A stretch of 53,046 bases of DNA from NCBI GenBank assembly GCA_038057405.1, contig JBBUDH010000005.1, positions 1-53,046 of the forward strand, read 5' to 3'. The notes beneath the pieces were generated by a model. The model was not told the origin of the DNA. It did no database searches and worked only from the letters and a program-made list of their open reading frames with translations. The translations under genes and the position numbers were made by a program. The DNA is from Patescibacteria group bacterium. Lineage in GTDB: Bacteria; Patescibacteriota; Minisyncoccia; Phycocordibacterales; UBA2100. This document shows, piece after piece, positions 1 through 53,046 of this stretch (its first letter is position 1; each line of letters opens with the position of its first letter).

Positions 1-220
1 CGTCGTGATACGACTTGGAGGTGTGTATCGGGTGCAATCCGATGGTCGCAAATACGTTGTCGTATTGCTCCGCGAGCGCGACCGCGGCCTTGGAAGTATC
101 GAGTTGCGTCCCGACGACGTTCATCCCCACCCCCGCGTCCTTGGCACGCAAAATGGTCTCCTCGCGGTCGCTGTTGTAAGCGACAAAATTCATATGCGTA
201 TGCGCATCGAAGTACTTCAT
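1..220 (-). CDS. TatD-family metal-dependent hydrolase, N-terminal fragment running off the window start
   Basis: Absent from the ORF track because it is open at the window edge. The reverse-strand ATG at 220-218 translates to MKYFDAHTHMNFVAYNSDREETILRAKDAGVGMNVVGTQLDTSKAAVALAEQYDNVFATIGLHPIH. This is the FDxHxH metal-binding N-terminus typical of TatD. The start lies 2 nt after the metG stop. Confidence 0.75.
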   Translation of the reverse strand, partial: MKYFDAHTHMNFVAYNSDREETILRAKDAGVGMNVVGTQLDTSKAAVALAEQYDNVFATIGLHPIHTSKSYHD

Positions 221-222
221 AT

Positions 223-1755
223 TCAAGAAAAATCGAGGTCGCCTTTTTTCTTTTTCTTCTTCTTGGGCAACGCAAAGTGCGGCGGGGTTTCCTTCGCCGC
301 GCGGCGCACAGCTTCTTTCCTTGGGAAAAGGTTGGTGGGTTTTTTGTTGGCGAGGACGGCAGCAAGTATCGTCGCGCTTGTCTCCGGCATGAAGGGCTCT
401 ATGGCTTTCGCTATCCACGCCAAGTGCTTAACCATCTTCACTATCATTTCGGCGCCACGAGCCTTGTCGTCTTTCACGACCTTAAATGGCTGTTCCTTTT
501 GGATTGCTTCATCTATCTCGGAGACAGCCGCCCAGATGTTGTCCATCACGGCATTGAGGTCGTAGGCTTGCATGGCATCGCGGATTTGAGGCGAGTATGC
601 AAAGACGAACGTTTCGCCACCCTCAAACACGGGTTTGTCGAGATTGGATTCAGCAAGCTGCATCACGCGCGCCGCGAGGTTGCCGAGACCGTTGGCGAGG
701 TTGGCGTTGTACACATCTCTGAATTTCTCCATCGTGAAATCCGAATCCTCGAACGGGTGGACATGCCGCGCCAGGAAATAACGGAGTGCGTCTATCCCGT
801 ATTCATCGACGACGGCGAGCGGGTCGATGACGTTGCCGAGCGATTTCGACATTTTCTTTCCCTCGCTGGTGATGAAGCCGTGATAGAGCACTGTACCGGT
901 GGCTTTGAGGCCCGCCGACATGAGCATCGCCTGCCACATGATGGATTGAAACCGCACCTGGTCTTTTCCGGCTAATTGCAGCGTCGTTCCGTTCGTCCAG
1001 AATTTTGCAAAATTGCCGCCCGTATCCTCGGGCCACCCCAGCGTCGAGACGTAATTCGTGAGCGCATCGAACCACACATACATCACTTGGGAATCGTCAT
1101 CCGGCACCGCGACACCCCACGGCATCTTTTCTTTGGTGCGGGAAATGCTGAAGTCTTCCAACCCCTGTTTTACAAAATTAATCGCCTCTTCGCGGCGCCA
1201 CTCGGGGACGACAACACCCGGCTGCGAGAGATAGGCGAGCAATTTGTCCTGATACGCGGAGAGTCTGAAGAAGTAATTTTCTTCTTCTATCTCAATGGGC
1301 TCCATCGTCGGGTGATTCGGGCATTTGCCGTCCACAAGCTCAGTCTCTTTGATGAATGCCTCATCACCCACGCAGTAGAGGCCTTTGTATTTTTTCTTGA
1401 AAATGTCGCCTTTGGCGAGGCAGCGGCGCCACATCTCCTGTGCCGCGGTCTTGTGACGCGGCTCGGTCGTCCGGATAAAGTGAAGCTGCGGATGCAAACC
1501 GAGTCGTTCCTTCAGACTCTTGAACTTCGCCGCATACTCATCCGTGTATGCCTGTGCGTCCTTCCCCTCTTCTGCCGCCTTGCGGAATATTTTGAGGCCG
1601 TGCTCGTCGGTGCCCGTGTTGAAAAAAACTTCGTCGCCGAGGAGCGTGTGATAGCGGGCGATTACATCCGCCTGCACCATCTCCAGCGCGAAGCCGATGT
1701 GAGGTTCCGCATTGACGTACGGCAGTGTCGTCGTTAGATACAGTGGCTTGCCCAT
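223..1755 (-). CDS. metG: methionyl-tRNA synthetase, short form without the C-terminal tRNA-binding domain and ending in a poly-Lys tail
   Basis: MGKPLYLTTTLPYVNAEPHIGFALE (HIGH region) and KMSKSLGN (KMSKS) are present. The start is moved to the internal ATG at 1755 so it clears the upstream gene's stop at 1763. The C-terminus reads ALPKKKKKKKGDLDFS. Confidence 0.95.
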   Translation of the reverse strand: MGKPLYLTTTLPYVNAEPHIGFALEMVQADVIARYHTLLGDEVFFNTGTDEHGLKIFRKAAEEGKDAQAYTDEYAAKFKSLKERLGLHPQLHFIRTTEPRHKTAAQEMWRRCLAKGDIFKKKYKGLYCVGDEAFIKETELVDGKCPNHPTMEPIEIEEENYFFRLSAYQDKLLAYLSQPGVVVPEWRREEAINFVKQGLEDFSISRTKEKMPWGVAVPDDDSQVMYVWFDALTNYVSTLGWPEDTGGNFAKFWTNGTTLQLAGKDQVRFQSIMWQAMLMSAGLKATGTVLYHGFITSEGKKMSKSLGNVIDPLAVVDEYGIDALRYFLARHVHPFEDSDFTMEKFRDVYNANLANGLGNLAARVMQLAESNLDKPVFEGGETFVFAYSPQIRDAMQAYDLNAVMDNIWAAVSEIDEAIQKEQPFKVVKDDKARGAEMIVKMVKHLAWIAKAIEPFMPETSATILAAVLANKKPTNLFPRKEAVRRAAKETPPHFALPKKKKKKKGDLDFS

Positions 1756-1762
1756 ACCTTGC

Positions 1763-2824
1763 TTAAGCGTTGGCCTGCTCCCGCAGGCGGCCGCTCTCGA
1801 TATCACGCACGAGCTCCTGTATCACGGCTGCCGCAGGTACCGAAAGCAGGATGCCGAGGAAGCCTGCGAGCTCGGCTCCGACGATGAGCGCCAAGATGAT
1901 GAGCAGCGGAGGCACCCCGACGACACGGGTGACGACGAGCGGATAGATGAGGTGATTTTCGAATTGCTGAAGGACGATATAGAGCACGATGACCACAATG
2001 CCCATCGTGACGCCGCCATCCGCGAAGCCGATAAGTATCGCCGGCACCGAAGCGAGCGTGGGACCGAAGACAGGGATAATTTCGAAAATGGCGGCGAGAA
2101 CGGCGAGGAGAAGCGCGTGTTTAACGCCGAAAATAGTGAGGCCGAGATAGACGAGCACCCCCATGATGACCGCGAGAATGAGCTGCCCCTGCATCCACAA
2201 ACCAATCTTTGTCTGCGAGCGGCGCCATAGGTCGAGCAGGTATTTTTGGTACTTTTTCGGCGAAATAACGCGGAGGAAATCATCGACGCCTGTCTCGATG
2301 ACCGCAAAATAGAATGAGAATACGACGATGAGGACGAGCGAGAAAACTCCCCCGAAGATGCGTGCGACCGCGCTGAAGGCATTACCGAACGTCCCGCTGA
2401 TATCAAACGCGCTCCTGATATTCGCCATGATGTCGTTCGCGGAAATCGCCGAAGGCGCAGGGACACCCAAGATGCTGGCGTACGCATCAAAAGCGCCCGC
2501 ACGCGTAAATGATTCTAGGTATGCCGGCAACGTGGCAAGGAAGAGCGCGAGGTCTTCGAGCACCGAGGGGAAGAAGAAATAGAAGAGCCCGAAAAATACG
2601 CTAAAGAGAACGAGGTAGATGAGAATAACCGCGAGCACGCGGGGGATTTTGCGGCGCACGAGCGAAGCGACACCAGGCTCAATGGCGGAGGCGATGACGA
2701 TGGCGGTCACCACGTCGAGGACGATGTGGCGGAGCGTAAAGATAAACCAAGCACCCACTAAAATGACGACAATTTTGAAAACGGTCCCTGCGGTGATGGA
2801 AACGTGTATAGAGCGGTCTTCCAT
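1763..2824 (-). CDS. AI-2E family transporter (PerM/UPF0118-like permease)
   Basis: 353-aa polytopic membrane protein. Its spacing and motifs (e.g. FEIIPVFGPTLASVPAILIGF) are typical of the AI-2E/PerM family. Confidence 0.85.
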   Translation of the reverse strand: MEDRSIHVSITAGTVFKIVVILVGAWFIFTLRHIVLDVVTAIVIASAIEPGVASLVRRKIPRVLAVILIYLVLFSVFFGLFYFFFPSVLEDLALFLATLPAYLESFTRAGAFDAYASILGVPAPSAISANDIMANIRSAFDISGTFGNAFSAVARIFGGVFSLVLIVVFSFYFAVIETGVDDFLRVISPKKYQKYLLDLWRRSQTKIGLWMQGQLILAVIMGVLVYLGLTIFGVKHALLLAVLAAIFEIIPVFGPTLASVPAILIGFADGGVTMGIVVIVLYIVLQQFENHLIYPLVVTRVVGVPPLLIILALIVGAELAGFLGILLSVPAAAVIQELVRDIESGRLREQANA

Positions 2825-2849
2825 GCGGCAATCGTAGCATAGCAGCCCC

Positions 2850-2889
2850 TAAAAAGAAGCCGCGCCTGCCCGAATGCCGGGCAGGCGCT
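2850..2889 (-). terminator. rho-independent terminator after the 214-aa orphan gene
   Basis: On the minus strand GCGCCTGCCCGG-CATT-CGGGCAGGCGC is followed by GGCTTCTTTTT. Confidence 0.6.
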
Positions 2890-2901
2890 CTGATGTCGCG
2901 G

Positions 2902-3546
2902 TCAATGAACGACAAGCTGTCCTTCGACCGCCCTGATGAAGGTGTCCAGGCCTCTCATCGAGGCCAGGTGCTTCTCGCGATTTTCAATGGTGTCGGTGAC
3001 GAGCCATCCTACCTTCGCGAGGAACGATTGCGCACTGAACGGGTTACTGAATATCTTCTTGACCGTTCTGCCCTTCGCCAGGCGTACCTTGCTACGGATG
3101 GCAATCTCGCGCAGTCCCCGCTCCGTCCGCTCACAGCGGGCGAACCAGTCCCACACGAGGATGTCGCCTTCTCTGGTGAGGAGTAGCTCCTGGCGGTAGA
3201 CGCATCCCTGCTTGCGGGAACGTCGACTCCTTGGCTGCCCCAACCGTTTGAAAGCTGACCTTCTGAACGGGATGCAGAACGAACTGCCGTTATAACCTGC
3301 TGGCAGGTCGTATGTGCGACTTTTGTCGTCGCGATCACGACGCGCCATGCCGTTGTCGTCCATTCGTGCATCTTCCAGATAGTCACCGAACTCAATGAAG
3401 CCGGCGAGGAATTGTAGACTACTGACGCTTGCACCAAGTACTTCCAGCGCCATCACCTCCGCCTGCTTCGGGGTCATCGCCCCTATCTTGACAGGACTGT
3501 TGCCAAACGCGTCCTGAATGCGCTTCAGTCTGATGGACGTATCCAT
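2902..3546 (-). CDS. hypothetical protein (214 aa), no recognisable family
   Basis: Long ORF on the same strand as its neighbours, with its own downstream terminator. The shadow ORFs overlapping it are Arg/Ser-rich and look non-coding. Confidence 0.6.
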   Translation of the reverse strand: MDTSIRLKRIQDAFGNSPVKIGAMTPKQAEVMALEVLGASVSSLQFLAGFIEFGDYLEDARMDDNGMARRDRDDKSRTYDLPAGYNGSSFCIPFRRSAFKRLGQPRSRRSRKQGCVYRQELLLTREGDILVWDWFARCERTERGLREIAIRSKVRLAKGRTVKKIFSNPFSAQSFLAKVGWLVTDTIENREKHLASMRGLDTFIRAVEGQLVVH

Positions 3547-3596
3547 TGCCAGACCCTCTTCTCAAGGAACAGGGAATCATTCCCTATTCGGCGTTA

Positions 3597-4817
3597 CTAT
3601 GCTACGCGTGTGAGCAGGTTGTCAATGGAAACGCGCTCCTGCTCCCCCGTATCGCGGTTGCGGATGGTGACGGTATCCTTCAATTCGGGCTTTTCGCCGA
3701 GTGTGTCGAAGTCTACCGTGATGCAGTACGGTGTGCCTATCTCGTCCTGCCTGCGGTAGCGCTTGCCGATGTTGCCGTTGTCGTCCCACATGACCTGCGG
3801 TATTTGCTTTTTGAGCATTGCGTATACCTCGCGCGCCTTTGCGACGAGTTCGGGCTTGTTTTTGAGAAGCGGAAAGACGGCGGCTTTGATGGGCGCGACG
3901 GCCTTGTTGAGTTTGAGATACGTGCGCGATTCGCCGCCGAGTTCATCTTCCGTGTAGGCGGAAGCGAGAAGGGCGAGGACCGCGCGGTCCACGCCGAATG
4001 ACGGCTCAATGACGTGCGGCACAAACCGTTCGCCTGCGTCTTCGAGGTATGAAAGGTCGACACCGGAAGCTTTCGCATGCGCGGACAGGTCGAAGTCGGT
4101 GCGGTACGCAAGACCCGAGAGTTCTTTTCTGCCAAATGGGAAATCGAATTCAAAATCTATCGTGCGCTTCGAGTAGTGGGCGCGGTCGGGGTCGGCGACC
4201 TCGACTTCGTGGACACTCCCGGAGGCGATGCCGACCGCTTCGTTGAAGGCATGGACGTTTTGTCTCCACTCTTCGAACGCGGTCTCCCACTCTTGCGGAC
4301 GGACGAAATATTCTATTTCCATCTGTTCGAATTCACGCGCGCGAAAAATGAAATCCCGCGGAGCAATCTCGTTGCGGAAGGCCTTCCCTATCTGCGCGAT
4401 GCCGAACGGCAATTTGGGGTGCAACGAGTCGACGACATTCTTGAAATTGACGAATATGCCGCCGGCGGTCTCCGGCCGCAGATACGCATTGGTCGCTTCA
4501 GCCGCCGCACCGACCGACGTCATGAGCATCGTGTTGAACATTTTTCCGTTCTCGAGCGGGTCCGCAAATCCCGACACGTGGCCGCTCGCCTTCCACGCCT
4601 CCGGGTTCATCACGATAGCTGCGTCCAATCCGCACATATCGTCACGCTCCTGGACAAACATTCTCCACCAGAGCTGCTTTACATTGTTCTTAAGCTCGAC
4701 GCCAAGCGGGCCGTAATCCCAAAAACCGGAAAATCCCCCGTAAATCTCCGAACCCTGGTAAATAAAGCCGCGCCGCTTGGCGAGAGAAACTATCTTTTCC
4801 ATCGTTACGTCAGCCAT
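3597..4817 (-). CDS. glyQS: glycyl-tRNA synthetase, class II alpha2-dimer type
   Basis: MADVTMEKIVSLAKRRGFIYQGSEIYGGFSGFWDYGPLGVELKNN is the canonical GlyQS N-terminus. The ATG at 4817 is preferred over the GTG at 4829. Confidence 0.93.
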   Translation of the reverse strand: MADVTMEKIVSLAKRRGFIYQGSEIYGGFSGFWDYGPLGVELKNNVKQLWWRMFVQERDDMCGLDAAIVMNPEAWKASGHVSGFADPLENGKMFNTMLMTSVGAAAEATNAYLRPETAGGIFVNFKNVVDSLHPKLPFGIAQIGKAFRNEIAPRDFIFRAREFEQMEIEYFVRPQEWETAFEEWRQNVHAFNEAVGIASGSVHEVEVADPDRAHYSKRTIDFEFDFPFGRKELSGLAYRTDFDLSAHAKASGVDLSYLEDAGERFVPHVIEPSFGVDRAVLALLASAYTEDELGGESRTYLKLNKAVAPIKAAVFPLLKNKPELVAKAREVYAMLKKQIPQVMWDDNGNIGKRYRRQDEIGTPYCITVDFDTLGEKPELKDTVTIRNRDTGEQERVSIDNLLTRVA

Positions 4818-4825
4818 AGGTGCGC

Positions 4826-6853
4826 TCACTTTATCACAGTTGAATTAGCGGATGTGAAGCCGGGGTCGCCTAGTATATTCGTCGTCACATCCTTCACACT
4901 CTTCAGCACTTCGGGGACGATGACCGCGGCGGGATTCGCCTTCTTTTTCTCCGCGGCTTTCAGAGAGTCGATACCTATGAGTTTGATGTTCTGCAGAAGC
5001 GGGGGTTCCTGGCCTATCTGCGAGGTCGACGGCATGAAGCCGATAGCTATCGCGGTCTGCCGCGGAGCCGTCCCATTAAGGCCGACCCCCGGCTCGATGT
5101 CGCCCATATTCCACGTCAGCGTGCCGTCTTCCTGATTGAAGGTGAGCTTCTGGGTATCGGGGTCACATTCGGTGCGGGGGCTGCAAATGCCGACGTACCG
5201 TACGTATGGCGGAAAGTGCGCAGTCACCTTCGCATCAGTTATCTTGTTGGTGGTATTGGTGACGGTAAGGACGATGGCGTAGGTCGTCTCCGTCCCCGCT
5301 TTCGGCGGCATCGGACCGACGCTTCCAAATGGATTGGCGTAGTAGAGACCTTGCGCGGTGAGTACGATGTCGCTCGCGAGCGAGATGCGCTGCTTTGCGG
5401 TGGCCTGCAGATTTTGGGGTACGCCTGTCTCCCCCGTGCGCTTCCCGGCAGCGCTGATGGAAATCTCCATGCTCGGATTGATGATGTTTTTGAGCGCGTC
5501 ACTTTTCGGCATCTGGAAGGAAAACCCGACTTTGCCGCGCGCTCCCGGAAGCAGGGTCGCGAGCGCGCCGTTGCTCGTAGTCTTGTCCCAAATCACGACG
5601 TCGTCGTTGGAACGGTAGAAACCGTCGGAGCTGTGCACGGTCGTCCCGTCAATGGGAAACCCCGAGAGCTTCGCGACGATGACCGCATCCGTAATTGCGG
5701 TCGGGAGGTTGTTCTGCCAATCGATGGATACCGAAACGTTGTCTCCCGGCGAGACGACGATGTTGGAGCCTGTAGCGCCACCCACCGAGACCGCAAGCCC
5801 CAGGAACGGTTTTGATATCGAAACGGTAAATATATTATTCGCGAGCGGAGTCTCTATCGCGGTCGATGTCGCGACCGTATCCTTACGGGTCCCTGCGATG
5901 AATTGAAACACCCGGTCATCCCCCTGCTCGCCGCTCAAGACGCCGCGTATCGTTACCTCCCGCTTTTGTCCGGGAAAAATATCTCCCAGCTTCCAGGTGC
6001 CCGATGAGCCGGGAGTCGCGGCTGACGAGGGCGCGGGATCCGCGGAAGAGAATTTGAATCCGAACGGATATCGTGCATTGAAGAGTACGTCCCGCACGGG
6101 GGCGTTAGCATTCGATGCGACTGCTATCGTCATTTCGACCGGCTGGCCGGAAATGGTTTCGTTGTTGCCCGTGACCACGAGCGATAGCGGCGACGAACTG
6201 AAGACGATGCTGTAATCCGCCGAGGCTGCAAAAATGGCGCTTGAGCCGCCGATGCGGTACTCGAGTTCTACCTTCACGTCGGCGTGGTCGCCTTCATTGC
6301 CGGCAAAAACGGCGGAGACGGTCCCCTGCCTGGTCCCACCCGCCTCGATGACGCCGAGCGGGATGCGTTGATTCTGCAGGTCGGTGGCAAAATCCGTCGG
6401 CGAGCGCGTACCTTTGGGATACGTCACTACGAGGTCGGCGAGTTCGAGCGGCACTTTATTCCTGTTGACGACGACTATTTGGAGCTCGGCAGGCGCGCCT
6501 CCCTCTATTTGCGGCGGCCCCGAGATGGAGATGCCGATATTGCTCGGCGATGCGGAGAAACTCCCGCCGCCGAAAAGGAAGTAGTAGCTGAAGAAAGCTA
6601 TCGCGCCGACAAAGAAAACGATTGCGGCACCGAGAAGCCACCAGAGCGCCTTGCGGGCGACCCCTATCGCCCGCGGTGCGACGACTAATCCTGAAGCGAC
6701 CTCCTGTGGATTAACGAATTCGTTGCCGACGGATGACTGCTCCTGCCCGAGAGGCCGGCGTTCCCGATCGTGTATCTTTGGCGAAAGCGAGCGGCTGTAC
6801 ATCGCCCGCCGCAGACGCTCTACCTTATCCTTCTCGTGCTCCGAAGGCTCCAT
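4826..6853 (-). CDS. membrane-anchored large extracytoplasmic protein (675 aa), function unknown
   Basis: It has a charged N-terminus, one TM helix (ALWWLLGAAIVFFVGAIAFFSYYFLF), then roughly 570 aa of repetitive, beta-strand-like Ser/Thr/Val/Gly-rich sequence. The stop abuts the glyQS start. Confidence 0.8.
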   Translation of the reverse strand: MEPSEHEKDKVERLRRAMYSRSLSPKIHDRERRPLGQEQSSVGNEFVNPQEVASGLVVAPRAIGVARKALWWLLGAAIVFFVGAIAFFSYYFLFGGGSFSASPSNIGISISGPPQIEGGAPAELQIVVVNRNKVPLELADLVVTYPKGTRSPTDFATDLQNQRIPLGVIEAGGTRQGTVSAVFAGNEGDHADVKVELEYRIGGSSAIFAASADYSIVFSSSPLSLVVTGNNETISGQPVEMTIAVASNANAPVRDVLFNARYPFGFKFSSADPAPSSAATPGSSGTWKLGDIFPGQKREVTIRGVLSGEQGDDRVFQFIAGTRKDTVATSTAIETPLANNIFTVSISKPFLGLAVSVGGATGSNIVVSPGDNVSVSIDWQNNLPTAITDAVIVAKLSGFPIDGTTVHSSDGFYRSNDDVVIWDKTTSNGALATLLPGARGKVGFSFQMPKSDALKNIINPSMEISISAAGKRTGETGVPQNLQATAKQRISLASDIVLTAQGLYYANPFGSVGPMPPKAGTETTYAIVLTVTNTTNKITDAKVTAHFPPYVRYVGICSPRTECDPDTQKLTFNQEDGTLTWNMGDIEPGVGLNGTAPRQTAIAIGFMPSTSQIGQEPPLLQNIKLIGIDSLKAAEKKKANPAAVIVPEVLKSVKDVTTNILGDPGFTSANSTVIK

Positions 6854-6879
6854 CGGGCAATTCTACCACGCAGCGGCGC

Positions 6880-7314
6880 TTAGAATTTCAAGCGATAGTT
6901 ATTGGTTTCGCGTTTCTCAAAGCCGAGTTTTTGATAGAGCGCATTGGCGGCGGTACGGCCGTCGCGACTGGTGAGATACAGCTGACGTACGCCGCTGCGT
7001 TTCGCCTCGTCGATAATCTTCTCAAGGAGTTTTCTGCCGAGACCTTGGCCGCGGTGAGTCTCGTTGACGATTACATCCTCGACGTACCCGATGGTCTTTC
7101 CGAATTTCCCGACAAGGTATGCGGTCGCCATACCTACTGTCTTCTCGTCATCTTTCGCCACGGCGAAAATAGTTTTCGGACCGGAAGAAATCGCGTCCAA
7201 ATCCGCCTGTGTCGCGGGAGGGTCTTTGCGGTCGCGGTGGAGCTGCGTCAGGAGTTCGTTGATATCGGACAGTGCGATACCTGCGGAGGATGAAATGCGC
7301 TCAATCGTAGCCAT
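6880..7314 (-). CDS. GNAT family N-acetyltransferase
   Basis: The acetyl-CoA motif A is present (VIVNETHRGQGLGRKLLEKIIDEAK), followed by ALYQKLGF. The start is trimmed to the ATG at 7314 (MATIERISS) to avoid overlapping recO. Confidence 0.85.
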   Translation of the reverse strand: MATIERISSSAGIALSDINELLTQLHRDRKDPPATQADLDAISSGPKTIFAVAKDDEKTVGMATAYLVGKFGKTIGYVEDVIVNETHRGQGLGRKLLEKIIDEAKRSGVRQLYLTSRDGRTAANALYQKLGFEKRETNNYRLKF

Positions 7315-7330
7315 AAGAGAGAGCCTACCG

Positions 7331-7903
7331 CTAGAGATGCGTTTCCGCAATCGCTTTATTGATTGAGGAAAGGATTTGTGCGCGTTTGGCTTCCGCTTCG
7401 AGGACATGCTCGCGGTCGTATGCGGTATGGGTAAAGAGTGCCGTTTCGAGCGCCTCGGTCGAGAGATATCCGAGTGCGTAGAGAATGCGTGCGACACAGA
7501 CTATTTCTATGGTGGCACTCGCCTCTACATGCTTACGCATGAGCGCATCGTGCGCTTCCGCCAGTACTGCGAATAAATAATCGTTCTTCTCCTCCCCGTG
7601 GACGAGCCGCATCGTGAGCTCCGCGATACGCGCGAAGGTGGCTACGCACTTTCTGTCACCCGTCGCCGATTTGAGCGCCGAGGCTCCCGCGAGCCGCCAC
7701 CCGCGTTTACCTTTTACGAGCGACACATTTGCCCGCGCATAATCTTGTATCGCATAGCGCATCTTGGAGTGCTCGGTGCGGATGGCGGAAGCGCGGGCAC
7801 GCACGAGCCCAAAATCACGGCTAAAGAGAGCCACTACCCTATCCGCCTCGCCCATCTCGCGATTTCCTAGCACAAGCACCTCGGTGTGGTATTTCTCGTA
7901 CAT
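7331..7903 (-). CDS. recO: DNA repair protein RecO (compact form)
   Basis: The N-terminal OB-fold region MYEKYHTEVLVLGNREMGEADRVVALFSRDFGLVRARASAIR matches the RecO pattern. Confidence 0.8.
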   Translation of the reverse strand: MYEKYHTEVLVLGNREMGEADRVVALFSRDFGLVRARASAIRTEHSKMRYAIQDYARANVSLVKGKRGWRLAGASALKSATGDRKCVATFARIAELTMRLVHGEEKNDYLFAVLAEAHDALMRKHVEASATIEIVCVARILYALGYLSTEALETALFTHTAYDREHVLEAEAKRAQILSSINKAIAETHL

Positions 7904-7906
7904 GCT

Positions 7907-10747
7907 TTACTCGAATTCAATGATGGTACTCGTTGATTTCTGTAATTCGGCGAGATGCTTTTCAAGCACCATTCGGCTCTCTGGTGATACTTTAAGCCGG
8001 TGTGTAGCGGATTCTCCCGGCTTCATGTTCTGCGATTTCCTGAACGCCTGTATTTCGCGGATGGTGTCCCGAACTAATCCTTCTTCCTGCAACTCTTGCG
8101 TGATGTTCGTATCGAGTGCGATCCCGTCACCCGTCCGCTCCACTTTTTTCACATTCACCTCATCGGCAACGATGGAAAGATATTCATCCGGTAGCTTCGA
8201 ACCGCGCGGAATCGAAAGCGAGGCGAGCGGCTGACGCACCTTAATCTTCGCTGCATCGCGCGCTTCGAGCGCTTTCGTCACAATCGCACGAGCCGTTTGC
8301 ATCGCGTCGAGGAGTTGTTTGTCTTTATTTGCCCCGCCGAAAAGTCGCGCAAGGAATCCCGTCCGCACAGAAACTTCGGGCCACATGGCCAGGTGCACAC
8401 TCTCTTCGTCTTCGCCCTCGCGCACCGACTGGAAAAGATGCTCCGCAAAGAACGGCATTGAAGGAGCCATGACGAGCGCGAGACGGTGAAGTACGTATCG
8501 CAAGGTAGCGAGAGCGTCATTCTTATCCTTTCCTTCCTCTTTGAAACGGTCACGGCTTCTCCGCAAATACCACACAGACAGGTCGTCGATAAATTTCGGA
8601 AGTGGTCGCGTCGCCGAATCAAGCTGATAATTTTCATATCCTTGAGTTGTCTCGATGACAAACTCATCGATTCGCGCGATTATCCAGCGGTCGAGAACAT
8701 TCTCACTCTTCCAATCACGCGCGGTTTCGTTTTCATACAATTTGTAGAAAGCGAGCACATTGCCGAGGCGGCCGATGTTTTTCTTCGCTACTTCATCAAC
8801 GCCGCTTTCTGAGAAGCTCAGATTTTCCGCCTGCATGACGGGCGAAGAAAGCAGGTAGAGCCGAAGCGCATCGGCCCCGTATTTCTCCACGATTTCCATC
8901 GGGTCGGGATAGTTCTGAAGTTTCTTCGACATTTTCTTGCCGTCTTCGGCGAGCACGATGCCGTTCACAATGACGTTTTGAAATGTATTCTTTCGGAAAA
9001 GCGCTCCGCCGAGCACGTGCAGGTAGTAGAACCATGCGCGCGTCTGGTCGAGACCTTCGGCAATGAATTGCGCGGGGAAGGTGGCGTCGAAACGTTCTTT
9101 ATTTTCAAACGGGTAGTGCTTCTCACCGTAGGGCATCGAGCCCGAATCGAACCACGTGTCGAGCACATCGGGAATACGGCTCATGGTTGAGCCACATTTG
9201 CAGGGCACCGTGACCCCATCGACGATGTGTTTGTGCAGGTCATCTATCTTCTTGCCGCTCGCTTCCTCAAGCTCTGCGGCGCTGCCGAATACTCTATCTT
9301 TCTTACATGCGGCGCATCGCCAGACAGGAATGACGCTCGCCCAGAAGCGCTGGCGGGATATGGACCAGTCGCGTGCTCCCTCGAGCCACTTGCCGAATCT
9401 TCCCTCTTTGATATGTTCCGGCGACCAGGTGACCGCCTCCGCATTCGTGAGCAAATTTTCTTTTATCTTCGTGACGGAGACAAACCACGATGATGTCGCG
9501 TAATTGAGAAGCGGCGTGTCGCAACGCCAACAATGCGGGTATGAGTGAGTGACATTCTCCTTGGAGAAAAATAATCCCTTTTCCTGCAAATATTTAAGAA
9601 CCGCGATATCGGTGCCGAGCCGCACCTTGTCTTCTTCCGAGCGTGGTTTCACCTCCATTCCCGCAAAATCTTTTACTTCGGGCTTCATCGTGCCGTCCAT
9701 ATTGACGTGCTGTACGAACGGAAGATTCTCCCTCTTGGAAAGCTCCCAGTCGTCCGCACCAAAAGCAGGCGCTTCGTGCGCGATACCCGTACCTGCATCG
9801 ATTGTAATGAAATCCGCCGCGTAGACTTTCCATCCGTTCTCGCGATTCTTGAGCGTCGTGTCGTTGGTGTAGTAATTGAACGGTGGTTTGTATTTTTTAC
9901 CAACGAGCTCGCTGCCTTTCATCTCTGCGATGACCTCCGCGCCCTGTAAATCCTTTGCATACCGCTCAAGTGCCGCCTTTGCGAGAATATAGGTGCCCGA
10001 CTTCGTCCGGACTTTCACATAGTCGATATCTCCTTTCACCGCGAGTGCGGTATTTCCGGGCAACGTCCACGGAGTCGTGGTCCAGGCGAGGAAGTACGTT
10101 CCCGACTCATCGACAAGCTCAAACTTCAGTGTGACTGAAATATCTTTTACATCCTTGTACCCTTCCGATACTTCCTGTTGGGAGAGCGTTGTCTCGCAGC
10201 GCGGGCAGATGTGCATCGAGCGATAGTCCTCGTACACCAACCCCTTGTCGTAGATTTGTTTGAAAACCCACCACACCGATTCCATGAACGGTTTGTCCAT
10301 CGTGCGGTACGCGTGCTCCATGTCTGCCCAGCGACCAATTCGCGGGATTATTTTCTCCCACTCCTCTGCGTAGGTGAGCACGCGCGCGCGGCACGTTTCG
10401 TTGAATTTATCGATGCCGTATCCGAGAATGTCTTTCTTGTGTTTGAAGCCGAGCTCCTTTTCGACGATATTCTCGATGGGTAATCCGTGGCAATCCCAAC
10501 CCCATACGCGCGGTACCGAGTAGCCGCGCATCGTCCAGAAGCGCGGCACCGCATCCTTGATAACGCTCGCGACAATATGGCCGTAGTGCGGAAGCCCCGT
10601 CGCGAAAGGAGGACCGTCGTAAAAAACGTACTCACCGTTCGGCGCGTCCCGCTCGACGGATTTCTTGAAAATATCCTCGTCTTTCCAGAATTTTAGCGTC
10701 GTTTCTTCCCGCAAAGCGGTATCTGATTTTTGCGGTTTTTCGGCCAT
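7907..10747 (-). CDS. ileS: isoleucyl-tRNA synthetase
   Basis: 946 aa with PPFATGLPHYGHI (HIGH), KMSKKLQN (KMSKS) and an editing-domain-sized insert. Confidence 0.97.
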   Translation of the reverse strand: MAEKPQKSDTALREETTLKFWKDEDIFKKSVERDAPNGEYVFYDGPPFATGLPHYGHIVASVIKDAVPRFWTMRGYSVPRVWGWDCHGLPIENIVEKELGFKHKKDILGYGIDKFNETCRARVLTYAEEWEKIIPRIGRWADMEHAYRTMDKPFMESVWWVFKQIYDKGLVYEDYRSMHICPRCETTLSQQEVSEGYKDVKDISVTLKFELVDESGTYFLAWTTTPWTLPGNTALAVKGDIDYVKVRTKSGTYILAKAALERYAKDLQGAEVIAEMKGSELVGKKYKPPFNYYTNDTTLKNRENGWKVYAADFITIDAGTGIAHEAPAFGADDWELSKRENLPFVQHVNMDGTMKPEVKDFAGMEVKPRSEEDKVRLGTDIAVLKYLQEKGLFFSKENVTHSYPHCWRCDTPLLNYATSSWFVSVTKIKENLLTNAEAVTWSPEHIKEGRFGKWLEGARDWSISRQRFWASVIPVWRCAACKKDRVFGSAAELEEASGKKIDDLHKHIVDGVTVPCKCGSTMSRIPDVLDTWFDSGSMPYGEKHYPFENKERFDATFPAQFIAEGLDQTRAWFYYLHVLGGALFRKNTFQNVIVNGIVLAEDGKKMSKKLQNYPDPMEIVEKYGADALRLYLLSSPVMQAENLSFSESGVDEVAKKNIGRLGNVLAFYKLYENETARDWKSENVLDRWIIARIDEFVIETTQGYENYQLDSATRPLPKFIDDLSVWYLRRSRDRFKEEGKDKNDALATLRYVLHRLALVMAPSMPFFAEHLFQSVREGEDEESVHLAMWPEVSVRTGFLARLFGGANKDKQLLDAMQTARAIVTKALEARDAAKIKVRQPLASLSIPRGSKLPDEYLSIVADEVNVKKVERTGDGIALDTNITQELQEEGLVRDTIREIQAFRKSQNMKPGESATHRLKVSPESRMVLEKHLAELQKSTSTIIEFE

Positions 10748-10771
10748 ATTATGCCTATCGTAACAGAAAAA

Positions 10772-12448
10772 TTACATTCGTTCAGGCGCGGGGATGCCAA
10801 GTATCCAAAGACCATTTTTGAGCGTGCGGCGCACCGCATCCACGAGCGCGACCTTATGGGCGGCCCCTGCAGTACCGTCAAGAATTTGCTCTTGCGCGTA
10901 CCAACTGTTGAAACGTGCCGCAACTTCCAAAAGATAGCTCGTGAGTAAATGCGGCTCATGAAGTGACGTCGCATATTCAACGATCTCAGGAAAGCGATGC
11001 AAAAAGCGCGGAAGCTCACCGGTCGTCGCATTCAGATCGGTTTTCGCAGCAATATTTTGTTCCTTCGCTTTCTCAATGATTGCATTGGTGCGCGCATACG
11101 CATATTGCAAATAGGGTCCGGAATCGCCTTCGAGCGAGAGAGCACGCTCGCGGTCAAAAATAATATCCTTGCCCGAAGCTTGTCTGAGTATCTGATACTT
11201 AATCGCCGCCACGGCAACTTGTTGTGCAAGCGCATCTTTATCGTCCGCTCTGCTCTCCGCAGCGCGCTCTTTTGCGGCCTCTGTAAGGTCGGCGAGCAAC
11301 GATTCCCCCGTTATCACATTTCCTGTGCGCGAAGACATCTTCCCTTCTGCAAAACGCATCATGCCGTGCGACACGTGCTCGATTTTCGCGGCAATGTCGG
11401 GCATGACCTTCCGCATTGCGGCAAGAACAACTTTGAAATAATCGCTCTGTTCATGCGCGGTCACTGTAATTGATACATCCACCGTGCATTTCTCCGCCTT
11501 GAGCTCTGCGAGCCCCAGCTCTTTGGTCTCATACGTCGGCAACCCCTTCGACGTGATGAACACGCGTGTGTGAAGACCATCTTTTTCACCCTTGTACACG
11601 ATCGCACCATCACTCTCCTCAAATACTTCCGGATGTTTCTTCACGAGCTCAACACCACGCGCGGCAGTCTCACTTTCGAAAAAATAGAAATCGAATTTCG
11701 TACCGAGTATTTTGTAAATCGATTCGAAATGCGCTAACGACGCTTCTCTGCCCTGGTCGTAGATGTTATTGATGACCGGGTCACTGCGATCGTATACCTG
11801 CGTATTGATTTTATCGATTTGCTCTTTTGCAGCCTCGTCACTCTCATATGCTGTTGCGCCTTGAGAATACGCGCGGCCCAGGGGCCAAACCTTTTTATCT
11901 CCCACATTAAGTCCGAACTTTTGCAATCCCCAAATCGCTTTCGCAACATGCGGTCCGACATCGCCCTGATAGTTGGCACGCTTCACATCCGCGCCTGAAA
12001 ATTGCATAAGCCGTGCGATTGATTCGCCGATTGCGTTGCTCATCAAATGTCCTATGTGAAATTCCTTGAATGGGTTCGGGTCGGTGTATTCCACCATTAT
12101 CTTTTTCCCGGCATTAAATGTGCCACTTCCCCACATATCTTCTTTGCGCGCGGTCTCGACTGCCTCGGCGAGTGCGCCAGGGGTGAGATAAAAATTGATG
12201 AAGCCCGCTCCCGCGACTTCGACTTTCGAAACGCCCTCAGGGCTACCAAACGCCGCAACTATTTTCTCCGCAAGCGCCCGCGGAGCTGTTCCCGCTTGTT
12301 TGGCATATTGCAATGCGACGCCGGAAGAATAATCGCCGTTGCGCAGCTCGGCCGGATGTTCGAGCGGAACTTTGTCTGGCTCAACAACAATGCCGAGTCC
12401 GCTGAGCGATTTTGCAATTGAATCTTTCAAGCTGCTCCTGATATCCAT
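10772..12448 (-). CDS. argS: arginyl-tRNA synthetase
   Basis: 558 aa with the EYTDPNPFKEFHIGHL (HIGH) motif, an N-terminal Arg-tRNA add-on domain and a DALR-like C-terminus. Confidence 0.95.
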   Translation of the reverse strand: MDIRSSLKDSIAKSLSGLGIVVEPDKVPLEHPAELRNGDYSSGVALQYAKQAGTAPRALAEKIVAAFGSPEGVSKVEVAGAGFINFYLTPGALAEAVETARKEDMWGSGTFNAGKKIMVEYTDPNPFKEFHIGHLMSNAIGESIARLMQFSGADVKRANYQGDVGPHVAKAIWGLQKFGLNVGDKKVWPLGRAYSQGATAYESDEAAKEQIDKINTQVYDRSDPVINNIYDQGREASLAHFESIYKILGTKFDFYFFESETAARGVELVKKHPEVFEESDGAIVYKGEKDGLHTRVFITSKGLPTYETKELGLAELKAEKCTVDVSITVTAHEQSDYFKVVLAAMRKVMPDIAAKIEHVSHGMMRFAEGKMSSRTGNVITGESLLADLTEAAKERAAESRADDKDALAQQVAVAAIKYQILRQASGKDIIFDRERALSLEGDSGPYLQYAYARTNAIIEKAKEQNIAAKTDLNATTGELPRFLHRFPEIVEYATSLHEPHLLTSYLLEVAARFNSWYAQEQILDGTAGAAHKVALVDAVRRTLKNGLWILGIPAPERM

Positions 12449-12478
12449 GTCGTTCTATTATAGCCGAGCGGAGAGAGC

Positions 12479-12505
12479 GAAGTGCGACCAGCATGGTCGC
12501 ACTTC
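12479..12505 (-). terminator. 11-bp GC-rich stem-loop between the TrmB-like gene 1 stop and the argS start; no clear U-tract
   Basis: GAAGTGCGACC-AGCAT-GGTCGCACTTC. No T-run follows on the minus strand, so its role as a terminator is uncertain. Confidence 0.35.
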
Positions 12506-12536
12506 CGAACGAGCGCTGGTTATATGAGCATAGCGA

Positions 12537-13310
12537 TTATGCCTTAGCCGTGGGCTCAAGGCGATTCCACAATTCCTGCCATGCCACCCGCACCGCAGTT
12601 GCGATACCTTCGTCTTCAATAATGACCCCGAACGGATTTTCTTTGTCCCAGCGGAAAAATGCGACTTTGTTGCCGAAGACGTTGATTTCCGTTCCGAATT
12701 CTTCAGAATCTACGAAGCGCGTCTCGCGCATGAACGTGACATCGTTCTTCTCCGTCCACTCATGTGCGAATTTTGAGTCCCTATCAATGCACCGGGCGGC
12801 AATCTTCTTGGCAACACGTTGTGCCACATACCAATTGAGGAAACTCCACGGAAGCGTCCCCACCGCAGCGTCGAGATCTTCCCACGCGTAAATGATCTGT
12901 TTATCGCGCAACGTCACCCGGTAAATCTCTTTTAGCCCTTCAAGTCCCTGATAGAAAGAAACTTTCGGCTTGTTGCGCACATTATTCTGTATCGCGAGCA
13001 GCTGCGGTATGAGCCGCTCCATGGAAGCAACTTTTGATTTCTGTTCGTCTACCAAATGATGCGGACTGACTGCCGAATAGAGTTTGCGTTTTCCTTTCTT
13101 TATCTCCGAGAGCAGCTGTCGCTCCTTCAGAGTGTCGATGAAGTTGTAAATACTCGTACGCTTCACGCCGGATTTGCGCGAGATTTCCTGAATGTTCGCC
13201 TCGCCGAGCTCAAGTGCAGCGAGGTATACGGCGATTTCCTGCTCGGACAATCCGAGCGTTTGCATCAACTCCGCCTCGTTTTCGCTCAAAAATGACGTGG
13301 ATTTAGACAT
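12537..13310 (-). CDS. TrmB-like winged-helix transcriptional regulator, paralog 1
   Basis: N-terminal wHTH: LGLSEQEIAVYLAALELGEANIQEISRKSGVKRTSIYNFIDTLKERQLL. The C-terminal domain is shared with the genes at 15223-15993 and 32714-33469. Confidence 0.85.
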   Translation of the reverse strand: MSKSTSFLSENEAELMQTLGLSEQEIAVYLAALELGEANIQEISRKSGVKRTSIYNFIDTLKERQLLSEIKKGKRKLYSAVSPHHLVDEQKSKVASMERLIPQLLAIQNNVRNKPKVSFYQGLEGLKEIYRVTLRDKQIIYAWEDLDAAVGTLPWSFLNWYVAQRVAKKIAARCIDRDSKFAHEWTEKNDVTFMRETRFVDSEEFGTEINVFGNKVAFFRWDKENPFGVIIEDEGIATAVRVAWQELWNRLEPTAKA

Positions 13311-13336
13311 ATTTCTATATATCCGAATTGTGAAGC

Positions 13337-13366
13337 ATTATAAGCATAATATGTTCAGTCTGTCAA
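13337..13366 (-). promoter_or_regulatory. consensus sigma70-type promoter for TrmB-like gene 1
   Basis: On the minus strand, TTGACA (13366-13361), an 18-nt spacer, then TATAAT (13342-13337). The -10 box ends 26 nt upstream of the ATG. Confidence 0.6.
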
Positions 13367-13503
13367 CCAATTCTGTGCAATATGACGTATTTTCTAAACA
13401 TCTAGTCAAAATCAGGCAACATGTCCATAACTCTGGCAAGTTGATTGCCGAGTGATCGTTGACACCTGTGCCGCTCAGCAAGCGGCCAAACAAGGAGCGT
13501 TCC

Positions 13504-14265
13504 ATGAACGACTGTAAACGAATTGACGTACTGACGCAGGCGCAATGCGCGCTCCTGACCGCCAGCACTCCCCTCTTGCAAGGAATGAGTGAAGACGATC
13601 TTGAGCGGCGGATTATCCGTCACCCTGAATTGCAGAATAATCTCGCTGACGTGTTCCGAAGGCAATCGGGCTTCCCCGGGCTCCCAGGAACGGGGATAAA
13701 AATCCTTCGCGCGTTACAACTCGAGGAGGTTCCCGGTAAGAAAACTGCCGACTGCTTCACGAAAAAGTGGAGTGAAGATCGGAACCTAACTGCATTGGAG
13801 CAATATCTGCCGGAAGAGCAACGCGCTCAATCTGCCAGTTCCGTGCTCGTGTTCGAGCTCGGACCGAACAACAAATCCTCTACCATTCTGAGTGTTGCAA
13901 GTTGTGCTCTCCGTCTGGCATGGGATGTTCTCGAGTTCGGCTTTCCGTTGGAATCGGTTTCGAAGTTGCTCATCAGGCGCGGACACACGATGACCCTGCC
14001 GACACTGGAACACCTCGTCGAGCGACAGATGAGGGGTGAAGATGTCGGCTTCAAAAGGACCGGCAGCTGGGCGCCTGAAATCTGGTCGTTTGTCGAGAGC
14101 AAGAACGGCGATGTCGTGATTTGCAGACTCTACAGCGAACCGAACAGCCTCGGCAAAAAGTGGCAGATAAATATTCCGTTCGGTAGCGACTTCGAGTACT
14201 GGCGGAAGTACGACCTGTGCTATCCCGGACTGAAGTTCGTGATCCCGAATTGGACTCGCAATTAA
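13504..14265 (+). CDS. hypothetical protein (253 aa), cargo A of cassette 1
   Basis: AAGGAG lies 6 nt before the ATG at 13504. No recognisable domain. Confidence 0.65.
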   Translation: MNDCKRIDVLTQAQCALLTASTPLLQGMSEDDLERRIIRHPELQNNLADVFRRQSGFPGLPGTGIKILRALQLEEVPGKKTADCFTKKWSEDRNLTALEQYLPEEQRAQSASSVLVFELGPNNKSSTILSVASCALRLAWDVLEFGFPLESVSKLLIRRGHTMTLPTLEHLVERQMRGEDVGFKRTGSWAPEIWSFVESKNGDVVICRLYSEPNSLGKKWQINIPFGSDFEYWRKYDLCYPGLKFVIPNWTRN

Positions 14266-14278
14266 CGGAGGTTACACG

Positions 14279-14539
14279 ATGTCAAAGAACATCTGGAAGA
14301 TCTACTTCTTCGCATTGCTCATCGGAAGTTTCGGCGGGCAACTAACGAACGTAGGCATTGGCTACTACCTCAATCTGCCGCCGCAGCCAACTTACGAACA
14401 GCTGGTGCGTTGGCACGTGCGGGACCACTGCGGATTCCCCGCACACATTGACGCGTGGGCGACCTGCGCCGCCCGCGAAAGTGACAAGTTCCGCGAGCAG
14501 CAAATCCAGCTCGCGGTCGAAAACTGGCAAAACATCTGA
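14279..14539 (+). CDS. small membrane protein (86 aa), cargo B
   Basis: GGAGG lies 7 nt before the ATG. The N-terminal TM helix is IWKIYFFALLIGSFGGQL. Confidence 0.6.
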   Translation: MSKNIWKIYFFALLIGSFGGQLTNVGIGYYLNLPPQPTYEQLVRWHVRDHCGFPAHIDAWATCAARESDKFREQQIQLAVENWQNI

Positions 14540-14550
14540 AGGAGCGAAAC

Positions 14551-14832
14551 ATGCCGAAGTTCAACTTGGTCGTAGCTAACCCGGATGAGGACGTGGGTGA
14601 TGTTGCGACACGAGAATTCGACTGGCCCGCCCTGCCTCGTATCGGCGAAGAGATTAGCGTCTCTACGGTAGGTTCGGGATTACAGGGCGCAGAGGTACAA
14701 ATCTACCGAATAAAACACTGGTTCGAGAGCAGCGAAATCGAGATCTACTGCAAGATTACGGAGGGAAACGTCGAAGCGAACAGGTGGTCTTTCGAATACC
14801 TGATCACCGAAAACGGTTTCACCAGGCAGTAA
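14551..14832 (+). CDS. small hypothetical protein (93 aa), cargo C
   Basis: GAAGGAG lies 6 nt before the ATG. It is a distant paralog of the next gene. Confidence 0.6.
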   Translation: MPKFNLVVANPDEDVGDVATREFDWPALPRIGEEISVSTVGSGLQGAEVQIYRIKHWFESSEIEIYCKITEGNVEANRWSFEYLITENGFTRQ

Positions 14833-14847
14833 TCGGTCACGACGCGA

Positions 14848-14879
14848 AGCGGCGCGGAAAAGAACTTTTCCGCGCCGCT
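14848..14879 (+). terminator. perfect 15-bp stem-loop between cargo C and D (attenuator or terminator-like, no U-tract)
   Basis: AGCGGCGCGGAAAAG-AA-CTTTTCCGCGCCGCT. Confidence 0.45.
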
Positions 14880-14907
14880 AAAACTGCAACACTTCAGGAG
14901 AAGCGCC

Positions 14908-15162
14908 ATGATCACGTTCCACCTCGACATTAGTTACCACGACAGTTCACGGGACCAGATCACAAAGCAAGTGAGCTGGCCTGTAGTTCCGTCCAAAAAG
15001 CAACGCATCATGATCGGTGAATGCTTTCTGACGGTTGGCTGGGTCCTGCACGATCTCGACAGCAACGAGATCAGGGTCCACTGCAACCTTGGCCGAGCGA
15101 ACTCCAAAGAATTGTTCGAGCTGCTGCTGAAGCAGCACGGCTTTCGGGTCCGTGGCACTTAA
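14908..15162 (+). CDS. small hypothetical protein (84 aa), cargo D, paralog of cargo C
   Basis: AGGAG lies 7 nt before the ATG. It shares with cargo C the pattern F-L...WP..P...SxEI..xC...FE.L....GF. Confidence 0.6.
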   Translation: MITFHLDISYHDSSRDQITKQVSWPVVPSKKQRIMIGECFLTVGWVLHDLDSNEIRVHCNLGRANSKELFELLLKQHGFRVRGT

Positions 15163-15187
15163 GTACGTGCCGGTCGAATCTAACTCA

Positions 15188-15225
15188 AACGGCGCGGGAA
15201 ACATACCTCCCGCGCCGTTTTTTTA
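15188..15225. terminator. rho-independent terminator between convergent cargo D and TrmB-like gene 2
   Basis: AACGGCGCGGGA-AACATACC-TCCCGCGCCGTT followed by TTTTTTATTT. Confidence 0.75.
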
Positions 15226-15993
15226 TTTCGCAATCGGGGCGAGCTGGTCCCACTGTTCTTGCCAGATTATTTTGAGTGTGCGGGCGAGACCGGGGTCTTC
15301 GATGAGGACGCCGAAGGGAGAATCTTTGCGCAAACTGAAGAGCGCGACTTTATTGCCGAATATTTCGATGTCTGTCCCGAACTCCTCCGCCGCAAGCAGC
15401 CGCGACTCGCGTGAGTAGCCGATATTTTTCTCAGTAATGAATTTCCGTGCGAATGGCGTGTCGCGAGTGATGGTACGAAGCGGGATTTTCTTTGCGGAAC
15501 GCTCTTCAGGATAATTCTTAGTAAACGACTGCGGCATGATGTCGAACATGCGATCGAGGTCTTCCCACGCGTAAATCGTCTGCTTGTCATGCAGCATGAC
15601 GTTGTACATCTCTTCCATGCCCGCTATCCCCTCGTGATACGTTACTTTCGGTTTTTTCTGTCCGCTGTTGTCTATCGCGAGCAGTTGCGGAATGAGTTTC
15701 TCCACTGCCGCGATGCGCGCACGCTCTAATTGCAAAAGTTGCGAGGGATGCGCCGCCGCATACACGTGCCGCTTCCCTTTTTTGGTCTCGGAGACAAGTT
15801 GGCGTTCTTTAAGAGCCGCAAGGTGGTTGTAGGTGCTCGCGCGGGTCACACACGATTTGCGCGAAATATCTTGAATATGCGCCTGCCCGAGCTCTAGTAG
15901 CGCGAGGTAGACGGCAAGCTCGCCCTCACTCAATCCGAGGCTACGAAGCAATTCCGCGTCCTTTTCTTCCAGAAATGACACATTTATTGTCAT
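15223..15993 (-). CDS. TrmB-like winged-helix transcriptional regulator, paralog 2
   Basis: LGLSEGELAVYLALLELGQAHIQDISRKSCVTRASTYNHLAALKERQLV. It aligns along its full length with paralog 1 (IYAWEDLD, EEFGT.I..FGNKVA.F, PFGV.IED). The start is set at the ATG at 15993 (MTINVSFLEE). Confidence 0.85.
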   Translation of the reverse strand: MTINVSFLEEKDAELLRSLGLSEGELAVYLALLELGQAHIQDISRKSCVTRASTYNHLAALKERQLVSETKKGKRHVYAAAHPSQLLQLERARIAAVEKLIPQLLAIDNSGQKKPKVTYHEGIAGMEEMYNVMLHDKQTIYAWEDLDRMFDIMPQSFTKNYPEERSAKKIPLRTITRDTPFARKFITEKNIGYSRESRLLAAEEFGTDIEIFGNKVALFSLRKDSPFGVLIEDPGLARTLKIIWQEQWDQLAPIAK

Positions 15994-16018
15994 ATTTCCC
16001 TTTGCCACGATATGATTG

Positions 16019-16048
16019 ATTATAAGCATATTTATTGCATATAGTCAA
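16019..16048 (-). promoter_or_regulatory. near-consensus sigma70-type promoter for TrmB-like gene 2
   Basis: On the minus strand, TTGACT (16048-16043), an 18-nt spacer, then TATAAT (16024-16019). The geometry matches the paralog 1 promoter. Confidence 0.6.
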
Positions 16049-16157
16049 CTAGTACGACTCAAAACAACACTATTTCTAAACAATAGAGACAAATTGAGCA
16101 ACAATCCCCTCGAGTCCGGCAAGTCCCCTTGCCTGACCTGCACATTGGGAGTTGAAC

Positions 16158-16346
16158 ATGGCTACTCAGAATGCGTTGAAGAAGCCCGACGTACGTGATG
16201 CGCCCACGCCTGAAGACATTGGGCAACTCTTCTTGCGAAATAAGGGCATATCGCAGTTCGTCGTCTCGTCACCGGGAGATATCTTGGTCGAATGCAAGCT
16301 GAACGACCAGCAGGCCATTGAGCGCAAAGTCGCCGACGAGCGCTGA
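16158..16346 (+). CDS. small hypothetical protein (62 aa), cargo E of cassette 2
   Basis: GGGAG lies 6 nt before the ATG at 16158. No recognisable domain. Confidence 0.5.
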   Translation: MATQNALKKPDVRDAPTPEDIGQLFLRNKGISQFVVSSPGDILVECKLNDQQAIERKVADER

Positions 16347-16370
16347 ACGGGCAATCCGCCCGGTCACCTT

Positions 16371-16399
16371 GGCAGGAACGACTGCCAGTCGTTCCTGCC
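16371..16399 (+). terminator. 13-bp stem-loop after cargo E (attenuator or terminator-like)
   Basis: GGCAGGAACGACT-GCC-AGTCGTTCCTGCC followed by CTTGATTG. Confidence 0.4.
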
Positions 16400-16474
16400 C
16401 TTGATTGAGTTCGCGAACATCCGTTCGTTGGCTCTGAGAGATCTTGATCGTTGACATATCAAAGGAGCATGAAA

Positions 16475-17482
16475 ATGGAAAAGTTTGACCTTGATGCAGC
16501 TATCAAAGACTGCGAGCTGCACGAATGGACACCGGAGGCGATCGAGGCGTACAAACGAGCCGCAGTGGCCAAGGCGCCTCCACCAAGCACCGCATGGGAA
16601 CATCGAAAGGCTATCGTCGTCTGCGCTCGAATCGCTGTCACCGTCGGACTGATGGCCGTCTGTGCAATCATCATCGGTTTCGTCTATTCGGCATGGTTTG
16701 TGGTGCTGGTAAGTATCACAGCCTTCGTTGGAATGGGTGTCGGGACTCATTTTCTCGACAAAGCGATGAAAAGTACCGTAAAGCCCGCAATTTGGGAAAC
16801 GGAACACTTCAACTTCCACGGCGACATACCAACGGGGGCGAACATCCTCTTGCGACGGATGCGCGATTCCGGTGATTCCGATACGAATGCTGAGGTCTTT
16901 GTGCTGAGGCAGTATCGAGCATCCGGCCGTTCAGAGTGGCTCGGCTCGATTTTCTGCTTCGGAGGGCGGTATCTTGCGGTGTCCGATGAAAAACGCAACA
17001 TCGTTCTGCCGCCCGGAATTGAGCCTGACGATGAGTCGAAACACACTCTTGTCGTGGACGGCTCGATGAAACTTCACGACATGATCCGAGCGGCACGAAT
17101 GCGGCGCGATGATACCGAAATCAATGCGAAACGATTTCCGGTTGACCCGTCGCTGGCAGGTCGTTGGCTATGGAAGATATATCCATGGCAAGAGGAGATG
17201 GAATCGCCGGAAGCGGTGGCCGCAATCATGGCGAAAAACGGTTTCGTGCTGGCCCGCCATGAGCACGGCCTTGCCTTCGAGGCTCAGTTCCCGATGCGGC
17301 ACCCGAGTTGGCTATTAATCTGCGCGGGATGGCAGTCTAAGCACTCGTGGCACAACTTCGAGGAAGTGCTTTGCTTCTCGACAATGTACGGTCGGGTGAC
17401 GATGGAGCTAATAGATGATATCGGCTGGTACCGAATGGAAGACCGAGGAAATTACTTCCTCGGTGTCCGCCGGGCTACCTAA
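16475..17482 (+). CDS. membrane protein (335 aa), cargo F of cassette 2, function unknown
   Basis: AAGGAG lies 7 nt before the ATG at 16475. Two adjacent TM helices (IVVCARIAVTVGLMAVCAIIIGF and WFVVLVSITAFVGMGVG) precede a Trp/His-rich soluble domain of about 230 aa. Confidence 0.7.
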   Translation: MEKFDLDAAIKDCELHEWTPEAIEAYKRAAVAKAPPPSTAWEHRKAIVVCARIAVTVGLMAVCAIIIGFVYSAWFVVLVSITAFVGMGVGTHFLDKAMKSTVKPAIWETEHFNFHGDIPTGANILLRRMRDSGDSDTNAEVFVLRQYRASGRSEWLGSIFCFGGRYLAVSDEKRNIVLPPGIEPDDESKHTLVVDGSMKLHDMIRAARMRRDDTEINAKRFPVDPSLAGRWLWKIYPWQEEMESPEAVAAIMAKNGFVLARHEHGLAFEAQFPMRHPSWLLICAGWQSKHSWHNFEEVLCFSTMYGRVTMELIDDIGWYRMEDRGNYFLGVRRAT

Positions 17483-17493
17483 TGGCTTAACGC

Positions 17494-17537
17494 AAAGCGG
17501 CGCGGGATTCTATCCCGCGCCGCTTATTCTTTTCCTT
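17494..17537. terminator. rho-independent terminator between cargo F and convergent rplK
   Basis: AAAGCGGCGCGGGA-TTCTA-TCCCGCGCCGCTT followed by ATTCTTTTCCTTTATT. Confidence 0.75.
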
Positions 17538-17547
17538 TATTCTGGAA

Positions 17548-17970
17548 TTAAATGTCCGAGTCGATGCCCATGCTTCTCGCGGTGCCGGCTATGGTCTTCT
17601 TCGCCTGCTCCATGTCGTTGGCATTCATGTCCTCCATCTTCTCTTTGACGATATCCTCAAGCTGCTGATTCGTGAGTCGGCCTACCTTGTTCTGCGCCTT
17701 ATCAGAGCCCTTTTCCATACCCATCGCCTTGAGAATAAGGCGGGAGGCCGGCGGCTTCTTGACGATAAAGGTGAACGTGCGGTCCTTGTAGACGGTGAGC
17801 AGTACCGGGACGATAGAGCCCGCCATCGGACGCGTGAGGGTGTTGAACTGGTTGACGAACTCGCCGATGTTCACGCCTGCAGGCCCGAGCGCGGTACCGA
17901 CCGGAGGCGCGGGTGTCGCGGCGCCTGCAGCTATCTGCAATTTGATTATTTTTGTGATTTCTTTTGCCAT
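17548..17970 (-). CDS. rplK: 50S ribosomal protein L11
   Basis: [43 protein letters not shown]. Confidence 0.97.
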
Positions 17971-18011
17971 GGTGAAATAGTTTTTAGTTTGTAGTTTTCA
18001 GTTTTTAGAAA

Positions 18012-18554
18012 TTAGACTCTTTGGACTTGGTCGGCTTCGAGCTCCACGGGAGTCTCGCGGCCGAACATCGGAACTAAGACTTTAACCTTTCCACGCTCTT
18101 CGTCAATCTCCCCTACCTTGCCCTCGAGGTCTTTGAACGGTCCGTCGATAATAATGACCGCATCGCCCTCGGAGAGGTCAATCGCGTGGCGTACGGTGTC
18201 ACCGCCCGCGCGCTTCAATATCTTCTCGACTTCGTCGGGAAGGAGCGGCACGGCCTGATTCGCGGTACCGACGAATCCCGTGACCTGCGGCGTGTTGCGC
18301 ACGACGCTCCACGCGTCATCCGAAGCAATCATGTCTACGAGCACATACCCTGGGAAGGTCTTCTCCTTGGTCTCTGTGCGGCGGCCGTTCTTTATCTTTA
18401 TCTTGTTCTCGGTCGGGACGACGACCTGAAAAATCTTGTCCGTCATGCCGAACGACTCAATGCGCTGCTTCAGATTGCGCGCAACCGCATCCTCATACCC
18501 CGAGTACGTGTGTATGGCGTACCACTGGCGCTCTTCACCGTGTGTCTGCTTCAT
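18012..18554 (-). CDS. nusG: transcription termination/antitermination factor NusG
   Basis: WYAIHTYSGYEDAVARNLKQRIE forms the NGN domain. The C-terminal KOW region reads GDAVIIIDGPFKDLEGKVGEID. Confidence 0.95.
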   Translation of the reverse strand: MKQTHGEERQWYAIHTYSGYEDAVARNLKQRIESFGMTDKIFQVVVPTENKIKIKNGRRTETKEKTFPGYVLVDMIASDDAWSVVRNTPQVTGFVGTANQAVPLLPDEVEKILKRAGGDTVRHAIDLSEGDAVIIIDGPFKDLEGKVGEIDEERGKVKVLVPMFGRETPVELEADQVQRV

Positions 18555-18555
18555 A

Positions 18556-18831
18556 TTATTGCTGCGAGGTCGTCGCGAAGCCCGTAAACTCCAGCGCGGG
18601 ACTTGAGGTCGAGAGCGGCTGCGCGGTGCTTACGGGTTCAACTCCCGGCAACACCAGCAAGAAGCGTGAGAGACCCGTGGTGAAAATGTAATCGAAGAGT
18701 CCGAGATAGAGAGATACACCGACGGAAATAGCGACGACGAGTATCGTGTAGACGATGGTCTGCAAGCGCGTCGGCCATGCGACGTGCCGCAATTCACCCT
18801 GAGTATCTTTGATGTATTGTATGAAGGACAT
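18556..18831 (-). CDS. secE: preprotein translocase subunit SecE with a C-terminal extension
   Basis: ELRHVAWPTRLQTIVYTILVVAISVGVSLYLGLFDYIF, in the canonical position directly upstream of nusG. Confidence 0.85.
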   Translation of the reverse strand: MSFIQYIKDTQGELRHVAWPTRLQTIVYTILVVAISVGVSLYLGLFDYIFTTGLSRFLLVLPGVEPVSTAQPLSTSSPALEFTGFATTSQQ

Positions 18832-18847
18832 AGAGATTATTCAGTCA

Positions 18848-18871
18848 TTTTAAAAACGCCTCTCGGCGTTT
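18848..18871 (-). terminator. small terminator-like hairpin about 20 nt upstream of secE
   Basis: On the minus strand, AAACGCC-GAGA-GGCGTTT is followed by TTAAAATG. Confidence 0.45.
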
Positions 18872-18937
18872 CAGATATAGTATTCCAACGGGTACGGAAG
18901 TCAAGCGACGCATTTCCAGCCGCCAAGTGAGGGGCGG

Positions 18938-19020
18938 TGCATTGCGAGGGTGTCTCGCAGGCCGACGGGCCGAGAGGCAGCGCTGCCGCAGCAGCGGCAG
19001 ACAGCGACCCTCGCAGTGCA
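18938..19020. ncRNA. structured intergenic element, copy A (candidate ncRNA or structured repeat)
   Basis: A 14-bp closing stem (18938-18951 pairs with 19007-19020) encloses two hairpins: GGCC-GACG-GGCC (18960-18971) and CTGCCGC-AGCA-GCGGCAG (18983-19000). It is homologous to copy B at 35601-35696, with compensatory changes. Confidence 0.5.
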
Positions 19021-19032
19021 TTGCCCTGAGCG

Positions 19033-19848
19033 CTATCGTATCTCGTACGTGACCGTCACGTTCGATACAATTTTGTTCTGACCGAGGGCAATTTCGGGAG
19101 ACGGCGGCATCGCGGCATCCGAGGCACCTCCCATACCGAGCGCCATTGTCTTTGCGTAATAAACCCGTCCGTCCCCACCCTCGCTGAAGCCCACGACGCG
19201 CACGATACTTACCCCGAGCGCATCGGCGAGCGCCTCTGCCTTTTCCTTTGCCTTTGCGATGGCTTTGTCGCGCGCCTGTGCGTCTAGCGCATCCTGGTCG
19301 TCTATCGTGAATGAGAGACCGGAAACCGACGACGCGCCTTTCGAACCGACACCCGCGAGCAGGTCGCCCGCCTTCTTCGTGTCGCGCACCTTTACGGTCA
19401 ACGTCTCCGATACTTGGAATCCGCGGAGAACTTGTTTACCCGGCGGGCAGTAGCCTCCCGAGCACACGGTGTTGGTGTAATCGTACTGTGGGTACACGCT
19501 GTAATCGGTAGTCTGAATATCTTTTTCATCGACACCCTGTGACTTCAGATAGGATTTGATGTCGTTGCCCTTCTTGGTCGCGACTTCCTGCGCGGCTTTT
19601 ACGTCTTTTGCTTCTTCCTGCACCGTGACCGAGAACGTCGCGGTGTCGGGCACCGCAAAGACTTCGCCGTCACCCGAGACAGTGATGGTATTCGAAGCGG
19701 CTACACCGCTGCCGATGTAGTGATATTGCTTGAGCGAGGAAATGGTAAGGACAAGCAGAAACAATCCGAGCATGGCGAGGGCAAACATGCCCGCCGTCTG
19801 CATCCGCTGCGGCGGCACGATGTGTATCTCTTTCTTTTCAATATCCAT
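19033..19848 (-). CDS. SIMPL/DUF541-domain periplasmic protein
   Basis: An N-terminal TM/signal anchor is followed by a pattern typical of SIMPL proteins: ITVSGDGEVFAVPDTATFSVTV...AKDVKAAQ...NKIVSNVTVTYEI. Confidence 0.85.
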   Translation of the reverse strand: MDIEKKEIHIVPPQRMQTAGMFALAMLGLFLLVLTISSLKQYHYIGSGVAASNTITVSGDGEVFAVPDTATFSVTVQEEAKDVKAAQEVATKKGNDIKSYLKSQGVDEKDIQTTDYSVYPQYDYTNTVCSGGYCPPGKQVLRGFQVSETLTVKVRDTKKAGDLLAGVGSKGASSVSGLSFTIDDQDALDAQARDKAIAKAKEKAEALADALGVSIVRVVGFSEGGDGRVYYAKTMALGMGGASDAAMPPSPEIALGQNKIVSNVTVTYEIR

Positions 19849-19917
19849 AAAAAAGGACGTGAATATATAATGAACCTAGTATACCTCCTTCTGACGCGCT
19901 AAGCGGGCGAAACTTAC

Positions 19918-20118
19918 TCAAATGGCACCCAGATCGGCATATCCCGAAAGGAGCGCGGGAATAGCGAAGACAAGGCCCAAGAGCGGCAACACGAAGGCCA
20001 CGACAGAAACGACAATGACGGCAAGAAAATACTTGCGTGTCTTTTCCGCCGACACATAGGTCGCGTCGAGTCTCTTCTCAAGCGCATCAAGCTTTTGTCG
20101 CAGCTCTGTATCCTCCAT
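19918..20118 (-). CDS. small membrane protein (66 aa)
   Basis: An amphipathic N-terminus is followed by one or two TM segments (YFLAVIVVSVVAFVLPLLGLVFAIPALL). No clear SD. Confidence 0.45.
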   Translation of the reverse strand: MEDTELRQKLDALEKRLDATYVSAEKTRKYFLAVIVVSVVAFVLPLLGLVFAIPALLSGYADLGAI

Positions 20119-20130
20119 ACAGACAGCGTA

Positions 20131-20838
20131 TCACGCTTCCTCTCCCTCGTCGGCGAGAAAGATCGCGCGGTCTTTCGGGAAGAGCCACTCCGCGATATGG
20201 AAAATGCCGTAGGTGATGAAAAACGCCGAGGCGACATCGATGGAGTAGTGCAGGTGGCCGAGAAGGACAATCGCGCCGAAGTAGACGGACGCCGCGAGAA
20301 AGAAGTAGCGAGCCCGTTTTTCATGCCAAAACATAAGTGCCATGAGAAATGCGAGCCCCGTATGGCCGGAGAAAAAGAGGTCGCCGCCGAAGAACATCCG
20401 GCCTATGACAGTCCCAAAATCGAAAGAATCTACTCCGCTCATCGGGAACGGCCCCAAGTGGGTAAGCGTAATGAAGGCTGCCCGGATGAAATAGAATAGC
20501 GCGATGGTGTGGAGCGCGAACGGAATGCGCTTGGGATGCGCCGCGATGAGCGCCGCGCCCAGAACGATAAAAAAGAAAGTCCCGTAGACGAAGAGACCGT
20601 CCACATCGAATATCGGGGTGTTTGAAAGAATGATATCCGTGACAGGATTGCTCGCACGCTCGGTCGAGTATCCGATGGCAAAAAATGAAACGATGAGGCT
20701 CGCCGCGAAGGTGAGGACGGAAAGCAGCACGGAAACGCGGAATTCCTGTTGCGCACCGTAGTGCCTGTAGCGCCGCCAGAGCTCCGCATGGGGGCGCGGA
20801 TGACGATGAAGCGGCACCGGTGTACGGGTCTCAGTCAT
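20131..20838 (-). CDS. PAP2_C / sphingomyelin-synthase-like membrane phosphotransferase-family protein
   Basis: Polytopic protein with the paired motifs FSGHT (LFFSGHTGLAF) and HYSIDV (GHLHYSIDVASAF). Confidence 0.75.
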   Translation of the reverse strand: MTETRTPVPLHRHPRPHAELWRRYRHYGAQQEFRVSVLLSVLTFAASLIVSFFAIGYSTERASNPVTDIILSNTPIFDVDGLFVYGTFFFIVLGAALIAAHPKRIPFALHTIALFYFIRAAFITLTHLGPFPMSGVDSFDFGTVIGRMFFGGDLFFSGHTGLAFLMALMFWHEKRARYFFLAASVYFGAIVLLGHLHYSIDVASAFFITYGIFHIAEWLFPKDRAIFLADEGEEA

Positions 20839-20858
20839 GCAAAGAGTATACTACTCGT

Positions 20859-21464
20859 ATGTCCGTCGAATCCATAACCCCCCTCATCATCGAGTACCGC
20901 TACTGGATACTCGTCCCACTATCAATCGTAGAAGGACCCATCGTGGCTTTCGTGGCCGGGACCCTCGCCGCAACGGGTTACTTCAATATCTACGCCCTCG
21001 GTGTCTTTTTCTTTGTCCGTGACATGGTCATGGACGCGCTGTATTACGCCCTGGGCCACTTCGGCGGACGTACGATCCTGGCGCAGCGGCTGCTGCACAG
21101 AATAGGCATACGGCAGAACCATCTTGAGGAGGTGCGGACGCTCTGGGAGCGTCGCCCGGGTGTGACTATGTTCTTGGGAAAACTCTCCTATGGCATCGCA
21201 TCAAGTTTTATTGTGGTGGCAGGAATGGTACGGATGCCGCTCGGCAAATTTTTCGGATGGGGAGCGCTTGCCGCCGTCGCCCAATACGGAGTGTTATTGT
21301 TGCTTGGCTATTTTTTCGGCAATACGCTCGGAGGCGGAGCGGTAATAGTATTTGAACGCGCACAATATGTGCTCGCAGCGATCGGGCTCGTCGCGGCCAT
21401 TTATTACATTGGAAGCCGTTACGCGCGCAAACGTCTTATGTCAGAAACCCACCACCATGGATAA
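20859..21464 (+). CDS. DedA/VTT-domain membrane protein
   Basis: YWILVPLSIVEGPIVAFVAGTLAA...FLGKLSYGIASSFIVVAGMVRMP. The start is set at the ATG at 20859. Confidence 0.8.
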   Translation: MSVESITPLIIEYRYWILVPLSIVEGPIVAFVAGTLAATGYFNIYALGVFFFVRDMVMDALYYALGHFGGRTILAQRLLHRIGIRQNHLEEVRTLWERRPGVTMFLGKLSYGIASSFIVVAGMVRMPLGKFFGWGALAAVAQYGVLLLLGYFFGNTLGGGAVIVFERAQYVLAAIGLVAAIYYIGSRYARKRLMSETHHHG

Positions 21465-22155
21465 CTCCGCCAAGCAAGTTTCGTGCATCATCGCGGCATA
21501 CAATGAAGGACCGCGTATCGCCCATGTGTTACGCGCGGTAATCGACCATCCGCTCGTACATGAAATTATCGTAGTTGATGACGGATCTGCGGATAACACT
21601 AAGGAGGTCGTGTCGCAGTTTCCGCAAGTCCGCTTGCTCGCGCTGGAGAAAAACGGCGGCAAATCACACGCCGTTGCGGAAGGTATACAGAGGGCCACGG
21701 GAGAATTCATATTCTTGCTCGACGCCGATCTCGCCGGGCTGAGCCCTGAATATCTGACGAACCTCATTGAACCCGTCGTCTCGGGCAAGGCTGATATCTC
21801 AATCAGCTTGAGGGGCAACACATTCATCGTATGGCGCTGGATAGGAATTGATTATATTTCCGGTGAACGTGTTTTCGCGAGACGGTTCATCGAACCGCTT
21901 CTTGAACGCATATCAAGACTCCAAGGATTCGGCCTTGAAGTCTATATGAATAAATTCATCTTAAAGCAGCAGCTACGCATTGCGGTAGTGCGCTGGGACA
22001 CTGCAGAGAGCGCATTCAAGCACCAAACGCCCGGACAATGGTGGTTGCTCGGCATAAAGAAAGACTACATCCGCATGGCCTGGCTCGTCATGAAGACCAT
22101 CCCGCCGTGGGAGGCACTCTGGCAGATATGGTCGATGCGTCGCCAACGCATTTAA
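21457..22155 (+). CDS. family 2 glycosyltransferase
   Basis: VSCIIAAYNEGPRIAHVL...IIVVDDGSADNT...FLLDADL. The ATG overlaps the dedA-like stop (ATGGATAA). Confidence 0.85.
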   Translation: MDNSAKQVSCIIAAYNEGPRIAHVLRAVIDHPLVHEIIVVDDGSADNTKEVVSQFPQVRLLALEKNGGKSHAVAEGIQRATGEFIFLLDADLAGLSPEYLTNLIEPVVSGKADISISLRGNTFIVWRWIGIDYISGERVFARRFIEPLLERISRLQGFGLEVYMNKFILKQQLRIAVVRWDTAESAFKHQTPGQWWLLGIKKDYIRMAWLVMKTIPPWEALWQIWSMRRQRI

Positions 22156-22313
22156 TGAACGATATTCATATTAGAACCCGTGCGGACGAGTGGCGAAAAA
22201 ACTACCTCACGACTCATTGACTCTTCACAAAAGAGTTGTACGCTGCTGGCTGGTACTGAATCAGACTTTGACATTAACGTTGCAAATCCGCCCCGCGCGG
22301 AGAAGGAGGCAAA

Positions 22314-22946
22314 GTGGACTTCACCCTGAATCAATACGTGCTGTGGGTAGAATACACGGCATGCCAGTGGTTATTCCTGATTTCGCTCGCGATGCGGGCG
22401 AATCACGAAGGCTACTGGACGATGAAACAGGTTCGCGTGCATCAAAAGCGCGACCCGCACGATAAAATCGCCTGCCTCAACCAGCATCCAGGATATTGGA
22501 CCGGCTACGGAGTGGCCGTGCTCATATCCTTCATACTGGTACGACACGCCGGCGAGTGGTCGTTGCCGGTAGTGTTACCGATGGGCTTCGCGTCCGCCGC
22601 GATCATCGCGCTCGGCCCCGTAAGAGCGTGGGCAAAGGACACGGAGAACAACAACCTCCTGGAATCGCTGGCTCGCTACGGACTGGTCAGCATTTCAGGC
22701 GCGATGCTTAATGCCCAATACTTGGCATTCGTCTCGACGGTGTTCGTTCTGTACTTCCTCACACCCGGTCTGGGGTCGATTGAGGTTGTGGTGGCCGGCT
22801 TCCTGGTCACTGCCTCACTTGCACTAGGCATCCTCGTGCCATCGAGGGTGACCTACAAAAGGATCACCCCAACGGCGGGAATGTTCTTCACGCTGATGGC
22901 GGCAGTAGTGATCGCAATCACGCTTGAGCGGTTCTACTTCGGCTAA
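22314..22946 (+). CDS. polytopic membrane protein, function unknown
   Basis: GTG start with AAGGAGG 4 nt upstream; at least 5 hydrophobic helices. Confidence 0.65.
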   Translation: MDFTLNQYVLWVEYTACQWLFLISLAMRANHEGYWTMKQVRVHQKRDPHDKIACLNQHPGYWTGYGVAVLISFILVRHAGEWSLPVVLPMGFASAAIIALGPVRAWAKDTENNNLLESLARYGLVSISGAMLNAQYLAFVSTVFVLYFLTPGLGSIEVVVAGFLVTASLALGILVPSRVTYKRITPTAGMFFTLMAAVVIAITLERFYFG

Positions 22947-22997
22947 GCGCAACAAGCAGCATAATCGAATGGTTGCGAGTTACGGTCTTGAAGTCTA

Positions 22998-23028
22998 CGG
23001 ACGGCTTTCCCAGCCGTCCGGATTTTTT
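22998..23028 (+). terminator. rho-independent terminator
   Basis: CGGACGGCT-TTCCC-AGCCGTCCG followed by GATTTTTT. Confidence 0.75.
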
Positions 23029-23554
23029 ATGGAGACAGGCGGTACATCGGCTTGATGCGGAGCAGGTAGATGTTGGCGAGGGTGAATCCTATCGCGAAAA
23101 GCCATGTGGCTTCGAGTGCGTAGCCCAAAAACACGCCCAAAATGAACACCGCGCACGCGAACGCTCCGAGCGCATCAATACTAGTCTTACGTTCCACGGT
23201 CGCCTCGTAAGGAGTACGACCGCGCATAAGGACATATTTGACGGTCGCGAGAGCAAAAAGCGTGAATGCCGCGAAGGCAAAGTATGTCGGCTCGCCCATT
23301 GAGAACGCGAGTGCGAGGTAGGCTAAGACGAGGATGGCATCTATGAGAAATTGCCGCGAATCCTGCGGCTGCAGTGCGCTCCAGAAGCGAATCGAGAAAT
23401 AGGTATTGATGACGAGAACCGCGTAGATAACAACATGCGGCAGAAGAAACGGACCCACGACGGAATAAAAGAGGAGCGATACGATTCCCGAGAGCGAAAA
23501 CACGCTTGTCGCAAAAACGGCCTTTGCGGTCGGATTTCCCATACTCCCAATCAT
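23027..23554 (-). CDS. polytopic membrane protein, function unknown
   Basis: The start at MIGSMGNP overlaps the upstream GT2 stop as ATGA. The rest of the protein is hydrophobic throughout. Confidence 0.6.
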   Translation of the reverse strand: MIGSMGNPTAKAVFATSVFSLSGIVSLLFYSVVGPFLLPHVVIYAVLVINTYFSIRFWSALQPQDSRQFLIDAILVLAYLALAFSMGEPTYFAFAAFTLFALATVKYVLMRGRTPYEATVERKTSIDALGAFACAVFILGVFLGYALEATWLFAIGFTLANIYLLRIKPMYRLSP

Positions 23555-24258
23555 CGCACATCCCGATACTCTTTGGTAAAGGGGCGTCCGAATAACGCGG
23601 GCCACAGGTAGTTGAAGACGTAGCGGATGTTGACTGTCCAGATGCCCTCCTTTTCAAAGCGGCGCGCGGAAGCGTAGGTGTAGAAGTCCATGCGAAATAG
23701 GGTCTTCCCTACCTTGCTCAAGCGGCGTGCGAGGTCTGTGTCCTCGCCATAGAATTTTATCGAACGGTCAAAGCCCCCGATCTTTTCGAGGGCCGAGCGC
23801 TTCACGACAAAATTGCCGCCCAATATCATGTACCCCACGATGTAATACGCGAGCGGCGATATGTACCACATCGCATTCAAAAGCCATCGCCGGTACCATA
23901 CCGTACCGAAGTAGCGGCGGGGACCGCTGAGCGAGACGATGCCCGGCCGCTCGCGAAACGACCGCTCCACCACGCTCATCCAGTGCTCTGTGATAAGCGT
24001 ATCGGCATCGATATAGGCGAGATATTCGCTTGTTGAACTCTCAAAACCCCGCTGGCGCGCACTCGGAAGCCCTTTCTCCGGCTCGAAGACCGCGCGAGCG
24101 CCGTGCAGGCGGGCAACCTCGGCTGTACGGTCCGTAGAGACATTGTCTACAACGATGATTTCCTTGAACTTCCCTCCCGAGTTCTTTCTCGCAACATCTA
24201 TCGTCTCGCCGAGGACGGACTCCTCATTGTGAGCACAAATAATCAGGGTGATGTCCAT
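23551..24258 (-). CDS. family 2 glycosyltransferase
   Basis: ITLIICAHNEESVL...IIVVDNVSTDRT...AYIDADT. Confidence 0.85.
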   Translation of the reverse strand: MDITLIICAHNEESVLGETIDVARKNSGGKFKEIIVVDNVSTDRTAEVARLHGARAVFEPEKGLPSARQRGFESSTSEYLAYIDADTLITEHWMSVVERSFRERPGIVSLSGPRRYFGTVWYRRWLLNAMWYISPLAYYIVGYMILGGNFVVKRSALEKIGGFDRSIKFYGEDTDLARRLSKVGKTLFRMDFYTYASARRFEKEGIWTVNIRYVFNYLWPALFGRPFTKEYRDVR

Positions 24259-24264
24259 AGAAAA

Positions 24265-24606
24265 TCACGGTAGATATTTCTCAATTATCAATACTCCGCG
24301 TTTTATCGCCACGAATACGTACGCCCACAGAAGCGGCAGCCAGAGCGGCATGACACCGAGGAGACTCCGTCGCTCAAAGGTCTCAACGCCCGTGGAAATG
24401 AAGAAATACTCCGAGACAAAAAGAACGAGGCAGCCGATGATGAGGTAGGTGAAATCATGGCGTTGATATCTGAAAGAAGATACGCCGATAATCGCGATAT
24501 AAATTCCGGTGAGCAAAAAGTCATTGCGCACATACGGGATGAGTGCGATCATGAAAAATATAGGGGCAGCTATGGCAACGAGGCGCACCACTACCAAGGT
24601 CGGCAT
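24265..24606 (-). CDS. small polytopic membrane protein (113 aa)
   Basis: Four hydrophobic segments, in operon position upstream of the GT2 gene. Confidence 0.6.
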   Translation of the reverse strand: MPTLVVVRLVAIAAPIFFMIALIPYVRNDFLLTGIYIAIIGVSSFRYQRHDFTYLIIGCLVLFVSEYFFISTGVETFERRSLLGVMPLWLPLLWAYVFVAIKRGVLIIEKYLP

Positions 24607-24629
24607 CGCGTCATTATACCCTCTTCATT

Positions 24630-24705
24630 TGGGGCGACTATCGGGAATTGAACCCGAATCGAGAGCTCCACAAGCTCCAGTGTTAACCGTTACACCATAG
24701 TCGCC
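24630..24705 (-). tRNA. tRNA-His: tRNA-His (anticodon GTG) with encoded G-1 and CCA
   Basis: Cloverleaf folded by hand: G-1, acceptor GCGACTA/TAGTCGC, D-stem GTGT/ACAC, anticodon loop TTGTGGA, T-arm TCGGG-TTCAATT-CCCGA, discriminator C, then CCA. Confidence 0.9.
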
Positions 24706-24725
24706 ATCGAACTCTTGAGTTATAG

Positions 24726-24764
24726 CAAAAATGCCACCGTTGCGCGACTTTACGCGCCACGGTG
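24726..24764 (-). terminator. rho-independent terminator after the 368-aa membrane protein gene
   Basis: On the minus strand, CACCGTGGCGCG-TAAAGT-CGCGCAACGGTG (one mismatch) is followed by GCATTTTTGC. Confidence 0.6.
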
Positions 24765-24767
24765 CGG

Positions 24768-25874
24768 CTAGTTCTGTACGTCGGTTTGCGCGACGGGAAC
24801 GTCGACGTCGACGACCGAAAACGATATCCTTCCGATGAGCTGCCCGTATTGCGTGATGACGTTGACGCGCCATTTCCCCTCTACGACGCTTTTATAAAAC
24901 GAGTACCCCCGGTATCCCCCGTCGCGCCCGCCGATAATCGGGTAACGCACCGTCGCCTTCGTGAGCCACTCGCCGACCGGGGCATCATAGTATTGCCATT
25001 CGTGGAGAATGACCGTGGAGATGCCCGACGGCGCAAAGACGGCGCTGTAGGCGTACGCGATGCCGTCCGGCGTGTGGTGGAAGACCACCTCATGCGGCAC
25101 GTAGCCCCAATACCACGGCTGTGATTCGGCGCCGAGGTGGAAGACGCCGTCCTGCGTGCGTTCGACACTGTGATAGATGCCCGCCGCTTTGAGCGCAAGC
25201 GGCAAAGGCGGTATAGCATTTGAAAAGAAAAGGATATTGAAAATGACGAAAATGACGGCAATGATACGCGCGATGCGGGTGCGTTCGCGCTTGAGCAATT
25301 CCGGCATCAGGTATCCGATGAAATGCAAAAAGAGCGCGATGAGCGCAAGGCTCACAAGGCCGCTTGCGACGAACATCCACGGGCCGAGGGAACGGAAGAT
25401 GACGGGCAGAAAGAAAATGAGAAATGAAAAGAGGACGGCGAAGAACATCGACATCTGAAAAGAGAATTTCATGTACTGACGCACGAAACGTTCGTTGCCC
25501 ACGAGAAGCGCCGCAACGATAAGGACAAATATCCAGGAGAGTGGAAAGCTCGCACTGCGGCTGTAGAGCGAGAGGTAGCCCGAGAAGAGACCGCCGAACG
25601 CGAATTGCGCGACCACGGGAATGAGCGGCGTGATTTTGATGACCCACGGGGCACGGATGCGCCCGGTCGTAATCAGATTGAGGACGACAATGCACAGGGC
25701 TGCGAGTACGAGATAGGAAAAGAGGAGCGCGTGGCTTGTCCAGACATCCACGCGCCGCAGCAGAATCAGATTGTCCGCAAAAAATCCGGCGATGAGTGCG
25801 AGAGGCGAAATGTACCGCATGTACCAGGCGGCCAGCTCTTCCATTTCGAAGCTTTTTGGAAGGTATTTTCTCAT
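24768..25874 (-). CDS. polytopic membrane protein with a C-terminal soluble beta-rich domain (possibly DUF2914-type)
   Basis: About 8 TM helices precede a 130-aa C-terminal domain (HEWQYYD...GGYRGYSFY...GKWRVNV). The family assignment is from memory only. Confidence 0.7.
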   Translation of the reverse strand: MRKYLPKSFEMEELAAWYMRYISPLALIAGFFADNLILLRRVDVWTSHALLFSYLVLAALCIVVLNLITTGRIRAPWVIKITPLIPVVAQFAFGGLFSGYLSLYSRSASFPLSWIFVLIVAALLVGNERFVRQYMKFSFQMSMFFAVLFSFLIFFLPVIFRSLGPWMFVASGLVSLALIALFLHFIGYLMPELLKRERTRIARIIAVIFVIFNILFFSNAIPPLPLALKAAGIYHSVERTQDGVFHLGAESQPWYWGYVPHEVVFHHTPDGIAYAYSAVFAPSGISTVILHEWQYYDAPVGEWLTKATVRYPIIGGRDGGYRGYSFYKSVVEGKWRVNVITQYGQLIGRISFSVVDVDVPVAQTDVQN

Positions 25875-26443
25875 TGATTGCCATCATCCTGATAATTCGG
25901 CTGTCTTTCTTCGATGCCCGCGCGGTGGTTCGCGAGGCGCGTGAGCGCGTAGAGGAGCGAAGAGAGCCTGTTGGCGTATGCGCGACTCGATTCGCTGATG
26001 AGGCGCTCGCCCGATTCGTGCAACGTGACAAGACGCCGCTCGGCGCGCCGTGCGACCGCCCGTGCGATGTCGAGCCGCGCGGAGAGCTCGGTGCCTCCCG
26101 GCACGAGGAACGTCTTGATGGGCGGCATCTCCCCTTCAATTCTATTTATCATTACCCCGAGCATCTCAACGCTCGAGAGCGGTACTGATTTCGGTGCACC
26201 TGCAACCTCGGCTTGCAGTGTGAAGAGGTGGTCCTGCACATCGTGCAAAATCATTTTCATGCGGCGTTCCTGCACTAGAAAATCCTCCGGGCAACCCGCC
26301 TTGCACCACCCGACGAGCGTATTGAGTTCGTCGAGCATTCCCAAACATTCAAATATCGGGCTCGATTTGGAAGCACGCTTCCCCGGGCCGGAATCAAAAA
26401 GTTTCGTTGTCCCTCCGTCCCCTTTCCCAGTGAACAAGGCCAT
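25871..26443 (-). CDS. PduO-type ATP:cob(I)alamin adenosyltransferase
   Basis: The N-terminus MALFTGKGDGGTTKLFDS carries the signature T-G-x-GD-x-G-x-T, and the protein has a helical-bundle length. Confidence 0.9.
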   Translation of the reverse strand: MALFTGKGDGGTTKLFDSGPGKRASKSSPIFECLGMLDELNTLVGWCKAGCPEDFLVQERRMKMILHDVQDHLFTLQAEVAGAPKSVPLSSVEMLGVMINRIEGEMPPIKTFLVPGGTELSARLDIARAVARRAERRLVTLHESGERLISESSRAYANRLSSLLYALTRLANHRAGIEERQPNYQDDGNQ

Positions 26444-26505
26444 GGAGTAACTATAGCAAACCGCCCTTCAACATCTGTGCGGGCGAGTGAACGAAGCTAA
26501 AACCT

Positions 26506-27078
26506 CTACTTGTGTAAAGTCTGCAGATCCGCCTCATATTTACGAATAAGGTTCCGTCTCCATTTCTCAGCCTCCCACCAAGTAATACCGAAAACTCCTA
26601 CTGTAAATACGGACTGGAAAAAACCTAAACCATCTAGATCGATAAACCTTACCGGTTGGCTAATAGAAAGAATCTGGGCAAGTAACGAAACCATGAGCAA
26701 AACAAATCCTGTTACCGTGTCGGCCTTTTGACTAGCGAAATTCTTACCAATTTCCAGATTAAACCCCAATCGTGCCCCAGACATTTTTGCCATTTCCGCC
26801 GGAGAAAATTTCATAACTCCTCTTATCATAAAAAATGAGGAGAGACCTGTGACGAGCAAAATGTAGAGCTGAAACATGGGTTGGGTGAGTAATCCGAACA
26901 GCAAACTAACAAACTGACCAAAGCCCATAACATCACCGACGGCTTGGTAGCGAAATATTTTATGAGCCCCGTAAAACCCCGCGGCAGCTACAATCAGTAC
27001 AAAAGGAAGCCAATATCGACGGAGAATATCTTTCAAATTAAGCACAGAGGCAGTATATCTCGCTTGGAACCGCCACAA
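26506..27078 (-). CDS. membrane protein (about 190 aa), function unknown, in a patch that looks AT-richer
   Basis: TTG start in the ORF track, so the start is uncertain. Four to five hydrophobic segments. Composition differs from its neighbours by eye. Confidence 0.55.
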   Translation of the reverse strand: MWRFQARYTASVLNLKDILRRYWLPFVLIVAAAGFYGAHKIFRYQAVGDVMGFGQFVSLLFGLLTQPMFQLYILLVTGLSSFFMIRGVMKFSPAEMAKMSGARLGFNLEIGKNFASQKADTVTGFVLLMVSLLAQILSISQPVRFIDLDGLGFFQSVFTVGVFGITWWEAEKWRRNLIRKYEADLQTLHK

Positions 27079-27132
27079 AAGCCGCTAACTAGCGGCTTTC
27101 AACATTCATAACGTTCACAATATTCACTTCTG

Positions 27133-27214
27133 TGCCCGGGACAGGAATCGAACCTGCACGCCTTGCGGCCTTAGCACCTCAAGCTAAGTAGTCTACCAAT
27201 TTCTACACCCGGGC
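27133..27214 (-). tRNA. tRNA-Leu: tRNA-Leu (anticodon GAG), long variable arm
   Basis: Acceptor GCCCGGG/CCCGGGC, anticodon arm TTAGC-TTGAGGT-GCTAA, long variable arm, T-loop GGTTCGATTCC. Confidence 0.9.
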
Positions 27215-27226
27215 ATTATTAAAGCT

Positions 27227-27904
27227 TTACAGCTTCTCCCCCACTGTACTCAATATTCGCTCTACTTTCAATCTTTTTCGAGACAAGCTAATGACACGCC
27301 TCTTGTAGTACATGGCGTGGAGTATTGGCAAAGAATCCTTCTTCGCATACTTAAGCTGATATAAAACTCCTCTGGGAGCTCCGCACGTAATGTGCCCTCT
27401 GGCACCGGTACGTTTATAAACCTCCGCTTGCAACCAATCAATAAATGTTCTGCTAGCTGAGGCAAATATCGTGTAGAACATATAGCTCGAACGCCAACGT
27501 GGATCCCAATAGGAATGCGAGCAACCGTCTCCGTCATACACGCCGCGCAGAAAATCCCAAAAATATTTAGGTGGAATCTTTATTGCGCCAATCGTTTTCG
27601 ATTTCGCGGGTGTCAACCCGATAGATAGAAGGAAGTTGTAAAAAAGAACGCTCCTAAATTGAATGCGCAGGGCTTTTTTCGTCGTCGATGATTTCTTGAC
27701 GGTAATCCGAAAATCAACGCGTACACACCGATTGAAATTCTCAAGCTGCTCGCGATCGACAGAAGTTAAATCAATAAGTGTCGACTTCGAGGCTAGACAG
27801 CCGTCGGTCGCCAGTAACCCAATAGCGTATGCAAGTTCCGCCGACCACGCAGTATTGATTCTTCTTTTCGCATTAAATCCGGGCTTTGGACCTCTCTTCC
27901 CCAT
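27227..27904 (-). CDS. free-standing double-motif LAGLIDADG homing-endonuclease-like protein
   Basis: Two LAGLIDADG motifs are present: LAYAIGLLATDGC and FLRGVYDGDGC. The N-terminus is basic. The stop lies 12 nt upstream of the tRNA-Leu 5' end. Confidence 0.85.
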   Translation of the reverse strand: MGKRGPKPGFNAKRRINTAWSAELAYAIGLLATDGCLASKSTLIDLTSVDREQLENFNRCVRVDFRITVKKSSTTKKALRIQFRSVLFYNFLLSIGLTPAKSKTIGAIKIPPKYFWDFLRGVYDGDGCSHSYWDPRWRSSYMFYTIFASASRTFIDWLQAEVYKRTGARGHITCGAPRGVLYQLKYAKKDSLPILHAMYYKRRVISLSRKRLKVERILSTVGEKL

Positions 27905-27970
27905 CCGCTCATTCTACCATGCCTCAAGGTAATAGCGTCTACCAATTGTTGATAAATAAAAAAACGCCGG

Positions 27971-28420
27971 TTATTCTGCTTTTGCTTCCGTCGCAGTTTC
28001 CGCCTCGGCGACAGCCGGCGCTTCTTCTTTTGCGACAACTTTCGTGACTCCCGATACGTTGACCATCATACGGGTACGGCGCAATTGACGACGTGCCTCG
28101 CGGGCGACTTTGTCGCGGATGAAGTAGAGTTTTGCGCGGCGGACGCGGGAACGCTTCACGAGCTCGATTCTGTCTATCATCGGCGAGTAGATGGGATATA
28201 CCTTCTCAACACCCACGCCGGAGGCAACGCGGCGCACGGTGAAAGTGCCACCCGCTTCTGTGCCGTGTTTGCGTGCGAGTACGAGGCCTTCAAATGCCTG
28301 AAGACGAGTCTTGCCCTTCTCTTCGATTTTCTGCCAGACGCGCACGGTATCTCCCGGCCGGAGGTCGAGATTCTTGCGCGCTTCCATGTCTACAGGTGAG
28401 ACTTTGACTGCGTTTTTCAT
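27971..28420 (-). CDS. rplS: 50S ribosomal protein L19 with an Ala/Glu-rich C-terminal extension
   Basis: LRPGDTVRVWQKIEEKGKTRLQAFEGLVLARKHGTEAGGTFTVRR. Confidence 0.95.
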   Translation of the reverse strand: MKNAVKVSPVDMEARKNLDLRPGDTVRVWQKIEEKGKTRLQAFEGLVLARKHGTEAGGTFTVRRVASGVGVEKVYPIYSPMIDRIELVKRSRVRRAKLYFIRDKVAREARRQLRRTRMMVNVSGVTKVVAKEEAPAVAEAETATEAKAE

Positions 28421-28486
28421 GTCGCGGCACTATACCATCGGTGGCGTCAGAAAACAACTTTTTGTGCACGTATCTCGCGCAGTCCG

Positions 28487-28515
28487 TTGACCACATGCCT
28501 CCGCACAGCTACTCT
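28487..28515 (+). promoter_or_regulatory. candidate promoter for the tRNA-Arg/tRNA-Val pair
   Basis: TTGACC (28487-28492), a 17-nt spacer, then TACTCT (28510-28515), about 20 nt upstream of tRNA-Arg. Confidence 0.35.
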
Positions 28516-28534
28516 GTCCAAGTATCCGAAGACT

Positions 28535-28606
28535 GCCCTCGTAGCATAATGGATAGTGCAGGACTCTTCTAAGGTCTTGATGTAGGTTCGATTCCTACCG
28601 AGGGCA
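28535..28606 (+). tRNA. tRNA-Arg: tRNA-Arg (anticodon TCT)
   Basis: Acceptor GCCCTCG/CGAGGGC, D-stem GCAT/GTGC, anticodon loop CTTCTAA, T-arm GTAGG-TTCGATT-CCTAC. No CCA is encoded. Confidence 0.85.
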
Positions 28607-28622
28607 CCTGCAGGATACGGAA

Positions 28623-28696
28623 GCGCGCTTAGCTCAGTTGGTTAGAGCATCTCATTTACACTGAGAGGGTCGGGGGTTCGAATCCCTCAGCGCGCA
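28623..28696 (+). tRNA. tRNA-Val: tRNA-Val (anticodon TAC)
   Basis: Acceptor GCGCGCT/AGCGCGC, D-arm GCTC-AGTTGGTTA-GAGC, anticodon arm TCTCA-TTTACAC-TGAGA, T-loop GGTTCGAATCC. Confidence 0.9.
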
Positions 28697-28706
28697 CCCA
28701 ATGCAC

Positions 28707-28735
28707 AAAGTGCCCCTTGCGGGCACTTTTGCGTT
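28707..28735 (+). terminator. rho-independent terminator after the tRNA pair
   Basis: AAAGTGCCC-CTTGC-GGGCACTTT followed by TGCGTT. Confidence 0.7.
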
Positions 28736-28776
28736 GGGAGCAGGGATTCGAAGGCCGGAGCGCGTCGGCGCGAGGC

Positions 28777-28834
28777 GGGGTCGCGGGTTTCGCCAACAGG
28801 CAAAAACCTGTGACCGAATCCCTCAGCGCGCACC
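28777..28834 (+). pseudogene. duplicated 3' half of tRNA-Val, interrupted by a 22-nt hairpin insert
   Basis: GGGGTCGCGGGTTTCG, then the insert [CCAACAGGCAAAAACCTGTGAC], then CGAATCCCTCAGCGCGCACC. The last 20 nt (28815-28834) are identical to tRNA-Val positions 28679-28698. Confidence 0.5.
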
Positions 28835-28853
28835 GAAGCGAATTCTAACTGGA

Positions 28854-29186
28854 TTAAATACTCGGATCTTTTACGGTGGCGGAGCGGTTTGCTTTCAGAG
28901 CCTCGAATGCCGCTTTGCGGGCATCGAACGCGGCGACCGTGGCATCGAGCTGCGCGTGATTGAGCGCAGGCGGAGGCGGTGCGGATGTATCGAGCGCCAC
29001 ACTAAGGCCGCTTAGAATGCGCGTGAGATTAAAAAGGCCGTACGTAAACACCGACGCCACGATAACAAACGCGACGAGAAGCATCCCTTTCCAGTACCAG
29101 TCTGCGAGCAGATGAACGCGATGTGGATCACTCCTGTCACCGAATACCTCCCTGACGTTTCTCCACCACGTGCTAAAGAATTTCAT
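28854..29186 (-). CDS. small single-pass membrane protein, last gene of the pilM operon
   Basis: MKFFSTWW..., one TM helix (GMLLVAFVIVASVFTYGLF). The start lies 2 nt after the upstream stop. Confidence 0.55.
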   Translation of the reverse strand: MKFFSTWWRNVREVFGDRSDPHRVHLLADWYWKGMLLVAFVIVASVFTYGLFNLTRILSGLSVALDTSAPPPPALNHAQLDATVAAFDARKAAFEALKANRSATVKDPSI

Positions 29187-29188
29187 AA

Positions 29189-29734
29189 TCAGATCTGTGC
29201 GGTTGTAATGACCCGTATGTGCACATTGAGGTGCCACAGGCCGGATGGGGTACCCGGAGACTTCGGAGCGCGTTCGATATCAAGCCGGGTCACGCTGGAC
29301 GGTATCGGCAAAGATTCAAATAAACGGACGGCATGTAGAAGCTCGGGGAATTTCCCGTCGGCTGTGACGACGAAACCGACTGCCCGCAGCGGAAGAATAT
29401 CGGTTCCTACCTCTCCTTCAGGCTGAGCATCAGAGAGCCGCATCTTCACACCGGCTGCCCTTCCCACACCTTCTATCATGTAGGACGCCGAAACGACATC
29501 TACATTGAGCAGCTCTTTGAGCTTCGCGTTATCGGGAGCCGCGTCAACCACAAGTGCGTGGGTCCTCACAGACTGGGCGTTCTTGACAGCCGTCAGTTGT
29601 GCATCTCTCGCGTCCGCCGCGCGTTTGTTCTCGTCGCTATTTATCGTCCACGCGAAATAGCCTACGATACCCCATGCAAGAAATGCGAGGCCAAGTACGA
29701 GTATCGCTGTTGATGTACGGTAACGCATACGCAT
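29189..29734 (-). CDS. PilO-like type IV pilus assembly protein (bitopic)
   Basis: An N-terminal TM helix, a coiled segment and an alpha/beta domain, positioned after PilN-like and PilM. Assigned from topology and gene order rather than motifs. Confidence 0.5.
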   Translation of the reverse strand: MRMRYRTSTAILVLGLAFLAWGIVGYFAWTINSDENKRAADARDAQLTAVKNAQSVRTHALVVDAAPDNAKLKELLNVDVVSASYMIEGVGRAAGVKMRLSDAQPEGEVGTDILPLRAVGFVVTADGKFPELLHAVRLFESLPIPSSVTRLDIERAPKSPGTPSGLWHLNVHIRVITTAQI

Positions 29735-30252
29735 TAAAAGTCGCCCGAAAGGGACATCGAGAAACGGGCCCCCGGCTCACCCGTGAGGTCACCGACAGGG
29801 ACGAAGACTGTCTTCCACAGGGAATTTGCGGATAGTGCCTGCCGGTACCCGCCTAAGGCTTCTCTGGTCGCAGCGGTACCCGCCAGGATGAGCATGCCGG
29901 GGCTGTCCGCGGAATACGTGATGTGGTCGATCGAAATAGCGGACGGTCGGGCGGAGAGAGCCTGTGTGATGGCCGCAGCCGGGGTCGTGGTGGCGATGAG
30001 CGGTGAGAGTGTCTCCACCATTGCCCGGACAGATGTGAGTGCGGCACGGTCTGTCTCACTGCCTGCACTTTTCGCCGTATTCGAGGGCGCGCTCACCGGC
30101 TCTGCGGCATGAAGCGCAAGATAGCTCGGAAGAAGCGCGAGTGCGCTTAAGCCCGCCGCAGCGAGCGCCACCAGAGATCCCGCGATGACGAAGCGTGCGC
30201 GGTACATCCTCCACGCCGCTTTCTTCGCCTCTTTCGGGAGAACGTTACTCAT
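29734..30252 (-). CDS. PilN-like type IV pilus assembly protein
   Basis: The N-terminus NVLPKEAKKAAWRMYRARF is followed by a TM helix, resembling the PilN NLLP motif. It overlaps the pilM stop by 4 nt. Confidence 0.6.
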   Translation of the reverse strand: MSNVLPKEAKKAAWRMYRARFVIAGSLVALAAAGLSALALLPSYLALHAAEPVSAPSNTAKSAGSETDRAALTSVRAMVETLSPLIATTTPAAAITQALSARPSAISIDHITYSADSPGMLILAGTAATREALGGYRQALSANSLWKTVFVPVGDLTGEPGARFSMSLSGDF

Positions 30253-31406
30253 ACGGAAAATGAGCGCAACGCGAGACCCGCGGCCGTCGCGTATTGCAGA
30301 GAGTCGCGCGAATTGACGGGCGGAATGTACTCGTCGAAATTACAAACGCGCCGCCAGACATCCGCAACGGAGGTCGGCGCCTGCACACGGCCTGCGAGGT
30401 AATCGGGAAGCCCCTTGAGATTCGCGCTGCCGCCAACCAGGACCACGCGCCCGACCGGCGTCATACGCTCACCTTTTTCGTTGCGTCTGGTGTCCCAATA
30501 GTGATAGTGTCGTGCGACTTCATCCGCCAGAGCCGATGCGGTCCCGATGAGAGCCTCCATACCCTCCGGCTTCGCATCCGCGTCCGGGAAAAGCCCTTGC
30601 TCATTCTTGAACTTCTGCGTCTCTTCCGGAGAAAGCGAGAGCTGCTCTGCCACGGTTTTCGTTATACCCTCACCGCCGACCTCGACCGTAGAAGTGAAGA
30701 TGGGAATGCCCAATTTCAATACCGCGAAACCCGTACGCGCGCGGCCGAAATCCACGAGAAGCGTCACCGGCTCGTCGGAAGCCGTAGAAGATATGGTGCG
30801 CGCGATAGAACGCGCTTCCACCTCAAGCGAGAGCAGTTGCATGCCCGCCGCGTCAAAGGCGGCGACATACGCTTCCGCAAGTTCACGGGAGAACACTGCA
30901 ACTCCGATGTCCGCCCCCTCACTCTCATCGTGTCTCTGTATAACGTCAAAATCATACACAGCCGCTCCGGGAGCAATGGGGACCCGGCCTTCAAAGCCAA
31001 ATTCAATCATGCTGATGACCTGGTCGTGTGCGGTGCCGTCCGGCACGTGCATTTCGAACACGTAAGCGGCTTCCTCCGGAAGCGCTGCGTGAGCGCATGC
31101 GACTCCGCCGAGCCGTTTCTTGACCTCGCTTAGCGCATGCGCAAGTCCGTCCACATCATGGACGGTTCCGTTGACCACAATGCCCGGTTCGATGACCATT
31201 TCACCGTACGAGGCGATGCGGTAGCGGCTTTTATACGGCTGGAGCAGAAGCCATTTGATTGACCCGTCGGAGATGTCGATGCCGGCGGCGGGCGGATACA
31301 GCATTGCGGGCGTGGGAAACCACCTTGCGAGCGATCGCGAGAGTTTCTGTGCTCCGCTCCCAACGTAAGAGCTACTCTTGAAGAGCTGCATCACTGAATT
31401 ATACAT
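30249..31406 (-). CDS. pilM: type IV pilus assembly ATPase-fold protein PilM
   Basis: Actin-like fold motifs are present: AGIDISDGSIKWLLL, DFGRARTGFAV, VVLVGGSANLKGLPDYL. Confidence 0.85.
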   Translation of the reverse strand: MYNSVMQLFKSSSYVGSGAQKLSRSLARWFPTPAMLYPPAAGIDISDGSIKWLLLQPYKSRYRIASYGEMVIEPGIVVNGTVHDVDGLAHALSEVKKRLGGVACAHAALPEEAAYVFEMHVPDGTAHDQVISMIEFGFEGRVPIAPGAAVYDFDVIQRHDESEGADIGVAVFSRELAEAYVAAFDAAGMQLLSLEVEARSIARTISSTASDEPVTLLVDFGRARTGFAVLKLGIPIFTSTVEVGGEGITKTVAEQLSLSPEETQKFKNEQGLFPDADAKPEGMEALIGTASALADEVARHYHYWDTRRNEKGERMTPVGRVVLVGGSANLKGLPDYLAGRVQAPTSVADVWRRVCNFDEYIPPVNSRDSLQYATAAGLALRSFSV

Positions 31407-31430
31407 CGCCCGCGGACACGGCGAGCGGAT

Positions 31431-31763
31431 TTACTTCAACTTTGTTCCTTTCGGCACCATGCGTTCCGCACTGATGAGCGCAACGCCGTCCTCATCCGAT
31501 GCGGCGAGCAGCATCCCCTGACTCTCGACGCCGCGAAGTACGCGGGGGGCGAGGTTTACGATGTACGGAAATTGCCGCCCGACTAGTTCTTCGGGCTTTT
31601 TCCATTGTGCAATCCCTGAAACGATAGTGCGCTGACCGAGTTCTTCGCCGAAGTCAACCGTACACTTGATGAGCTTGTCCGTTTCGGGCACGAGTTCGGC
31701 CGCCATGACGGTGCCGATGCGGATATCGAGTTTGGCAAAATCTTCGTATTGGATTTCTGGCAT
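31431..31763 (-). CDS. stand-alone tRNA-binding domain protein (Trbp111/CsaA/MetRS-C-terminal type)
   Basis: FAKLDIRIGTVMAAELVPETDKLIKCTVDFGE...RTIVSGIA...VNLAPRVLRGVESQGMLLAA is the OB-fold tRNA-binding signature. Confidence 0.85.
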   Translation of the reverse strand: MPEIQYEDFAKLDIRIGTVMAAELVPETDKLIKCTVDFGEELGQRTIVSGIAQWKKPEELVGRQFPYIVNLAPRVLRGVESQGMLLAASDEDGVALISAERMVPKGTKLK

Positions 31764-31772
31764 AGCAGTATT

Positions 31773-32162
31773 CTACTTGGTCCCTCGTGTATCTAAAAAT
31801 CGTTGCAGAATGATGGCGGCGGCGGAGGCATCGTTGTGCTCCTTCCCTTCCGGCGCATAGCGTGAGGCTTCTATCGAGCTCCACATTTCCCATACGCGCT
31901 CGACCGTCGTGGCGAGAGCCTTTTCTAGCGCTACAACAAACGCCTCCGCTTCAGCTGTGACGGGGTTATCTTTTCCCCCGTGCGAGCGTGTATCGCCCAC
32001 GACGATACAGGTGATTTTTTCGTTCTTGACGAGTTCCTCAAGCTGCGAGAAGAGTCGCGCGTCATTCTGCAGGGTCGCCCGCGGAAACGCGATGGTGCCT
32101 GCCGCATCGGATACAGCCACCCCGACGCGTTTCGCTCCATAATCAATACCGAGATACTTCAT
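31773..32162 (-). CDS. ruvX: Holliday-junction resolvase-like nuclease RuvX/YqgF
   Basis: MKYLGIDYGAKRVGVAVSDAAGTIAFP. Confidence 0.9.
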   Translation of the reverse strand: MKYLGIDYGAKRVGVAVSDAAGTIAFPRATLQNDARLFSQLEELVKNEKITCIVVGDTRSHGGKDNPVTAEAEAFVVALEKALATTVERVWEMWSSIEASRYAPEGKEHNDASAAAIILQRFLDTRGTK

Positions 32163-32309
32163 ACCCGGTTAGTAGAATGTGCCTTTGCGGCAGACGGCAT
32201 GCCGTTCTGCCGCGGCGTGGTACATGAGCGCTCGACCGTGGCACTTTGGATACGTTTGTTGTTTGTTTTCATAGGTTGTTTAAGCCGAAGGCACATTGAC
32301 ACTACCGGG

Positions 32310-32717
32310 TCATATGAGTTTGGATGTTTTATATGTTTCCGGCCGGAATGCCTGCAACCTCACCACCTTCGCCTTCACACCCGCATCCGTCAAGTCGCGC
32401 TCAAGCCGGTCGACGAATTCCCCCGATTGATCATATCCGAGCGCGATGATATCAGGCTTCGCATCCGCGATGTGTTCGATGTATCCGTCCTCCTGTCCGA
32501 GAATGACTTCGTCGACGAGCGTATTGCGCGAGAGAAGCGCATGTCGCTCCTTTTCAGACCGTCGCGGCTTGGCGCCTTTGATGCGTGTGACTACATGCTC
32601 CCGCGCGACGGAAACGATAAGGTAGGGGTCGGGAGCAAGAGCGCGGGCTTGGCGGAAAAAATCCACATGGCCCTCATGGACCATATCGAAAGTGCCGAAG
32701 ACCATGATGCGCGTCAT
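32310..32717 (-). CDS. cytidylyl/adenylyltransferase-fold protein (RibL/FMN-adenylyltransferase-like or TagD-like)
   Basis: [17 protein letters not shown] carries the (T/H)xGH nucleotidyltransferase motif. 135 aa. The start overlaps the stop of the upstream TrmB-like gene. Confidence 0.7.
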
Positions 32718-33469
32718 GCCGTCTTTGTACTCCCTCCGATGAGTTCCCACAACAGGTCGAACTTTTGTTTCTCCGCCTCCGCAATACTCTCGCTTTCGAT
32801 AACGACCGTCATCATCTCCTCCGCGCCCGAGACGATAATAATTTTGTTGTCATAAATAAGGCTACTTCCTTCGAACTCAAACTGCTGCGGCATGAAACGC
32901 ATCTCGCGAAATTCTTTTCCGTGCTCGCGCTCGGTAATATTTTTCTTCGTGTCCTGCGAATAGAGACACTTGATGGAGATGCGTTGCTTCACGCGGGTGG
33001 GAATGTAGTAATCAAGGTCATATTTTTCTCCGAGCATTTTATGTGTGTCTGTAAGCGAACCAATGTGCCGCAAAAGATTCCCCGGCTTCTTGAGTGAATC
33101 TTCTATCGCAAGGCGATATCCCTCTTGTCCTTCGAAGTAAGACAGCTTCGGCCGGGCGCCTTTTTTTGTTTCAAGCGCTTTCAGTTGCGGCAACGCGGCG
33201 GCTAGGTCGGCTAATTCTTTTTTACGCAGAGAATACAAAATCTCGGGGCTCATTGCGGCGAAGTGCATACCACCGCGCATTTTGAACGAACCCATGATGC
33301 CTCGCTTCTCAAGCCCCTTGAATATCTGATAAGCGGTCGAGCGTTTGATTCCCGCCTGCTTAGCGAGTTTCGTCATCGGCGCATCCCCCAAGTTTAAAGC
33401 GGCCATATAGAGCCCCGCCTCCTTGAGATTGAGACCTATCGTCTCCAAGATTTCCGTAATATTTTGCAT
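32714..33469 (-). CDS. TrmB-like winged-helix transcriptional regulator, paralog 3
   Basis: [47 protein letters not shown]. Its length and C-terminal layout match paralogs 1 and 2, but it is more diverged. Confidence 0.8.
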
Positions 33470-33602
33470 ATTGTCGTCTTTTCGGACAACATTAGACTAC
33501 CATAATGCACCTAAATATCAACACATTCCAGGACTTCGGATAATTACTGTCGTATTTTATAGCCCAGCTCCCCTTTTCGTTGCACAGTATCCCCCACGTT
33601 GG

Positions 33603-33618
33603 ACCGGCATCCGCCGGT
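33603..33618. promoter_or_regulatory. perfect palindrome ACCGGC-N4-GCCGGT in the leader of cassette 3 cargo (candidate operator or leader hairpin)
   Basis: It lies 28 nt upstream of the cargo ATG at 33647. An analogous palindrome, GGCAAG-N4-CTTGCC (16118-16133), lies 24 nt upstream of the cassette 2 cargo ATG. Confidence 0.3.
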
Positions 33619-33646
33619 TCACGCGAACATTCACAGGAGAAGAACG

Positions 33647-34057
33647 ATGCTAAACAGTATCGGCACGTATATCATCGCGACGTTTCCAGTTACGAGCGCC
33701 TTCGTTTCTACGCTGCTTCCAGGCGTCATCTTGATGTTCACGACCGTGTGGGAAGGCCGTCGCACTGACCACTGGGGTGTTGGCGTCGTCGGAACGATTG
33801 GTTTTGGGGCCACGTTCGCAGCATTTATCATTGGCGACCTCTTTAAGAATGACGTACTTGGTATCACGTTGCACGAATCTGCGATAACGAGTGTCATTGG
33901 GGTAGTACTTGGAGCCTGGGTTGGGCTATACATCGAATTGAAAGAGGCCGGCCAACGGAAAATCCAACGCCTGCGGACCAATGGTGTTGAGATGGATCCA
34001 TCGGTCTACAACACATATCGTCTCTGCCGCTTACCCGGCGAATGCAAGTGTCGATAA
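33647..34057 (+). CDS. polytopic small membrane protein (136 aa), cargo G of cassette 3
   Basis: AGGAG lies 7 nt before the ATG. Four hydrophobic helices and a Cys-rich tail (CRLPGECKCR). Confidence 0.6.
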   Translation: MLNSIGTYIIATFPVTSAFVSTLLPGVILMFTTVWEGRRTDHWGVGVVGTIGFGATFAAFIIGDLFKNDVLGITLHESAITSVIGVVLGAWVGLYIELKEAGQRKIQRLRTNGVEMDPSVYNTYRLCRLPGECKCR

Positions 34058-34076
34058 CCCTACAAAGGAGGTTTAC

Positions 34077-34529
34077 GTGGATCAGCAAGAAAGTCGAATG
34101 AGTAGGTTCCTACTTGCGCTCAAGATGGGAGCCGCCCCACTTATTGTCTTGGTTCCGTTCGTTATTCTCGTGCTCTTTGGCAGTTACCTGGAACAATTAA
34201 GCCCCTTAAACGACGCCGACCGGATGTACATTGCGGAAGTACGTCGAAAAATCGAGCAGGGGGTGCCCATTGGTTCCTTCGTGATCTTCCCCAACGGTAA
34301 CCTTCACGTAGTGGTCAAGCCGCGTGGAGGGGAATTATTGCGCACGTATGAGGCTATAAAAAACAGCGGAGGATACAACCACTGCTTTCACTTCACACGC
34401 AGTACATCAGATAGGCAAATAGGCTGGATTACTCGAATAGTTCTACCTCCAACGAGTAAGGAATATCAACGTCTGAACGAAATGCTGGTCGCTAAACTCA
34501 TTGAACCTCTTTGCCCGCCAGGGGAGTAG
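34077..34529 (+). CDS. membrane-anchored protein (150 aa), cargo H of cassette 3
   Basis: AAGGAGG lies 5 nt before the GTG at 34077; the ATG at 34098 is an alternative start. One TM helix (GAAPLIVLVPFVILVLFG) precedes a soluble domain. Confidence 0.6.
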   Translation: MDQQESRMSRFLLALKMGAAPLIVLVPFVILVLFGSYLEQLSPLNDADRMYIAEVRRKIEQGVPIGSFVIFPNGNLHVVVKPRGGELLRTYEAIKNSGGYNHCFHFTRSTSDRQIGWITRIVLPPTSKEYQRLNEMLVAKLIEPLCPPGE

Positions 34530-34533
34530 GCTG

Positions 34534-34562
34534 CCGGCCGCGGAAACGCGGCCGGGTTTTTT
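34534..34562 (+). terminator. rho-independent terminator of cassette 3
   Basis: CCGGCCGCG-GAAA-CGCGGCCGG followed by GTTTTTT. Confidence 0.8.
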
Positions 34563-35523
34563 ATGAGCGGGTTTCTTCGGTGAGGACTTCTCTATTCACC
34601 CTTGAGAGCATGAGCATTGCCACGAGCAGCAGGATAGTGCCGAGCCATTGGCCTATGTACAGGCCGAAGTAGGTGCCTGCTGCCTGATTGCCGGGAATGA
34701 AATACGCATTGACAAAGACTGCGGCGAGCGGAAAGCCGAGCTCGGCAATCGTTGCGATAGAGGCTTTGGTAAATTGGAGACCGTAGTAGTAGAGGAAGAG
34801 CGAGAAAACGCCCGACGTAAGCGCGACGATGAAGAGGAAGAGAATATCGGTGCCCGTAATAACGCCCGGAGCCGGGAATGTCCCCTGTGCTGCGTTGAGA
34901 ACGATGAGGAAAATGAGTCCGACGATGAAGCGCAGCGACGTGAGCGTCTGGAATGCCGCCGTGCGCAAGACATATTTGCCGAACACGGTCGAAGCACCCC
35001 AAAGCGCCGCGGCGGTGAGCGCCAAGAGCGAACCGATGAGGTTGGGGTTAAAAACTTCTCCCGCATAGAGTTGCGGTACGAGATTCGGGAAGCTCACGAG
35101 GTACGCGGCGCCGAGTGCAACGACGGCCCACATCCAGAAATTCTTGTGCATGCGTTCGCCGAGCATCCACCACGCGAGCGCGATGGCGATGAGGGGCTGG
35201 ATTTTTTGGAGCACGATGGAAACCGACGGATTGACGTAGTGGAAGGATTCGGTAAAGGCCACCGCCGCAAGCGCGGAGCCACAGACACCGATGAAAAGAA
35301 TCGCGAACCATTCGCGGGCGGAGATGTTCTTGAGATTTCCCCAATTGAAAAGTAGGATGGGAATCGCAATAAGGGCAGAGATAACGTGCTCGCCGAGGAC
35401 GATGAAATTGGAGCTGAGCCCCTGTGTGAGATGCGTACGGAAGGGAGCATCCGTCGCCCAGAGTGCTGCAGCGATGAACACGAGTGCGGGGCCAAAAAGT
35501 ACGATGGAGCGGCGCGGTGTCAT
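34561..35523 (-). CDS. EamA/DMT-superfamily transporter
   Basis: Ten predicted TM helices arranged as two EamA-like halves, 320 aa. Confidence 0.85.
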   Translation of the reverse strand: MTPRRSIVLFGPALVFIAAALWATDAPFRTHLTQGLSSNFIVLGEHVISALIAIPILLFNWGNLKNISAREWFAILFIGVCGSALAAVAFTESFHYVNPSVSIVLQKIQPLIAIALAWWMLGERMHKNFWMWAVVALGAAYLVSFPNLVPQLYAGEVFNPNLIGSLLALTAAALWGASTVFGKYVLRTAAFQTLTSLRFIVGLIFLIVLNAAQGTFPAPGVITGTDILFLFIVALTSGVFSLFLYYYGLQFTKASIATIAELGFPLAAVFVNAYFIPGNQAAGTYFGLYIGQWLGTILLLVAMLMLSRVNREVLTEETRS

Positions 35524-35600
35524 GATGAAGGGTATTCTACCCCATTAGAGAGCTTCTTAGAAGCCTCCCGAGCATGTTTGAAAGTGTTTAACCGGAGCAA

Positions 35601-35696
35601 GGGGCGGGCTTCTCCGCGGTCTTCGCAGCCGCGACGGCGGCGAGACTGAGCGCTGCATCAGCAGATGCAGATAGCGACCGTGGAGGAGCCCGCCCC
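35601..35696. ncRNA. structured intergenic element, copy B
   Basis: A 21-bp closing stem (35601-35621 pairs with 35676-35696, including two T-G pairs on the plus strand) encloses two hairpins: GCCGC-GACG-GCGGC (35628-35641) and CTGCATC-AGCA-GATGCAG (35653-35670). Confidence 0.5.
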
Positions 35697-35735
35697 GCGG
35701 TGTAGGTTTTCAAACGTGCTCTAACGGGGCAGGCA

Positions 35736-36077
35736 CTACTTTTTGAAGTATGCTCGCACGGCCGCAACATCCTCCATAATCGCCTCTTTCAAGTCCGTAT
35801 CGTCCGTAAACTTCTTGTTCTCGCGCACCTTTTTCAACAGGTGAATTTTCACATTCCATCCGTAGAGATCTTTGGAAAAGTCCAAGATGTGCGCTTCCAA
35901 GAGTTTGCGCCTCTGGTCGGCAAAGGCGACCGCCTCGTACTCTTCCTCACCCACTTTGACCAACGCCGCATAAATGCCCGACACATCCGTATCCGTGAGC
36001 GGAATATTTATCGTCGGATACCCAAGCGCTGCCGCACGCTTCGAGCCCGTCTCTACGATACCTGTGTACATGCTCAT
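35736..36077 (-). CDS. stand-alone riboflavin kinase domain protein
   Basis: GIVETGSKRAAALGYPTINIPL...GIYAALV...LEAHILDFSKDLYGWNVKIHLLKKVRENKKF matches the RibF C-terminal kinase pattern. The start is trimmed to the ATG at 36077. Confidence 0.75.
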   Translation of the reverse strand: MSMYTGIVETGSKRAAALGYPTINIPLTDTDVSGIYAALVKVGEEEYEAVAFADQRRKLLEAHILDFSKDLYGWNVKIHLLKKVRENKKFTDDTDLKEAIMEDVAAVRAYFKK

Positions 36078-36087
36078 GAGTTGGCTA

Positions 36088-37014
36088 CTAGCCGAAATAA
36101 GGGATTTTCCCCCATTCGTACGGATCCACGAGCCGCTCTCCCCGCTCAAGCGCCGCAATTGCCTCCATCTCTTTCGCGGAAAGCTCGAAATCAAAGATGT
36201 CGATGTTCTCCTGTATGCGTTCGCGGTGAGTGCTCTTGGGGATGACGACCGTATTCCGCTGTATACCCCACCGCAGCAGTATCTGTGCGGGAGTTTTCTT
36301 GTGAGCGTGAGCGATTTTCACGATTGTTTCGTCGTCTACGAGCTTGCCGGCCATCTCGGCGGCACCCGGCCGGCCGAGCGGTGAATAGGCGGTCACCGCA
36401 ATCTCGCGGTACTGGCAGAACTCAACAAGGCGCGACTGCTGCAAATACGGATGCAGTTCTACTTGATTCATCGCGGGACGTATCTTCGCATACGAAAGCA
36501 GGTCGATGAGTTGCGCGACGGAAAGATTGGCGACGCCTATCGCCTTTACGAGCCCCGCCTCCACCAATTCTTCCATCGCTTCCCACGTCTCGCGGTACGG
36601 GACCGGGTCAAGTGCAAGAACGCCGTTCTCATCAACAGCCCAGTGCGAATCGGACGTCGACATACCCCAGTGCACGAGATAGAGGTCGAGGTAGTCGAGC
36701 CCCAGGTCCTTGAGCGTCGCTTCGCACGCGGGACGCACCGCATCGCGTGCATGCGCCGTGTTCCAAAGTTTGCTTGTGATGAACACGTCTTTCCGCTGCA
36801 CCTTCCCACTCTTAAAAACCCGCCCGAGCGCCTCCCCTATTTCTTTCTCGTTGCCATAGGCGGCAGCGCAATCAATATGGCGGTATCCGGCTTCGGTGAG
36901 GGCGTACTCAACCGCATCTCCCGCCTCATTGGGGCCTGACTTCCAGGTCCCGAGGCCCATAAGCGGCATCTTGGCACCGGTATTCAGAGTGAGATATTTG
37001 AGCGAAGTATCCAT
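36088..37014 (-). CDS. aldo/keto reductase
   Basis: LNTGAKMPLMGLGTWK...GYRHIDCAAAYGNE...FITSKLWN. Confidence 0.92.
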   Translation of the reverse strand: MDTSLKYLTLNTGAKMPLMGLGTWKSGPNEAGDAVEYALTEAGYRHIDCAAAYGNEKEIGEALGRVFKSGKVQRKDVFITSKLWNTAHARDAVRPACEATLKDLGLDYLDLYLVHWGMSTSDSHWAVDENGVLALDPVPYRETWEAMEELVEAGLVKAIGVANLSVAQLIDLLSYAKIRPAMNQVELHPYLQQSRLVEFCQYREIAVTAYSPLGRPGAAEMAGKLVDDETIVKIAHAHKKTPAQILLRWGIQRNTVVIPKSTHRERIQENIDIFDFELSAKEMEAIAALERGERLVDPYEWGKIPYFG

Positions 37015-37036
37015 AAGCTGATTTTAGAACAAATTA

Positions 37037-38650
37037 TTATTTAGTCGACTGGAGACCGAGCTTTTCGAGACGCGCACGGATAGAACCGGCTTGCCGCCCC
37101 AACGCTTCCGCTATTACCTTTGTCTTGCCTCCCGCCTTGAACAACGCGGCGAGTTTTGCGTCCTCCTCTTTGCTCCACGGGCGATACGCATTGGGATATT
37201 TCTTACGCATCTCTTCGACCGAGTATTTCTTTGCGGCGACGTTCGGCACTGCCTCCCGGCGCGCAACCGGAGCGTTTCCCGCATCTCGCCCGCCGCTCGC
37301 ATGTACGAAATTGCGCGCGAGCGCCGCATGCTCTTTCTCCTCCATGGCCTCGAATGCCTTCCGCGCTGCGGCCGACTGAAGTTTGAAATCGCGGTCGCGC
37401 GCAGCGACTTCCGGATGCACTTCAAGTGCGCGCTCATTGAGGCCCGATAGAGAAAGCCCTGCAAGCGTCCGCACCCGCGAGAGCGCCACATAGCCTTGAC
37501 CGTACTCAAACGCCTGTGACAGGTCCATATGCGCCGCATCGAGCGACATCCCCTGACTTTTGTGCACCGTAATCGCCCACGCAAGCCGCAGGGGTATCTG
37601 CGTGACCTTCGCGAGTACCCGCCCGCCGTCTTCGATGTGCCATTCTTCAGGTTCGGCGATAACACTTCGCCCTGAGTTTATTTTAACAACGGGGTACCCG
37701 CCTTCTTTTACGAAACCCGTAACGGTACCGAGCGTGCCGTTCACATATTTGTGCTCGGTATCGTTCTTGGTGAACATCACGCGCGCACCAATCTTGAGCG
37801 CAAGCGTCTCCGGCGAGAGGCAGCCGCGTTTCAAACTCATTACGAGCGTGTCTTTGCCCTGCGATGTCATGGCAAAGGTGCGCATATCTCCCGAAATCTT
37901 TCCTATCTCCACATCGTTGATGCGGTCCACATCGGCATTGTGCGAATACAGCTGTGTCGTGCCATCGCGTCCCGACGCAGTGCGCCGTGAATCAAGAAGT
38001 GTGCGGTGAGCCGGCGAAAATGCGCCGCGACGGATGCCGGAGAGGATGTCGAGAAATGCCGCGTCTTCCTGCCGGTGCTGTTCGGACAGGTAGCAAACAA
38101 GCGGATTGAGCTCTTTCCACACCCGCGAGGAAAACGCGAAGTGCGACGGCTCCTCGATTTCCCCCGTTTCAAAAGATATCTGCGGCTCGGTTTCCTGATT
38201 CTCGTCGCGTCGCACTACGGGCGGTAGTTGGAAGAAATCTCCGACGAGCACGACCTGGAGCCCGCCGAACGGCACCTGCCTTTGCCGGATTTCCCGGCAC
38301 ACCGCTTCGGCCATTGCGAGCGTCTTGGACGAGAGCATTGAGACTTCATCGATGATGAGTATTTTCGCATCGCGTACACGACGCACGACGCGCTCATTTT
38401 GCGCTATTTTGTCGATGTCGTAGAGGCTCAAATCCTGCCTGATGCCGATGCCGCTCCAGGAGTGGATGGTCATGCCGTGAATGTGCGTCGCGGCGATTCC
38501 CGTCGAGGCCGTAATAGCGGGCTCGATGCCGCGCTCGCGCAACCACTGCACATACGCATTCACCGTATGCGTCTTGCCGCTACCCGGCTCGCCCGTGAGA
38601 AAAACATTCACCCCTGTCTGCAAAACCTTAAGCGCAGTCTCTTGCTTCAT
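37037..38650 (-). CDS. PIF1/RecD-like SF1 DNA helicase with a C-terminal helix-turn-helix-like tail
   Basis: Walker A FLTGEPGSGKTH, Walker B ILIIDEVSM, and the motif VHKSQGMS. Confidence 0.85.
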   Translation of the reverse strand: MKQETALKVLQTGVNVFLTGEPGSGKTHTVNAYVQWLRERGIEPAITASTGIAATHIHGMTIHSWSGIGIRQDLSLYDIDKIAQNERVVRRVRDAKILIIDEVSMLSSKTLAMAEAVCREIRQRQVPFGGLQVVLVGDFFQLPPVVRRDENQETEPQISFETGEIEEPSHFAFSSRVWKELNPLVCYLSEQHRQEDAAFLDILSGIRRGAFSPAHRTLLDSRRTASGRDGTTQLYSHNADVDRINDVEIGKISGDMRTFAMTSQGKDTLVMSLKRGCLSPETLALKIGARVMFTKNDTEHKYVNGTLGTVTGFVKEGGYPVVKINSGRSVIAEPEEWHIEDGGRVLAKVTQIPLRLAWAITVHKSQGMSLDAAHMDLSQAFEYGQGYVALSRVRTLAGLSLSGLNERALEVHPEVAARDRDFKLQSAAARKAFEAMEEKEHAALARNFVHASGGRDAGNAPVARREAVPNVAAKKYSVEEMRKKYPNAYRPWSKEEDAKLAALFKAGGKTKVIAEALGRQAGSIRARLEKLGLQSTK

Positions 38651-38674
38651 TCGAACATGATAGCAGAGTCGTTT

Positions 38675-40090
38675 TCAGGCATTTGCGCGGATGTATTGCC
38701 GCAGTTGCTCCGCATCTATATCAATGACGTGGAAGGCATTTTCCGGCAGCGCTTTTTCGAGGTCTTTGAATCTCGCGGACCGTTCCGGGATAAATCCGAG
38801 CGCTTCTTGTATCGTGTCTTCGAACTTCACCGGCAATGCCGTCCCCATACATACCATCGGCACAGAGTCCTGTTTTTTCTCGCGGAAACCTACCGAAACC
38901 GCGTCTGCCGTGTGCGGGTCAATGACGTACTTACATTTCTTGTATACATCCCGTATCGCCTGCAGGCGATTGGCGTGTGTCGAGCTATCGCTTGAGAATC
39001 CGAGTGCGGCAAAATCATCCGCGCTCGCACCATAATCTTTCAAGTCAACGCACTTCTTCGATTCGAATTCTTTCATGTACTTTGTGAGTGCCGCAGCGTC
39101 CCTCCTGAGCACATCAAACGCCAGCCGTTCATAATTCGACGCTTTTGAAATATCCATGGACGGGCTCGACGTTACCTGGGCCGACGCGAGCTCGTATACA
39201 CCTGTCCTGAAGAGCTTATCGAGAACGGTATTCTCGTTGGTTGCGACGATGAGGCGGCGGATAGGTACACCCATCTGCTTGGCGATATAGCCCGAGAGCA
39301 TGTCGCCGAAATTACCGCTCGGCACGACGAAATCCACAGGGTCGCCGACACGCGCCGCGGCCTGTAGATATCCCGAAACAAAGTACGGTACTTGCGATGA
39401 AATTCTTCCCCAGTTTATCGAATTGACCGCGCCGAGTTTCGAGAACTCCTCCTCCCCTTTCAGCTCCTTCACCAAGTCCTGACAGTCGTCAAAACGTCCG
39501 CGCACACTTATATTGAAAATATTGCCGCCCGAGAGCATGCCCATCTGCGCCTTCTGGAATGCGCTCATGCCCGCTTCGGGACTGAGCATAAAAAGCGTCA
39601 CGGTACCGAGCCCCTTGAAGGCGGCCTCGGCGGCAGAGCCCGTGTCGCCCGAAGTCGCGCCGAGAATGGTCAGGTGCTCACCACGCCTTTTGAGTTCATA
39701 ATCCATTTCTTGGCCGAGCTGCTGCATGGCCATATCTTTGAATGCTGCGGTCGGACCGAGAGAAAGCTGCTGCACATAAAAATCCTCTTCCACTTTCACC
39801 AACGGGACGATATTTCCTCCCTCTGCGGCACCAAAAGAGCTCTCCGAATACGCCTGCTCTACCATGCGGCGCAACTCTTCATCGGGAATATCACCCCCGA
39901 TTAATTTCTTCTTGACGGCATAAGCGATATCCAGATACGGAGCACTTTTGAGTGTCTCGAGTTCCGCGCGGGAAAGTTGCGGATATTCGGACGGAACATA
40001 TAAGCCCCCGTCGGGAGCCAGGCCCGCGAGTAGTACATCTTTGTACGACCATCCCACCTTCGCTGCATCCCGCGTGCTTATCATTTTCAT
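38675..40090 (-). CDS. thrC: threonine synthase (long form)
   Basis: GGLYVPSEYPQL in the N-terminal domain, PTAAFKDMAMQ (PLP-binding lysine), SGNFGD. Confidence 0.92.
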   Translation of the reverse strand: MKMISTRDAAKVGWSYKDVLLAGLAPDGGLYVPSEYPQLSRAELETLKSAPYLDIAYAVKKKLIGGDIPDEELRRMVEQAYSESSFGAAEGGNIVPLVKVEEDFYVQQLSLGPTAAFKDMAMQQLGQEMDYELKRRGEHLTILGATSGDTGSAAEAAFKGLGTVTLFMLSPEAGMSAFQKAQMGMLSGGNIFNISVRGRFDDCQDLVKELKGEEEFSKLGAVNSINWGRISSQVPYFVSGYLQAAARVGDPVDFVVPSGNFGDMLSGYIAKQMGVPIRRLIVATNENTVLDKLFRTGVYELASAQVTSSPSMDISKASNYERLAFDVLRRDAAALTKYMKEFESKKCVDLKDYGASADDFAALGFSSDSSTHANRLQAIRDVYKKCKYVIDPHTADAVSVGFREKKQDSVPMVCMGTALPVKFEDTIQEALGFIPERSARFKDLEKALPENAFHVIDIDAEQLRQYIRANA

Positions 40091-40094
40091 ATCG

Positions 40095-40748
40095 TCATGC
40101 AGGCAAGCGCGAACGTATGATAGCTATCGTCTCGCGACCGCTCTTGTCGTACAGGTCAGCGACGGGCACGTTTACATGCGCCATGCCCCGATATTTCTTG
40201 AGGCGGTCACGCAGGAGTGCGGGAAAACACCGTTCGAGTGTTTCTTTCTGCGTCTCACCCCGTTTTTGAACGTACATGCCGTTCCAAACCACCGGCTTCG
40301 GCTGCTCAAAAAACTTTTGTATCATTGTATCAATATACTTCTCGCCCGCTTCGAGATTTACGATGAGGCAATTTTCTTGCAGCCACTGCGTCGTCGGCTT
40401 CTCAAGGTAGATGACGCTCCCTGTCGTATCAAATACGAGATTCCGGTCGGTATCAATAAAATCCACTTTCGTGTGCTTCGCTTCCGAGTCGAGATACTCA
40501 CGCTCGCGCACCCCATACGTGGGACTGTCGGGAAGCCCGAGCCATTCGGCAATTTCTTCCATCCCTGAAAAACCGAGAGATTTTATTATTTCTTTGTCCA
40601 CCTGATACCAGTCGAACCCGAACTGGTCGCGGAGCACCTTGGAGCGATAGCTCTTGCCCACGTTCGACATGCCGACAAAGGCGATACGGAGCGAATTATC
40701 CGCAATATGCGCATCGTATTCGGCCTGCGTAAGCGGTGTGAGGTCCAT
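40095..40748 (-). CDS. P-loop NTPase/kinase-fold protein (shikimate-kinase-like size), function unknown
   Basis: Walker A is IAFVGMSNVGKS. The start is trimmed to the ATG at 40748 because the longer ORF runs through tRNA-Ser. Confidence 0.65.
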   Translation of the reverse strand: MDLTPLTQAEYDAHIADNSLRIAFVGMSNVGKSYRSKVLRDQFGFDWYQVDKEIIKSLGFSGMEEIAEWLGLPDSPTYGVREREYLDSEAKHTKVDFIDTDRNLVFDTTGSVIYLEKPTTQWLQENCLIVNLEAGEKYIDTMIQKFFEQPKPVVWNGMYVQKRGETQKETLERCFPALLRDRLKKYRGMAHVNVPVADLYDKSGRETIAIIRSRLPA

Positions 40749-40830
40749 TCGCGCAACATTACAATATTTTTGTGAAATGCAAAAACCGGATATGCACCGT
40801 CGTTTTTGGTATGCATCTATCACACAACTT

Positions 40831-40918
40831 TGGCGGAGGGGGTGAGATTCGAACTCACGAGGCCTTGCGACCTGGCGCATTTCAAGTGCGCTGGAATGAA
40901 CCGCTATCCGACCCCTCC
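40831..40918 (-). tRNA. tRNA-Ser: tRNA-Ser (anticodon TGA) with encoded CCA
   Basis: Acceptor GGAGGGG/CCCCTCC, anticodon arm GCGCA-CTTGAAA-TGCGC, long variable arm, T-arm GTGAG-TTCGAAT-CTCAC, then G-CCA. Confidence 0.9.
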
Positions 40919-40922
40919 CTCT

Positions 40923-41408
40923 TCAATCGCTTACAGTACCACTGAGCCAGCTATTTTCTAAGTAGTGTTCTTCCGCGTGGCAATTAGGGCAAATTAGTTC
41001 GAGATTGTCCATTTCATTGTGCGTTCTGTTCCTGTCCTTGTGATGTATATGCAAAATCTCGAGTTTAGCGAAACCGCATCGCTCACACTTCTTTCCCCGT
41101 TTTGAGATGAGGCGTAATTTTATGCTTCTCTGGTCTTTTACCTTGTCCCTTGGACTGCCAATCTTATATTTAATCCCAGCCCGGTTCTTATTCGCACATG
41201 TTCTGCTGCACGTTTTCTTGTTTGCACTGGCAAGAATTAACTTTCCACACATCACACACGGCCTTTCCTTTCGATTAGAAATCCCGTAACAGGCGAGGCC
41301 GCAAAATAATCGTCCTCCGTTTTTCTGCATTTCAATTGGCCTCCTGTAGATGGGTTTCTTGCAAACGAGGCATACCGTATTTGGATTTCTTTTATGTGAC
41401 TCGGCCAC
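40923..41408 (-). CDS. HNH endonuclease with N-terminal Cys-rich zinc-finger-like repeats
   Basis: The HNH core is HIHHKDRNRTHNEMDNLELICPNCHAEEH, and several CxxC pairs lie upstream. The stop is 4 nt from the tRNA-Ser 5' end. The gene looks AT-richer by eye. Confidence 0.85.
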   Translation of the reverse strand: MAESHKRNPNTVCLVCKKPIYRRPIEMQKNGGRLFCGLACYGISNRKERPCVMCGKLILASANKKTCSRTCANKNRAGIKYKIGSPRDKVKDQRSIKLRLISKRGKKCERCGFAKLEILHIHHKDRNRTHNEMDNLELICPNCHAEEHYLENSWLSGTVSD

Positions 41409-41507
41409 TCGTCCAGTATACCACTCCTTAGTCGAGGGTGACCCTTATACTCACCTTCTTCCGTCTTGCCTCAAATAGGTGTTGCAAAACGCGATACAAT
41501 AACCGCA

Positions 41508-41978
41508 ATGCCCCCACAACGAACCGTTTTGCGATGGAACGCGTACGAGCACGAGCACATACCGCGCAGCAGCGATTGGTATTGGGCGCTCGGTGTCGTC
41601 GCCGTTTCGGCAGCACTCACAAGCATCCTCTTCCACAACATCCTTTTTGCGATTCTTATTCTCATCGCCGCCGGCATCCTCGGCATGCTCGCCAACGTCC
41701 CGCCCGACCTTGTACGCTTCGAGATATCGGACCGCGGCGTGCGTATCGGCGACACGATGCATCGCTACGAAGAGATTGTCTCCTTCTGGGTGGAGGAAGA
41801 GGGGCTCGACCGCCCACTGCTCCTCATCGACACAACCAAGATCATGGCTCCGAATCTTATTATTCCGCTTGAAAATATTGATCCGCACGCGGTACGCAGC
41901 TTCCTGACCGAATATGCGGAGGAAGTTCCTATGAAGGAACCCGTCGCACACAAAATCCTCGAATTTTTTGGTCTGTAG
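41508..41978 (+). CDS. two-TM membrane protein with a C-terminal soluble domain, function unknown
   Basis: WYWALGVVAVSAALTSILFHNILFAILILIAAGILGML. The start is set at MPPQRTVLRW. Confidence 0.6.
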   Translation: MPPQRTVLRWNAYEHEHIPRSSDWYWALGVVAVSAALTSILFHNILFAILILIAAGILGMLANVPPDLVRFEISDRGVRIGDTMHRYEEIVSFWVEEEGLDRPLLLIDTTKIMAPNLIIPLENIDPHAVRSFLTEYAEEVPMKEPVAHKILEFFGL

Positions 41979-41981
41979 CGG

Positions 41982-43886
41982 TTAATCGCCAACCTCCACC
42001 GTAGTCGTCGCCTGCCTGTCTATACCTCCCTTTGTTATACAGTCCAATTGGAACATCGCCGAGCTCGTAATCGGCGAAGTCGTAGCCGCACCCGTCACAC
42101 TGGTGTTGGAGGAGTTGCGCAGGGTGAAGTCGGGTTGGTCGGGGCTTGAGATGATGCAGGAGTCCATGCCGGTCGTGAGCCAGGAGATGAGCGAGATCTC
42201 TCCCGGAGCTAACGTCCTCGGATTGGTGACGAGGAAGATGTTGGGGCGGTTCACCTTGACCGAGCACTGTGCGCCGGTCGTTTTGCCGTTGTCGGTACAG
42301 GCGAGGGTGTAAGTGGCGGTGTTGGTGCCCTGGGGCGGGGCTTTGACGGTTGTCGTGGCGGAGCCGCCCGGTTGGGTGGTCACCTTGAATGCGCTGCTGG
42401 AGGCGATGCCCGAGGAGCAGTTGTAGGTGAGGGCGAGTGTCTGGCCGACATCGGCGAGGTCGGGTTCACAGACGAGCTCCGCCTTGGGACCTTCGGTCGA
42501 GATACACTGCCAACCGGTGATACAGGCGCCGCTGTAGGTGGCGCGCCATGCGCCCGCGGAGCAGGCCGACGGTGGTGGCTGTTGAGGTTGGCTCTGGCAT
42601 TGGTTGCCGGTCGAGGGCGTGCAGGGGGTCGGTTGCGCGGGAGGCGGTTGGGTCGGCGGTGCGATGCCGCCGTTCTGCTGTGCGTAGTACTGATTCATCT
42701 GCTGTTGGTACTGGTACTGCTGGAGCTGGTAGTTGTACTGCTGCAATTGCTGTTGGTATTGAGCTTGTTGTTGGGCGTATGCGTCCCGGTCGGTGGCGCA
42801 GGCTTGTGCGGGAGCCGACGGAGGGGGCTGCGGCGCACCGAGTGCTTTCATGAGTCCTTGGAGCATGGAACCGAAGGCGCTCATGGGATTTGAGTTACCG
42901 CCCGTATTCTTTCCCGCGTTGGGGTCGAATGTACCGCTTCCATCCCGGCTACAATTCGGACCTGTACATCCGGGCTTTGGCGGACAGGCGCCAGTTTTTG
43001 AATCCATTTGTCCGTACTGACATGGCCCCTGATACGTCGGCGCCTTATCTTCCGGCGTCTTGGGCGGCACTACCGGCGTCTGTTCTTCGGCAAGTTTCCG
43101 CGTATCGATTTTGCTCAGGTTTGCGTTTTGCTCTGCAAGCCTCTTGTTTTCCTCTGCAAGCCTCTTGGCTTCCGGATCATTTTGTCCCAATGCTTGGATA
43201 GCGGCATAGTTATCGGCCTGTTTATTCTGCATCTTTGTTTGTTCATCATCCTTGGCCTCGCTAAAAGCAGCTTGCATATACGGGTCGAGCTTCGAAAGAC
43301 GAGCCTGTACCCCGGTGGGGTCGGTCTTCGCGTCTTCCAGAAGTTTTTGGATCGCCGGGTCATTCTTAAAGTACTCAGGAACAAGGGCCGCCTTCCCGAG
43401 TATTTCATCCTTTTTCTTCTCTGACCCCCCGCCGACGGCTTGGCAAGATCCTGCCGCCGCCCCGCACTGCGAGACCACGCACTGCTTCTCGGTCTCACAC
43501 TTCTTCTTGCTTGCGGCATCTGTTATATCCTTACAAGTATCAATTGCGTCTATGGTGGTGGGAGTTCCCGGATAGATTTTATACTGACATCCTTTCACGC
43601 AGACTGATTCAACACCCTTTTCGCCGTCGAGAGGCCCTTTCGCGTTCTTATCTTTTTTCACTTCAATGGGTGCATTACAACGACTTGCCCCCTTGAGTGT
43701 CGCCCCCGGCTTCTTCGCCGGCGCAGCTGCCGCGGGGGCTGCCGCTTCGGCGGTTTGTGACTCTACATTCGCATAGGGAGAAAAATACTGCACCGTGGTC
43801 GCTACCCCCGCAAGAAGCGCGACGAAAACAAGCGCGGAGAGGATTGTAGCTCCACGATTCAAAAGCCGCCCATGAGGTGTTGCCAT
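41982..43886 (-). CDS. secreted or membrane-anchored Cys-rich, Q/Y-rich surface protein (634 aa), paralog 1
   Basis: Signal anchor ILSALVFVALLAGVATTV, a Cys-rich module, coiled or charged spacers, the MLQGLMKALGAPQPPP motif, a QQYNYQLQQYQYQQQ tract and a C-terminal beta-sandwich-like domain. Confidence 0.75.
   Translation of the reverse strand: MATPHGRLLNRGATILSALVFVALLAGVATTVQYFSPYANVESQTAEAAAPAAAAPAKKPGATLKGASRCNAPIEVKKDKNAKGPLDGEKGVESVCVKGCQYKIYPGTPTTIDAIDTCKDITDAASKKKCETEKQCVVSQCGAAAGSCQAVGGGSEKKKDEILGKAALVPEYFKNDPAIQKLLEDAKTDPTGVQARLSKLDPYMQAAFSEAKDDEQTKMQNKQADNYAAIQALGQNDPEAKRLAEENKRLAEQNANLSKIDTRKLAEEQTPVVPPKTPEDKAPTYQGPCQYGQMDSKTGACPPKPGCTGPNCSRDGSGTFDPNAGKNTGGNSNPMSAFGSMLQGLMKALGAPQPPPSAPAQACATDRDAYAQQQAQYQQQLQQYNYQLQQYQYQQQMNQYYAQQNGGIAPPTQPPPAQPTPCTPSTGNQCQSQPQQPPPSACSAGAWRATYSGACITGWQCISTEGPKAELVCEPDLADVGQTLALTYNCSSGIASSSAFKVTTQPGGSATTTVKAPPQGTNTATYTLACTDNGKTTGAQCSVKVNRPNIFLVTNPRTLAPGEISLISWLTTGMDSCIISSPDQPDFTLRNSSNTSVTGAATTSPITSSAMFQLDCITKGGIDRQATTTVEVGD
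41998..42470. repeat. 473-bp direct repeat, copy 1 (identical by eye to 44233-44705)
   Basis: Compared line by line with no differences found; constant offset of 2235 bp. It encodes the C-terminal 157 aa of both paralogs. Confidence 0.9.
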
Positions 43887-44097
43887 GTCGCAATCATGCG
43901 CCCCATATGCCTAAGGCGCAATGCACAGAATCGCCAAAATGTGGAAAAAACTAGTGCACCCGGCGTCGGAGCGATGCTCCTCTCTGAGAACCCTCGGTTC
44001 TCAGCGTCCGCAAAACGGACTGCTCTCCGATACGGGAAACTACCGTTTCCCGACCCCTTCCCAAACCGGGAGCAATTCATTCGTTCCACTCACTCAT

Positions 44098-44169
44098 TGC
44101 TCCCGGTTGGAATCGAACCAACATCGTATCCTCCGCAAGGATATATCCTATCCATTGAACGACGGGAGC
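44098..44169 (-). tRNA. tRNA-Arg: tRNA-Arg (anticodon GCG)
   Basis: Acceptor GCTCCCG/CGGGAGC, anticodon arm TATCC-TTGCGGA-GGATA, T-arm TTGGT-TCGATTC-CAACC region, discriminator A. Confidence 0.85.
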
Positions 44170-44216
44170 GTTGCGGAAAATGTATCACATTTCTCCTCTT
44201 TTCCGTAACAGGAACG

Positions 44217-46820
44217 CTATTCCTCAACACTTACCGTAGTCGTCGCCTGCCTGTCTATACCTCCCTTTGTTATACAGTCCAATTGGAACATCGCCGAGCT
44301 CGTAATCGGCGAAGTCGTAGCCGCACCCGTCACACTGGTGTTGGAGGAGTTGCGCAGGGTGAAGTCGGGTTGGTCGGGGCTTGAGATGATGCAGGAGTCC
44401 ATGCCGGTCGTGAGCCAGGAGATGAGCGAGATCTCTCCCGGAGCTAACGTCCTCGGATTGGTGACGAGGAAGATGTTGGGGCGGTTCACCTTGACCGAGC
44501 ACTGTGCGCCGGTCGTTTTGCCGTTGTCGGTACAGGCGAGGGTGTAAGTGGCGGTGTTGGTGCCCTGGGGCGGGGCTTTGACGGTTGTCGTGGCGGAGCC
44601 GCCCGGTTGGGTGGTCACCTTGAATGCGCTGCTGGAGGCGATGCCCGAGGAGCAGTTGTAGGTGAGGGCGAGTGTCTGGCCGACATCGGCGAGGTCGGGT
44701 TCACATGAAAGAGTCGCGGTCGGAGCATCTCCGGTATTTGGGCAGTTCCAATTAGTGATACATGAACCGTTGTAGACGGGTCTCCAGCCGCCGGTACAGG
44801 AAGAGGCCGCCGGTTGTTGTGGTTGCTCTCTACACTGGCTCCCGGTCGAGGGGGTACACGCGCTTGGTTGAGGCGGCAGCGGTTGAACGGGCGGCGGAGT
44901 GGTCCCGTTGCGCTCGGCATAGAACTGATTCACCTGCTGCTGGTACTGCTGCTGTTGCATTTGGTAGTTGTACTGCTGCAGCTGCTGTTGATACTGCTGC
45001 TGTTGTTGGGCGTATATGTTGGGGTCGGTGGAACATGGCTGAGAGGGAGCGGCTGGTGGAGGCTGCGGCGCCCCGAGTGCTTTCATGAGTCCTTGGAGCA
45101 TTGAGCTGAGTGCGGAGCCGAGCCCGGAACCCGAACCGCCTTGGTTGTTGGTCTTATCGCCGTTGCCGTCGGGTGCGCCGCCCCCGCCCGTCGGCGTTTT
45201 GGCCGCTGGCGGTCCGCCCTGCCCGGGAGCTGGTGTGAACTTCTTTGCATCCTTACAACTTCCGAACTGGTCGCACCACTGATCGCCACGCTGAACGTAG
45301 TAAGGCTTGCTTGGGTCGGGTGCCCCTTTCGACTGTTCCGACTTCGCGAGAGGGTCATTCTTCGGGTCCGGGGCCTGTTCCGGTCTCGGTTTCGGAAGCG
45401 GCACATTAACAGCTTTTTCTTCAGGTTTCGGCGCAGATCCTCCTCCTTGCGCCCCTGCGTCCGTCGCTAACTTGTCAGCGTGCGCCGCTCGTATGTCCTC
45501 TCCATAATTATCGTGGAGTGCTTTCTTATCCTTATCCGAAAGTGAGTTGTACCAATCCATTGTCGGATCTGCCGGTGCATTTCTTCCCGTAAGCTCATCC
45601 AGCTCTTTTCGTTGTGCCGGACTAAAATCATTGGTACCTGCATTTGCGCCTGCCTCGGCATTTTTGAGTTCTTGTATTCTCGCATCCCTGTCGAGCGCGG
45701 CTTGATTGTTTGCCTCAGCCCATGCCGCCTGGTCGGAGCGAATTGTTTCCTCAAGTGCGGCTTGATTGTTTGCCCCAGCCCATGCCGCCTGGTCGGAGCG
45801 AATTGTTTCTTCAAGTGCGGCTTGTCTGTTTGCCGCATCCCATGCGGCCTGATCGGAACGAATTGTATTCTCCAGCTCTGCTTTTCTAAGTTCCTCTGGA
45901 GTTGCCGCGGGCCCGAACGTATCCTGGGGACCAAAAGCGTCTGCCAGTTTTGCGTAATCCGCTGCTGTCTGCTGCTCAGGTGTGAGTCTGACTGGGTTAT
46001 CACCGAGCGACTTATCCAGCGGTACGTTGTATGCCCCCACTCCGTCGTCGGTTTCAGTCAGCTTGGTTGGGCTACCGCCGGATTTCAAAATCTGGTCGTA
46101 GGCATCCTGCTGCCGTGCAAGTTCATTCTCTTGCATCTGAAGATTTGATGACAATCCGTTCAATTGATCTTCCTTTACTGGCGTCCAGCTAGTCAAGCCC
46201 TGAGTCGCTTTCCGATATTCCTCTTCCATGGCGGCAATACGGGACTTGGTCATATCAATACCACGCTGTGTATCTTCAAGGTCCGCAGGCGTAATATTCT
46301 CGCCCGTACCGCTTCCGCCATTGGGTAACTTTGTCTTTTCCGGATTGCAGCTATTTTCCGGAGCACCTTCAGTCGCGACCCGACACGTATTGCCGTGCTT
46401 TATGACCGAGCAACACTGCTTGAGTGCTCCGTTTGCCTCAACCAGGTCTGTACAAGACGAGATACAATCTGAATCCTTGGGGCACTGGTCTATTGTCTTT
46501 GTGTCTATTTTTTGACATTTGTTCTCAATACACGCCTTCCAGAGGAGATCACACCGATTCTCTGTCATTTTTGGATTGCTCTTGCATTTCGTGTACTCCC
46601 TCCCGCAGATACCGTCGTTGGGGTCGGTGGATGCTGGGTCGTTTACCGGCGCGGGAGCCTGCGCGAGCTGCGAGCGCGCACTTACGGCGTACGAAGCTTC
46701 AGGGGAAAGTACGGTGGCCAAGCTGACAACCCCGGTCGTACCGCCCAGTATCGCTATGAAAACGAGAGGGATTGCAAAAGAAAACTTCCGCTCGGGATTG
46801 AGCGATTCGTGGAAAACCAT
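44217..46820 (-). CDS. secreted or membrane-anchored Cys-rich, Q/Y-rich surface protein (867 aa), paralog 2
   Basis: Same architecture as 41982-43886, with a longer central region that contains 20-aa tandem repeats. Confidence 0.75.
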   Translation of the reverse strand: MVFHESLNPERKFSFAIPLVFIAILGGTTGVVSLATVLSPEASYAVSARSQLAQAPAPVNDPASTDPNDGICGREYTKCKSNPKMTENRCDLLWKACIENKCQKIDTKTIDQCPKDSDCISSCTDLVEANGALKQCCSVIKHGNTCRVATEGAPENSCNPEKTKLPNGGSGTGENITPADLEDTQRGIDMTKSRIAAMEEEYRKATQGLTSWTPVKEDQLNGLSSNLQMQENELARQQDAYDQILKSGGSPTKLTETDDGVGAYNVPLDKSLGDNPVRLTPEQQTAADYAKLADAFGPQDTFGPAATPEELRKAELENTIRSDQAAWDAANRQAALEETIRSDQAAWAGANNQAALEETIRSDQAAWAEANNQAALDRDARIQELKNAEAGANAGTNDFSPAQRKELDELTGRNAPADPTMDWYNSLSDKDKKALHDNYGEDIRAAHADKLATDAGAQGGGSAPKPEEKAVNVPLPKPRPEQAPDPKNDPLAKSEQSKGAPDPSKPYYVQRGDQWCDQFGSCKDAKKFTPAPGQGGPPAAKTPTGGGGAPDGNGDKTNNQGGSGSGLGSALSSMLQGLMKALGAPQPPPAAPSQPCSTDPNIYAQQQQQYQQQLQQYNYQMQQQQYQQQVNQFYAERNGTTPPPVQPLPPQPSACTPSTGSQCREQPQQPAASSCTGGWRPVYNGSCITNWNCPNTGDAPTATLSCEPDLADVGQTLALTYNCSSGIASSSAFKVTTQPGGSATTTVKAPPQGTNTATYTLACTDNGKTTGAQCSVKVNRPNIFLVTNPRTLAPGEISLISWLTTGMDSCIISSPDQPDFTLRNSSNTSVTGAATTSPITSSAMFQLDCITKGGIDRQATTTVSVEE
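44233..44705. repeat. 473-bp direct repeat, copy 2
   Basis: See copy 1. Confidence 0.9.
45697..45876. repeat. three 60-bp in-frame tandem repeats inside the 867-aa gene
   Basis: Units 45697-45756 and 45757-45816 differ at 2 of 60 positions; the third unit (45817-45876) is more diverged. They encode (A)ALEETIRSDQAAWAxANNQ. Confidence 0.9.
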
Positions 46821-46906
46821 ATCGCAATAATGCGCCCTGCGGGGCGAAGCTGCAACGCGGCAAAAGGGGAAAAGCTTAGGCCGTCTACAGGTGCCTAACT
46901 CAGACG

Positions 46907-47173
46907 TTAGGCCGCGAGTGAGCGGAGAGCCTTGGCTGCGCGCGACTTCATGCGCGCCGCGGTGTTCTTCTTGATGGTTCCCTCTTTGGCAGCCTTGTCT
47001 ATCGCCTTATAGACCTTGGGGAGCATGGCGGTCGCCTCTTTGGCGCTCTTGCCAAGCACGAGCTTGCTCATATCTTTGACCGCATCTTTCATCGCCTTCT
47101 TGCGGCGCGCATTGAAAACACGCCGTTTCTCTGCGGCGCGCATTGCTTTCTTTGCGGAACTCGTATTGGCCAT
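46907..47173 (-). CDS. rpsT: 30S ribosomal protein S20
   Basis: MANTSSAKKAMRAAEKRRVFNARRKKAMK. Confidence 0.93.
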   Translation of the reverse strand: MANTSSAKKAMRAAEKRRVFNARRKKAMKDAVKDMSKLVLGKSAKEATAMLPKVYKAIDKAAKEGTIKKNTAARMKSRAAKALRSLAA

Positions 47174-47232
47174 GTGCCGCGCATCCTAACGGATTACGCC
47201 CGAAGTAGCAAGTTTTTTGCTATGATTCGCTC

Positions 47233-47811
47233 ATGATAGGACGCCTCTCCGGAAATGTGTCGGCGATACGGGCGGGATACGCGATAGTCTCGGCCGGCGG
47301 CGTCGGGTACAAAGTGTTTGCGACACGCGAGCTTCTGCTCTCGCTCAAGCAAGGCACCGAGGCCGCTATTTGGACACACCTTGCCGTACGCGAAAGCATC
47401 CTCGACCTCTACGGTTTCTCCAATGAGGAAGAGCTCCGGCTCTTCGAACTCCTCCTCACCGTGTCGGGTATCGGTCCGAAATCCGCACTCGCCATTCTCG
47501 ACATCGCATCCGTCGAAACGCTGCGCAGCGCGGTCTCCGCGGGCAACGCGTCATACCTCACCAAAGTCTCGGGTATCGGCAAAAAAACCGCGGAGAAAAT
47601 TGTTCTTGAACTACGTGACAAGGTCGGGACCTCGCTAGACGGGAACGACGCCGTGCTCCAAGGAGACGAAGAAGCGCTCGAGGCGATGCGCGCCCTCGGC
47701 TACTCGCAGGGCGAGGCGCGGGATGCGCTGCGCAAAGTGCCACAGGAAATCGAGCGCTCCAATGAAAGGCTCCGCGAGGCGCTGCGTATCCTGGGCTCTC
47801 ATAAAAAGTGA
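47233..47811 (+). CDS. ruvA: Holliday junction DNA helicase subunit RuvA
   Basis: MIGRLSGNV...GGVGYKVF...LYGF...ELFELLLTVSGIGPKSALAIL...VSGIGKKTAEKIVLEL. Confidence 0.92.
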   Translation: MIGRLSGNVSAIRAGYAIVSAGGVGYKVFATRELLLSLKQGTEAAIWTHLAVRESILDLYGFSNEEELRLFELLLTVSGIGPKSALAILDIASVETLRSAVSAGNASYLTKVSGIGKKTAEKIVLELRDKVGTSLDGNDAVLQGDEEALEAMRALGYSQGEARDALRKVPQEIERSNERLREALRILGSHKK

Positions 47812-47839
47812 ACGCTCCGAAACCAGATATACTAGAGCT

Positions 47840-48817
47840 ATGATAAAACGTGTTCTCATTGTCTCCTTAATCGTCTTCATCATCGCGCTTATTCTCTTTT
47901 GGTTTATGACCGGCGGGTGGGCCGCCGCAGCGCGCACTGCGCGCTCGCTCGGCAATCCGCTCGAGCTTATTTTCGGGACGAGCACTTCGGGCTCTTTCAT
48001 CAAACTTCCCTGGCAACCCCCCGAGCTTGTCCGCGGTCCCGACATTGCCGACTACGCCGACGAGGCGGACGCCCGTATTCTCGCATCGGGCGATGAAGAC
48101 CAGTTCACGAACACACCGCCTGCGCCAAGAGGTGGGTTTGGTGATGCCTCCGTGTATTCGGGCAAAGTATCCATCAAAGAGAGTAGCGCGACGGAATCCG
48201 GTGTCGCACTGGAATTCATCCAACTCACCGCATCCGACGACAACAACCAGCCCATACCCGTTACCAATTGGGCTCTGCAGAGTGCGGTCACGGGCGCTCG
48301 TGGGGTAATTCCGCCGGCAGCGCCATTCTTCATTCTCGGTGTGGTCAATCCCGTCCAGTCCGTCTACCTCGAACCGGGCGCGTCCATTTTCGTGACGACA
48401 GGGGCGTCTCCCGTGGGCACCTCATTCCGCGAGAATATCTGCAGCGGCTACCTGACCGAGCTTCACACCTTCACACCCGAACTCGCGAATGAATGCCCTA
48501 CCCCACCCGAAATGCTCCCGATGAACGCGGACAACCTCCGTACCTACGGCAGCTCATGCTTCGACTATCTCGATACCCTGACGCAGTGCCATTTCCCGGC
48601 GACGCTGCCCGGCGAGCTGTCCGCCGCGTGCCGTTCGTTCATTTCCAACACAATGTCCTACAACGGCTGCATCAACGCCTCCCGCGATCGCACTCCATTT
48701 GCCCTCCCGGCTTTCCGCACCTATCTCGGCCTGCGCTCCGAGCTGTGGAGTAATTCGCACGACGTGATACGCCTTATTGACGCAGAAGGACGGACGGTGG
48801 ATATCTTAACGTACTAG
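47840..48817 (+). CDS. membrane-anchored protein with a probable lamin-tail-like (LTD) beta domain and a Cys-rich C-terminal region
   Basis: TM helix VLIVSLIVFIIALILFWF, then GKVSIKESSATESGVALEFIQLTASDDNNQPIPVTNWALQS. The LTD assignment is from memory of the family pattern only. Confidence 0.6.
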   Translation: MIKRVLIVSLIVFIIALILFWFMTGGWAAAARTARSLGNPLELIFGTSTSGSFIKLPWQPPELVRGPDIADYADEADARILASGDEDQFTNTPPAPRGGFGDASVYSGKVSIKESSATESGVALEFIQLTASDDNNQPIPVTNWALQSAVTGARGVIPPAAPFFILGVVNPVQSVYLEPGASIFVTTGASPVGTSFRENICSGYLTELHTFTPELANECPTPPEMLPMNADNLRTYGSSCFDYLDTLTQCHFPATLPGELSAACRSFISNTMSYNGCINASRDRTPFALPAFRTYLGLRSELWSNSHDVIRLIDAEGRTVDILTY

Positions 48818-48821
48818 ACAC

Positions 48822-48851
48822 AGCTTGTAGCTGGCAGCTTACAGCTTGTAG
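48822..48851. repeat. 30-bp inverted repeat, left arm (partner 49383-49412)
   Basis: AGCTTGTAGCTGGCAGCTTACAGCTTGTAG compared with the reverse complement of the right arm, AGCTTGTAGCTGTTAGCTTACAGCTTGTAG: 28 of 30 match. Confidence 0.85.
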
Positions 48852-49354
48852 GAGATGCAGGAAAAGAGAATAATCCCCGCAGCGACGGAAACGTTGAGTG
48901 ATTCTTTCCCCCTGCCAGAATGGCGGGGGTGGTGAGCTTGTCGAACCATTGCCCCCTGCATTGGGATTTCTACGACCGCATCGCATAGCTTGAGAATTCC
49001 TTTCGGAATCCCGCTCACTTCGTTGCCGAAAACGAATACGGTCTTGCTTTTTGCTTTGAACTTACGGTAATCGCGAGCACGGACATCTTGCTCGACGCCG
49101 ACGATACGCCACCCCTCGTTTTTTAGCCTCGCTATGAGGCGCGGCGGGAACGCATAATGCTCCCACGGAAGGAATTTCTCCGCACCGAGCGCCGTCTTCG
49201 CGATGTCTTTCCTTGCCCGCCCGAATCTATCGGTAGGTGTTGGGGTGTATCCCGTTAGGTACACACGAGAAACTCCTGCGGCATCCGCCGTGCGGAATAT
49301 GGAACCGACATTGTGCGTGCTTCGGATGTTATGTAGCAGTACAGCAACCTCCAT
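48839..49354 (-). CDS. SpoU/TrmH-family RNA 2'-O-methyltransferase
   Basis: LHNIRSTHNVGSIFRTADAAGV...FVFGNEVSGI...VEIPMQG...SLNVSVAAGI. Confidence 0.88.
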   Translation of the reverse strand: MEVAVLLHNIRSTHNVGSIFRTADAAGVSRVYLTGYTPTPTDRFGRARKDIAKTALGAEKFLPWEHYAFPPRLIARLKNEGWRIVGVEQDVRARDYRKFKAKSKTVFVFGNEVSGIPKGILKLCDAVVEIPMQGAMVRQAHHPRHSGRGKESLNVSVAAGIILFSCISYKL

Positions 49355-49382
49355 GTGAACACCATATGCTCTTGTTGTATTT

Positions 49383-49412
49383 GCTACAAGCTGTAAGCTA
49401 ACAGCTACAAGC
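49383..49412. repeat. 30-bp inverted repeat, right arm
   Basis: CTACAAGCTGTAAGCTAACAGCTACAAGCT, in the divergent trmH-like/doxX-like intergenic region, ending 1 nt before the doxX-like ATG. Confidence 0.85.
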
Positions 49413-49413
49413 T

Positions 49414-49812
49414 ATGTTATCTCTCTTCCCCCAGCTACTCTTCCTTGCTCCGTTTTCGACGACCATTCTCCGCGTCAGCGCGGGCGTCGTAATTCTCCTG
49501 GTCGCATGGATACACGTGAGCAAGCGCGAAGAGCTCTCGCACATTGACTTCTTCGCTGTCGGACGTGGCGCGTGGATACCCGTTGTGGCCGCAATTCTTG
49601 AATTCGCGATTGCAGCCGCTCTCATAGCGGGAATATACGCGCAACTCGCCGCGCTTCTCGGAGCCCTCGCCGCACTCAAGTCGCTTATTTGGAAATCCCG
49701 TTTCGGCGAATTCTTTCCGCTTCCGCAGTCTACAAGTGCACTACTCTTCGTCATTTGCCTTTCCCTGGTATTCAGCGGCGCGGGTATCTTCGCATTCGAT
49801 TTGCCGCTGTAA
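49414..49812 (+). CDS. DoxX-like four-TM membrane protein
   Basis: 132 aa with four hydrophobic helices and LRVSAGVVILLVAWIH... Family assignment is tentative. Confidence 0.6.
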   Translation: MLSLFPQLLFLAPFSTTILRVSAGVVILLVAWIHVSKREELSHIDFFAVGRGAWIPVVAAILEFAIAAALIAGIYAQLAALLGALAALKSLIWKSRFGEFFPLPQSTSALLFVICLSLVFSGAGIFAFDLPL

Positions 49813-49815
49813 AAT

Positions 49816-49891
49816 TGGTCCGCCCACCTGGATTCGAACCAGGGACCTTCTCCTTAAAAGGGAGCCGCTCTACCGACTGAGCTATGGGCGG
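49816..49891 (-). tRNA. tRNA-Lys: tRNA-Lys (anticodon TTT) with encoded CCA and a C1-G72 first pair
   Basis: Acceptor CCGCCCA/TGGGCGG, D-arm GCTC-AGTCGGTA-GAGC, anticodon loop CTTTTAA, T-arm CCTGG-TTCGAAT-CCAGG, then A-CCA. Confidence 0.88.
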
Positions 49892-49917
49892 TAGAAGCAA
49901 TATAGCATTGCGGCTTT

Positions 49918-51147
49918 TCAGCCGCGAGTTTTGAGCGCACCTTCAAGCCGTTCGAGTGCGAGCGCGAAAGCGGCGCGGCGGAGGTCCGTTTTCAGTTTCT
50001 TGCTGCGGCTGTAGACGTTCTTCGACTCGCGAGTAAGCAACATGCGGAGCTTCTTCAGCACTTCTTTCTCGCTCCAATGCTCTCCTTTCAGATTTTGTTC
50101 CCACTCGTAGGTCGAGACGACGACACCGCCCGAATTCGCAAGCACGTCAGGAATAACCGCGATTCCCTTCTTGAAGAGCACGTCGTCCGCTTCGGTCGAG
50201 GTCGGGCCGTTGGCGAGTTCGAGTATGACCTTCGCCTGTATGTTATTCGCATTCTTTTTTGTTATCTGATTTTCAAGCGCGGCGGGAATGAGCACGTCAC
50301 AGGGAAGCTCGAGGAGTTTCTCATTGGAAATTTGTTTTGTCCGTGGGAAGCCTTTGAGCCTTCCGTTCTCTTTTTTGTAGTTCTCCACCGCGTCCGGGTC
50401 GAGGCCGTCCGGAGAATAAATGCCGCCTTTTGAGTCTGACATCGCGAGGACTTTGTGTCCGAGCGCATGGAAAATCTTCGCGGCGTTGCCGCCCACGTTG
50501 CCCATGCCCTGTATGACCACGGAGACGGACTTCGGCAGTTTCAATTCTGCTTGAAGCGCTTTGAACACGTCGAAGCCGCCGGCGCCTGTCGCCGCACCAC
50601 GGCCTTCGGAGCCGCCGTAATCGAGGGGCTTTCCGGTAAACGTTCCGTTGCGTGAGTCGCCGGTGAGTTTCGCATATTCATCCGCCATCCACCGCATAAT
50701 TTCGGGCGTGGTGTTGACGTCCGGGGCGGGGACATCGCGTTCGGGACCAAGCACCGGGTAGAGCGCTTCCACCCATCCGCGGGAAAGCCGTTCGAGTTCG
50801 CCTCTGGAGAGCTCTTTCGGGTCGACTGTAATGCCGCCTTTGCCGCCACCCATAGGGATGCCGGCGACGGCAGTCTTGAACGTCATCCAAAATGCGAGTG
50901 CTCTCACTTCGTTGATATCGGCGTCGGGATGGTAGCGAATACCGCCCTTGTAGGGTCCGCGCAAGGAAGAATATTGTACACGGTAACCTTCGAATACTTT
51001 GACCGATCCATCATCCATTTTGACGGGAATGGAAACGGTCACTTCGCGTTCGGGATGCGCGAGGCGCGCGCGCAGGTCGTCCGAGACCGGATAGACCGCG
51101 AGGGCGCGGCGGAGCTGCTGCTGCGCCTCATCAAAAGCATTCGACAT
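49918..51147 (-). CDS. gdhA: NAD(P)-dependent glutamate dehydrogenase
   Basis: GPYKGGIRYHP, the catalytic GGGKGG motif and the Rossmann motif IQGMGNVG. The start is set at MSNAFDEAQ (ATG at 51147), not the 125-aa longer ORF. Confidence 0.93.
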   Translation of the reverse strand: MSNAFDEAQQQLRRALAVYPVSDDLRARLAHPEREVTVSIPVKMDDGSVKVFEGYRVQYSSLRGPYKGGIRYHPDADINEVRALAFWMTFKTAVAGIPMGGGKGGITVDPKELSRGELERLSRGWVEALYPVLGPERDVPAPDVNTTPEIMRWMADEYAKLTGDSRNGTFTGKPLDYGGSEGRGAATGAGGFDVFKALQAELKLPKSVSVVIQGMGNVGGNAAKIFHALGHKVLAMSDSKGGIYSPDGLDPDAVENYKKENGRLKGFPRTKQISNEKLLELPCDVLIPAALENQITKKNANNIQAKVILELANGPTSTEADDVLFKKGIAVIPDVLANSGGVVVSTYEWEQNLKGEHWSEKEVLKKLRMLLTRESKNVYSRSKKLKTDLRRAAFALALERLEGALKTRG

Positions 51148-52472
51148 TATATCTTCAGAGTTACGGTAACGGAGGCGGTCACTGGAGAGCCGTCGGGTGC
51201 GAGGCATGAGATGGAGAAGGTGGTCGCCGCCGTGAGGGCTTGCGTCGCCGCTCCGCCTGAGAGCGAATTCTGGTTGAAGCCGCCGTTCGGCGAGGTCTCG
51301 GTGCAGTTCGTCACTCCCTGCGTATTCCAGAAGATTGACGTGCGGCCTCCGAGCGGGACCGACGCGGGCACCGCCCAGATATCCACCTTGGGAGGCACGG
51401 TCGGAGCGGTACTCGTGGCCGCAGTCGTTGTGGCGGCCGTTGTTTTCGGTTTCTTCGTCTGCTCGAGCGTGACAGCGGGGGTAGCAGGCGGCATGCCTAC
51501 TTGGTAGCCGCGAGATTTGCAAATATTGTCGAAGAACGTCGGCGTGATTATTTTCGAAAGGAAATTAGTTGCCCACGGCCGCGATTTGCACCACGCGCCG
51601 ACGAGTCCTCCTCCTTGTCCGCTGAATGTTGACGCGCCGAAGAAACCGGCGACTTCGACATTGCCTTGCGTATCACGTGCTCCGGCGACGACGGTTGCAC
51701 CAATCGGCCGCGCATTGATGTCGCCGCGCAATCCTCCCGGCGGCACGACGAACGTGCCCGTGGTCGTCGAGAAAATGAGACGGGCTGCGGGTGTCGTGGC
51801 GGGAGGAGTGGAGGTCGTGCGCTGGTACGTATCCGCTTCGCAGGTATCGGGCCGCACACACCCGTTCTCGTCTGTGCCACCGGAGACGATATGTTTCCCT
51901 GTCGTACAAACTACGACAGGCACGTCGGGACAGTTATTTGGAGTGTCGGTGCAGAGTCCGAGCGCTTGGCTAAGCGGCGGGCATGCATTGGGGTCTGTGC
52001 TTGTAGGTGAAATGACGATAGGCTCGGGAGTGTAGTCCGCGCACGGATTTGAAATCTGCGTGATGTCGTGTGTCGGGAAACGCGTACCGGAACAGCCCTT
52101 GTTGTCCGTCGGCGGCGTAGGAGGCGGGCTCGATGGAGCAGACGGCTGCTGCATGAGCTTCCCGAAAAGGTCGCCGAGCGCTTTCATCACCTGGTCGAGA
52201 CCTACACTGCTAGATCCGCCAGTCGAAACTGCCTTACACTCGACAGGTGTCGCACAAAAACCGTTGGTTGGATATCCATTCGTTACGTCCATACACTGTA
52301 CTGTCTTACAGAGCGGCCGGCCTGGAGTCGGAGTCATAGTGCACCCGGAAGCGGAACAAATTATGTCCGCGGCCGTGCCGAGTGCATGCGCCGTACGAAC
52401 TTGAAACGTTAGGAGAGCGATAGTAAAAAACGCCACTGCGACAACGAGTCCGAGAGATAGAGTCTTTGACAT
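51147..52472 (-). CDS. secreted Cys-rich surface protein (441 aa), distant paralog 3 of the 634/867-aa proteins
   Basis: Signal peptide LGLVVAVAFFTIALLTFQVRTAHA, a Cys-rich N-terminal module, VMKALGDLFGKLMQQPSAPSSPPP, and a C-terminal beta-sandwich-like domain (TSIFWNTQGVTNC...TTFSISC). Confidence 0.7.
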   Translation of the reverse strand: MSKTLSLGLVVAVAFFTIALLTFQVRTAHALGTAADIICSASGCTMTPTPGRPLCKTVQCMDVTNGYPTNGFCATPVECKAVSTGGSSSVGLDQVMKALGDLFGKLMQQPSAPSSPPPTPPTDNKGCSGTRFPTHDITQISNPCADYTPEPIVISPTSTDPNACPPLSQALGLCTDTPNNCPDVPVVVCTTGKHIVSGGTDENGCVRPDTCEADTYQRTTSTPPATTPAARLIFSTTTGTFVVPPGGLRGDINARPIGATVVAGARDTQGNVEVAGFFGASTFSGQGGGLVGAWCKSRPWATNFLSKIITPTFFDNICKSRGYQVGMPPATPAVTLEQTKKPKTTAATTTAATSTAPTVPPKVDIWAVPASVPLGGRTSIFWNTQGVTNCTETSPNGGFNQNSLSGGAATQALTAATTFSISCLAPDGSPVTASVTVTLKI

Positions 52473-52487
52473 ATACCCAAAATAGTA

Positions 52488-53046
52488 TCACATTCCAGAC
52501 AACACAAACCGCTCAAGTGCATATTCCAGTTCCTCTCCTTGTCTGCGTGCTTCATGAGGTAGCTCCGCAAGCCTCGTAATAAGGTTCTTAGCCCGATTTT
52601 GCTGTTCCAGAGAACCTGATTTGAGAAACATATCTTTGGCCGCCCAAAATAAAACGCCGTGTATCGCCTCGGGTGCGGCGTTTTCCGCAAGCTGCCGTTG
52701 GTAATTTACCCACAGCGCTTTCTTGTCGGCGCGGCGCAATGCATTGGCTATTGCAAAGATATCCCCGCCTTTTTTCTCGCCCGCTTTGTCGTACCGCTCC
52801 GAGCCCTCGGCATACTTCTCTATCTGTTTGCGTGTCGCCGCATCGGGCTTCTCTTCGAGCACGAAAAATGTCTCCTCCGAATCGCGGATTTGCGCGAGAG
52901 AGTCGAACAGCATGGTACGCATTTCTTCATTGGCGAGAATGCCGTTCAGCACGACAACGCGCGACTCTTCAAACATGCCGCCGCCCCGAAGCGCCGCCGC
53001 AAGGTCGGCGGGTGCATTCGCGTCGGTGATGCGCACGACGTGTGTG
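52488..53046 (-). CDS. holA: DNA polymerase III delta subunit (HolA), C-terminal part; the gene runs off the window end
   Basis: GGGMFEESRVVVL...DIFAIANALRRADKKALWVNYQRQLAENAAPEAIHGVLFWAAKDMF resembles HolA domains II and III. The frame stays open to position 53046. Confidence 0.65.
   Translation of the reverse strand, partial: THVVRITDANAPADLAAALRGGGMFEESRVVVLNGILANEEMRTMLFDSLAQIRDSEETFFVLEEKPDAATRKQIEKYAEGSERYDKAGEKKGGDIFAIANALRRADKKALWVNYQRQLAENAAPEAIHGVLFWAAKDMFLKSGSLEQQNRAKNLITRLAELPHEARRQGEELEYALERFVLSGM

What the first reader, a model, noticed from the sequence alone, without database searches (positions are those of the whole stretch)
12537..17540. Two tandem 'TrmB-like regulator + divergent orphan cargo' cassettes between argS and rplK
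Two paralogous TrmB-like wHTH regulator genes (12537-13310 and 15223-15993) are each transcribed divergently from a short plus-strand operon with no recognisable family. By my by-eye alignment roughly half their residues are identical; this was not computed. Cassette 1 carries a 253-aa protein, an 86-aa TM protein and two paralogous proteins of about 90 aa. Cassette 2 carries a 62-aa protein and a 335-aa two-TM protein. The regulator, promoter and terminator look duplicated, while the cargo differs completely. Every cargo gene has a strong Shine-Dalgarno site, whereas the flanking housekeeping genes I inspected mostly lack one. A conserved regulator scaffold with variable cargo, placed inside a conserved ribosomal/aaRS neighbourhood, is the layout seen in variable accessory loci. 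It is the best candidate in this window for an undescribed functional module.
Basis: partly seen in the sequence, partly recalled or inferred. Interest (0 to 1): 0.75.

Follow-up and report, generated by a model that had tools for sequence, protein, structure and literature searches.

The report
Paired TrmB-like regulators with swappable cargo
Two old duplicate copies of a regulator family specific to ultra-small Patescibacteria each face a short operon of unknown, strain-variable genes between rplK and argS, a real and recurring layout whose function is still unknown.

Summary
REG1 (12537-13310) and REG2 (15223-15993) are 52% identical over 256 residues without gaps. About 135-150 nt of their upstream control DNA is also homologous. 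All six cargo genes have Shine-Dalgarno sites and match no Pfam, NCBIfam, PHROG, PADLOC or PDB sequence family.

The regulators have the architecture of archaeal TrmBL2: a TrmB winged helix, a long helix and one degenerate PLD-fold domain. They lack TrmB's sugar-binding subdomain. They belong to a Patescibacteria-wide family (203 database hits; 116 genes in 80 loci). In that family 79% of members have a divergent upstream neighbour, at a median distance of 158 nt.

In close relatives the rplK-argS interval always holds one or two such regulators, but the cargo changes, and the order of the two regulator types can be swapped. Two contig pairs carry 99.7-100% identical regulator and control DNA next to unrelated cargo. 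The break lies at a GC-rich palindrome.

The cargo is not random. The C1a-d and C2b gene sets recur in some relatives, with dN/dS of 0.25-0.48.

Most likely these are local one-component regulators that gate strain-variable accessory operons at a replacement hotspot. Regulation of the cargo is inferred, not shown. It is a new variant of a known kind, of moderate interest.

The parts
12537..13310 (-). REG1, a 257-aa regulator with TrmBL2-like architecture: wHTH at aa 16-83, long helix at 84-108, PLD-fold C-terminal domain at 111-257.
   Evidence: Pfam PF01978 at 56 bits. AF2 model pLDDT 88.5. Foldseek: TrmBL2 5bqt E 7e-14, TrmB 3qph E 2e-9, Nuc 1byr E 5e-6 for the C-domain. Positional orthologs of 67-97% identity lie next to argS.
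12479..12505 (.). Hairpin with an 11-bp stem (GAAGTGCGACC-agcat-GGTCGCACTTC) between the REG1 stop and argS. argS has its own TATAAT 11 nt before its ATG.
   Evidence: Read from the sequence and the upstream listing. In relatives the regulator-argS gap is only 7-10 nt.
13311..13453 (.). Conserved control region of cassette 1. On the minus strand: -10 TATAAT at 13337-13342 and -35 TTGACA at 13361-13366. Also the box TGTTTAGAAA at 13391-13400 (- strand) with TTGCCT 17 nt upstream of it, and the palindrome ACTCTGGCAA-gttga-TTGCCGAGT at 13430-13453.
   Evidence: Promoter scan, 12/12 match. Alignments of 2 and 14 upstream regions. The motifs occur only at the two cassettes in the 53-kb window.
13504..14265 (+). 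C1a, a 253-aa soluble protein of a fast-diverging family. It has invariant Cys84, His161 and Asp180.
   Evidence: Only self plus one 86%-identical hit among 5.8 billion proteins. Homologs of 24-26% identity in L002, L090 and L089. Alignment A6. No PDB or Pfam match.
14279..14539 (+). C1b, an 86-aa protein with an N-terminal membrane anchor and two Cys in its tail.
   Evidence: Homologs: L090 62%, L002 52%, L089 30%. dN/dS 0.35 against L090. Strong SD GGAGG.
14551..14832 (+). C1c, a 93-aa small soluble protein and paralog of C1d.
   Evidence: L090 homolog 77%, L089 37%, L002 38%. Family alignment A5. dN/dS 0.48.
14847..14879 (.). Perfect 15-bp hairpin (AGCGGCGCGGAAAAG/CTTTTCCGCGCCGCT) between C1c and C1d.
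14908..15162 (+). C1d, an 84-aa paralog of C1c.
   Evidence: L090 homolog 68%. Cross-hits to the C1c-type genes at E 2e-5 to 3e-11. dN/dS 0.40.
15187..15220 (.). Bidirectional intrinsic-terminator hairpin shared by the convergent genes C1d and REG2.
   Evidence: 13 pairs, then a T run. The stem is related to those of the other two hairpins.
15223..15993 (-). REG2, a 256-aa paralog of REG1.
   Evidence: 52% identical to REG1. Orthologs of 76-81% identity in L088, L089, L090 and L094. dN/dS 0.14.
15994..16137 (.). Conserved control region of cassette 2. On the minus strand: -10 TATAAT at 16019-16024 and -35 TTGACT at 16043-16048. Also the box TGTTTAGAAA at 16073-16082 (- strand) and the palindrome GTCCGGCAAG-tccc-CTTGCCTGAC at 16114-16137.
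   Evidence: The palindrome matches 9/10; 6 of 500 shuffles reach this. Homology to L090 ends 147 nt upstream of the ATG.
16158..16346 (+). C2a, a 62-aa small protein.
   Evidence: 43% identical to the 71-aa first cargo gene of L091, E 1e-10. SD GGGAG.
16371..16399 (.). Perfect 14-bp hairpin between C2a and C2b, with no T run.
16475..17482 (+). C2b, 335 aa. It has a conserved N-terminal motif, a two-helix membrane hairpin, a middle domain (aa ~103-196) and a C-terminal domain of about 140 aa from an uncurated family.
   Evidence: Exhaustive HMMER gave 24 hits in three separable regions. The L088 homolog is 32% identical at E 8e-50 and lacks the membrane hairpin. The C-domain AF2 model has pLDDT 86.5 and pTM 0.85. 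No significant PDB or viral fold match; the best is a weak C-type-lectin-like one.
17495..17525 (.). Bidirectional terminator shared by the convergent genes C2b and rplK.
   Evidence: 14 pairs. 82% identical to the tail of the 15187-15220 terminator (D1).
32714..33469 (-). REG3, a third and more distant paralog (251 aa) with the same layout. Divergent membrane-protein ORFs with no family lie at 33599-34057 and 33981-34529. A GC palindrome lies about 150 nt upstream of its ATG.
   Evidence: tblastn: 28% identity to REG1 over 257 aa, E 7e-29. Pfam TrmB for REG3; no family for the neighbours. Palindrome.

Best explanation
REG1 and REG2 are old tandem paralogs of a Patescibacteria-specific branch of the TrmB family. 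Their architecture is that of TrmBL2: winged helix, dimerisation helix and a single degenerate PLD-fold domain, with no sugar-binding subdomain.

Each gene carries about 120-150 bp of conserved control DNA. This holds the regulator's own sigma-70-like promoter(s) and ends at a GC-rich palindrome, where the divergent cargo transcription unit begins.

I infer the following. The regulator binds in this region, most likely at the palindrome and/or the TGTTTAGAAA box. It autoregulates and gates the divergent, leadered, SD-dependent cargo operon in response to a signal that does not depend on which cargo is present.

The stretch between rplK and the regulator's control region, and the stretch between the two regulators, behave as a replacement hotspot. 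Whole cargo sets, and even whole cassettes, are exchanged, duplicated or reordered between related strains by recombination in the conserved flanks.

The cargo consists of lineage-restricted, fast-evolving but real proteins. These include a possible Cys-His-Asp enzyme, small membrane-anchored proteins, small soluble paralogs, and a membrane-tethered protein with a new cytoplasmic domain. I take them to be conditionally expressed accessory functions.

Shown: paralogy, fold, conserved control DNA, recurrence, variability, and selection on the cargo. Inferred: DNA binding at these sites, control of the cargo, and the nature of the signal.
For: **Paralogy and fold**
- 52% identity over the full length.
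- A profile of the family aligns to P. furiosus TrmB residues 11-133, with the DNA-recognition Tyr (Tyr50 per PMC4158304) opposite the invariant Y55.
- AF2 model pLDDT 88.5. Best full-length Foldseek hits are TrmBL2 (E 7e-14) and TrmB (E 2e-9). The C-domain alone matches PLD-fold nucleases.

**Family behaviour**
- 203 database hits, named only from Patescibacteria lineages.
- 116 genes in 80 loci, often 2-4 per locus.
- The upstream neighbour is divergent in 77 of 97 cases, against a rough 34% baseline, at a median 158 nt.
- Partners include LivK-type binding proteins (19), B12/radical-SAM enzymes, cupins, and 38 unique genes.

**Control DNA**
- It is conserved among 14 regulators that are 50-97% identical.
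- Its motifs occur in the window only at the two cassettes.
- The REG2-type palindrome matches 9/10 at position -144.

**Hotspot: what lies between rplK and argS**
- One regulator plus a methyltransferase (L082, L099-102).
- One regulator plus other cargo (L002, L083, L004).
- Two regulators with other cargo (L089, L090).
- Two regulators in the reverse order (L093-97).

**Recent replacement**
- L090 and L091 are 99.7% identical over the regulator plus 148 nt, then unrelated.
- L094 and L098 are 100% identical over the regulator plus 117 nt, then unrelated.
- The break lies at the palindrome.

**Whole-cassette duplication**
- The L094 cargo proteins of 240 and 242 aa are 57% identical, and the two L094 regulators are 60% identical.

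**Cargo genes are real**
- Protein-level homologs exist.
- dN/dS is 0.25-0.48, against 0.02-0.14 for the regulators.
- They have SD sites and terminators.
Against: - There is no expression, binding or transcription-start data, so control of the cargo rests on position alone.
- I could not identify a convincing, conserved cargo-direction promoter. The best candidate is -35 TGACnn, 17-18 nt, -10 cAAAAT, overlapping the regulator-direction box. It is weak in the REG2-type regions.
- The enriched family-wide motif TGTCTAAAAT looks like an extended -10 rather than an operator. It is oriented forward in 20 cases and reverse in 2.
- Identical regulators next to unrelated cargo could equally mean that the regulator is indifferent to the cargo.
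- In most relatives the argS-adjacent regulator is only 7-10 nt from argS, which suggests an operon with the tRNA synthetase genes.
- The best structural relative, TrmBL2, is a sequence-unspecific chromatin protein (PMC4158304).
- The two replacement examples involve short metagenomic contigs (2.1-5.7 kb).
Confidence: 0.6

Rival explanations
1. The regulators do not control the divergent cargo. They autoregulate and drive or modulate the downstream housekeeping operon (argS-ileS-recO), or they act as global, TrmBL2-like DNA-organising proteins. The cargo merely accumulates at a permissive recombination hotspot beside a strongly conserved promoter region.
For: - The regulator-argS gap is 7-10 nt in L089, L094 and L099-102.
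- Whichever regulator type sits next to argS keeps this arrangement.
- IleRS or other class-I synthetases also lie near more distant family members.
- Identical regulators tolerate unrelated cargo.
- The best fold match is the chromatin protein TrmBL2.
Against: - REG2 in the window, and the rplK-proximal copy in every two-cassette locus, is followed by a terminator and a convergent gene, not by a synthetase. Its control region is nevertheless equally conserved.
- Family-wide, 79% of members have a divergent partner at about 158 nt. This includes repeated binding-protein/regulator pairs, which is typical of local regulators.
- In the window, argS has its own -10 box and is separated from REG1 by a hairpin.
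Confidence: 0.2
2. The cassettes are conflict modules, such as toxin/immunity or anti-phage systems, under a repressor. C1a would be a Cys-His-Asp toxin or effector and the small paralogs C1c/C1d its immunity-like partners. Diversifying selection would explain the rapid turnover.
For: - C1a alleles are only 24-26% identical between genomes whose neighbouring genes are 62-97% identical.
- Cys, His and Asp are invariant in C1a.
- The small genes are duplicated.
- A PemK toxin module is inserted at the same locus in L090.
- The cargo is strain-variable.
Against: - No cargo protein hits PADLOC, Pfam, PHROGs or PDB sequences.
- dN/dS values of 0.35-0.48 indicate relaxed purifying selection, not positive selection.
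- The triad is read from a five-sequence alignment without a structure.
- Other cargo at the same position is an ordinary SAM methyltransferase.
Confidence: 0.1
3. The palindrome at the cargo boundary is a site-specific recombination site, and the locus is an integron-like cassette-exchange system.
For: - Homology breaks fall at or next to the palindrome in three comparisons.
- The palindrome is kept, with compensating changes, in different lineages.
Against: - No integrase, transposase or other recombinase lies in or beside any of the loci.
- No second copy of the site is seen at the other end of the cargo.
- Breaks at the edge of conserved DNA are what ordinary homologous recombination produces.
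Confidence: 0.04
4. The cargo ORFs are not genes, and the interval is non-coding spacer.
For: They have no family matches. One of them (C1d) is out-competed by an antisense ORF in a naive ORF call.
Against: - Protein-level conservation in other genomes.
- dN/dS below 0.5.
- SD sites at the right distance for all six genes.
- A confident fold for the C2b C-domain.
Confidence: 0.01

Closest known systems
TrmBL2 (Thermococcus kodakarensis TK0471 / Pyrococcus furiosus PF0496; PDB 5bqt, 5bpd)
   Same: Similar length (about 260 aa) and the same three-part architecture: TrmB-type winged helix, long helix and one alpha/beta C-terminal domain. It also lacks the C-terminal subdomain of about 70 aa that binds sugars in TrmB. 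It is the best full-length fold match, E 7e-14 (PMC4158304).
   Different: - TrmBL2 is archaeal, usually single-copy, abundant and binds DNA without sequence preference as a chromatin protein.
- The proteins here are bacterial and multi-copy (three in 53 kb). Each is tied to a divergent neighbour and a conserved upstream region.
- Sequence identity is only about 17%, and the global TM-score is 0.41.
TrmB / TrmBL1 sugar-sensing regulators of Thermococcales (PDB 3qph)
   Same: The PF01978 DNA-binding domain, the conserved recognition Tyr, the dimerisation helix and the first effector-domain subdomain. Like TrmB with the trehalose/maltose ABC transporter genes (my own knowledge), many family members sit next to ABC-transporter binding-protein genes.
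   Different: - There is no second (beta-barrel) subdomain, which carries six of the seven sugar-contacting residues.
- Pfam shows no PF11495 match at E up to 1.
- NCBIfam TrmB equivalog scores are 42 and 33 bits against a cut-off of 600.
- The source annotation 'sugar-specific regulator' is therefore not supported.
Divergently transcribed local regulator/target pairs with overlapping promoters (for example TetR-tetA and LysR-type regulators; from my own knowledge)
   Same: The regulator and its target are transcribed back-to-back from a shared region of about 150-190 bp that contains a palindrome. The regulator promoter is conserved.
   Different: - The protein family is different.
- The target side is replaceable while the regulator side stays fixed.
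- No operator has been demonstrated.
Replacement-type flexible genomic islands, such as O-antigen or capsule loci flanked by conserved genes (from my own knowledge)
   Same: The flanks are conserved (rplK on one side, regulator and argS on the other). Between closely related strains the content is unrelated, and the homology breaks are sharp.
   Different: - The locus is much smaller (1-3 kb per cassette).
- The cargo is not glycosylation machinery.
- A dedicated regulator and its control DNA form one flank.

Membership tests
TrmB family (Pfam PF01978 DNA-binding domain) | The N-terminal winged helix matches PF01978 above the gathering score. | tested here: met
   REG1 56.4 bits, REG2 51.6 bits and REG3 34.2 bits, against a cut-off of 25.6.
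TrmB family | A conserved DNA-recognition tyrosine in the recognition helix (Tyr50 of P. furiosus TrmB; PMC4158304). | tested here: met
   In the HMM alignment to 3qph, TrmB 'RVYD' lies opposite the family's 'SIYN'. Y55 is invariant in 23 sequences.
TrmB family | A long helix after the winged helix that links to, and dimerises with, the effector domain. | tested here: met
   The model has a helix at 84-108. The profile alignment to TrmB runs through residue 133.
Sugar-sensing TrmB/TrmBL1 (orthologs) | An effector-binding domain matching Pfam PF11495, and the NCBIfam equivalog score. | tested here: not met
   PF11495 is not listed at E up to 1. NF040851 scores 42 and 33 bits against a cut-off of 600.
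Sugar-sensing TrmB/TrmBL1 | A second C-terminal beta-barrel subdomain that carries the sugar-contacting residues (Asn305 to Glu326). | tested here: not met
   The protein ends at residue 257, after a single alpha/beta domain. The residue list is from PMC4158304.
TrmBL2-like architecture | About 260 aa: winged helix, helix and a single C-terminal domain. | tested here: met
   Foldseek to 5bqt_A: E 6.7e-14 over 270 columns. The global TM-score is only 0.41, so the relative domain orientation is not reproduced.
TrmBL2-like function (chromatin protein) | Abundant, sequence-unspecific DNA coating. | not testable with these tools
   This needs expression and binding data.
Phospholipase D superfamily (catalytic) | An HxK(x)4D active-site motif. 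| tested here: not met
   The C-domain matches Nuc, NucT and Zucchini folds. No His is invariant in the C-terminal domain of 23 or of 15 aligned sequences.
Known anti-phage defence or toxin-antitoxin systems | At least one component matches a PADLOC or Pfam model. | tested here: not met
   No cargo protein hits. The regulators hit only through the generic winged helix (CasR, Csa3, AbiEi; E 2e-7 or weaker).
Integron-like cassette systems | An adjacent tyrosine-recombinase integrase and attC-type sites at both cassette ends. | tested here: not met
   No recombinase is seen in the gene and Pfam listings of the window locus or of 15 related loci. The palindrome is present at one end only.
C-type lectin-like fold (C2b C-terminal domain) | A significant structural match with the beta-alpha-alpha-beta-beta-beta-beta topology. 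| tested here: inconclusive
   The best PDB hits are EMS16 and rhodocetin, at E 0.18-0.35, probability 0.63-0.69 and TM 0.45-0.53. The order of secondary-structure elements is compatible. No sequence hit.

The most novel reading that the evidence does not exclude
The conserved 'regulator plus about 140 bp of control DNA ending in a palindrome' is a portable expression platform. In these very small genomes, unrelated accessory operons are swapped in behind it and so inherit the same signal-dependent control. That would make it a recombinase-free functional analogue of an integron. The cargo would supply new biochemistry for the episymbiotic lifestyle, namely a new Cys-His-Asp enzyme family and a new cytoplasmic domain with only a weak lectin-like resemblance.
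Probability: 0.15. Interest if true: 0.75.

Novelty: new variant of a known kind. Interest (0 to 1): 0.45.

Why it matters
From my own knowledge, Patescibacteria have tiny genomes, few recognisable transcription factors and almost no experimentally studied regulation.

This work shows one TrmB-derived family present in several copies per genome, three of them within this 53-kb window. Each copy is wired to a divergent neighbour. That gives a concrete entry point into how these organisms regulate genes. It also corrects a misleading automatic annotation ('sugar-specific regulator').

The rplK-argS locus shows how strain-specific genes are exchanged next to a fixed regulatory module. It also supplies a short list of recurrent unknown protein families whose expression is probably conditional: the C1a type, the C1c/d type and the C2b C-domain. 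These are good targets for structural and host-interaction studies.

I found no paper in the held library that mentions TrmB together with Patescibacteria or the candidate phyla radiation.

Tried and rejected
- **Direct C1c/C1d comparison.** BLASTP gave nothing. Paralogy only appeared through intermediate homologs.
- **Family libraries for the cargo.** Pfam, NCBIfam, PHROGs and PADLOC gave no hit on any window cargo protein. Pfam also gave no hit on ten cargo proteins from relatives, nor on 21 members of the C2b family.
- **PDB sequence-profile searches.** The C1a, C1c/d and C2b C-domain families gave nothing meaningful.
- **Word-indexed search with the mixed C2b alignment.** The alignment mixed three separable regions and was a poor query.
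- **C1a search.** It found only itself and one close relative.
- **Foldseek of the C2b C-domain.** No hit against viral structures.
- **Metagenome-contig scan with a regulator alignment.** It failed with a tool error yet consumed the cap. I replaced the population survey with exact-protein look-ups.
- **Operator reading of the family-wide k-mer.** TGTCTAAAAT is almost always in the forward orientation and has the form TG-N2-TAAAAT. It is better read as an extended -10 box.
- **L089 150-aa first cargo gene.** It is not a C1a homolog by hhalign.
- **Link to branched-chain amino acids.** LivK-type partners and Ile/Leu/Val-type synthetases nearby suggested one. By my rough estimate the synthetase association is not above chance once close relatives are collapsed, so I dropped it.
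- **Structure-prediction jobs.** Both were used, on REG1 and on the C2b C-domain, so C1a could not be modelled.

Full report
**1. What is in the window**

The genes in and around the finding run as follows:

| Coordinates | Strand | Gene |
|---|---|---|
| 7907-10747 | - | ileS |
| 10772-12448 | - | argS |
| 12537-13310 | - | REG1 |
| 13504-14265 | + | C1a |
| 14279-14539 | + | C1b |
| 14551-14832 | + | C1c |
| 14908-15162 | + | C1d |
| 15223-15993 | - | REG2 |
| 16158-16346 | + | C2a |
| 16475-17482 | + | C2b |
| 17548-17970 | - | rplK, followed by nusG and secE |

The same sequence is on record in a Patescibacteria metagenome-assembled genome, GCA_964358775.1. GC content across the interval (50-54%) is close to that of the rest of the window.

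**2. Check of the observation**

- REG1 and REG2 are 52% identical over 256 residues without a gap, E 2e-103. Both carry the Pfam TrmB domain.
- The two regulator-to-cargo intergenic regions are homologous for about 135 nt counted from the regulator ATG. Beyond that they diverge.
- Each has a near-consensus minus-strand promoter: TTGACA-18-TATAAT in cassette 1 and TTGACT-18-TATAAT in cassette 2.
- Three hairpins share nearly the same GC stem: 14847-14879, 15187-15220 and 17495-17525. The strict form of that stem occurs nowhere else in the 53 kb.
- All six cargo genes have Shine-Dalgarno sites, at -6.8 to -10.2 kcal/mol. Only 8 of 41 other long ORFs reach -6.
- C1c and C1d show no direct BLASTP similarity. 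They are linked through homologs in three other genomes and share 11 invariant positions.
- No cargo protein matches Pfam, NCBIfam, PHROGs or PADLOC.

**3. The regulators**

A profile of 23 family members aligns to P. furiosus TrmB (3qph) from residue 11 to 133. This covers the winged helix, the long helix and the first strand of the effector domain. TrmB's DNA-recognition Tyr50 lies opposite the family's invariant Tyr55 (residue role from PMC4158304).

The AlphaFold model of REG1 is confident, with pLDDT 88.5. Its best full-length structural matches are TrmBL2 (5bqt, E 7e-14) and TrmB (3qph, E 2e-9). The C-terminal domain on its own matches phospholipase-D-fold nucleases such as Nuc (E 5e-6). 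No histidine is invariant in that domain, so the HKD catalytic motif is absent.

The protein stops where TrmBL2 stops. It therefore lacks the beta-barrel subdomain that holds six of TrmB's seven sugar contacts (PMC4158304). The TrmB effector-domain Pfam model and the NCBIfam TrmB equivalogs are not matched.

The regulators are thus members of the TrmB family by their DNA-binding domain, with TrmBL2-type architecture. They are not sugar-sensing TrmB orthologs.

**4. The family and its habit**

- The word-indexed search found 203 relatives. Nearly all are full-length at about 250 aa. Where a source names the organism, it is a Patescibacteria lineage (Kaiserbacteria, Uhrbacteria, Buchananbacteria).
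- A scan of one genome per species returned 80 loci.
- A simple ORF call and clustering found 116 family genes in those loci, often two to four per locus.
- The upstream neighbour is divergent in 77 of 97 cases. The rough baseline in the same loci is 34% of genes. The median spacing is 158 nt, with an interquartile range of 120-202. The window's spacings of 193 and 164 nt fit this.
- The divergent partners are LivK-type periplasmic binding proteins (19), B12-binding radical-SAM enzymes (6), cupins (3) and a few other small groups. In 38 cases the partner has no homolog elsewhere in the set. The binding-protein genes are followed by permease and ATPase genes.
- The window itself holds a third, distant paralog, REG3 (32714-33469, 28% identity). 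It faces two membrane-protein ORFs with no family.

**5. Close relatives: a fixed frame with changing content**

Regulators that are 67-97% identical to REG1, or 76-81% identical to REG2, are found in the same frame as here: secE-nusG-rplK on one side and argS-ileS-recO on the other.

| Loci | Content between rplK and argS |
|---|---|
| L082, L099-L102 | One regulator plus a SAM methyltransferase |
| L083 | One regulator plus proteins of 214 and 114 aa with no family |
| L002 | One regulator plus homologs of C1a, C1b and a single C1c/d |
| L004 | One regulator with other genes on both sides |
| L089 | Two regulators in the window's order. The cassette-2 cargo is a 272-aa C1a homolog; the cassette-1 cargo is 150, 78 and 85 aa |
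| L090 | Two regulators. Cassette 1 is close to the window's: C1b 62%, C1c 77%, C1d 68%, but C1a only 24%. Cassette 2 differs |
| L093-L097 | Two regulators in the reverse order, with the REG2 type next to argS. The first cargo genes of the two cassettes are 57% identical to each other |

L088 pairs a REG2 ortholog (81% identity) with a C2b homolog (32% identity, E 8e-50).

The cassette layout therefore recurs and the interval is variable. Cassettes behave as units that can be duplicated, reordered and refilled.

**6. Recent replacement**

- L090 and L091 encode the identical regulator protein. They are 99.7% identical in DNA over the gene plus 148 nt upstream. Beyond that point the cargo is unrelated: 68, 218 and 187 aa in L090 against 71, 122 and 60 aa in L091. 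Both contigs reach the 3' end of rplK on the far side.
- L094 and L098 are 100% identical over the regulator plus 117 nt, then unrelated.
- Reading the junctions shows that the breaks lie at a GC-rich palindrome.
- L091's version of the palindrome and the adjacent 5' leader match the window's IG2. L091's first cargo gene is 43% identical to C2a. The palindrome therefore travels with the cargo side.

**7. The control region**

I aligned 14 upstream regions from regulators that are 50-97% identical. In the regulator's direction the conserved elements are:

1. The palindrome. The REG2 type is GTCnGGCAAG-N4-CTTGCCnGAC, matching 9/10 at -144, which 4-6 of 500 shuffles reach. The REG1 type has shorter arms.
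2. TTGCC(T), then 17 nt, then TGTTTAGAAA.
3. A GTCA box.
4. The -35 TTGAC.
5. The -10 TGCTTATAAT.
6. AAATATG.

In the window, the palindrome core and the exact TGTTTAGAAA box occur only at the two cassettes.

The family-wide enriched word TGTCTAAAAT is oriented forward in 20 cases and reverse in 2. It has the same TG-N2-TAnAAn form as the -10 box. I therefore read TTGCC-N17-TGTTTAGAAA as a second, upstream regulator-direction promoter. This is an inference.

On the other strand the same segment reads -35 TGACnn, 17-18 nt, -10 cAAAAT. That would be a cargo-direction promoter overlapping it face to face. It is good in L084 and fair in the REG1-type regions, but weak in the REG2-type regions.

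On this reading the palindrome falls near the 5' end of the cargo transcript. It could be an operator or a 5' stem-loop. Two sequences keep the stem through G-U-compatible changes, and L004 has a different stem at the same place. The data cannot separate the two possibilities.

**8. The cargo**

- **Selection.** The genes are real. dN/dS between the window and L090 is 0.35 (C1b), 0.48 (C1c) and 0.40 (C1d). For C2b against L088 it is 0.25. The regulators give 0.02 and 0.14.
- **C1a.** It has only one close relative among 5.8 billion proteins. Three very divergent allele classes exist (window type, L002/L090 type and L089 type). They share 18 invariant positions, including Cys84, His161 and Asp180. 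This suggests a catalytic triad but is untested.
- **C2b.** It is modular. It has a conserved N-terminal motif, a two-helix membrane hairpin that is missing in the L088 homolog (so I infer that the domains are cytoplasmic), a middle segment and a C-terminal domain.
  - The middle segment recurs as many matched stretches in two proteins of 1393 and 3846 aa.
  - The C-terminal domain of about 140 aa occurs on its own in proteins of about 145-220 aa. One of these lies between housekeeping genes in an unrelated contig, L092.
  - The C-terminal domain has no Pfam model and no PDB sequence relative. Its confident model (pLDDT 86.5, pTM 0.85) has no significant structural match. The best are weak C-type-lectin-like hits, and there is nothing in viral structures.

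**9. Explanation and rivals**

The best-supported reading has four parts:

- A Patescibacteria-specific branch of the TrmB family acts as local regulators.
- Each regulator has its own conserved control DNA.
- Each gates a divergent accessory operon.
- The locus is a replacement hotspot.

The main rival is that the regulators serve their own gene and the downstream synthetase genes, or act globally like TrmBL2, and that the cargo merely collects there. In its favour are the 7-10 nt regulator-argS gaps in relatives and the indifference of identical regulators to their cargo. Against it stand two points. The rplK-proximal copy has an equally conserved control region but is followed by a terminator. 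And the divergent-partner habit runs through the whole family.

The conflict-module and integron-like readings have little support. There are no defence-library hits, no recombinase, and no sign of positive selection.

**10. Novelty and score**

Local regulators divergent from their targets, the TrmB family, and replacement islands are all known. The new points are:

- a bacterial, multi-copy TrmBL2-architecture branch;
- its conserved bidirectional control module with a sharp cargo boundary;
- several recurrent protein families of unknown function, one of which folds confidently into a domain with no significant structural match.

The held literature has no paper that mentions TrmB together with Patescibacteria or the candidate phyla radiation.

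I rate this a new variant of a known kind, with interest 0.45. The layout is real and useful to specialists, but no mechanism is demonstrated and nothing is categorically new.

Noticed in passing
window 32714-34529: A third cassette of the same layout. REG3 (251 aa, 28% identical to REG1, Pfam TrmB) faces two overlapping plus-strand ORFs for small membrane proteins with no family. A CCGGC-ggat-GCCGG palindrome lies about 150 nt upstream of the REG3 ATG.
   Followed up: partly
window, e.g. 12449-12470 (argS), 10748-10770 (ileS), and many others listed: Most housekeeping genes lack a Shine-Dalgarno site. Instead they have a TAnAAT-type -10 box ending about 4-12 nt before the start codon (GGCTATAATAGAACGAC-ATG for argS). 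This suggests leaderless or near-leaderless mRNAs as the default in this genome. The cargo genes are the exception.
   Followed up: partly
window 17482-17548 and the whole window: rplK is not followed by rplA. From my own knowledge this fits the reported lack of ribosomal protein L1 in a subgroup of Parcubacteria.
   Followed up: partly
L090:1-867: A PemK-family toxin gene (485-817) sits just after the 3' end of rplK. A 52-nt segment of the rplK 3' end is present twice (within L090:1-89 and at 816-867). It looks like an inserted toxin-antitoxin module with a duplicated target at the same hotspot.
   Followed up: no
window 14847-14879, 15187-15220, 17495-17525: Three hairpins with almost the same GC stem ((A/G)CGGCGCGG...CCGCGCCG(C/T)) lie within 2.7 kb. 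The strict pattern matches only 14849-14878 and 17497-17523 in the 53 kb. This fits duplication of whole cassettes together with their terminators.
   Followed up: partly
window 16371-16399: A perfect 14-bp hairpin with a 1-nt loop lies between C2a and C2b and is not followed by a T run. Its role is unknown; it could be an attenuator, a processing site or a terminator.
   Followed up: no
L057, L062, L034, L036, L055 (Wolfebacteria and Magasanikbacteria loci): These loci carry tandem arrays of 'LivK-type binding protein < | regulator >' pairs, up to four per locus. They sit next to a single set of two permease and two ATPase genes. It looks as if each binding-protein paralog has its own regulator paralog.
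   Followed up: partly
L093-L097 (e.g. L094:601-5521): The order of the two regulator types is reversed relative to the window, with the REG1 type next to rplK and the REG2 type next to argS. The first cargo genes of the two cassettes are paralogs at 57% identity.
   Followed up: yes
C2b residues ~132-196 (window ~16868-17062); proteins P0126, P0143: The middle segment of C2b matches 13 stretches of a 1393-aa protein and 5 stretches of a 3846-aa protein. It is therefore a repeat unit of giant proteins elsewhere.
   Followed up: no
record titles of L009, L011, L018, L022, L025 and others: Many contigs carrying this regulator family are labelled in their records as 'uncultured Gammaproteobacteria', 'Bdellovibrionales' or 'Deltaproteobacteria'. 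Every lineage name that sources attach to the family's proteins is Patescibacteria. These labels may be binning or taxonomy errors.
   Followed up: no

Follow-up and report, generated by a model that had tools for sequence, protein, structure and literature searches.

A duplicated two-way control module beside TrmB/TrmBL2-like regulator genes in a member of the Patescibacteria

Divergent promoter regions lying between a regulator gene and its target, with the regulator autoregulated, are well known from tetR/tetA, MarR-type and LysR-type loci, and stabilising stem-loops at the 5' terminus of a message are known from the ompA leader of E. coli and from the aprE and ermC leaders of B. subtilis. 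To our knowledge, almost nothing about transcription control in the Patescibacteria (CPR) has been established by experiment. The TrmB family regulators of the Thermococcales (TrmB, TrmBL1 and TrmBL2) have a palindromic operator, the TGM, of the form TATCAC-N5-GTGATA (PMC4706686, PMC4158304). Whether TrmBL1 represses or activates is decided by the placement of its site with respect to the promoter, both effects being found at one divergent region (PMC4706686).

The locus described here lies on a contig of 53,046 nt (the window) of a 672-kb Patescibacteria genome that is 77% complete and has 55.6% G+C. One homologue is assigned by its source to Candidatus Kaiserbacteria, in agreement with a CPR origin. 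In a slot between argS and rplK, the gene for a TrmB-like regulator and its control region are duplicated in tandem, and a plus-strand cargo operon is divergent from each regulator gene, with intergenic lengths of 193 nt (region 1) and 164 nt (region 2). The genes concerned are the following:

12537..13310, minus strand: regulator gene R1, 257 aa, TrmB/TrmBL2-like winged-helix protein (Pfam PF01978, E 2.7e-15)
13492..13506, plus strand: start of cargo 1, Shine-Dalgarno AAGGAG at 13492-13497 and ATG at 13504-13506
13504-14265, plus strand: cargo 1 open reading frame, 253 aa, no family
15223..15993, minus strand: regulator gene R2, 256 aa, paralogue of R1 (PF01978, E 8.5e-14)
16147..16160, plus strand: start of cargo 2, Shine-Dalgarno GGGAG at 16147-16151 and ATG at 16158-16160

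Cargo 2 consists of a 62-aa open reading frame followed by one of 343 aa, neither with a recognisable family. The PF01978 winged helix was detected in the TrmB-like regulators at 56.4, 51.6 and 34.2 bits against a Pfam cut-off of 25.6, at the N-terminus and followed by a long helix, as in the TrmB family of the Thermococcales. Past residue 91 of the regulators Pfam returned nothing, the sugar-binding C-terminal domain not being detected, and the NCBIfam models for TrmB and TrmBL1 gave 42 and 36 bits on the regulator against cut-offs of 600 and 650. An AlphaFold model of the regulator (mean pLDDT 79.7) was matched by Foldseek to TrmBL2 (5BQT, 5BPD) over its full length (E 1e-14, about 270 columns) and less strongly to TrmB (3QPH, E 4.5e-10), and judged from this model the whole-length fold, including a PLD-like C-terminal domain, appears to be like that of TrmBL2. 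Owing to a different arrangement of the domains, the TM score did not exceed about 0.40. Unlike the Thermococcales systems, which work with archaeal BRE/TATA promoters, this host is a CPR bacterium with sigma70 promoters, and no TGM-like palindrome is present in region 1 or region 2.

An earlier note, made from the DNA letters alone, had proposed that the two control regions are paralogous, and most of the elements that it listed were found where it had placed them: the common 12-mer ATTATAAGCATA at 13337-13348 and 16019-16030, GTCAA at 13362-13366 and 16044-16048, and the 10-nt block TTTCTAAACA at 13391-13400 and 16073-16082. The spacing from the regulator ATG, which had been described as conserved, differs by one base (27 nt in region 1, 26 nt in region 2). 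The offset from region 1 to region 2 is a constant 2682 between about 13329 and 13422, changing to 2683 past a 1-nt indel (AACAAT versus AACAT) that falls within the -10-like hexamer of the proposed cargo promoter. The R1 and R2 proteins are 52% identical in a gap-free alignment (E 2e-103). Plain pairwise local alignment of the two regions was borderline (z = 4.7, with dinucleotide shuffles as the reference), and equal scores are reached by further low-GC stretches of the genome. As these pairwise statistics were too weak, they were replaced by a search with an nhmmer profile for which 18 orthologous control regions had been taken from other genomes and from metagenomes, both regions of the window being left out. 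In the whole 672-kb genome, this foreign profile matched only 13311-13442 (E 1.2e-29) and 16011-16125 (E 9.2e-12); the control regions are therefore truly homologous, and together with the identity of the regulators this result bears out the proposed paralogy. Each cassette carries one copy of a conserved, compact module for control in both directions, and the duplication took in the TrmB/TrmBL2-like regulator gene as well.

Related loci were gathered from genomes of the same genus (4), from metagenome contigs (20) and, for the R2 type, through protein look-ups (9). As these loci are kin and many of them come from one metagenome, the counts given here overstate their independence. Over about 110 nt from the regulator ATG the loci gave a gap-poor alignment, in which pairwise identity was 0.65-0.85 within conserved blocks and 0.32-0.40 between them; at third codon positions, the adjacent regulator gene gave 0.51. 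The earlier note had regarded a lack of its motifs at orthologous loci as counting against its proposal; they were found in register in 20 foreign and 9 R2-type loci. The block TTTCTAAACA occurs five times in the genome, and its three occurrences besides those in regions 1 and 2 fall in or at the end of coding sequence. A search for a wider regulon, with TYCTAAACA-N13-17-GCAAYAT and with TTTCTAAACA, returned no meaningful further site in this genome and 115 others of the genus. Likewise, the control regions of the third TrmB-like gene (cassette 3) and of the fourth (on contig C51) had no detectable relation to regions 1 and 2. The palindrome ACCGGC-N4-GCCGGT that had been reported for cassette 3 does exist at 33603-33618, but its description as lying in the equivalent position is unsupported, as there is no profile match, and it was absent from the one 80% orthologue examined.

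The conserved blocks were assigned to two pairs of promoters, as follows:

13337..13366, minus strand: R1 promoter, -35 TTGACA (13366-13361), 18-nt spacer, -10 TATAAT (13342-13337); predicted start near 13330
16019..16048, minus strand: R2 promoter, TTGACT-N18-TATAAT, aligning to the foreign profile; predicted start near 16012
13395..13422, plus strand: predicted cargo 1 promoter, -35-like TAAACA (13395-13400) inside TTTCTAAACA, 16-nt spacer, -10-like CAACAT (13417-13422); predicted start at A13429
16077..16105, plus strand: predicted cargo 2 promoter, TAAACA (16077-16082), 17-nt spacer, AACAAT (16100-16105); predicted start at G16112

The regulator promoters had been called near-perfect sigma70 promoters, a description that holds: R1 matches the consensus at 12/12 positions and R2 at 11/12, both stand 20-27 nt upstream of the ATG, and the arrangement is in register in about 30 related loci, with a mean PWM score of 11.2 bits over 21 loci and a block identity of 0.84-0.85 compared to 0.32-0.40 in the spacers. 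The sequence TGCT(T)ATA(A/C)T was also detected at promoter-like sites on contigs C4, C27, C53, C64, C1, C36, C44 and C67. The common 12-mer, with its TGCTTATAAT part, is therefore largely the generic strong-promoter signature TGCT(T)ATAAT of this genome, and as such its identity in the two regions says little about any special regulation.

On the plus strand, the block TTTCTAAACA had been considered devoid of an obvious promoter role. From the comparison it probably does have such a role: its TAAACA is the best conserved -35-like hexamer, with a paired -10 in the GCAAC(A)AT block, and of the sigma70-like sites found on the plus strand past the promoter of the regulator, none is better conserved than TAAACA-N16-CAACAT. 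The pattern T..ACA-N16/17-nA...T was present in 29/31 loci, the spacer being 18 nt in one locus, and five further R2-type loci have the arrangement of cargo 2. The -10-like hexamer occurs as CAACAT, CAATAT, TAACAT, CAGTAT, AACAAT, AATACT and CATACT, so that it varies as a -10 element does, with A2 and T6 fixed and the other positions free; A2 and T6 were kept in 29/29 loci, a count that is favoured by having chosen the best of three spacers. The seventh nucleotide downstream of this hexamer is a purine in 27/29 loci. Moreover, the blocks are identical in R1-type and R2-type loci despite their differing recognition helices, and therefore fit elements that are read by RNA polymerase. By its score the predicted promoter is weak, with a mean PWM of only 0.44 bits and a -35 lacking the usual TTG. 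Taken together, these features indicate that the TTTCTAAACA and GCAACAT blocks probably contain a weak sigma70-type promoter for the cargo genes. Two plus-strand -10-like hexamers in the AT-rich palindromic stretch 13336-13350, beginning at 13336 and 13345, have higher mean scores (2.85 and 2.18 bits versus 1.36 for CAACAT), and the cargo start could therefore be some 70-85 nt further upstream.

Just downstream of the predicted cargo starts lie the palindromes in which the earlier note had seen either operators for dimeric winged-helix regulators or leader RNA hairpins. The one of region 2, GGCAAG-N4-CTTGCC, was found at 16118-16133 as reported, and that of region 1, GGCAA-N5-TTGCC, is also present, although at 13435-13449 and not at 13436-13450. 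Written as RNA, the leaders contain:

13430..13453, plus strand: hairpin 1, ACUC.GGCAA-GUUGA-UUGCCGAGU, corresponding to +2 to +25 of the predicted cargo 1 mRNA
16114..16137, plus strand: hairpin 2, GUC.GGCAAG-UCCC-CUUGCC.GAC, corresponding to +3 to +26 of the predicted cargo 2 mRNA
13470..13486, plus strand: second leader hairpin, GCCGC-N7-GCGGC, specific to the leader of the cargo 1 type

A stem-loop of -8.5 kcal/mol or better, starting at most 6 nt from the conserved purine, was found in 24/29 loci, whereas two loci (L061 and L062) have no real hairpin. The stem usually begins 0-4 nt past this purine, the predicted start. When 16 distinct sequences were aligned, 86% of the cells were paired and 7/9 pairs had changed on both sides, while none of 500 shuffles reached such a value and controls slid along the alignment were 23-49% paired. 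Examples of compensating arms are CTGGCAAG/CTTGCCGG, CCGACAGG/CTTGTCGG, CCAACG/CGTTGG and CGGCAAC/GTTGCCG. The mean folding z-score of the hairpin was -2.6 over 21 loci, the single-sequence z-scores of the two whole leaders being modest (-1.9 and -0.08). No U-tract follows the hairpin, and the Shine-Dalgarno lies outside the stem. The strand asymmetry of the folding energy was not significant (11/20 loci, p = 0.76), and therefore the fold alone does not prove an RNA over a DNA structure. Nevertheless, as the loop length varies from 4 to 13 nt among the loci and the arms covary, the palindromes are most likely 5'-terminal stem-loops of the mRNA, and not operators. In this respect they are like the ompA, aprE and ermC leaders: the hairpin would begin 0-4 nt from the 5' end (here predicted from sequence), no U-tract follows, the ribosome binding site is free, and it is the structure, not the sequence, that is conserved.

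A better candidate for the operator than these palindromes is [AG]TGAC at 13382-13386:

13382..13386, no strand assigned: candidate operator half-site for R1, ATGAC
16064..16068, no strand assigned: counterpart in region 2, ACAAC, in the same register (offset 2682)

An invariant inverted partner of the region 1 site is GTCA at 13362-13365, which overlaps the -35 of R1 and gives the arrangement GTCA-N17-TGAC; this inverted repeat was the sole "pair" called by RNAalifold in the region. The candidate half-site varies with the recognition helix of the regulator. In the presence of the helix VKRTSIYNFID.LK it is [AG]TGAC in 17/17 loci, and among five further loci with a KRTS helix it reads CTGAC, TTGAC, TTGGC and TTGAC in four and ACGAC in the fifth. 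With the helix TKRASTYN the site is ACGAC (4/4 loci), and with VTRASTYN it is ACAAC or ACATC (2/2 loci, region 2 included), so that the difference between the sites of the two regions goes along with the R2 recognition helix VTRASTYNHLAAL. This link amounts to about two evolutionary events among related loci, and it is therefore a lead, not a proof. TrmBL2 binds DNA with little sequence specificity, whereas a half-site that tracks the recognition helix suggests specific binding here.

Based on these data, the following working of the module is proposed. Leftward, the near-consensus sigma70 promoter TTGACA-N18-TATAAT would drive the regulator gene, and rightward a weak sigma70-type promoter (-35 TAAACA, -10 CAACAT or AACAAT) would drive the variable cargo genes. 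Cargo transcription would start about 7 nt downstream of the -10 at the conserved purine, near 13429 and 16112, so that the message would open almost directly with the stem-loop, whose most likely role would be to protect or mark the 5' end of the mRNA. Binding of the regulator is probable around [AG]TGAC (13382-13386), within the stretch of about 28 bp that separates the two -35 hexamers, possibly also involving the inverted GTCA inside its own -35. Once bound, it would cover its own -35 and be placed at about -45 of the cargo promoter, a position from which it could act as a repressor of its own promoter and also regulate the weak cargo promoter, perhaps as an activator. This explanation as a whole, with a duplicated two-way module, a strong regulator promoter, a weak cargo promoter, a 5' stem-loop and an operator between the -35 hexamers, is in our judgement slightly more probable than an even chance. 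The homology, conservation and spacing of the blocks and the covariation of the hairpin are observed; where transcription starts, what the hairpin does, which site is the operator and whether the regulator represses or activates are predictions.

Other readings of the conserved blocks were weighed against this one. The most serious, although we hold it to be unlikely, takes TTTCTAAACA and (G)GCAACAT as binding sites of a protein (the TrmB-like regulator or another) and not as promoter hexamers, the cargo start then lying elsewhere, for instance at a plus-strand TATTAT or CATAAT within 13336-13350, with a leader about 70-85 nt longer. Such sites would agree with the higher scores of the -10-like hexamers at 13336 and 13345, with a conservation of TTTCTAAACA stricter than a poor -35 would need, and with the threefold occurrence of AA.CAT (at 13343, 13396 and 13417) on roughly the same helix face. 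However, the blocks stay the same where the recognition helix of the regulator changes, the hexamer shows the fixed A2 and T6 of a -10, and the competing hexamers of 13336-13350 are the mirror image of the regulator's AT-rich -10. Moreover, 13351-13432 has neither conserved RNA structure (-0.5 kcal/mol, no covariation) nor a coding signal, and therefore a long conserved leader would have no visible purpose. A structured leader RNA or riboswitch across the same stretch was also tried and rejected, as RNAalifold gave no consensus structure and Rfam no match. Reading of the cargo promoter by an ECF-type sigma factor, with the AAC of TAAACA as -35 core and part of the GCAAC block as -10, would account for the poor sigma70 match, and contig C8 does encode an ECF-like sigma factor with regions 2 and 4. 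In their layout, the invariant AAC and the 16-17-nt spacer resemble ECF promoters. This reading seems quite improbable, given that there is no -10 of the CGT or GTC type, that A2 and T6, the conserved positions of the hexamer, are also the ones expected in a sigma70 -10, and that nothing ties the sigma factor of contig C8 to the locus. Even less credible is a short leader peptide (MTYFLNI...) starting at ATGAC...TTTCTAAACA, whose translation would regulate the cargo by way of the hairpin that follows. An ATG or GTG is present at 13382 in 18/22 loci, the conceptual peptides have MT.FLNI..KSGN in common, the frame of L055 ends in an ATGA overlapping the cargo start, and that of L042, L047 and L051 is continuous with the frame of the cargo. 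Against these points, column entropy hardly depends on codon position (0.67, 0.68, 0.79) and the synonymous fraction is equal in the three frames (32/106, 30/99, 24/89). The frame stops after anything from 7 to more than 50 codons, region 1 retaining the downstream blocks in spite of a stop after 7 codons; the start codon is absent in region 2, L054, L002 and L052, and neither a Shine-Dalgarno nor a conserved promoter lies upstream. We consider this leader peptide highly improbable.

The palindromes, in turn, allow readings other than an RNA stem-loop. As DNA operators of dimeric winged-helix regulators, GGCAA-N5-TTGCC and GGCAAG-N4-CTTGCC would stand just downstream of the proposed start, in the classic roadblock position, with a left arm CTGGCAAG that is fairly well conserved in sequence and a folding energy without strand bias. 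Conversely, a dimer would have to accept half-sites 4 to 13 nt apart, unrelated complementary arms (CCAACG/CGTTGG and CCGACAGG/CTTGTCGG) occur in loci with an identical recognition helix, and the arms are alike in R1-type and R2-type loci, where the helices differ. Operators at this position are thus improbable, and the alternative that the earlier note had also offered, a leader RNA hairpin, fits the compensatory arm changes and the variable loop better. A sigma54 (-24/-12) promoter could be seen in TGGCAAG-N4-TTGCC of region 1, where, as in L002, GG and GC are at the canonical 12-nt distance (TGGCAAGTTGATTGCC and TGGCAAGCATTTTGCT), but the spacing is different in region 2 and most orthologues. 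Moreover, Sigma54_DBD (PF04552) was found in 0/61 genomes of the genus (this one and 60 others, 41 of them at least 90% complete), with positive controls; as no rpoN was found in these genomes, the TGGCA-N7-TTGC appearance of region 1 is coincidental, and this promoter type can be discounted almost entirely. Finally, the hairpin might be a junction for cargo exchange between strains, that is, a recombination or insertion site and not only a structure of the mRNA 5' end. Regulator, two-way promoter and hairpin would then make up a portable "expression slot" at a single chromosomal hotspot, argS-rplK, the hairpin being loosely comparable to that of an integron attC site. We regard this as very improbable speculation. 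No relation was found between the hairpin and the palindromic mobile repeat at 18938-19020.

Returning to the two-way promoter module, its layout is like that of tetR/tetA, MarR-type and LysR-type loci in having back-to-back promoters within about 170-190 bp, a regulator gene facing the operon that it would control, and a candidate operator between or over the -35 hexamers. It is unlike them in that the regulator belongs to another family, that the regulator promoter is very strong and the predicted cargo promoter weak, and that in related strains one and the same module serves cargo genes unrelated to each other. A control region common to two tandem duplicates is a real but expected feature of an ordinary kind; its value is that of a detailed and testable map, comparatively validated at the level of single bases, of one control module in an uncultured tiny bacterium. 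The map sorts the generic polymerase signals (TGCT(T)ATAAT, TTGACA and the weak T..ACA/nA...T promoter) from an element that appears to be regulator-specific, the [AG]TGAC tracking the recognition helix, and from a hairpin that would act as a structure. For an orphan TrmB-like regulator beside orphan genes it leads to testable predictions (the positions of four transcription starts, a footprint and the effect of a stem swap), and it supplies candidate promoter parts for work in uncultured bacteria of this kind.

At Rfam gathering score the window contained only tRNAs, and neither control region was matched at E <= 1; a weak match at 16151-16215, over the cargo 2 start and coding sequence, reached 16.4 bits against a cut-off of 38. 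In many related loci the slot adjoins rplK or argS again, and the cargo behind the conserved module varies. It may consist of small proteins preceded by the 253-aa orphan of cassette 1, of these small proteins alone, of a class I methyltransferase, of a radical SAM enzyme with that methyltransferase, of a haem-oxygenase-like protein with the same methyltransferase, or of other orphans. The second leader hairpin of the cargo 1 type is kept in L031, L037 and L038, and in L037 it takes the form of a compensatory variant, GCCAC/GTGGC.

The leader of cassette 1 is 100% identical over a 65-nt stretch (window 13408-13473) to that of L031, a related locus on contig G070:C59, even though the two regulators are only 80% identical. 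At L037, another related locus, the regulator is 97% identical to that of cassette 1, yet the leader differs from window 13408-13473. This pattern suggests mosaic exchange, with the side of the regulator and that of the cargo as the exchanging parts.

In the related contigs L036-L065 (cf. window 12537-17540), unrelated cargo is driven by the same regulator and control module. This cargo comprises either orphan proteins or a class I methyltransferase, or else a methyltransferase paired with a radical SAM enzyme or with a haem-oxygenase-like protein. The slot holding regulator, control module and cargo is usually adjoined by rplK and/or argS, and at least 13 variants of it were found in metagenome Ga0209542. 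In one altered locus, L050 (Ga0209542_10171748), the regulator frame is broken at codons about 43-50 by a frameshift, with a stop after NIQE; the GCAAC block is altered too, and CCAACG/CGTTGG fully replaces the hairpin arms. In the window, cargo 2 begins with two reading frames separated by a gap of 104 nt:

16158-16346, plus strand, first ORF of cargo 2, 62 aa
16451-17482, plus strand, second ORF of cargo 2, 343 aa, with a predicted membrane segment; its first start codon, the putative start, is TTG

The palindrome of cassette 3, ACCGGC-N4-GCCGGT (33603-33618), looks analogous to the hairpins of cassettes 1 and 2, judging from its placement 9-10 nt downstream of a CAGTAT hexamer. It is not conserved in L026, the one orthologue compared (80%), with which cassette 3 has in common only the first 25 nt beside the regulator and the TGTCGTATTT motif. 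A different conserved inverted repeat, TGTCA-N7/8-TGACA, was observed at the fourth TrmB-like paralogue (G000:C51, upstream of 17938) and its orthologues L024 and L013, where it adjoins the regulator start; these control regions carry additional GTCAA/TTGAC repeats, and GTCAA-type repeats are present as well in the 42-45% homologues L003, L022 and L004.

An extended -10-like promoter signature, TGCT(T)ATA(A/C)T, recurs across the genome:

C4:808, signature site
C27:1714, signature site
C53:5989, signature site
C64:112, signature site
contigs C1, C36, C44 and C67, further sites

The only sigma factors found in the assembly were the primary one (contig C61) and one of ECF type:

G000:C8:2022-2654, ECF-type sigma factor gene, in which several consecutive bases close to the 5' end are masked or unknown

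Follow-up and report, generated by a model that had tools for sequence, protein, structure and literature searches.

A palindromic repeat family of Patescibacteria with a conserved three-way-junction core, and its candidacy as a mobile element

The 53,046-nucleotide stretch of Patescibacteria (CPR) DNA analysed here (the window) carries two copies, A and B, of a palindromic repeat that recurs in frame inside essential genes of other CPR genomes. The CPR repeats are a large family of elements of ~95–160 bp, lying within a wider superfamily and specific to Patescibacteria. The family has apparently not been described before; the open-access literature yielded no description of it, which is weak evidence of novelty. 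A reading of the window by eye (the sequence-only reading) had proposed a novel structured RNA or structured repeat. The repeat half of this proposal held, in that the element is dispersed, multi-copy, and mostly resident in genes; a dedicated RNA gene is less likely, and no plus-strand promoter-like site was found before A or B. A widespread repeat that also lies in frame inside essential genes is most likely mobile DNA rather than a private sRNA gene, and we hold, with somewhat better than even confidence, that A and B represent a non-autonomous palindromic mobile element of CPR, which would propagate as a folded single strand by means of machinery acting in trans.

Re-reading of the window sequence reproduced the coordinates and sequences of both copies as first given, and both were strictly intergenic, as had been claimed. 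The pattern CGCAG-N8–16-GAGANNNAGCG occurred exactly twice in the window, compared with 0.05 occurrences expected from shuffles, and a scan of the window with the covariance model R1 found no further strong copy beyond A and B. The copies, which folded at −56.4 kcal/mol (A; z = −6.5 versus shuffled sequence) and −71.5 kcal/mol (B; z = −8.8), have a common architecture consisting of a ~63-nt three-way-junction core and a 21-bp closing stem. The closing stem of copy A had been put at 14 bp; these pairs are present, but reading outward extended the stem to 21 bp (GGGGCGGTGCATTGCGAGGGT / ACCCTCGCAGTGCATTGCCCT, 18931–18951 with 19007–19027), adding three G.T pairs and, at the base, a tandem G.A/A.G (18927–18930 with 19028–19031). 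The base of this stem abuts the SIMPL stop codon (19033–19035). Helix P2 of copy A contains the conserved U.G and one G.A and is followed by a bulged A at 18959, and the internal loops of copy B read CCGGAGCAAG / CGCGGTGTAGG. Copy B has an additional 14-bp outer stem (35570–35583 with 35708–35721) that produces a 152-nt rod (z = −9.2), and this long form, with near-identical arms, was also found at loci L059, L058, L066, and L102. For the whole hairpin of copy A, the predicted fold was −76.1 kcal/mol on the plus strand versus −56.9 kcal/mol on the minus strand, and for the copy B rod the respective values were −92 and −76.9 kcal/mol. The features of the two copies, of a third, weaker element, and of one contextual site are as follows.

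18927..19031, plus strand: copy A, whole hairpin (R1 score, 96.4 bits; inverted repeat I4)
18948–19010, plus strand: copy A, three-way-junction core
18952..18978, plus strand: copy A, arm 1 of the junction, with helix P2 formed by 18952–18958 and 18972–18978
18960–18971, plus strand: copy A, hairpin 1 (GGCC-GACG-GGCC), whose pairs covary in the family
18983..19000, plus strand: copy A, hairpin 2 (CTGCCGC-AGCA-GCGGCAG)
18979–18982 (AGCG) and 19001–19006 (ACAGCG), plus strand: copy A, junction strands flanking hairpin 2
35570..35721, plus strand: copy B, long-form element (R1 score, 66.6 bits)
35601–35621 with 35676–35696, plus strand: copy B, 21-bp stem
35618–35679, plus strand: copy B, core (57-nt variant)
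35628–35641, plus strand: copy B, hairpin 1 (GCCGC-GACG-GCGGC)
35642–35652, plus strand: copy B, junction strand GAGACTGAGCG
35653–35670, plus strand: copy B, hairpin 2 (CTGCATC-AGCA-GATGCAG)
28740..28826, plus strand: probable divergent or decayed third relative with the same three-way topology (R1 score, 10 bits; E = 1.8; inverted repeat I10)
18877..18904, minus strand: promoter-like site TTGACT-16-TACTAT for secE-nusG-rplK (context, outside the element)

Comparison with Rfam 15 at gathering and permissive thresholds provided no match of the copies to a known family. At the gathering thresholds, the whole window contained seven tRNAs only, and permissive scans of both copies returned only Scr6925 (14.8 bits; threshold, 50) and NiCo (19.9 bits; threshold, 64.5). 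The Rfam 15 families rejected as falling below the gathering threshold included the hammerhead, twister, twister-sister, pistol, hatchet, and HDV-like families, and riboswitches, 6S, SRP, tmRNA, and RNase P likewise gave no match at this threshold.

Further copies were abundant in related CPR genomes. When each GTDB species was represented by a single genome and searched for an exact pattern of 22 bases fixed from copies A and B, at least 117 loci matched, and ~110 of the matches listed were true copies, located in Patescibacteria MAGs of at least two classes and often present several times per MAG. The hosts among the matches listed comprised Nomurabacteria, Kaiserbacteria, Saccharibacteria, Paceibacterota, Liptonbacteria, and Minisyncoccia. 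Seven matches in non-CPR genomes showed odd spacing and no fold and were set aside as chance. Across 111 copies, the length had its mode at 110–118 nt and the arms measured 20–35 bp.

We aligned the 111 copies and counted base pairs for a three-way-junction model. In this model, P1 is the closing stem, P2 consists of S-U-C-U-C-G-C with G-A-G-A-G-N-S' and is followed by a bulged A and then hairpin 1 (4 bp, GNCG loop), and hairpin 2 (7 bp, AGCA/ANYA loop) is accompanied by the junction strands AGCG and ACAGCG. Paired cells amounted to 90.4% in the 111 copies, compared with 72.8% in shuffles and 36–47% when the partners were slid. The covariation score was 0.42 versus 0.11, with none of 500 shuffles scoring as high, and the fold with compensatory helix changes first noticed between A and B was thus borne out by copies from other genomes. 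The outermost P2 pair (col11–col38) was G:C in 57 copies, C:G in 54, and unpaired in none. Hairpin 2 showed changes on both sides in five of its seven pairs, with 98.6% of cells paired and an ANYA loop in nearly all copies, and RNAalifold independently recovered P1, both hairpins, and a short P3. The search pattern itself imposed conservation at 22 core positions; it left free the positions that covary and a number of invariant ones, such as C-U/A-G at the base of hairpin 2.

At orthologous sites, identity was 82–92% in the core versus 69–78% in the flanking housekeeping coding DNA and 60–80% in the arms, in a sample ascertained by a pattern that itself fixes 22 core bases. A core better conserved than its flanking coding sequence is unusual for junk and counts against a mobile element; as judged from the sequences, it would fit recent spread together with selection on the fold during propagation, or a host function. 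As one rival reading, the core (+) strand would give rise to a structured RNA useful to the host, either a small RNA or a module bound by a conserved CPR protein, with the arms as a processing stem (e.g., for RNase III) and the junction as the functional part. The invariant junction and loop nucleotides with covarying stems are a classic functional-RNA signature, hairpin 1 tolerates a large insertion in the manner of a variable RNA stem, and the conservation of the core relative to flanking essential genes and a G.U asymmetry favouring one strand whatever the host gene orientation agree with such an RNA. We nevertheless consider a host-useful RNA unlikely, given that most copies are inside ORFs, often in sense, that no promoter appears to travel with the element, and that copy number and location resemble those of a repeat rather than a gene. 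Moreover, presence and absence vary among near-identical hosts, so that no given copy is needed.

To quantify the asymmetry between strands, we matched each 5' arm to its complemented 3' partner under equal penalties for every kind of mismatch. The closing stems yielded 2784 Watson–Crick pairs and, as read on the core strand, 127 G.T versus 32 A.C mismatches (p = 1e-14), and the remark that all wobbles of the window copies were T–G on the plus strand thereby generalised to the family. The G.T : A.C counts were 34:6 in copies antisense to the host ORF, 61:7 in intergenic copies (24:5, 6:1, 8:0, and 23:1 by orientation class), and weaker, at 32:19, in copies sense to the host ORF. Wobbles in the core pointed likewise, with U.G in 70 of 111 copies, and the variation in A(C/T)AGCGACC corresponded to a G:C / G.U pair (101 versus 10). 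The core (+) strand was the more stable one in 105 of 111 copies with RNA parameters, and results were similar with DNA parameters. These sequence comparisons support the view that the structure is selected on the core (+) strand. As the G.T bias is indifferent to the orientation of neighbouring genes, the folded strand does not appear to follow the host mRNA. The earlier inference in favour of the plus strand therefore stands for folding but not for an sRNA gene: no plus-strand promoter-like site was found and relatives lack copy A, so that a dedicated antisense sRNA gene is not the best reading.

A strand-specific fold that ignores gene orientation would also suit a host signal at the DNA level, that is, a structured site, single-stranded or cruciform, that serves to prime replication, to promote recombination or DNA uptake, or to organise the nucleoid and is tolerated anywhere in the chromosome. 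G.T is the least harmful mismatch in a DNA hairpin, the greater stability of the plus strand extends to DNA parameters, and copies are spread over the chromosome, coding regions included. Such a signal is distinctly unlikely, however, because no single site is conserved among close relatives, nothing ties the copies to replication features, and there are just two good copies in 53 kb; furthermore, known uptake, Chi, and parS signals are much simpler than a 63-nt three-way junction.

Next, we considered the genomic surroundings of A and B. The genes beside both copies are all on the minus strand: copy A is flanked by SIMPL/DUF541 and secE-nusG-rplK and lies 6 nt from a stop codon, and copy B is flanked by genes for riboflavin kinase and an EamA transporter and lies 39 nt from a stop codon. 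No plus-strand promoter-like (sigma-70-like) site was found before A or B, although CPR promoters may differ. In relatives whose SIMPL is at least 90% identical, the position of copy A is occupied by an unrelated spacer of ~275 nt, and the 5' hairpin and the secE promoter-like site, which lies between copy A and secE, are kept. In the window (18847–18904, minus strand), this site precedes the hairpin GAAACGCCGAGAGGCGTTTTT, which lies immediately before the start of secE; both are kept in relatives L128, L130, and L131, and the segment is possibly a secE-nusG promoter with a leader or attenuator hairpin. The unrelated SIMPL–secE spacer of L128 (2320–2600) ends in a GC hairpin and a T-run, and L128 also has a 141-nt secE–nusG spacer (2992–3132) that is absent from the window; the sole Rfam match in these L128 spacers was a weak group I intron (16.7 bits), which is probably chance. 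At the position of copy B, a Kaiserbacteria relative carries two genes, ribE and ribH, flanked by those for the flavokinase and EamA. In the corresponding segment of this relative (L132 440–1496 versus window 35524–35735), the products are riboflavin synthase (Lum_binding) and DMRL synthase; ribE and ribH were either lost from the window genome or never present in it, and copy B is there instead.

The location of intergenic copies, A and B included, just downstream of stop codons would agree with a transcription terminator or a stabiliser of the mRNA 3' end of the upstream gene. We regard this as highly improbable. No T-run follows A or B on either strand, no terminator-like site was called in 18700–19150 or 35400–35850, and an intrinsic terminator was accordingly rejected for both copies. 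The ordinary terminator-like hairpins of the window are simple with short loops (14848–14879, 17495–17525), and the relatives without copy A end their spacer with the plain GC hairpin and T-run. In addition, selection usually bears on the strand antisense to the upstream gene, and 60% of the copies are inside ORFs, where termination would be lethal. The window contains perfect 14–15-bp GC-rich hairpins with 1–3-nt loops at 14848–14879, 16371–16399, and 17495–17525, which are ordinary terminator-like or REP-like hairpins quite unlike the palindromic element. Two nested or adjacent imperfect inverted repeats were also seen at 32086–32310, with 21–23-nt arms that are 79 and 102 nt apart; these overlap predicted ORFs and had no Rfam match even at E = 1.

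The third element of the window (28740–28826) folded at −48.4 kcal/mol on the plus strand versus −39.3 kcal/mol on the minus strand and has AGCGCGTCGGCGCGAG in common with the cores of L068 and L054. On the basis of its sequence, it is a probable divergent or decayed relative of the family and a weak lead. Its 3' arm is contained in a direct 21-nt copy of the tRNA-Val 3' terminus. In the surrounding segment (28678–28834), the tRNA-Val 3' end (CGAATCCCTCAGCGCGCACC) is directly repeated ~137 nt downstream, with a simple hairpin (28709–28731) and the three-way hairpin lying between the repeats; the arrangement resembles an att-like scar of small size or else an insertion at the tRNA.

Residence within genes was the prevailing situation in the family. 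Long ORFs contained 67 of the 111 copies (60%), 41 in sense and 26 in antisense, all of them in frame and stop-free. The host genes encode PcrA/UvrD (two sites), TsaD, Tgt, RecG, UvrB, Def (peptide deformylase), Fmt, MetK, IleRS, DnaE, and a pseudouridine synthase. The core consensus, as read from the sequence, is free of stop codons in all six frames. Nearly all forward copies nevertheless use the frame reading GVSQADGPRGSA..DSDP and all reverse copies use the frame reading GSLS..ALPLGSSACETP, over ~20 different host sites in total, and the frames used encode linkers rich in Gly, Ser, Pro, and Asp. Such skewed use despite six open frames points to selection on the encoded linker and argues that the inserts are translated. 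Persistence in genes would follow from an element that lacks stops in every frame and whose product is a flexible and harmless linker. No frame-breaking copies posing as intergenic were found. Of the 44 copies not located in ORFs, most terminate within about −5 to +20 nt of a stop codon, more often that of an opposite-strand gene, and copy A conforms to this. The ORFs on either side of intergenic copies that share a strand are whole genes in their own right (ABC ATPase/ABC-2 permease, MurG/FtsW, Asd/homoserine dehydrogenase, and a protein of no assigned function/TIM), and split genes, which would be a sign of splicing, were looked for and not seen.

Removal from RNA by an intron-like process would leave the in-gene copies absent from the final protein, with the long stem joining the ends and the junction serving as a small ribozyme or as a recruiter of cleavage and ligation (e.g., an endonuclease together with RtcB). 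CPR rRNA genes are known for unusual insertions, and this precedent counts for an intron-like element, as do the sites in essential genes (PcrA, TsaD, Def, Fmt, MetK, IleRS, DnaE), a very stable hairpin (−55 to −75 kcal/mol) in the path of the ribosomes, which would need to unwind it, and a core whose size and conservation pattern are as in small ribozymes. However, all 67 in-gene copies are in frame and stop-free with a preferred frame per orientation, which would be needless if they were spliced, antisense copies put the reverse complement into the mRNA without the selected fold, and no known ribozyme class matches. An intron-like element is thus very unlikely.

Other marks of a mobile repeat came from comparisons among copies. 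Paralogous copies within one MAG have common arms, sharp ends (AGCGAG...CGAGCG), and unrelated flanks. Both ends of this sharp-ended subfamily carry GCGAG, which may represent a specific target that was duplicated or else a tandem-G.A motif of structural origin; direct repeats beyond GCGAG were not seen at the sharp-ended copies, and no target-site duplication could be defined from them, which counts against a mobile element. A few copies are decayed, and one has an insertion of ~95 nt in hairpin 1. At L039 (299–618), two copies lie head to head 75 nt apart, and the second is the one with the ~95-nt insert; the insert itself holds an AGCA-loop hairpin, and this copy is possibly a nested insertion. 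Three independent assemblies of the same strain as the window (L118–L120) end contigs within the core of copy A (window 18977–19004), and hence short-read assemblies of such genomes are interrupted by the repeat. That the strain might also have an empty allele at this position was considered and rejected, as these assemblies are otherwise identical and simply broken within the core.

To follow the fate of one site, we compared the segment YPGG...PRPM in 120 close TsaD orthologues, retrieved with a query stripped of the insert. The segment was empty (25–34 aa) in ~32 of the 120, carried the A/B family in ~38, in the forward, reverse, or third frame, and carried other inserts of similar length in ~50; the A/B family and its relatives thus fill this loop in about three quarters of the orthologues. 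R1 recognised three of the five representatives of the other inserts searched (families a, b, and c) at 27–35 bits, and these three possess CGCAG, hairpin 1, GAG.., hairpin 2 (with a CAGCAG loop), and ..GCGACCC. The same architecture and the R1 scores of families a–c indicate that the A/B family forms a single branch within a superfamily. The TsaD loop (L123–L127; P0001–P0120) is occupied by no fewer than five further insert families, with peptides reading GLRRAAGPRTEQIFQQKN.., GRNFSAEKFTQSSGRRPAE.., ERSIAQAGEPSIAKNQQIF.., LGRSDGDGQRKFSAENF.., and NFSGPRFSGSLSQPDHEK.., and tandem double inserts were observed in TsaD proteins P0044, P0033, and P0111.

The state of the TsaD site was almost independent of the host protein tree, with the nearest neighbour sharing the same state in 29 of 120 cases versus 21 expected. 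Furthermore, one empty allele (P0002) and one carrying family b (P0003) are 95–98% identical in DNA across genes and flanks and differ by a replaced patch (~55 versus ~130 nt), with no clean insertion. Near-independence from the tree and this near-isogenic pair imply that turnover is fast, and it proceeds by insertion and excision, by recombinational exchange of short patches, or by both. The replaced patch counts against a mobile element, in that allele exchange by homologous recombination could explain part of the patchiness without transposition. The arms may possibly be an inverted copy of the adjacent target made at insertion: the upstream arm at TsaD is homologous to the empty-allele sequence, the TsaD insert measures only ~84–96 nt, roughly the core plus one arm, and the 3' arm of the weak third element of the window is the duplicate of the tRNA-Val 3' end. 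By contrast, unrelated copies share arms within subfamilies (e.g., B and L059; three copies in one MAG), the empty alleles could be one-arm footprints, and the near-isogenic pair differs by a replaced patch.

Taken together, these data are best accommodated, in our view, by the non-autonomous mobile element, which we would picture as follows. Self-complementary arms of 20–35 bp, which evolve fast, close a conserved ~63-nt three-way junction, and the family would spread and turn over as mobile DNA. The step that selects on sequence would act on one folded single strand, the core (+) strand, in the form of ssDNA or an RNA copy, and an enzyme supplied in trans would recognise the fold. Copies would survive only where they do little harm, namely a few bases past stop codons or in protein surface loops. 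Two null results weigh against this picture: no transposase, reverse transcriptase, or other partner gene was recurrent within ~4 kb of ~110 copies, and the pattern was absent from 2.9 million viral contigs, so that no phage vector was seen. The recurrent neighbours of the copies were housekeeping genes, and a MITE with an autonomous partner was rejected as no transposase-like ORF family recurred near the copies. A bolder and rather doubtful reading is that the junction is itself an active nucleic-acid machine, either a new small ribozyme or the RNA or ssDNA partner of an unrecognised CPR enzyme, that drives its own insertion, excision, or replacement; it would act at hairpin-prone sites, possibly with adjacent target sequence copied into the second arm. 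If this were true, the family would constitute a new class of mobile elements colonising essential genes across a bacterial superphylum.

CPR/Patescibacteria account for a large share of bacterial diversity and have tiny genomes, and every repeat they retain therefore needs explaining. The CPR repeat would inflate and diversify essential proteins, breaks assemblies, and will confuse gene callers and alignments. If it is mobile via a folded single strand, it points to a novel mobilising activity in organisms that are hard to culture, and if it is an RNA or ribozyme, it would be among the most widespread undescribed structured nucleic acids in bacteria. The covariance model R1 also provides a compact, highly conserved marker for CPR DNA in metagenomes.

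Among known systems, the nearest kind is the Rickettsia palindromic element (RPE), reportedly described by Ogata and colleagues in 2000, to which we liken the CPR repeat by behaviour and not by sequence. Both are short palindromes of ~100–150 bp present in many copies (111 copies here), which are intergenic, as are A and B themselves, or lie in frame in conserved genes. In the CPR repeat, the in-gene copies are stop-free in either orientation; both elements occur in either orientation, are apparently translated as additional loops, have no identified transposase, and reside in host-dependent bacteria with small genomes. In contrast to RPE, the CPR repeat has a conserved three-way-junction centre with variable arms, a core nearly identical across class-level lineages, and strand-specific G.U selection on the fold. 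Homology to RPE is not expected, because the hosts belong to a different phylum.

The REP/REPIN elements resemble the CPR repeat as non-autonomous hairpin repeats that lie behind stop codons in either orientation, presumably act in a folded, single-stranded form, and persist over the long term with compensatory change. REPINs are extragenic and have conserved REP arms, a variable spacer, a GTAG/CGTC head, and a RAYT gene (Y1 HUH), and none of these REPIN-specific features was seen in the CPR repeat; a REP/REPIN–RAYT system was rejected because the arms vary, the centre is conserved, and no Y1 transposase was among the recurrent neighbours. ERIC/IRU and Correia (NEMIS) elements are likewise dispersed imperfect palindromes of ~100–150 bp that vary among strains and share transcripts with the genes next to them, and conservation of ERIC exceeds that of the adjacent sequence. 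ERIC and Correia elements, however, have defined terminal inverted repeats, TA duplications (Correia), and an essentially intergenic location, whereas the CPR repeat combines a conserved junction core with frequent ORF residence, and no duplication of the target could be defined for it.

The GC clusters, double-hairpin elements, and "byp" elements of yeast mitochondria are, as the CPR repeat would be, GC-rich mobile hairpins that invade coding regions and reside in AT-richer small genomes. The byps, which are eukaryotic and organellar, are bypassed by the ribosome and need not keep the frame, whereas the CPR repeat keeps the frame and shows frame choice. Integron attC sites share with the CPR repeat an imperfect palindrome in which structure is conserved over stem sequence. 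They act as a single folded strand of DNA, as the CPR repeat may, and their variable terminal structure can branch. However, attC sites carry R/L boxes (RYYYAAC / GTTRRRY) at the stem base and form cassette arrays beside an integrase, whereas the CPR repeat has a conserved tip and no array, integrase, or GTTRRRY core site; attC was rejected here because the stem bases read GGGG.../...CCCC or AGCGAG/CGAGCG and the copies are solitary. The CPR repeat differs from all these known kinds in its conserved structured centre with variable arms, its near-identical core across the superphylum, and its strand-specific selection on the fold.

Follow-up and report, generated by a model that had tools for sequence, protein, structure and literature searches.

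The window, i.e., the whole 53,046-nt stretch of DNA analyzed here, from a small-genome bacterium of the Paceibacteria (CPR), carries two nuclease genes that each run up to a tRNA gene on the same (minus) strand. One is a free-standing double-motif LAGLIDADG homing endonuclease gene (27227..27904; 225 aa), whose TAA stop codon (27229-27227) lies 12 nt before the start of tRNA-Leu(GAG) (27132..27214) at 27214. The other is a free-standing HNH homing-type endonuclease gene (40923..41408; 161 aa, GTG start), whose TGA stop codon (40925-40923) lies 4 nt before the start of tRNA-Ser(UGA) (40831..40918) at 40918. Both genes were identified from their ORFs and from Pfam and PHROG matches. Both gaps had been reported in a first-pass annotation of this DNA and were confirmed by ARAGORN, the ORFs, and direct reading of the sequence. 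The two tRNAs are intact and of class II (Rfam RF00005, 44.4 bits for tRNA-Leu; Rfam, 50.8 bits for tRNA-Ser); they were the sole matches in an Rfam E-value scan of both regions, with no intron at either tRNA. Each nuclease ORF is the longest of its region, is separate from the tRNAs and from the neighboring gene rplS, and is embedded in neither a self-splicing intron nor an intein. A sequence scan found no terminator-like site between nuclease ORF and tRNA in either pair, and no nuclease gene lies upstream of the window's other five tRNAs. Both genes also proved to be AT-rich, as had been judged by eye: the GC content is 46.0% for the LAGLIDADG gene and 44.2% for the HNH gene, compared to 54.9% for the window. 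Indeed, 600-nt windows with less than 46% GC occurred only at 26301-27401 and 40901, the former also taking in an ORF 3' of tRNA-Leu (26506-27078, 43% GC).

The LAGLIDADG ORF matched Pfam LAGLIDADG_3 with 25.2 bits (cut-off 22.5), and its protein matched PHROG 4645 'endonuclease' (E=2e-25). The first motif, LAYAIGLLATDG, contains the acidic residue D34 (LAYAIGLLATD34G), and the second, FLRGVYDGDG, contains D126; D34/G35 and D124-G127 were invariant in 26 homologs, and 60/225 columns of the homolog alignment were invariant. In a profile search of the PDB, both motifs aligned with 2dch (I-Tsp061I; E=1e-5). The AF2 model (pLDDT 89, pTM 0.87), together with Foldseek, indicated a pseudo-symmetric alpha-beta-beta-alpha-beta-beta-alpha two-domain fold, for which the top match was again 2dch/I-Tsp061I (E=1.7e-11, TM 0.65/0.71), with further matches to intein endonuclease domains, I-AniI, I-DmoI, and I-SceI; WhiA was also among the fold matches. 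The HNH ORF matched Pfam HNH with 28.0 bits (cut-off 21.4) and PHROG 1271 'HNH endonuclease' (E=4e-16). Its protein carries a pair of Cys4 zinc modules toward the N-terminus and, toward the C-terminus, an HNH motif with a zinc-binding Cys pair on either side; H122, H123, N135, H144, H148, C108, C111, C140, and C143 were invariant in 21 homologs, and 41/161 alignment columns were invariant. Residues 69-145 are 38% identical to BF23 F-TflIV. The AF2 model of this protein (pLDDT 78, pTM 0.40) gave weak, local fold matches only (Cap5, T4 endonuclease VII, and Gme HNH domains, E 0.04 or worse), and a profile sequence search of the PDB found no close relative. Comparison of the catalytic residues with family alignments, a check that the first-pass annotation had proposed, found them unaltered in both families.

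We then analyzed the association between nuclease and tRNA at the evaluable homolog loci of GTDB species-representative genomes. For LAGLIDADG homologs, tRNA-Leu(gag) was the next gene on the same strand in 79/79 loci (gap -36 to +34 nt), and for HNH homologs, tRNA-Ser(tga) was next on the same strand in 78/78 loci (gap -64 to +54 nt); the median stop-to-tRNA gap was 3 nt in both families. Such recurrence in other genomes rules out chance adjacency. Pairing is a strict family rule, with one tRNA species per family, and not a generic landing at tRNA flanks; the earlier idea of a general preference for tRNA 5' flanks thus failed, since each family keeps to one tRNA and the five other tRNAs of the window are free. 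The neighborhoods of the HNH gene varied, while tRNA-Ser was always present. Both families are large (2180 LAGLIDADG and 971 HNH protein clusters), with catalytic residues and full length conserved. When phage relatives were examined in IMG/VR, 72/80 HNH loci lay in tRNA clusters, compared to 2/80 LAGLIDADG loci; these HNH relatives include BF23 F-TflIV, from a tRNA gene region, and those in IMG/VR are found just upstream of tRNAs of many different isotypes. Since many of the tRNAs that phage HNH relatives precede are of class I, the class II status shared by the two tRNAs of the window is probably a coincidence. tRNA-Leu(GAG) is thus the partner, and probably the target gene, of the LAGLIDADG element, as is tRNA-Ser(UGA) for the HNH element.

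To assess occupancy, loci were chosen without regard to the nuclease, i.e., the 80 closest rplS loci and tRNA-Ser(tga) loci recognized by tRNA pattern. An evaluable tRNA-Leu(gag) was present in 72/80 rplS loci, and of these, 11/72 carried a full LAGLIDADG gene and 61/72 did not. The HNH gene was found in 22/58 tRNA-Ser(tga) loci and was missing from 36/58. Empty sites in related genomes, which the first-pass annotation had recommended looking for, thus exist at both tRNAs. One close relative of the window (L161, L19 93% identical) is empty, and another (L162, 94%) is occupied by a LAGLIDADG gene. Decay was also evident: a LAGLIDADG remnant consisted of residues 141-202 only (L197), and HNH genes were truncated (L284), frameshifted (L299), or reduced to a 34-aa N-terminal remnant (L289). 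Some empty sites retain the last ~66 nt of the LAGLIDADG ORF, in part frame-shifted. This patchy presence, along with the truncated remnants, disfavors an essential domesticated function and fits free-standing homing endonuclease genes. In 98% of loci (81 LAGLIDADG, 101 HNH), the nuclease gene had a higher AT content than its flanks; the shift averaged 6.8 points for LAGLIDADG and 7.4 points for HNH, and the slope against host GC was 0.66. The earlier view of both genes as free-standing nucleases of the selfish type is therefore upheld by their presence and absence among close relatives and by their AT shift. LAGLIDADG identity was only moderately correlated with host L19 identity, with large scatter (r=0.40; pairwise identities, single host marker): hosts 85-87% identical in L19 had LAGLIDADG nucleases only 52% identical, and hosts 60-70% identical in L19 had nucleases up to 82% identical. 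These comparisons suggest that the history of the LAGLIDADG gene may have been partly horizontal.

A consensus scan placed a sigma-70-type promoter for tRNA-Leu, TTGAAA-17-TACAGT (27243..27271, minus strand), within the last codons of the LAGLIDADG ORF, where L212-K213 encode its -35 hexamer. TTG makes up 74% of the Leu codons at position 212, compared to 5-35% at other conserved Leu positions, and promoter-like sites with at least 10/12 matches precede tRNA-Leu in 32% of loci, compared to 1% of shuffles. Occupied loci keep the embedded promoter block, and so do some of the empty ones. Although a consensus prediction in an uncultivated lineage, this promoter would make tRNA-Leu expression independent of the nuclease transcript. 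A TTGACA hexamer at -13 before tRNA-Leu was rejected as a promoter, since its -10 element would fall inside the tRNA.

Because the Rfam E-value scan missed the short tRNA-like fragments, we turned to local alignments of our own, for which shuffled sequences and control tRNAs gave the baseline. These revealed a tRNA-Leu(GAG)-like fragment, AATTGGTAGACGCTATTACCTTGAGG (27922..27947, minus strand), just upstream of the LAGLIDADG gene, which matches the part of tRNA-Leu(GAG) that runs from D-loop to anticodon loop (z=8.4 relative to shuffles); five other tRNAs gave no signal. The block scored at least 15 in 90% of 80 loci, in a constant register (tRNA positions 13-43), and its core was at least 90% conserved across 77 distinct upstream regions; it was absent from empty sites. 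All hosts share one version of it, which does not follow the tRNA of the individual host, and so it was not newly left behind by every invasion. The block may be what remains of the target or its left half, or it may serve as an operator, and a putative LAGLIDADG target can be deduced from it; LAGLIDADG homing endonucleases cleave a long DNA target of about 18-22 bp in a site-specific manner. It also overlaps the predicted promoter of the LAGLIDADG gene itself (27905-27947), where reading of the sequence indicated an extended -10 element, TGgTAGAAT (27905..27919, minus strand), 6 nt upstream of the ATG; the consensus at this position, TGATATAAT, is 80-99% conserved. No Shine-Dalgarno sequence precedes the ATG, and the predicted start looks like a leaderless type. 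The left edge of the conserved cassette is a T-rich tract past the rplS stop codon (27951..27964, minus strand), probably the tail of the rplS terminator, and two other loci (L237 and L238) have clear hairpin-plus-T-run terminators at this place. The left neighbor, rplS (ribosomal protein L19; 27971..28420, minus strand; Pfam Ribosomal_L19, E=2e-33), was present in 76/80 LAGLIDADG loci and is the probable left homology arm.

At the HNH gene, an extended -10 promoter, TGgTATACT plus GGACGA (41409..41423, minus strand), was read directly before the GTG start. The sequence TGTGGTATACTGGAyGA, followed immediately by the GTG, is kept in nearly all of 80 HNH loci, and few HNH loci have any other promoter-like site before tRNA-Ser. 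This extended -10 element probably drives an HNH-tRNA-Ser co-transcript. A putative sigma-70 promoter embedded toward the end of the HNH ORF (TTAGAA-17-TACTGT, 40933-40961) was unsupported across loci and was rejected, since sites with at least 9/12 matches were as frequent as in shuffles and the codon bias at L150 was weak; clear tRNA-Ser promoters were seen only in AT-rich lineages with longer spacers. The first-pass annotation had proposed that both nuclease mRNAs are co-transcribed with the tRNA and gain their 3' end from RNase P. Read-through into the tRNAs does appear unavoidable, because there is no terminator-like site and the gaps are of a few nt, and for the HNH gene, co-transcription with RNase P processing would be the most economical arrangement because most loci show no separate tRNA promoter. 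For the LAGLIDADG gene, however, the proposal is weakened by the tRNA's own predicted promoter.

The 5' end of the HNH gene, GGACGAGTGGCCGAGTCACATAAAAG (41389..41414, minus strand), weakly resembles tRNA-Ser positions 1-26. The median local score against tRNA-Ser was 12, compared to 8-9 for five control tRNAs, and in 48/87 loci the register began at tRNA-Ser position 1-3; for the HNH 5' end in the window itself, the resemblance was weak (z=1.0). The start codon was GTG in 52/73 genes, and codon 3 was GAG in 61/70, compared to 27-48% at other Glu positions, a codon usage that shows nucleotide-level constraint on the 5' end. In addition, truncated tRNA-Ser 5' fragments were detected upstream of the HNH gene (L084, L095, L109/L255, L121, L138, and L142), with a D-arm unlike that of the intact downstream tRNA-Ser; the canonical-D-arm tRNA-Ser(UGA) type is GTGGCAGAGCGG. 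Clear fragments of this kind occurred in about 8/95 loci only, and the reverse-strand control also yielded a few matches. That tRNA-derived sequence precedes nuclease genes of both families suggests a target within the tRNA gene, which would then probably be more than a neutral landing pad.

We also compared tRNA alleles between occupied and empty sites. The tRNA-Leu type nearest to the upstream block (GACGTACTACCTTGAGGTGGTAG) was found in 14/61 empty loci and in 0 occupied loci; the 'naive' tRNA-Leu(GAG) gene type is GGTAGACGTACTACCTTGAGGTGGTAG. In the matched sample, a test for resistant alleles did not reach significance (p=0.096), and the full sample was confounded by phylogeny. A simple model of resistant tRNA alleles was not established, since the intact tRNA-Leu beside an occupied site (L162) can be identical to that of empty sites (L166 and L172). 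At equal host distance, tRNA-Leu identity differed little between occupied and empty pairs, the partial correlation between tRNA identity and nuclease identity was only 0.11, and control tRNAs gave the same near-zero correlation with host distance. Neither nuclease-driven tRNA turnover nor co-transfer was thus distinguished by these tests.

Taken together, the evidence points to two mobile elements, each homing to a tRNA gene, rather than to chance neighbors or domesticated genes. Our preferred explanation, to which we assign a probability of roughly 0.7, is that both are free-standing homing endonuclease genes of large Paceibacteria-wide families, each tied site-specifically to one tRNA gene. 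Element-free genomes would be cut by the nuclease, either within the conserved tRNA gene or at the 5' junction of that gene; for both enzymes, these targets are ones we infer from sequence. The cassette would be copied in by repair from an occupied allele, with the conserved tRNA gene, plus rplS for the LAGLIDADG element, as homology arms. Because the cassette would be inserted between the tRNA and its former upstream sequence, it would have to provide tRNA expression. The LAGLIDADG cassette may do so by bringing a sigma-70 promoter within its last ~20 codons, and the HNH cassette, most likely, through its near-invariant extended -10 element, giving a leaderless transcript of nuclease and tRNA together that RNase P would cut to free the tRNA. 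The tRNA-like sequences upstream, i.e., the conserved copy of tRNA-Leu 13-43 and the truncated tRNA-Ser 5' ends of some genomes, could be what is left of tRNA genes that an insertion split, or else operators that resemble the target and overlap the promoter of the nuclease. After invasion, the element may persist, decay, or be lost, sometimes leaving its promoter behind as that of the tRNA.

An unlikely alternative is one ancient insertion per family in a Paceibacteria ancestor, followed by vertical descent with many losses and no present-day homing. The genes would then have been kept because their deletion would remove the tRNA promoter, i.e., by retention and not mobility, and the predicted tRNA-Leu promoter does lie inside the LAGLIDADG ORF, with some empty sites holding exactly this 3' piece. 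The synteny of rplS, LAGLIDADG gene, and tRNA-Leu in 76/80 loci points the same way, as do the upstream tRNA-like block, identical among hosts, and the positive correlation between LAGLIDADG and host L19 identity, the window's nearest nucleases being those of its nearest hosts. However, neutral retention does not explain why catalytic residues and full length have been kept over 2180 and 971 clusters, and vertical descent sits poorly with related hosts that have very divergent nucleases and distant hosts that have similar ones. Moreover, the base composition of the genes has stayed foreign and been only partly ameliorated, and the HNH neighborhoods vary around a constant tRNA-Ser, with HNH relatives in phage tRNA clusters.

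Domestication for a tRNA-linked host function, such as processing, regulation, or protection of the tRNA gene, had also been raised in the first-pass annotation, and WhiA, a LAGLIDADG protein turned regulator and one of the fold matches, offers a precedent. Very strong conservation (60/225 and 41/161 columns invariant), strict pairing with one tRNA, and a conserved, tRNA-like candidate operator overlapping the promoter would all be compatible with such a role. We nevertheless regard it as very improbable and find it unsupported, because most close relatives have the same tRNA at the same locus but no nuclease gene (61/72 and 36/58 loci) and the catalytic residues are intact; the catalytic Asp/His are retained, unlike in WhiA, and neither nuclease combines near-universal conservation with lost catalytic residues as a WhiA-like protein would. 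Decayed copies and the AT-shifted composition also speak against it. That two unrelated families share one geometry in a single window, and that phage HNH relatives precede many tRNA isotypes, could instead reflect non-specific landing in a safe harbor, where any tRNA 5' flank is tolerated since RNase P trims the transcript and no sequence is specifically targeted. This is scarcely credible given a tRNA partner that is invariant within each close family (79/79 and 78/78), five other tRNAs in the window that are free, and tRNA-specific fragments upstream of the genes.

We tentatively suggest that the two unrelated families converged on one strategy, namely, to invade an essential single-copy tRNA gene in a way that the host survives. 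The cassette would enter the tRNA gene and bring a replacement 5' part and/or a promoter, so that the downstream side regains an intact tRNA while an orphan tRNA fragment stays behind on the upstream side. Selection might keep this fragment as a nuclease promoter/operator or a portable homology arm. Since the element would become the promoter of the tRNA, it would be hard to delete cleanly, resulting in addiction-like retention. If true, such conflict could also be the force behind the unusual variants of D-arm and anticodon stem that these tRNAs show in Paceibacteria.

Free-standing homing endonucleases linked to tRNA genes have been documented mainly in T-even and T5-like phages, and we now find the same logic on bacterial chromosomes, across a huge radiation that is uncultivated; a literature search of limited coverage found no prior description of this nuclease-tRNA arrangement. 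Members of both families are mostly annotated as hypothetical protein or generic HNH endonuclease, for which the strict nuclease-tRNA pairing provides an annotation rule. The families also represent two candidate sets of natural meganucleases, with targets guessable from the adjoining tRNA, and a concrete example of a selfish gene that appears to overlap or supply the promoter of an essential tRNA. They further offer a testable system for mobile-element invasion of single-copy essential RNA genes in minimal genomes.

The closest known systems are T4 SegB and the F-Tfl enzymes of T5/BF23. SegB is a GIY-YIG free-standing homing endonuclease in a phage tRNA gene cluster; the T-psi-C stem-loop, a motif conserved among tRNA genes, forms part of its recognition site, and SegB drives preferential inheritance of itself and the neighboring tRNA genes and is absent from related genomes (PMC2330249). 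SegB resembles the window's genes in being a free-standing nuclease gene among tRNA genes that is missing in relatives, but it differs in its GIY-YIG family, in being phage-borne, and in having no fixed position directly 5' of one tRNA; the abstract of the SegB study mentions neither an embedded tRNA promoter nor an upstream tRNA-like block (PMC2330249). Cleavage has been shown for SegB and is something we infer for the window's nucleases. The 'homing-like' HNH enzymes F-TflI/II/IV of T5/BF23 (GenBank AJ604530) belong to a related subfamily and lie inside the phage tRNA gene region. However, the phage proteins are larger, and BF23 hegA follows tRNA-Ile instead of lying directly 5' of a tRNA; the window's HNH family, unlike F-Tfl, is chromosomal in Paceibacteria and always found with tRNA-Ser(UGA). 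The T5 enzymes of the F-Tfl type are nicking enzymes.

Among LAGLIDADG enzymes, I-Tsp061I and I-DmoI, from archaeal rRNA introns, have the same monomeric two-domain fold and acidic residues as the window's protein, and LAGLIDADG genes also occur in rRNA insertions of CPR bacteria (PMC11270868). As the window's element probably does, these enzymes of rRNA introns and insertions target a highly conserved stable-RNA gene, but their genes lie inside introns or insertions that are removed from the RNA, whereas the window's gene is free-standing before an intact tRNA. I-TevI represses its own expression through an operator that resembles its homing site. Similarly, a conserved target-like sequence overlaps the predicted promoter of the window's nuclease (27905-27947), although this candidate operator could also be a split-tRNA remnant or a mere promoter part. 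Finally, mobile endonuclease ORFs of mitochondria, such as that at Allomyces atp6, carry a replacement copy of the displaced host-gene end. Although atp6 is a protein gene with a duplicated 3' end, and the window has a tRNA with an orphan fragment of its 5'/middle part, the order is alike in both, with a partial host-gene copy, the nuclease ORF, and the intact host gene in succession, and the essential gene stays functional.

Seven tRNA genes were predicted in the window by ARAGORN, two of which, confirmed by Rfam, lie directly behind nuclease genes on the same (reverse) strand: tRNA-Leu(gag) (27132-27214) follows a 225-aa ORF matching Pfam LAGLIDADG_3 (27227-27904), and tRNA-Ser(tga) (40831-40918) follows a 161-aa ORF with a GTG start matching Pfam HNH (40923-41408). 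Read from the sequence, the stop codon-to-tRNA gap is 12 nt and 4 nt, respectively, and no terminator-like site was found in the window between either ORF and its tRNA. The coordinates, families, gaps and strands in the first-pass annotation were confirmed, as was its impression that the nuclease genes are AT-richer than their surroundings: the LAGLIDADG gene has 46.0% GC and the HNH gene 44.2%, compared to 54.9% for the window, in which 600-nt windows below 46% GC occur only at 26301-27401 and 40901. Neighboring genes (rplS, ruvX, ruvA, rpsT and pilM) and the best L19 matches place the host, by sequence, as a Kaiserbacteria-like member of Paceibacteria, within Patescibacteria/CPR. Directly 3' of tRNA-Leu, an ORF on the reverse strand (26506-27078; 190 aa, membrane protein-like), as AT-rich as the nuclease gene (43% GC), had no Pfam, PHROG or NCBIfam match and no homolog in 80 related loci, and may be a strain-specific insertion at the tRNA-Leu 3' flank. 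A mechanically called ORF (40095-40880, reverse strand) runs 50 nt into tRNA-Ser; the gene itself, which encodes a P-loop protein without a Pfam match, probably has its start at an internal Met near 40745.

Both nuclease families are large (2180 LAGLIDADG and 971 HNH clusters at 90% identity) and conserved in length, the best 120 matches of the two proteins being 57-88% identical. Family alignments revealed invariant catalytic residues in both, namely D34 and D126, one per motif, in the LAGLIDADG family and H122/H123, N135 and H144/H148, plus flanking Cys pairs, in the HNH family. We then annotated tRNAs in 80 loci per family from species-representative genomes. On the same strand, tRNA-Leu(gag) followed the LAGLIDADG gene in 79/79 loci with sufficient downstream sequence (gap -36 to +34 nt, median 3 nt), while tRNA-Ser(tga) followed the HNH gene in 78/78 loci (gap -64 to +54 nt, median 3 nt). 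The first-pass annotation had proposed that tRNA 5' flanks are generally preferred sites for such nucleases. Since each family pairs with a single tRNA, and since ordinary genes precede the window's remaining tRNAs, five in all, the arrangement represents two specific nuclease-tRNA pairs and not a general attraction to tRNA flanks. Both partner tRNAs are class II (long variable arm), and no nuclease gene precedes any of the window's five class I tRNAs; this shared character is probably a coincidence, because class I tRNAs are also found behind HNH relatives in phages.

Comparison of orthologous loci uncovered many empty sites. Because rplS precedes the LAGLIDADG gene in 76/80 loci, it was used as a nuclease-independent anchor. 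Among the 80 closest rplS loci, 72 had an evaluable tRNA-Leu(gag), and only 11 of these carried the full LAGLIDADG gene; one (L197) retained a fragment covering residues 141-202, and in the remainder tRNA-Leu lay 15-570 nt after rplS or was inverted. The two closest relatives of the window differ, L161 (L19 93% identical) being empty and L162 (94%) occupied. For the HNH gene, a 37-nt tRNA-Ser pattern drawn from the window was used to search genomes and gave 58 evaluable loci, of which 22 had the gene before tRNA-Ser and 36 did not. Decayed copies were also present, one truncated (L284), one frameshifted (L299) and one reduced to a 34-residue N-terminal remnant (L289). Empty tRNA-Ser sites showed no ORF trace and had varied contexts, several lying directly behind another tRNA. 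As a separate observation, in at least 13 rplS-anchored genomes tRNA-Leu(gag) is encoded on the other strand, at a distance of 90-1400 nt from rplS, and the nuclease is absent from all of them (L175, L176, L179, L183, L184, L186, L201, L205, L210, L215, L218, L219 and L225); in these genomes the same hotspot has undergone a local inversion or rearrangement.

For both families, 98% of loci had a nuclease gene AT-richer than its flanks, the mean difference being 6.8 (LAGLIDADG) and 7.4 (HNH) points. This GC deficit rises with host GC (slope 0.66), which indicates that the genes are only partly ameliorated to host composition. Identity between LAGLIDADG proteins correlated moderately with host L19 identity (r=0.40, reached in 0/500 permutations): hosts with L19 85-87% identical carried nucleases 52% identical, and hosts with L19 60-70% identical carried nucleases up to 82% identical. 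Pairwise identities of tRNA-Leu, tRNA-Val, tRNA-Arg and tRNA-His were almost uncorrelated with host L19 (r = 0.0-0.3; L001-L239). At this depth, tRNA sequence is a poor guide to phylogeny in Paceibacteria.

Taken as a set, the fixed genomic site, its patchy occupancy, the existence of decayed copies, the intact active sites and the foreign base composition are the signature of free-standing homing endonuclease genes, and we put the probability of this explanation as a whole at roughly 0.7. The same features argue against domestication for an essential, tRNA-linked role, the other possibility raised from sequence alone, as relatives have the same tRNAs without the genes. Universal conservation with host-like composition was looked for, and the genes proved to be patchy and AT-shifted; the selfish reading largely stands, and the arrangement is more specific and structured than had been proposed. 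An ancient insertion followed by repeated loss, instead of ongoing homing, is compatible with the data, given the strong synteny and a nuclease phylogeny that is partly host-like. Identical tRNA-Leu genes occur in occupied (L162) and empty (L166 and L172) genomes, and the resistant-allele test for tRNA-Leu was confounded; all three points count against a simple picture. Under the homing explanation, the cleavage target would be the tRNA gene or its 5' junction, and spread would proceed by repair-mediated copying, with the tRNA and rplS serving as homology.

Each nuclease gene forms part of a larger cassette. In the LAGLIDADG cassette, consensus prediction places a sigma-70-type promoter for tRNA-Leu within the last ~20 codons of the ORF (in the window TTGAAA-17-TACAGT, 27271-27243, 29 nt before tRNA-Leu), and this block recurs across loci; promoter-like sites with at least 10/12 matches precede tRNA-Leu in 32% of loci vs 1% of shuffles. 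The Leu212 codon plus Lys213 form the -35 hexamer, with TTG used at Leu212 in 74% and at other conserved leucines in 5-35%. Some empty sites (L165, L174, L182 and L194) keep this same block of ~66 nt, which is homologous to the LSRKRLKIEKMLAIVGEQL* codons, and in L161, L169 and L172 its spacer is 1 nt shorter, which disrupts the reading frame; such sites look like deletions of the nuclease gene in which the promoter was kept for tRNA-Leu. Other empty tRNA-Leu sites have unrelated, native-looking promoters. Separately, 19/79 loci have a TTGACA hexamer, preceded by a small hairpin, at positions -13 to -8 relative to tRNA-Leu(gag), at occupied and empty sites alike (including L003, L004, L009, L011, L017, L162, L177, L181, L199 and L238); the window lacks it, and none was seen before other tRNAs. 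Read as a -35 element, it would put the -10 inside the tRNA.

At the other end of this cassette, the region from rplS to the start codon is conserved in occupied loci as a T-run, then AATTGGTAGACGCTATTACCTTGAGGTGATATAAT, then ~7 nt and the ATG, its last part being a predicted extended -10 promoter. The core of this upstream block matches tRNA-Leu(GAG) from D-loop to anticodon arm, including the CUUGAGGU anticodon loop. In the window the local score was 23, compared to 11.4 ± 1.4 for shuffles (z=8.4), and no signal was obtained by local alignment with five other tRNA types. Scores of at least 15 were found in 90% of 80 loci, in a constant register at tRNA positions 13-43, and in L170 colinearity with tRNA-Leu extends to the nuclease start codon. 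The block is absent from empty sites and is the same in all hosts, irrespective of their own tRNA-Leu, so it moves with the cassette and is under selection. It may derive from a tRNA gene that the original insertion split, may act as a target-like operator overlapping the nuclease promoter, or may serve as a homology arm that the cassette brings along.

The HNH cassette carries TGTGGTATACTGGAyGA|GTG at its start in nearly all loci, 6 nt separating the extended -10 element from the start codon. The start is GTG in 52/73 genes and codon 3 is GAG in 61/70, compared with 27-48% for other conserved glutamates, so the 5' end of the gene is under DNA-level constraint. There is a weak resemblance between this stretch and tRNA-Ser positions 1-26 (median score 12 vs 8-9 for controls; register at tRNA position 1-3 in 48/87 loci), and in the window the resemblance is not significant. 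Stronger evidence of tRNA-Ser comes from about eight loci (L084, L095, L098, L109/L255, L121, L138 and L142) in which the HNH gene is preceded, at a distance of 25-85 nt, by a truncated tRNA-Ser fragment that starts at position 1 and ends at position 11-26, most of these fragments having the canonical GTGGCAGAGCGG D-arm. The intact downstream tRNA-Ser there has a different D-arm, and it looks as though the cassette interrupted a resident tRNA-Ser gene at these loci. More broadly, the upstream tRNA-like sequences of both cassettes would be insertion remnants or operators; a self-restoring, tRNA-splitting cassette is a tentative model that we consider rather unlikely.

For both nuclease genes, the start codon lies 6-7 nt behind an extended -10 element (TGnTAnnnT) and a Shine-Dalgarno sequence is missing (L001-L160; in the window at 27905-27919 and 41409-41423, reverse strand), which suggests leaderless transcripts. 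Promoter-like sites between the HNH start and tRNA-Ser were not above shuffles in most loci, including the window, and the most parsimonious interpretation is that an HNH-tRNA-Ser co-transcript would start from the near-invariant promoter upstream. RNase P cuts tRNA 5' leaders; it would release tRNA-Ser from this transcript and set the 3' end of the HNH mRNA. The nuclease stop codon lies inside the tRNA gene, by 1-64 nt, at eight LAGLIDADG loci (L021, L024, L030, L039, L054, L064, L072 and L076) and 26 HNH loci (e.g., L086, L091 and L100), where the cut would remove the stop and leave a non-stop nuclease mRNA.

Finally, we compared the two proteins with known systems. The LAGLIDADG profile matched I-Tsp061I (2dch), an archaeal rRNA-intron enzyme (E=1e-5), which was also the best match of the AF2 model (pLDDT 89; E=2e-11), followed by intein endonuclease domains, WhiA, I-AniI, I-DmoI and I-SceI; the HNH model was moderately confident and gave local HNH matches only. 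In IMG/VR, the LAGLIDADG protein had only remote relatives, with identity reaching 39% across a partial match and about 31% across nearly the full length, and these showed no link to tRNAs (2/80 loci). HNH relatives there reached 50% identity and lay in tRNA-containing regions in 72/80 loci (L380-L459), with a tRNA of some isotype directly after the gene in about 40 of these. Many isotypes were seen, among them tRNA-Ser(gga) 11 nt after the match on 350-450 kb contigs. Within the literature collection that was searched, no paper on nuclease-tRNA pairs in Patescibacteria came up, and the CPR rRNA insertion paper concerns rRNA genes (PMC11270868). Among GenBank phages, the HNH protein matched BF23 hegA (F-TflIV; L460), annotated as a homing-like endonuclease within a tRNA gene region. 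The best-documented precedent is T4 SegB: the 27-bp site that it recognizes includes a tRNA gene's conserved T-psi-C motif, and the enzyme drives the inheritance of the tRNA region of T4 (PMC2330249). Free-standing homing endonucleases associated with tRNA genes are a known kind from T4 and T5-like phages; what is new here is their occurrence in Paceibacteria chromosomes, where each of two unrelated families combines an overlapping or donated promoter for an essential tRNA with tRNA-derived sequence at the 5' edge.
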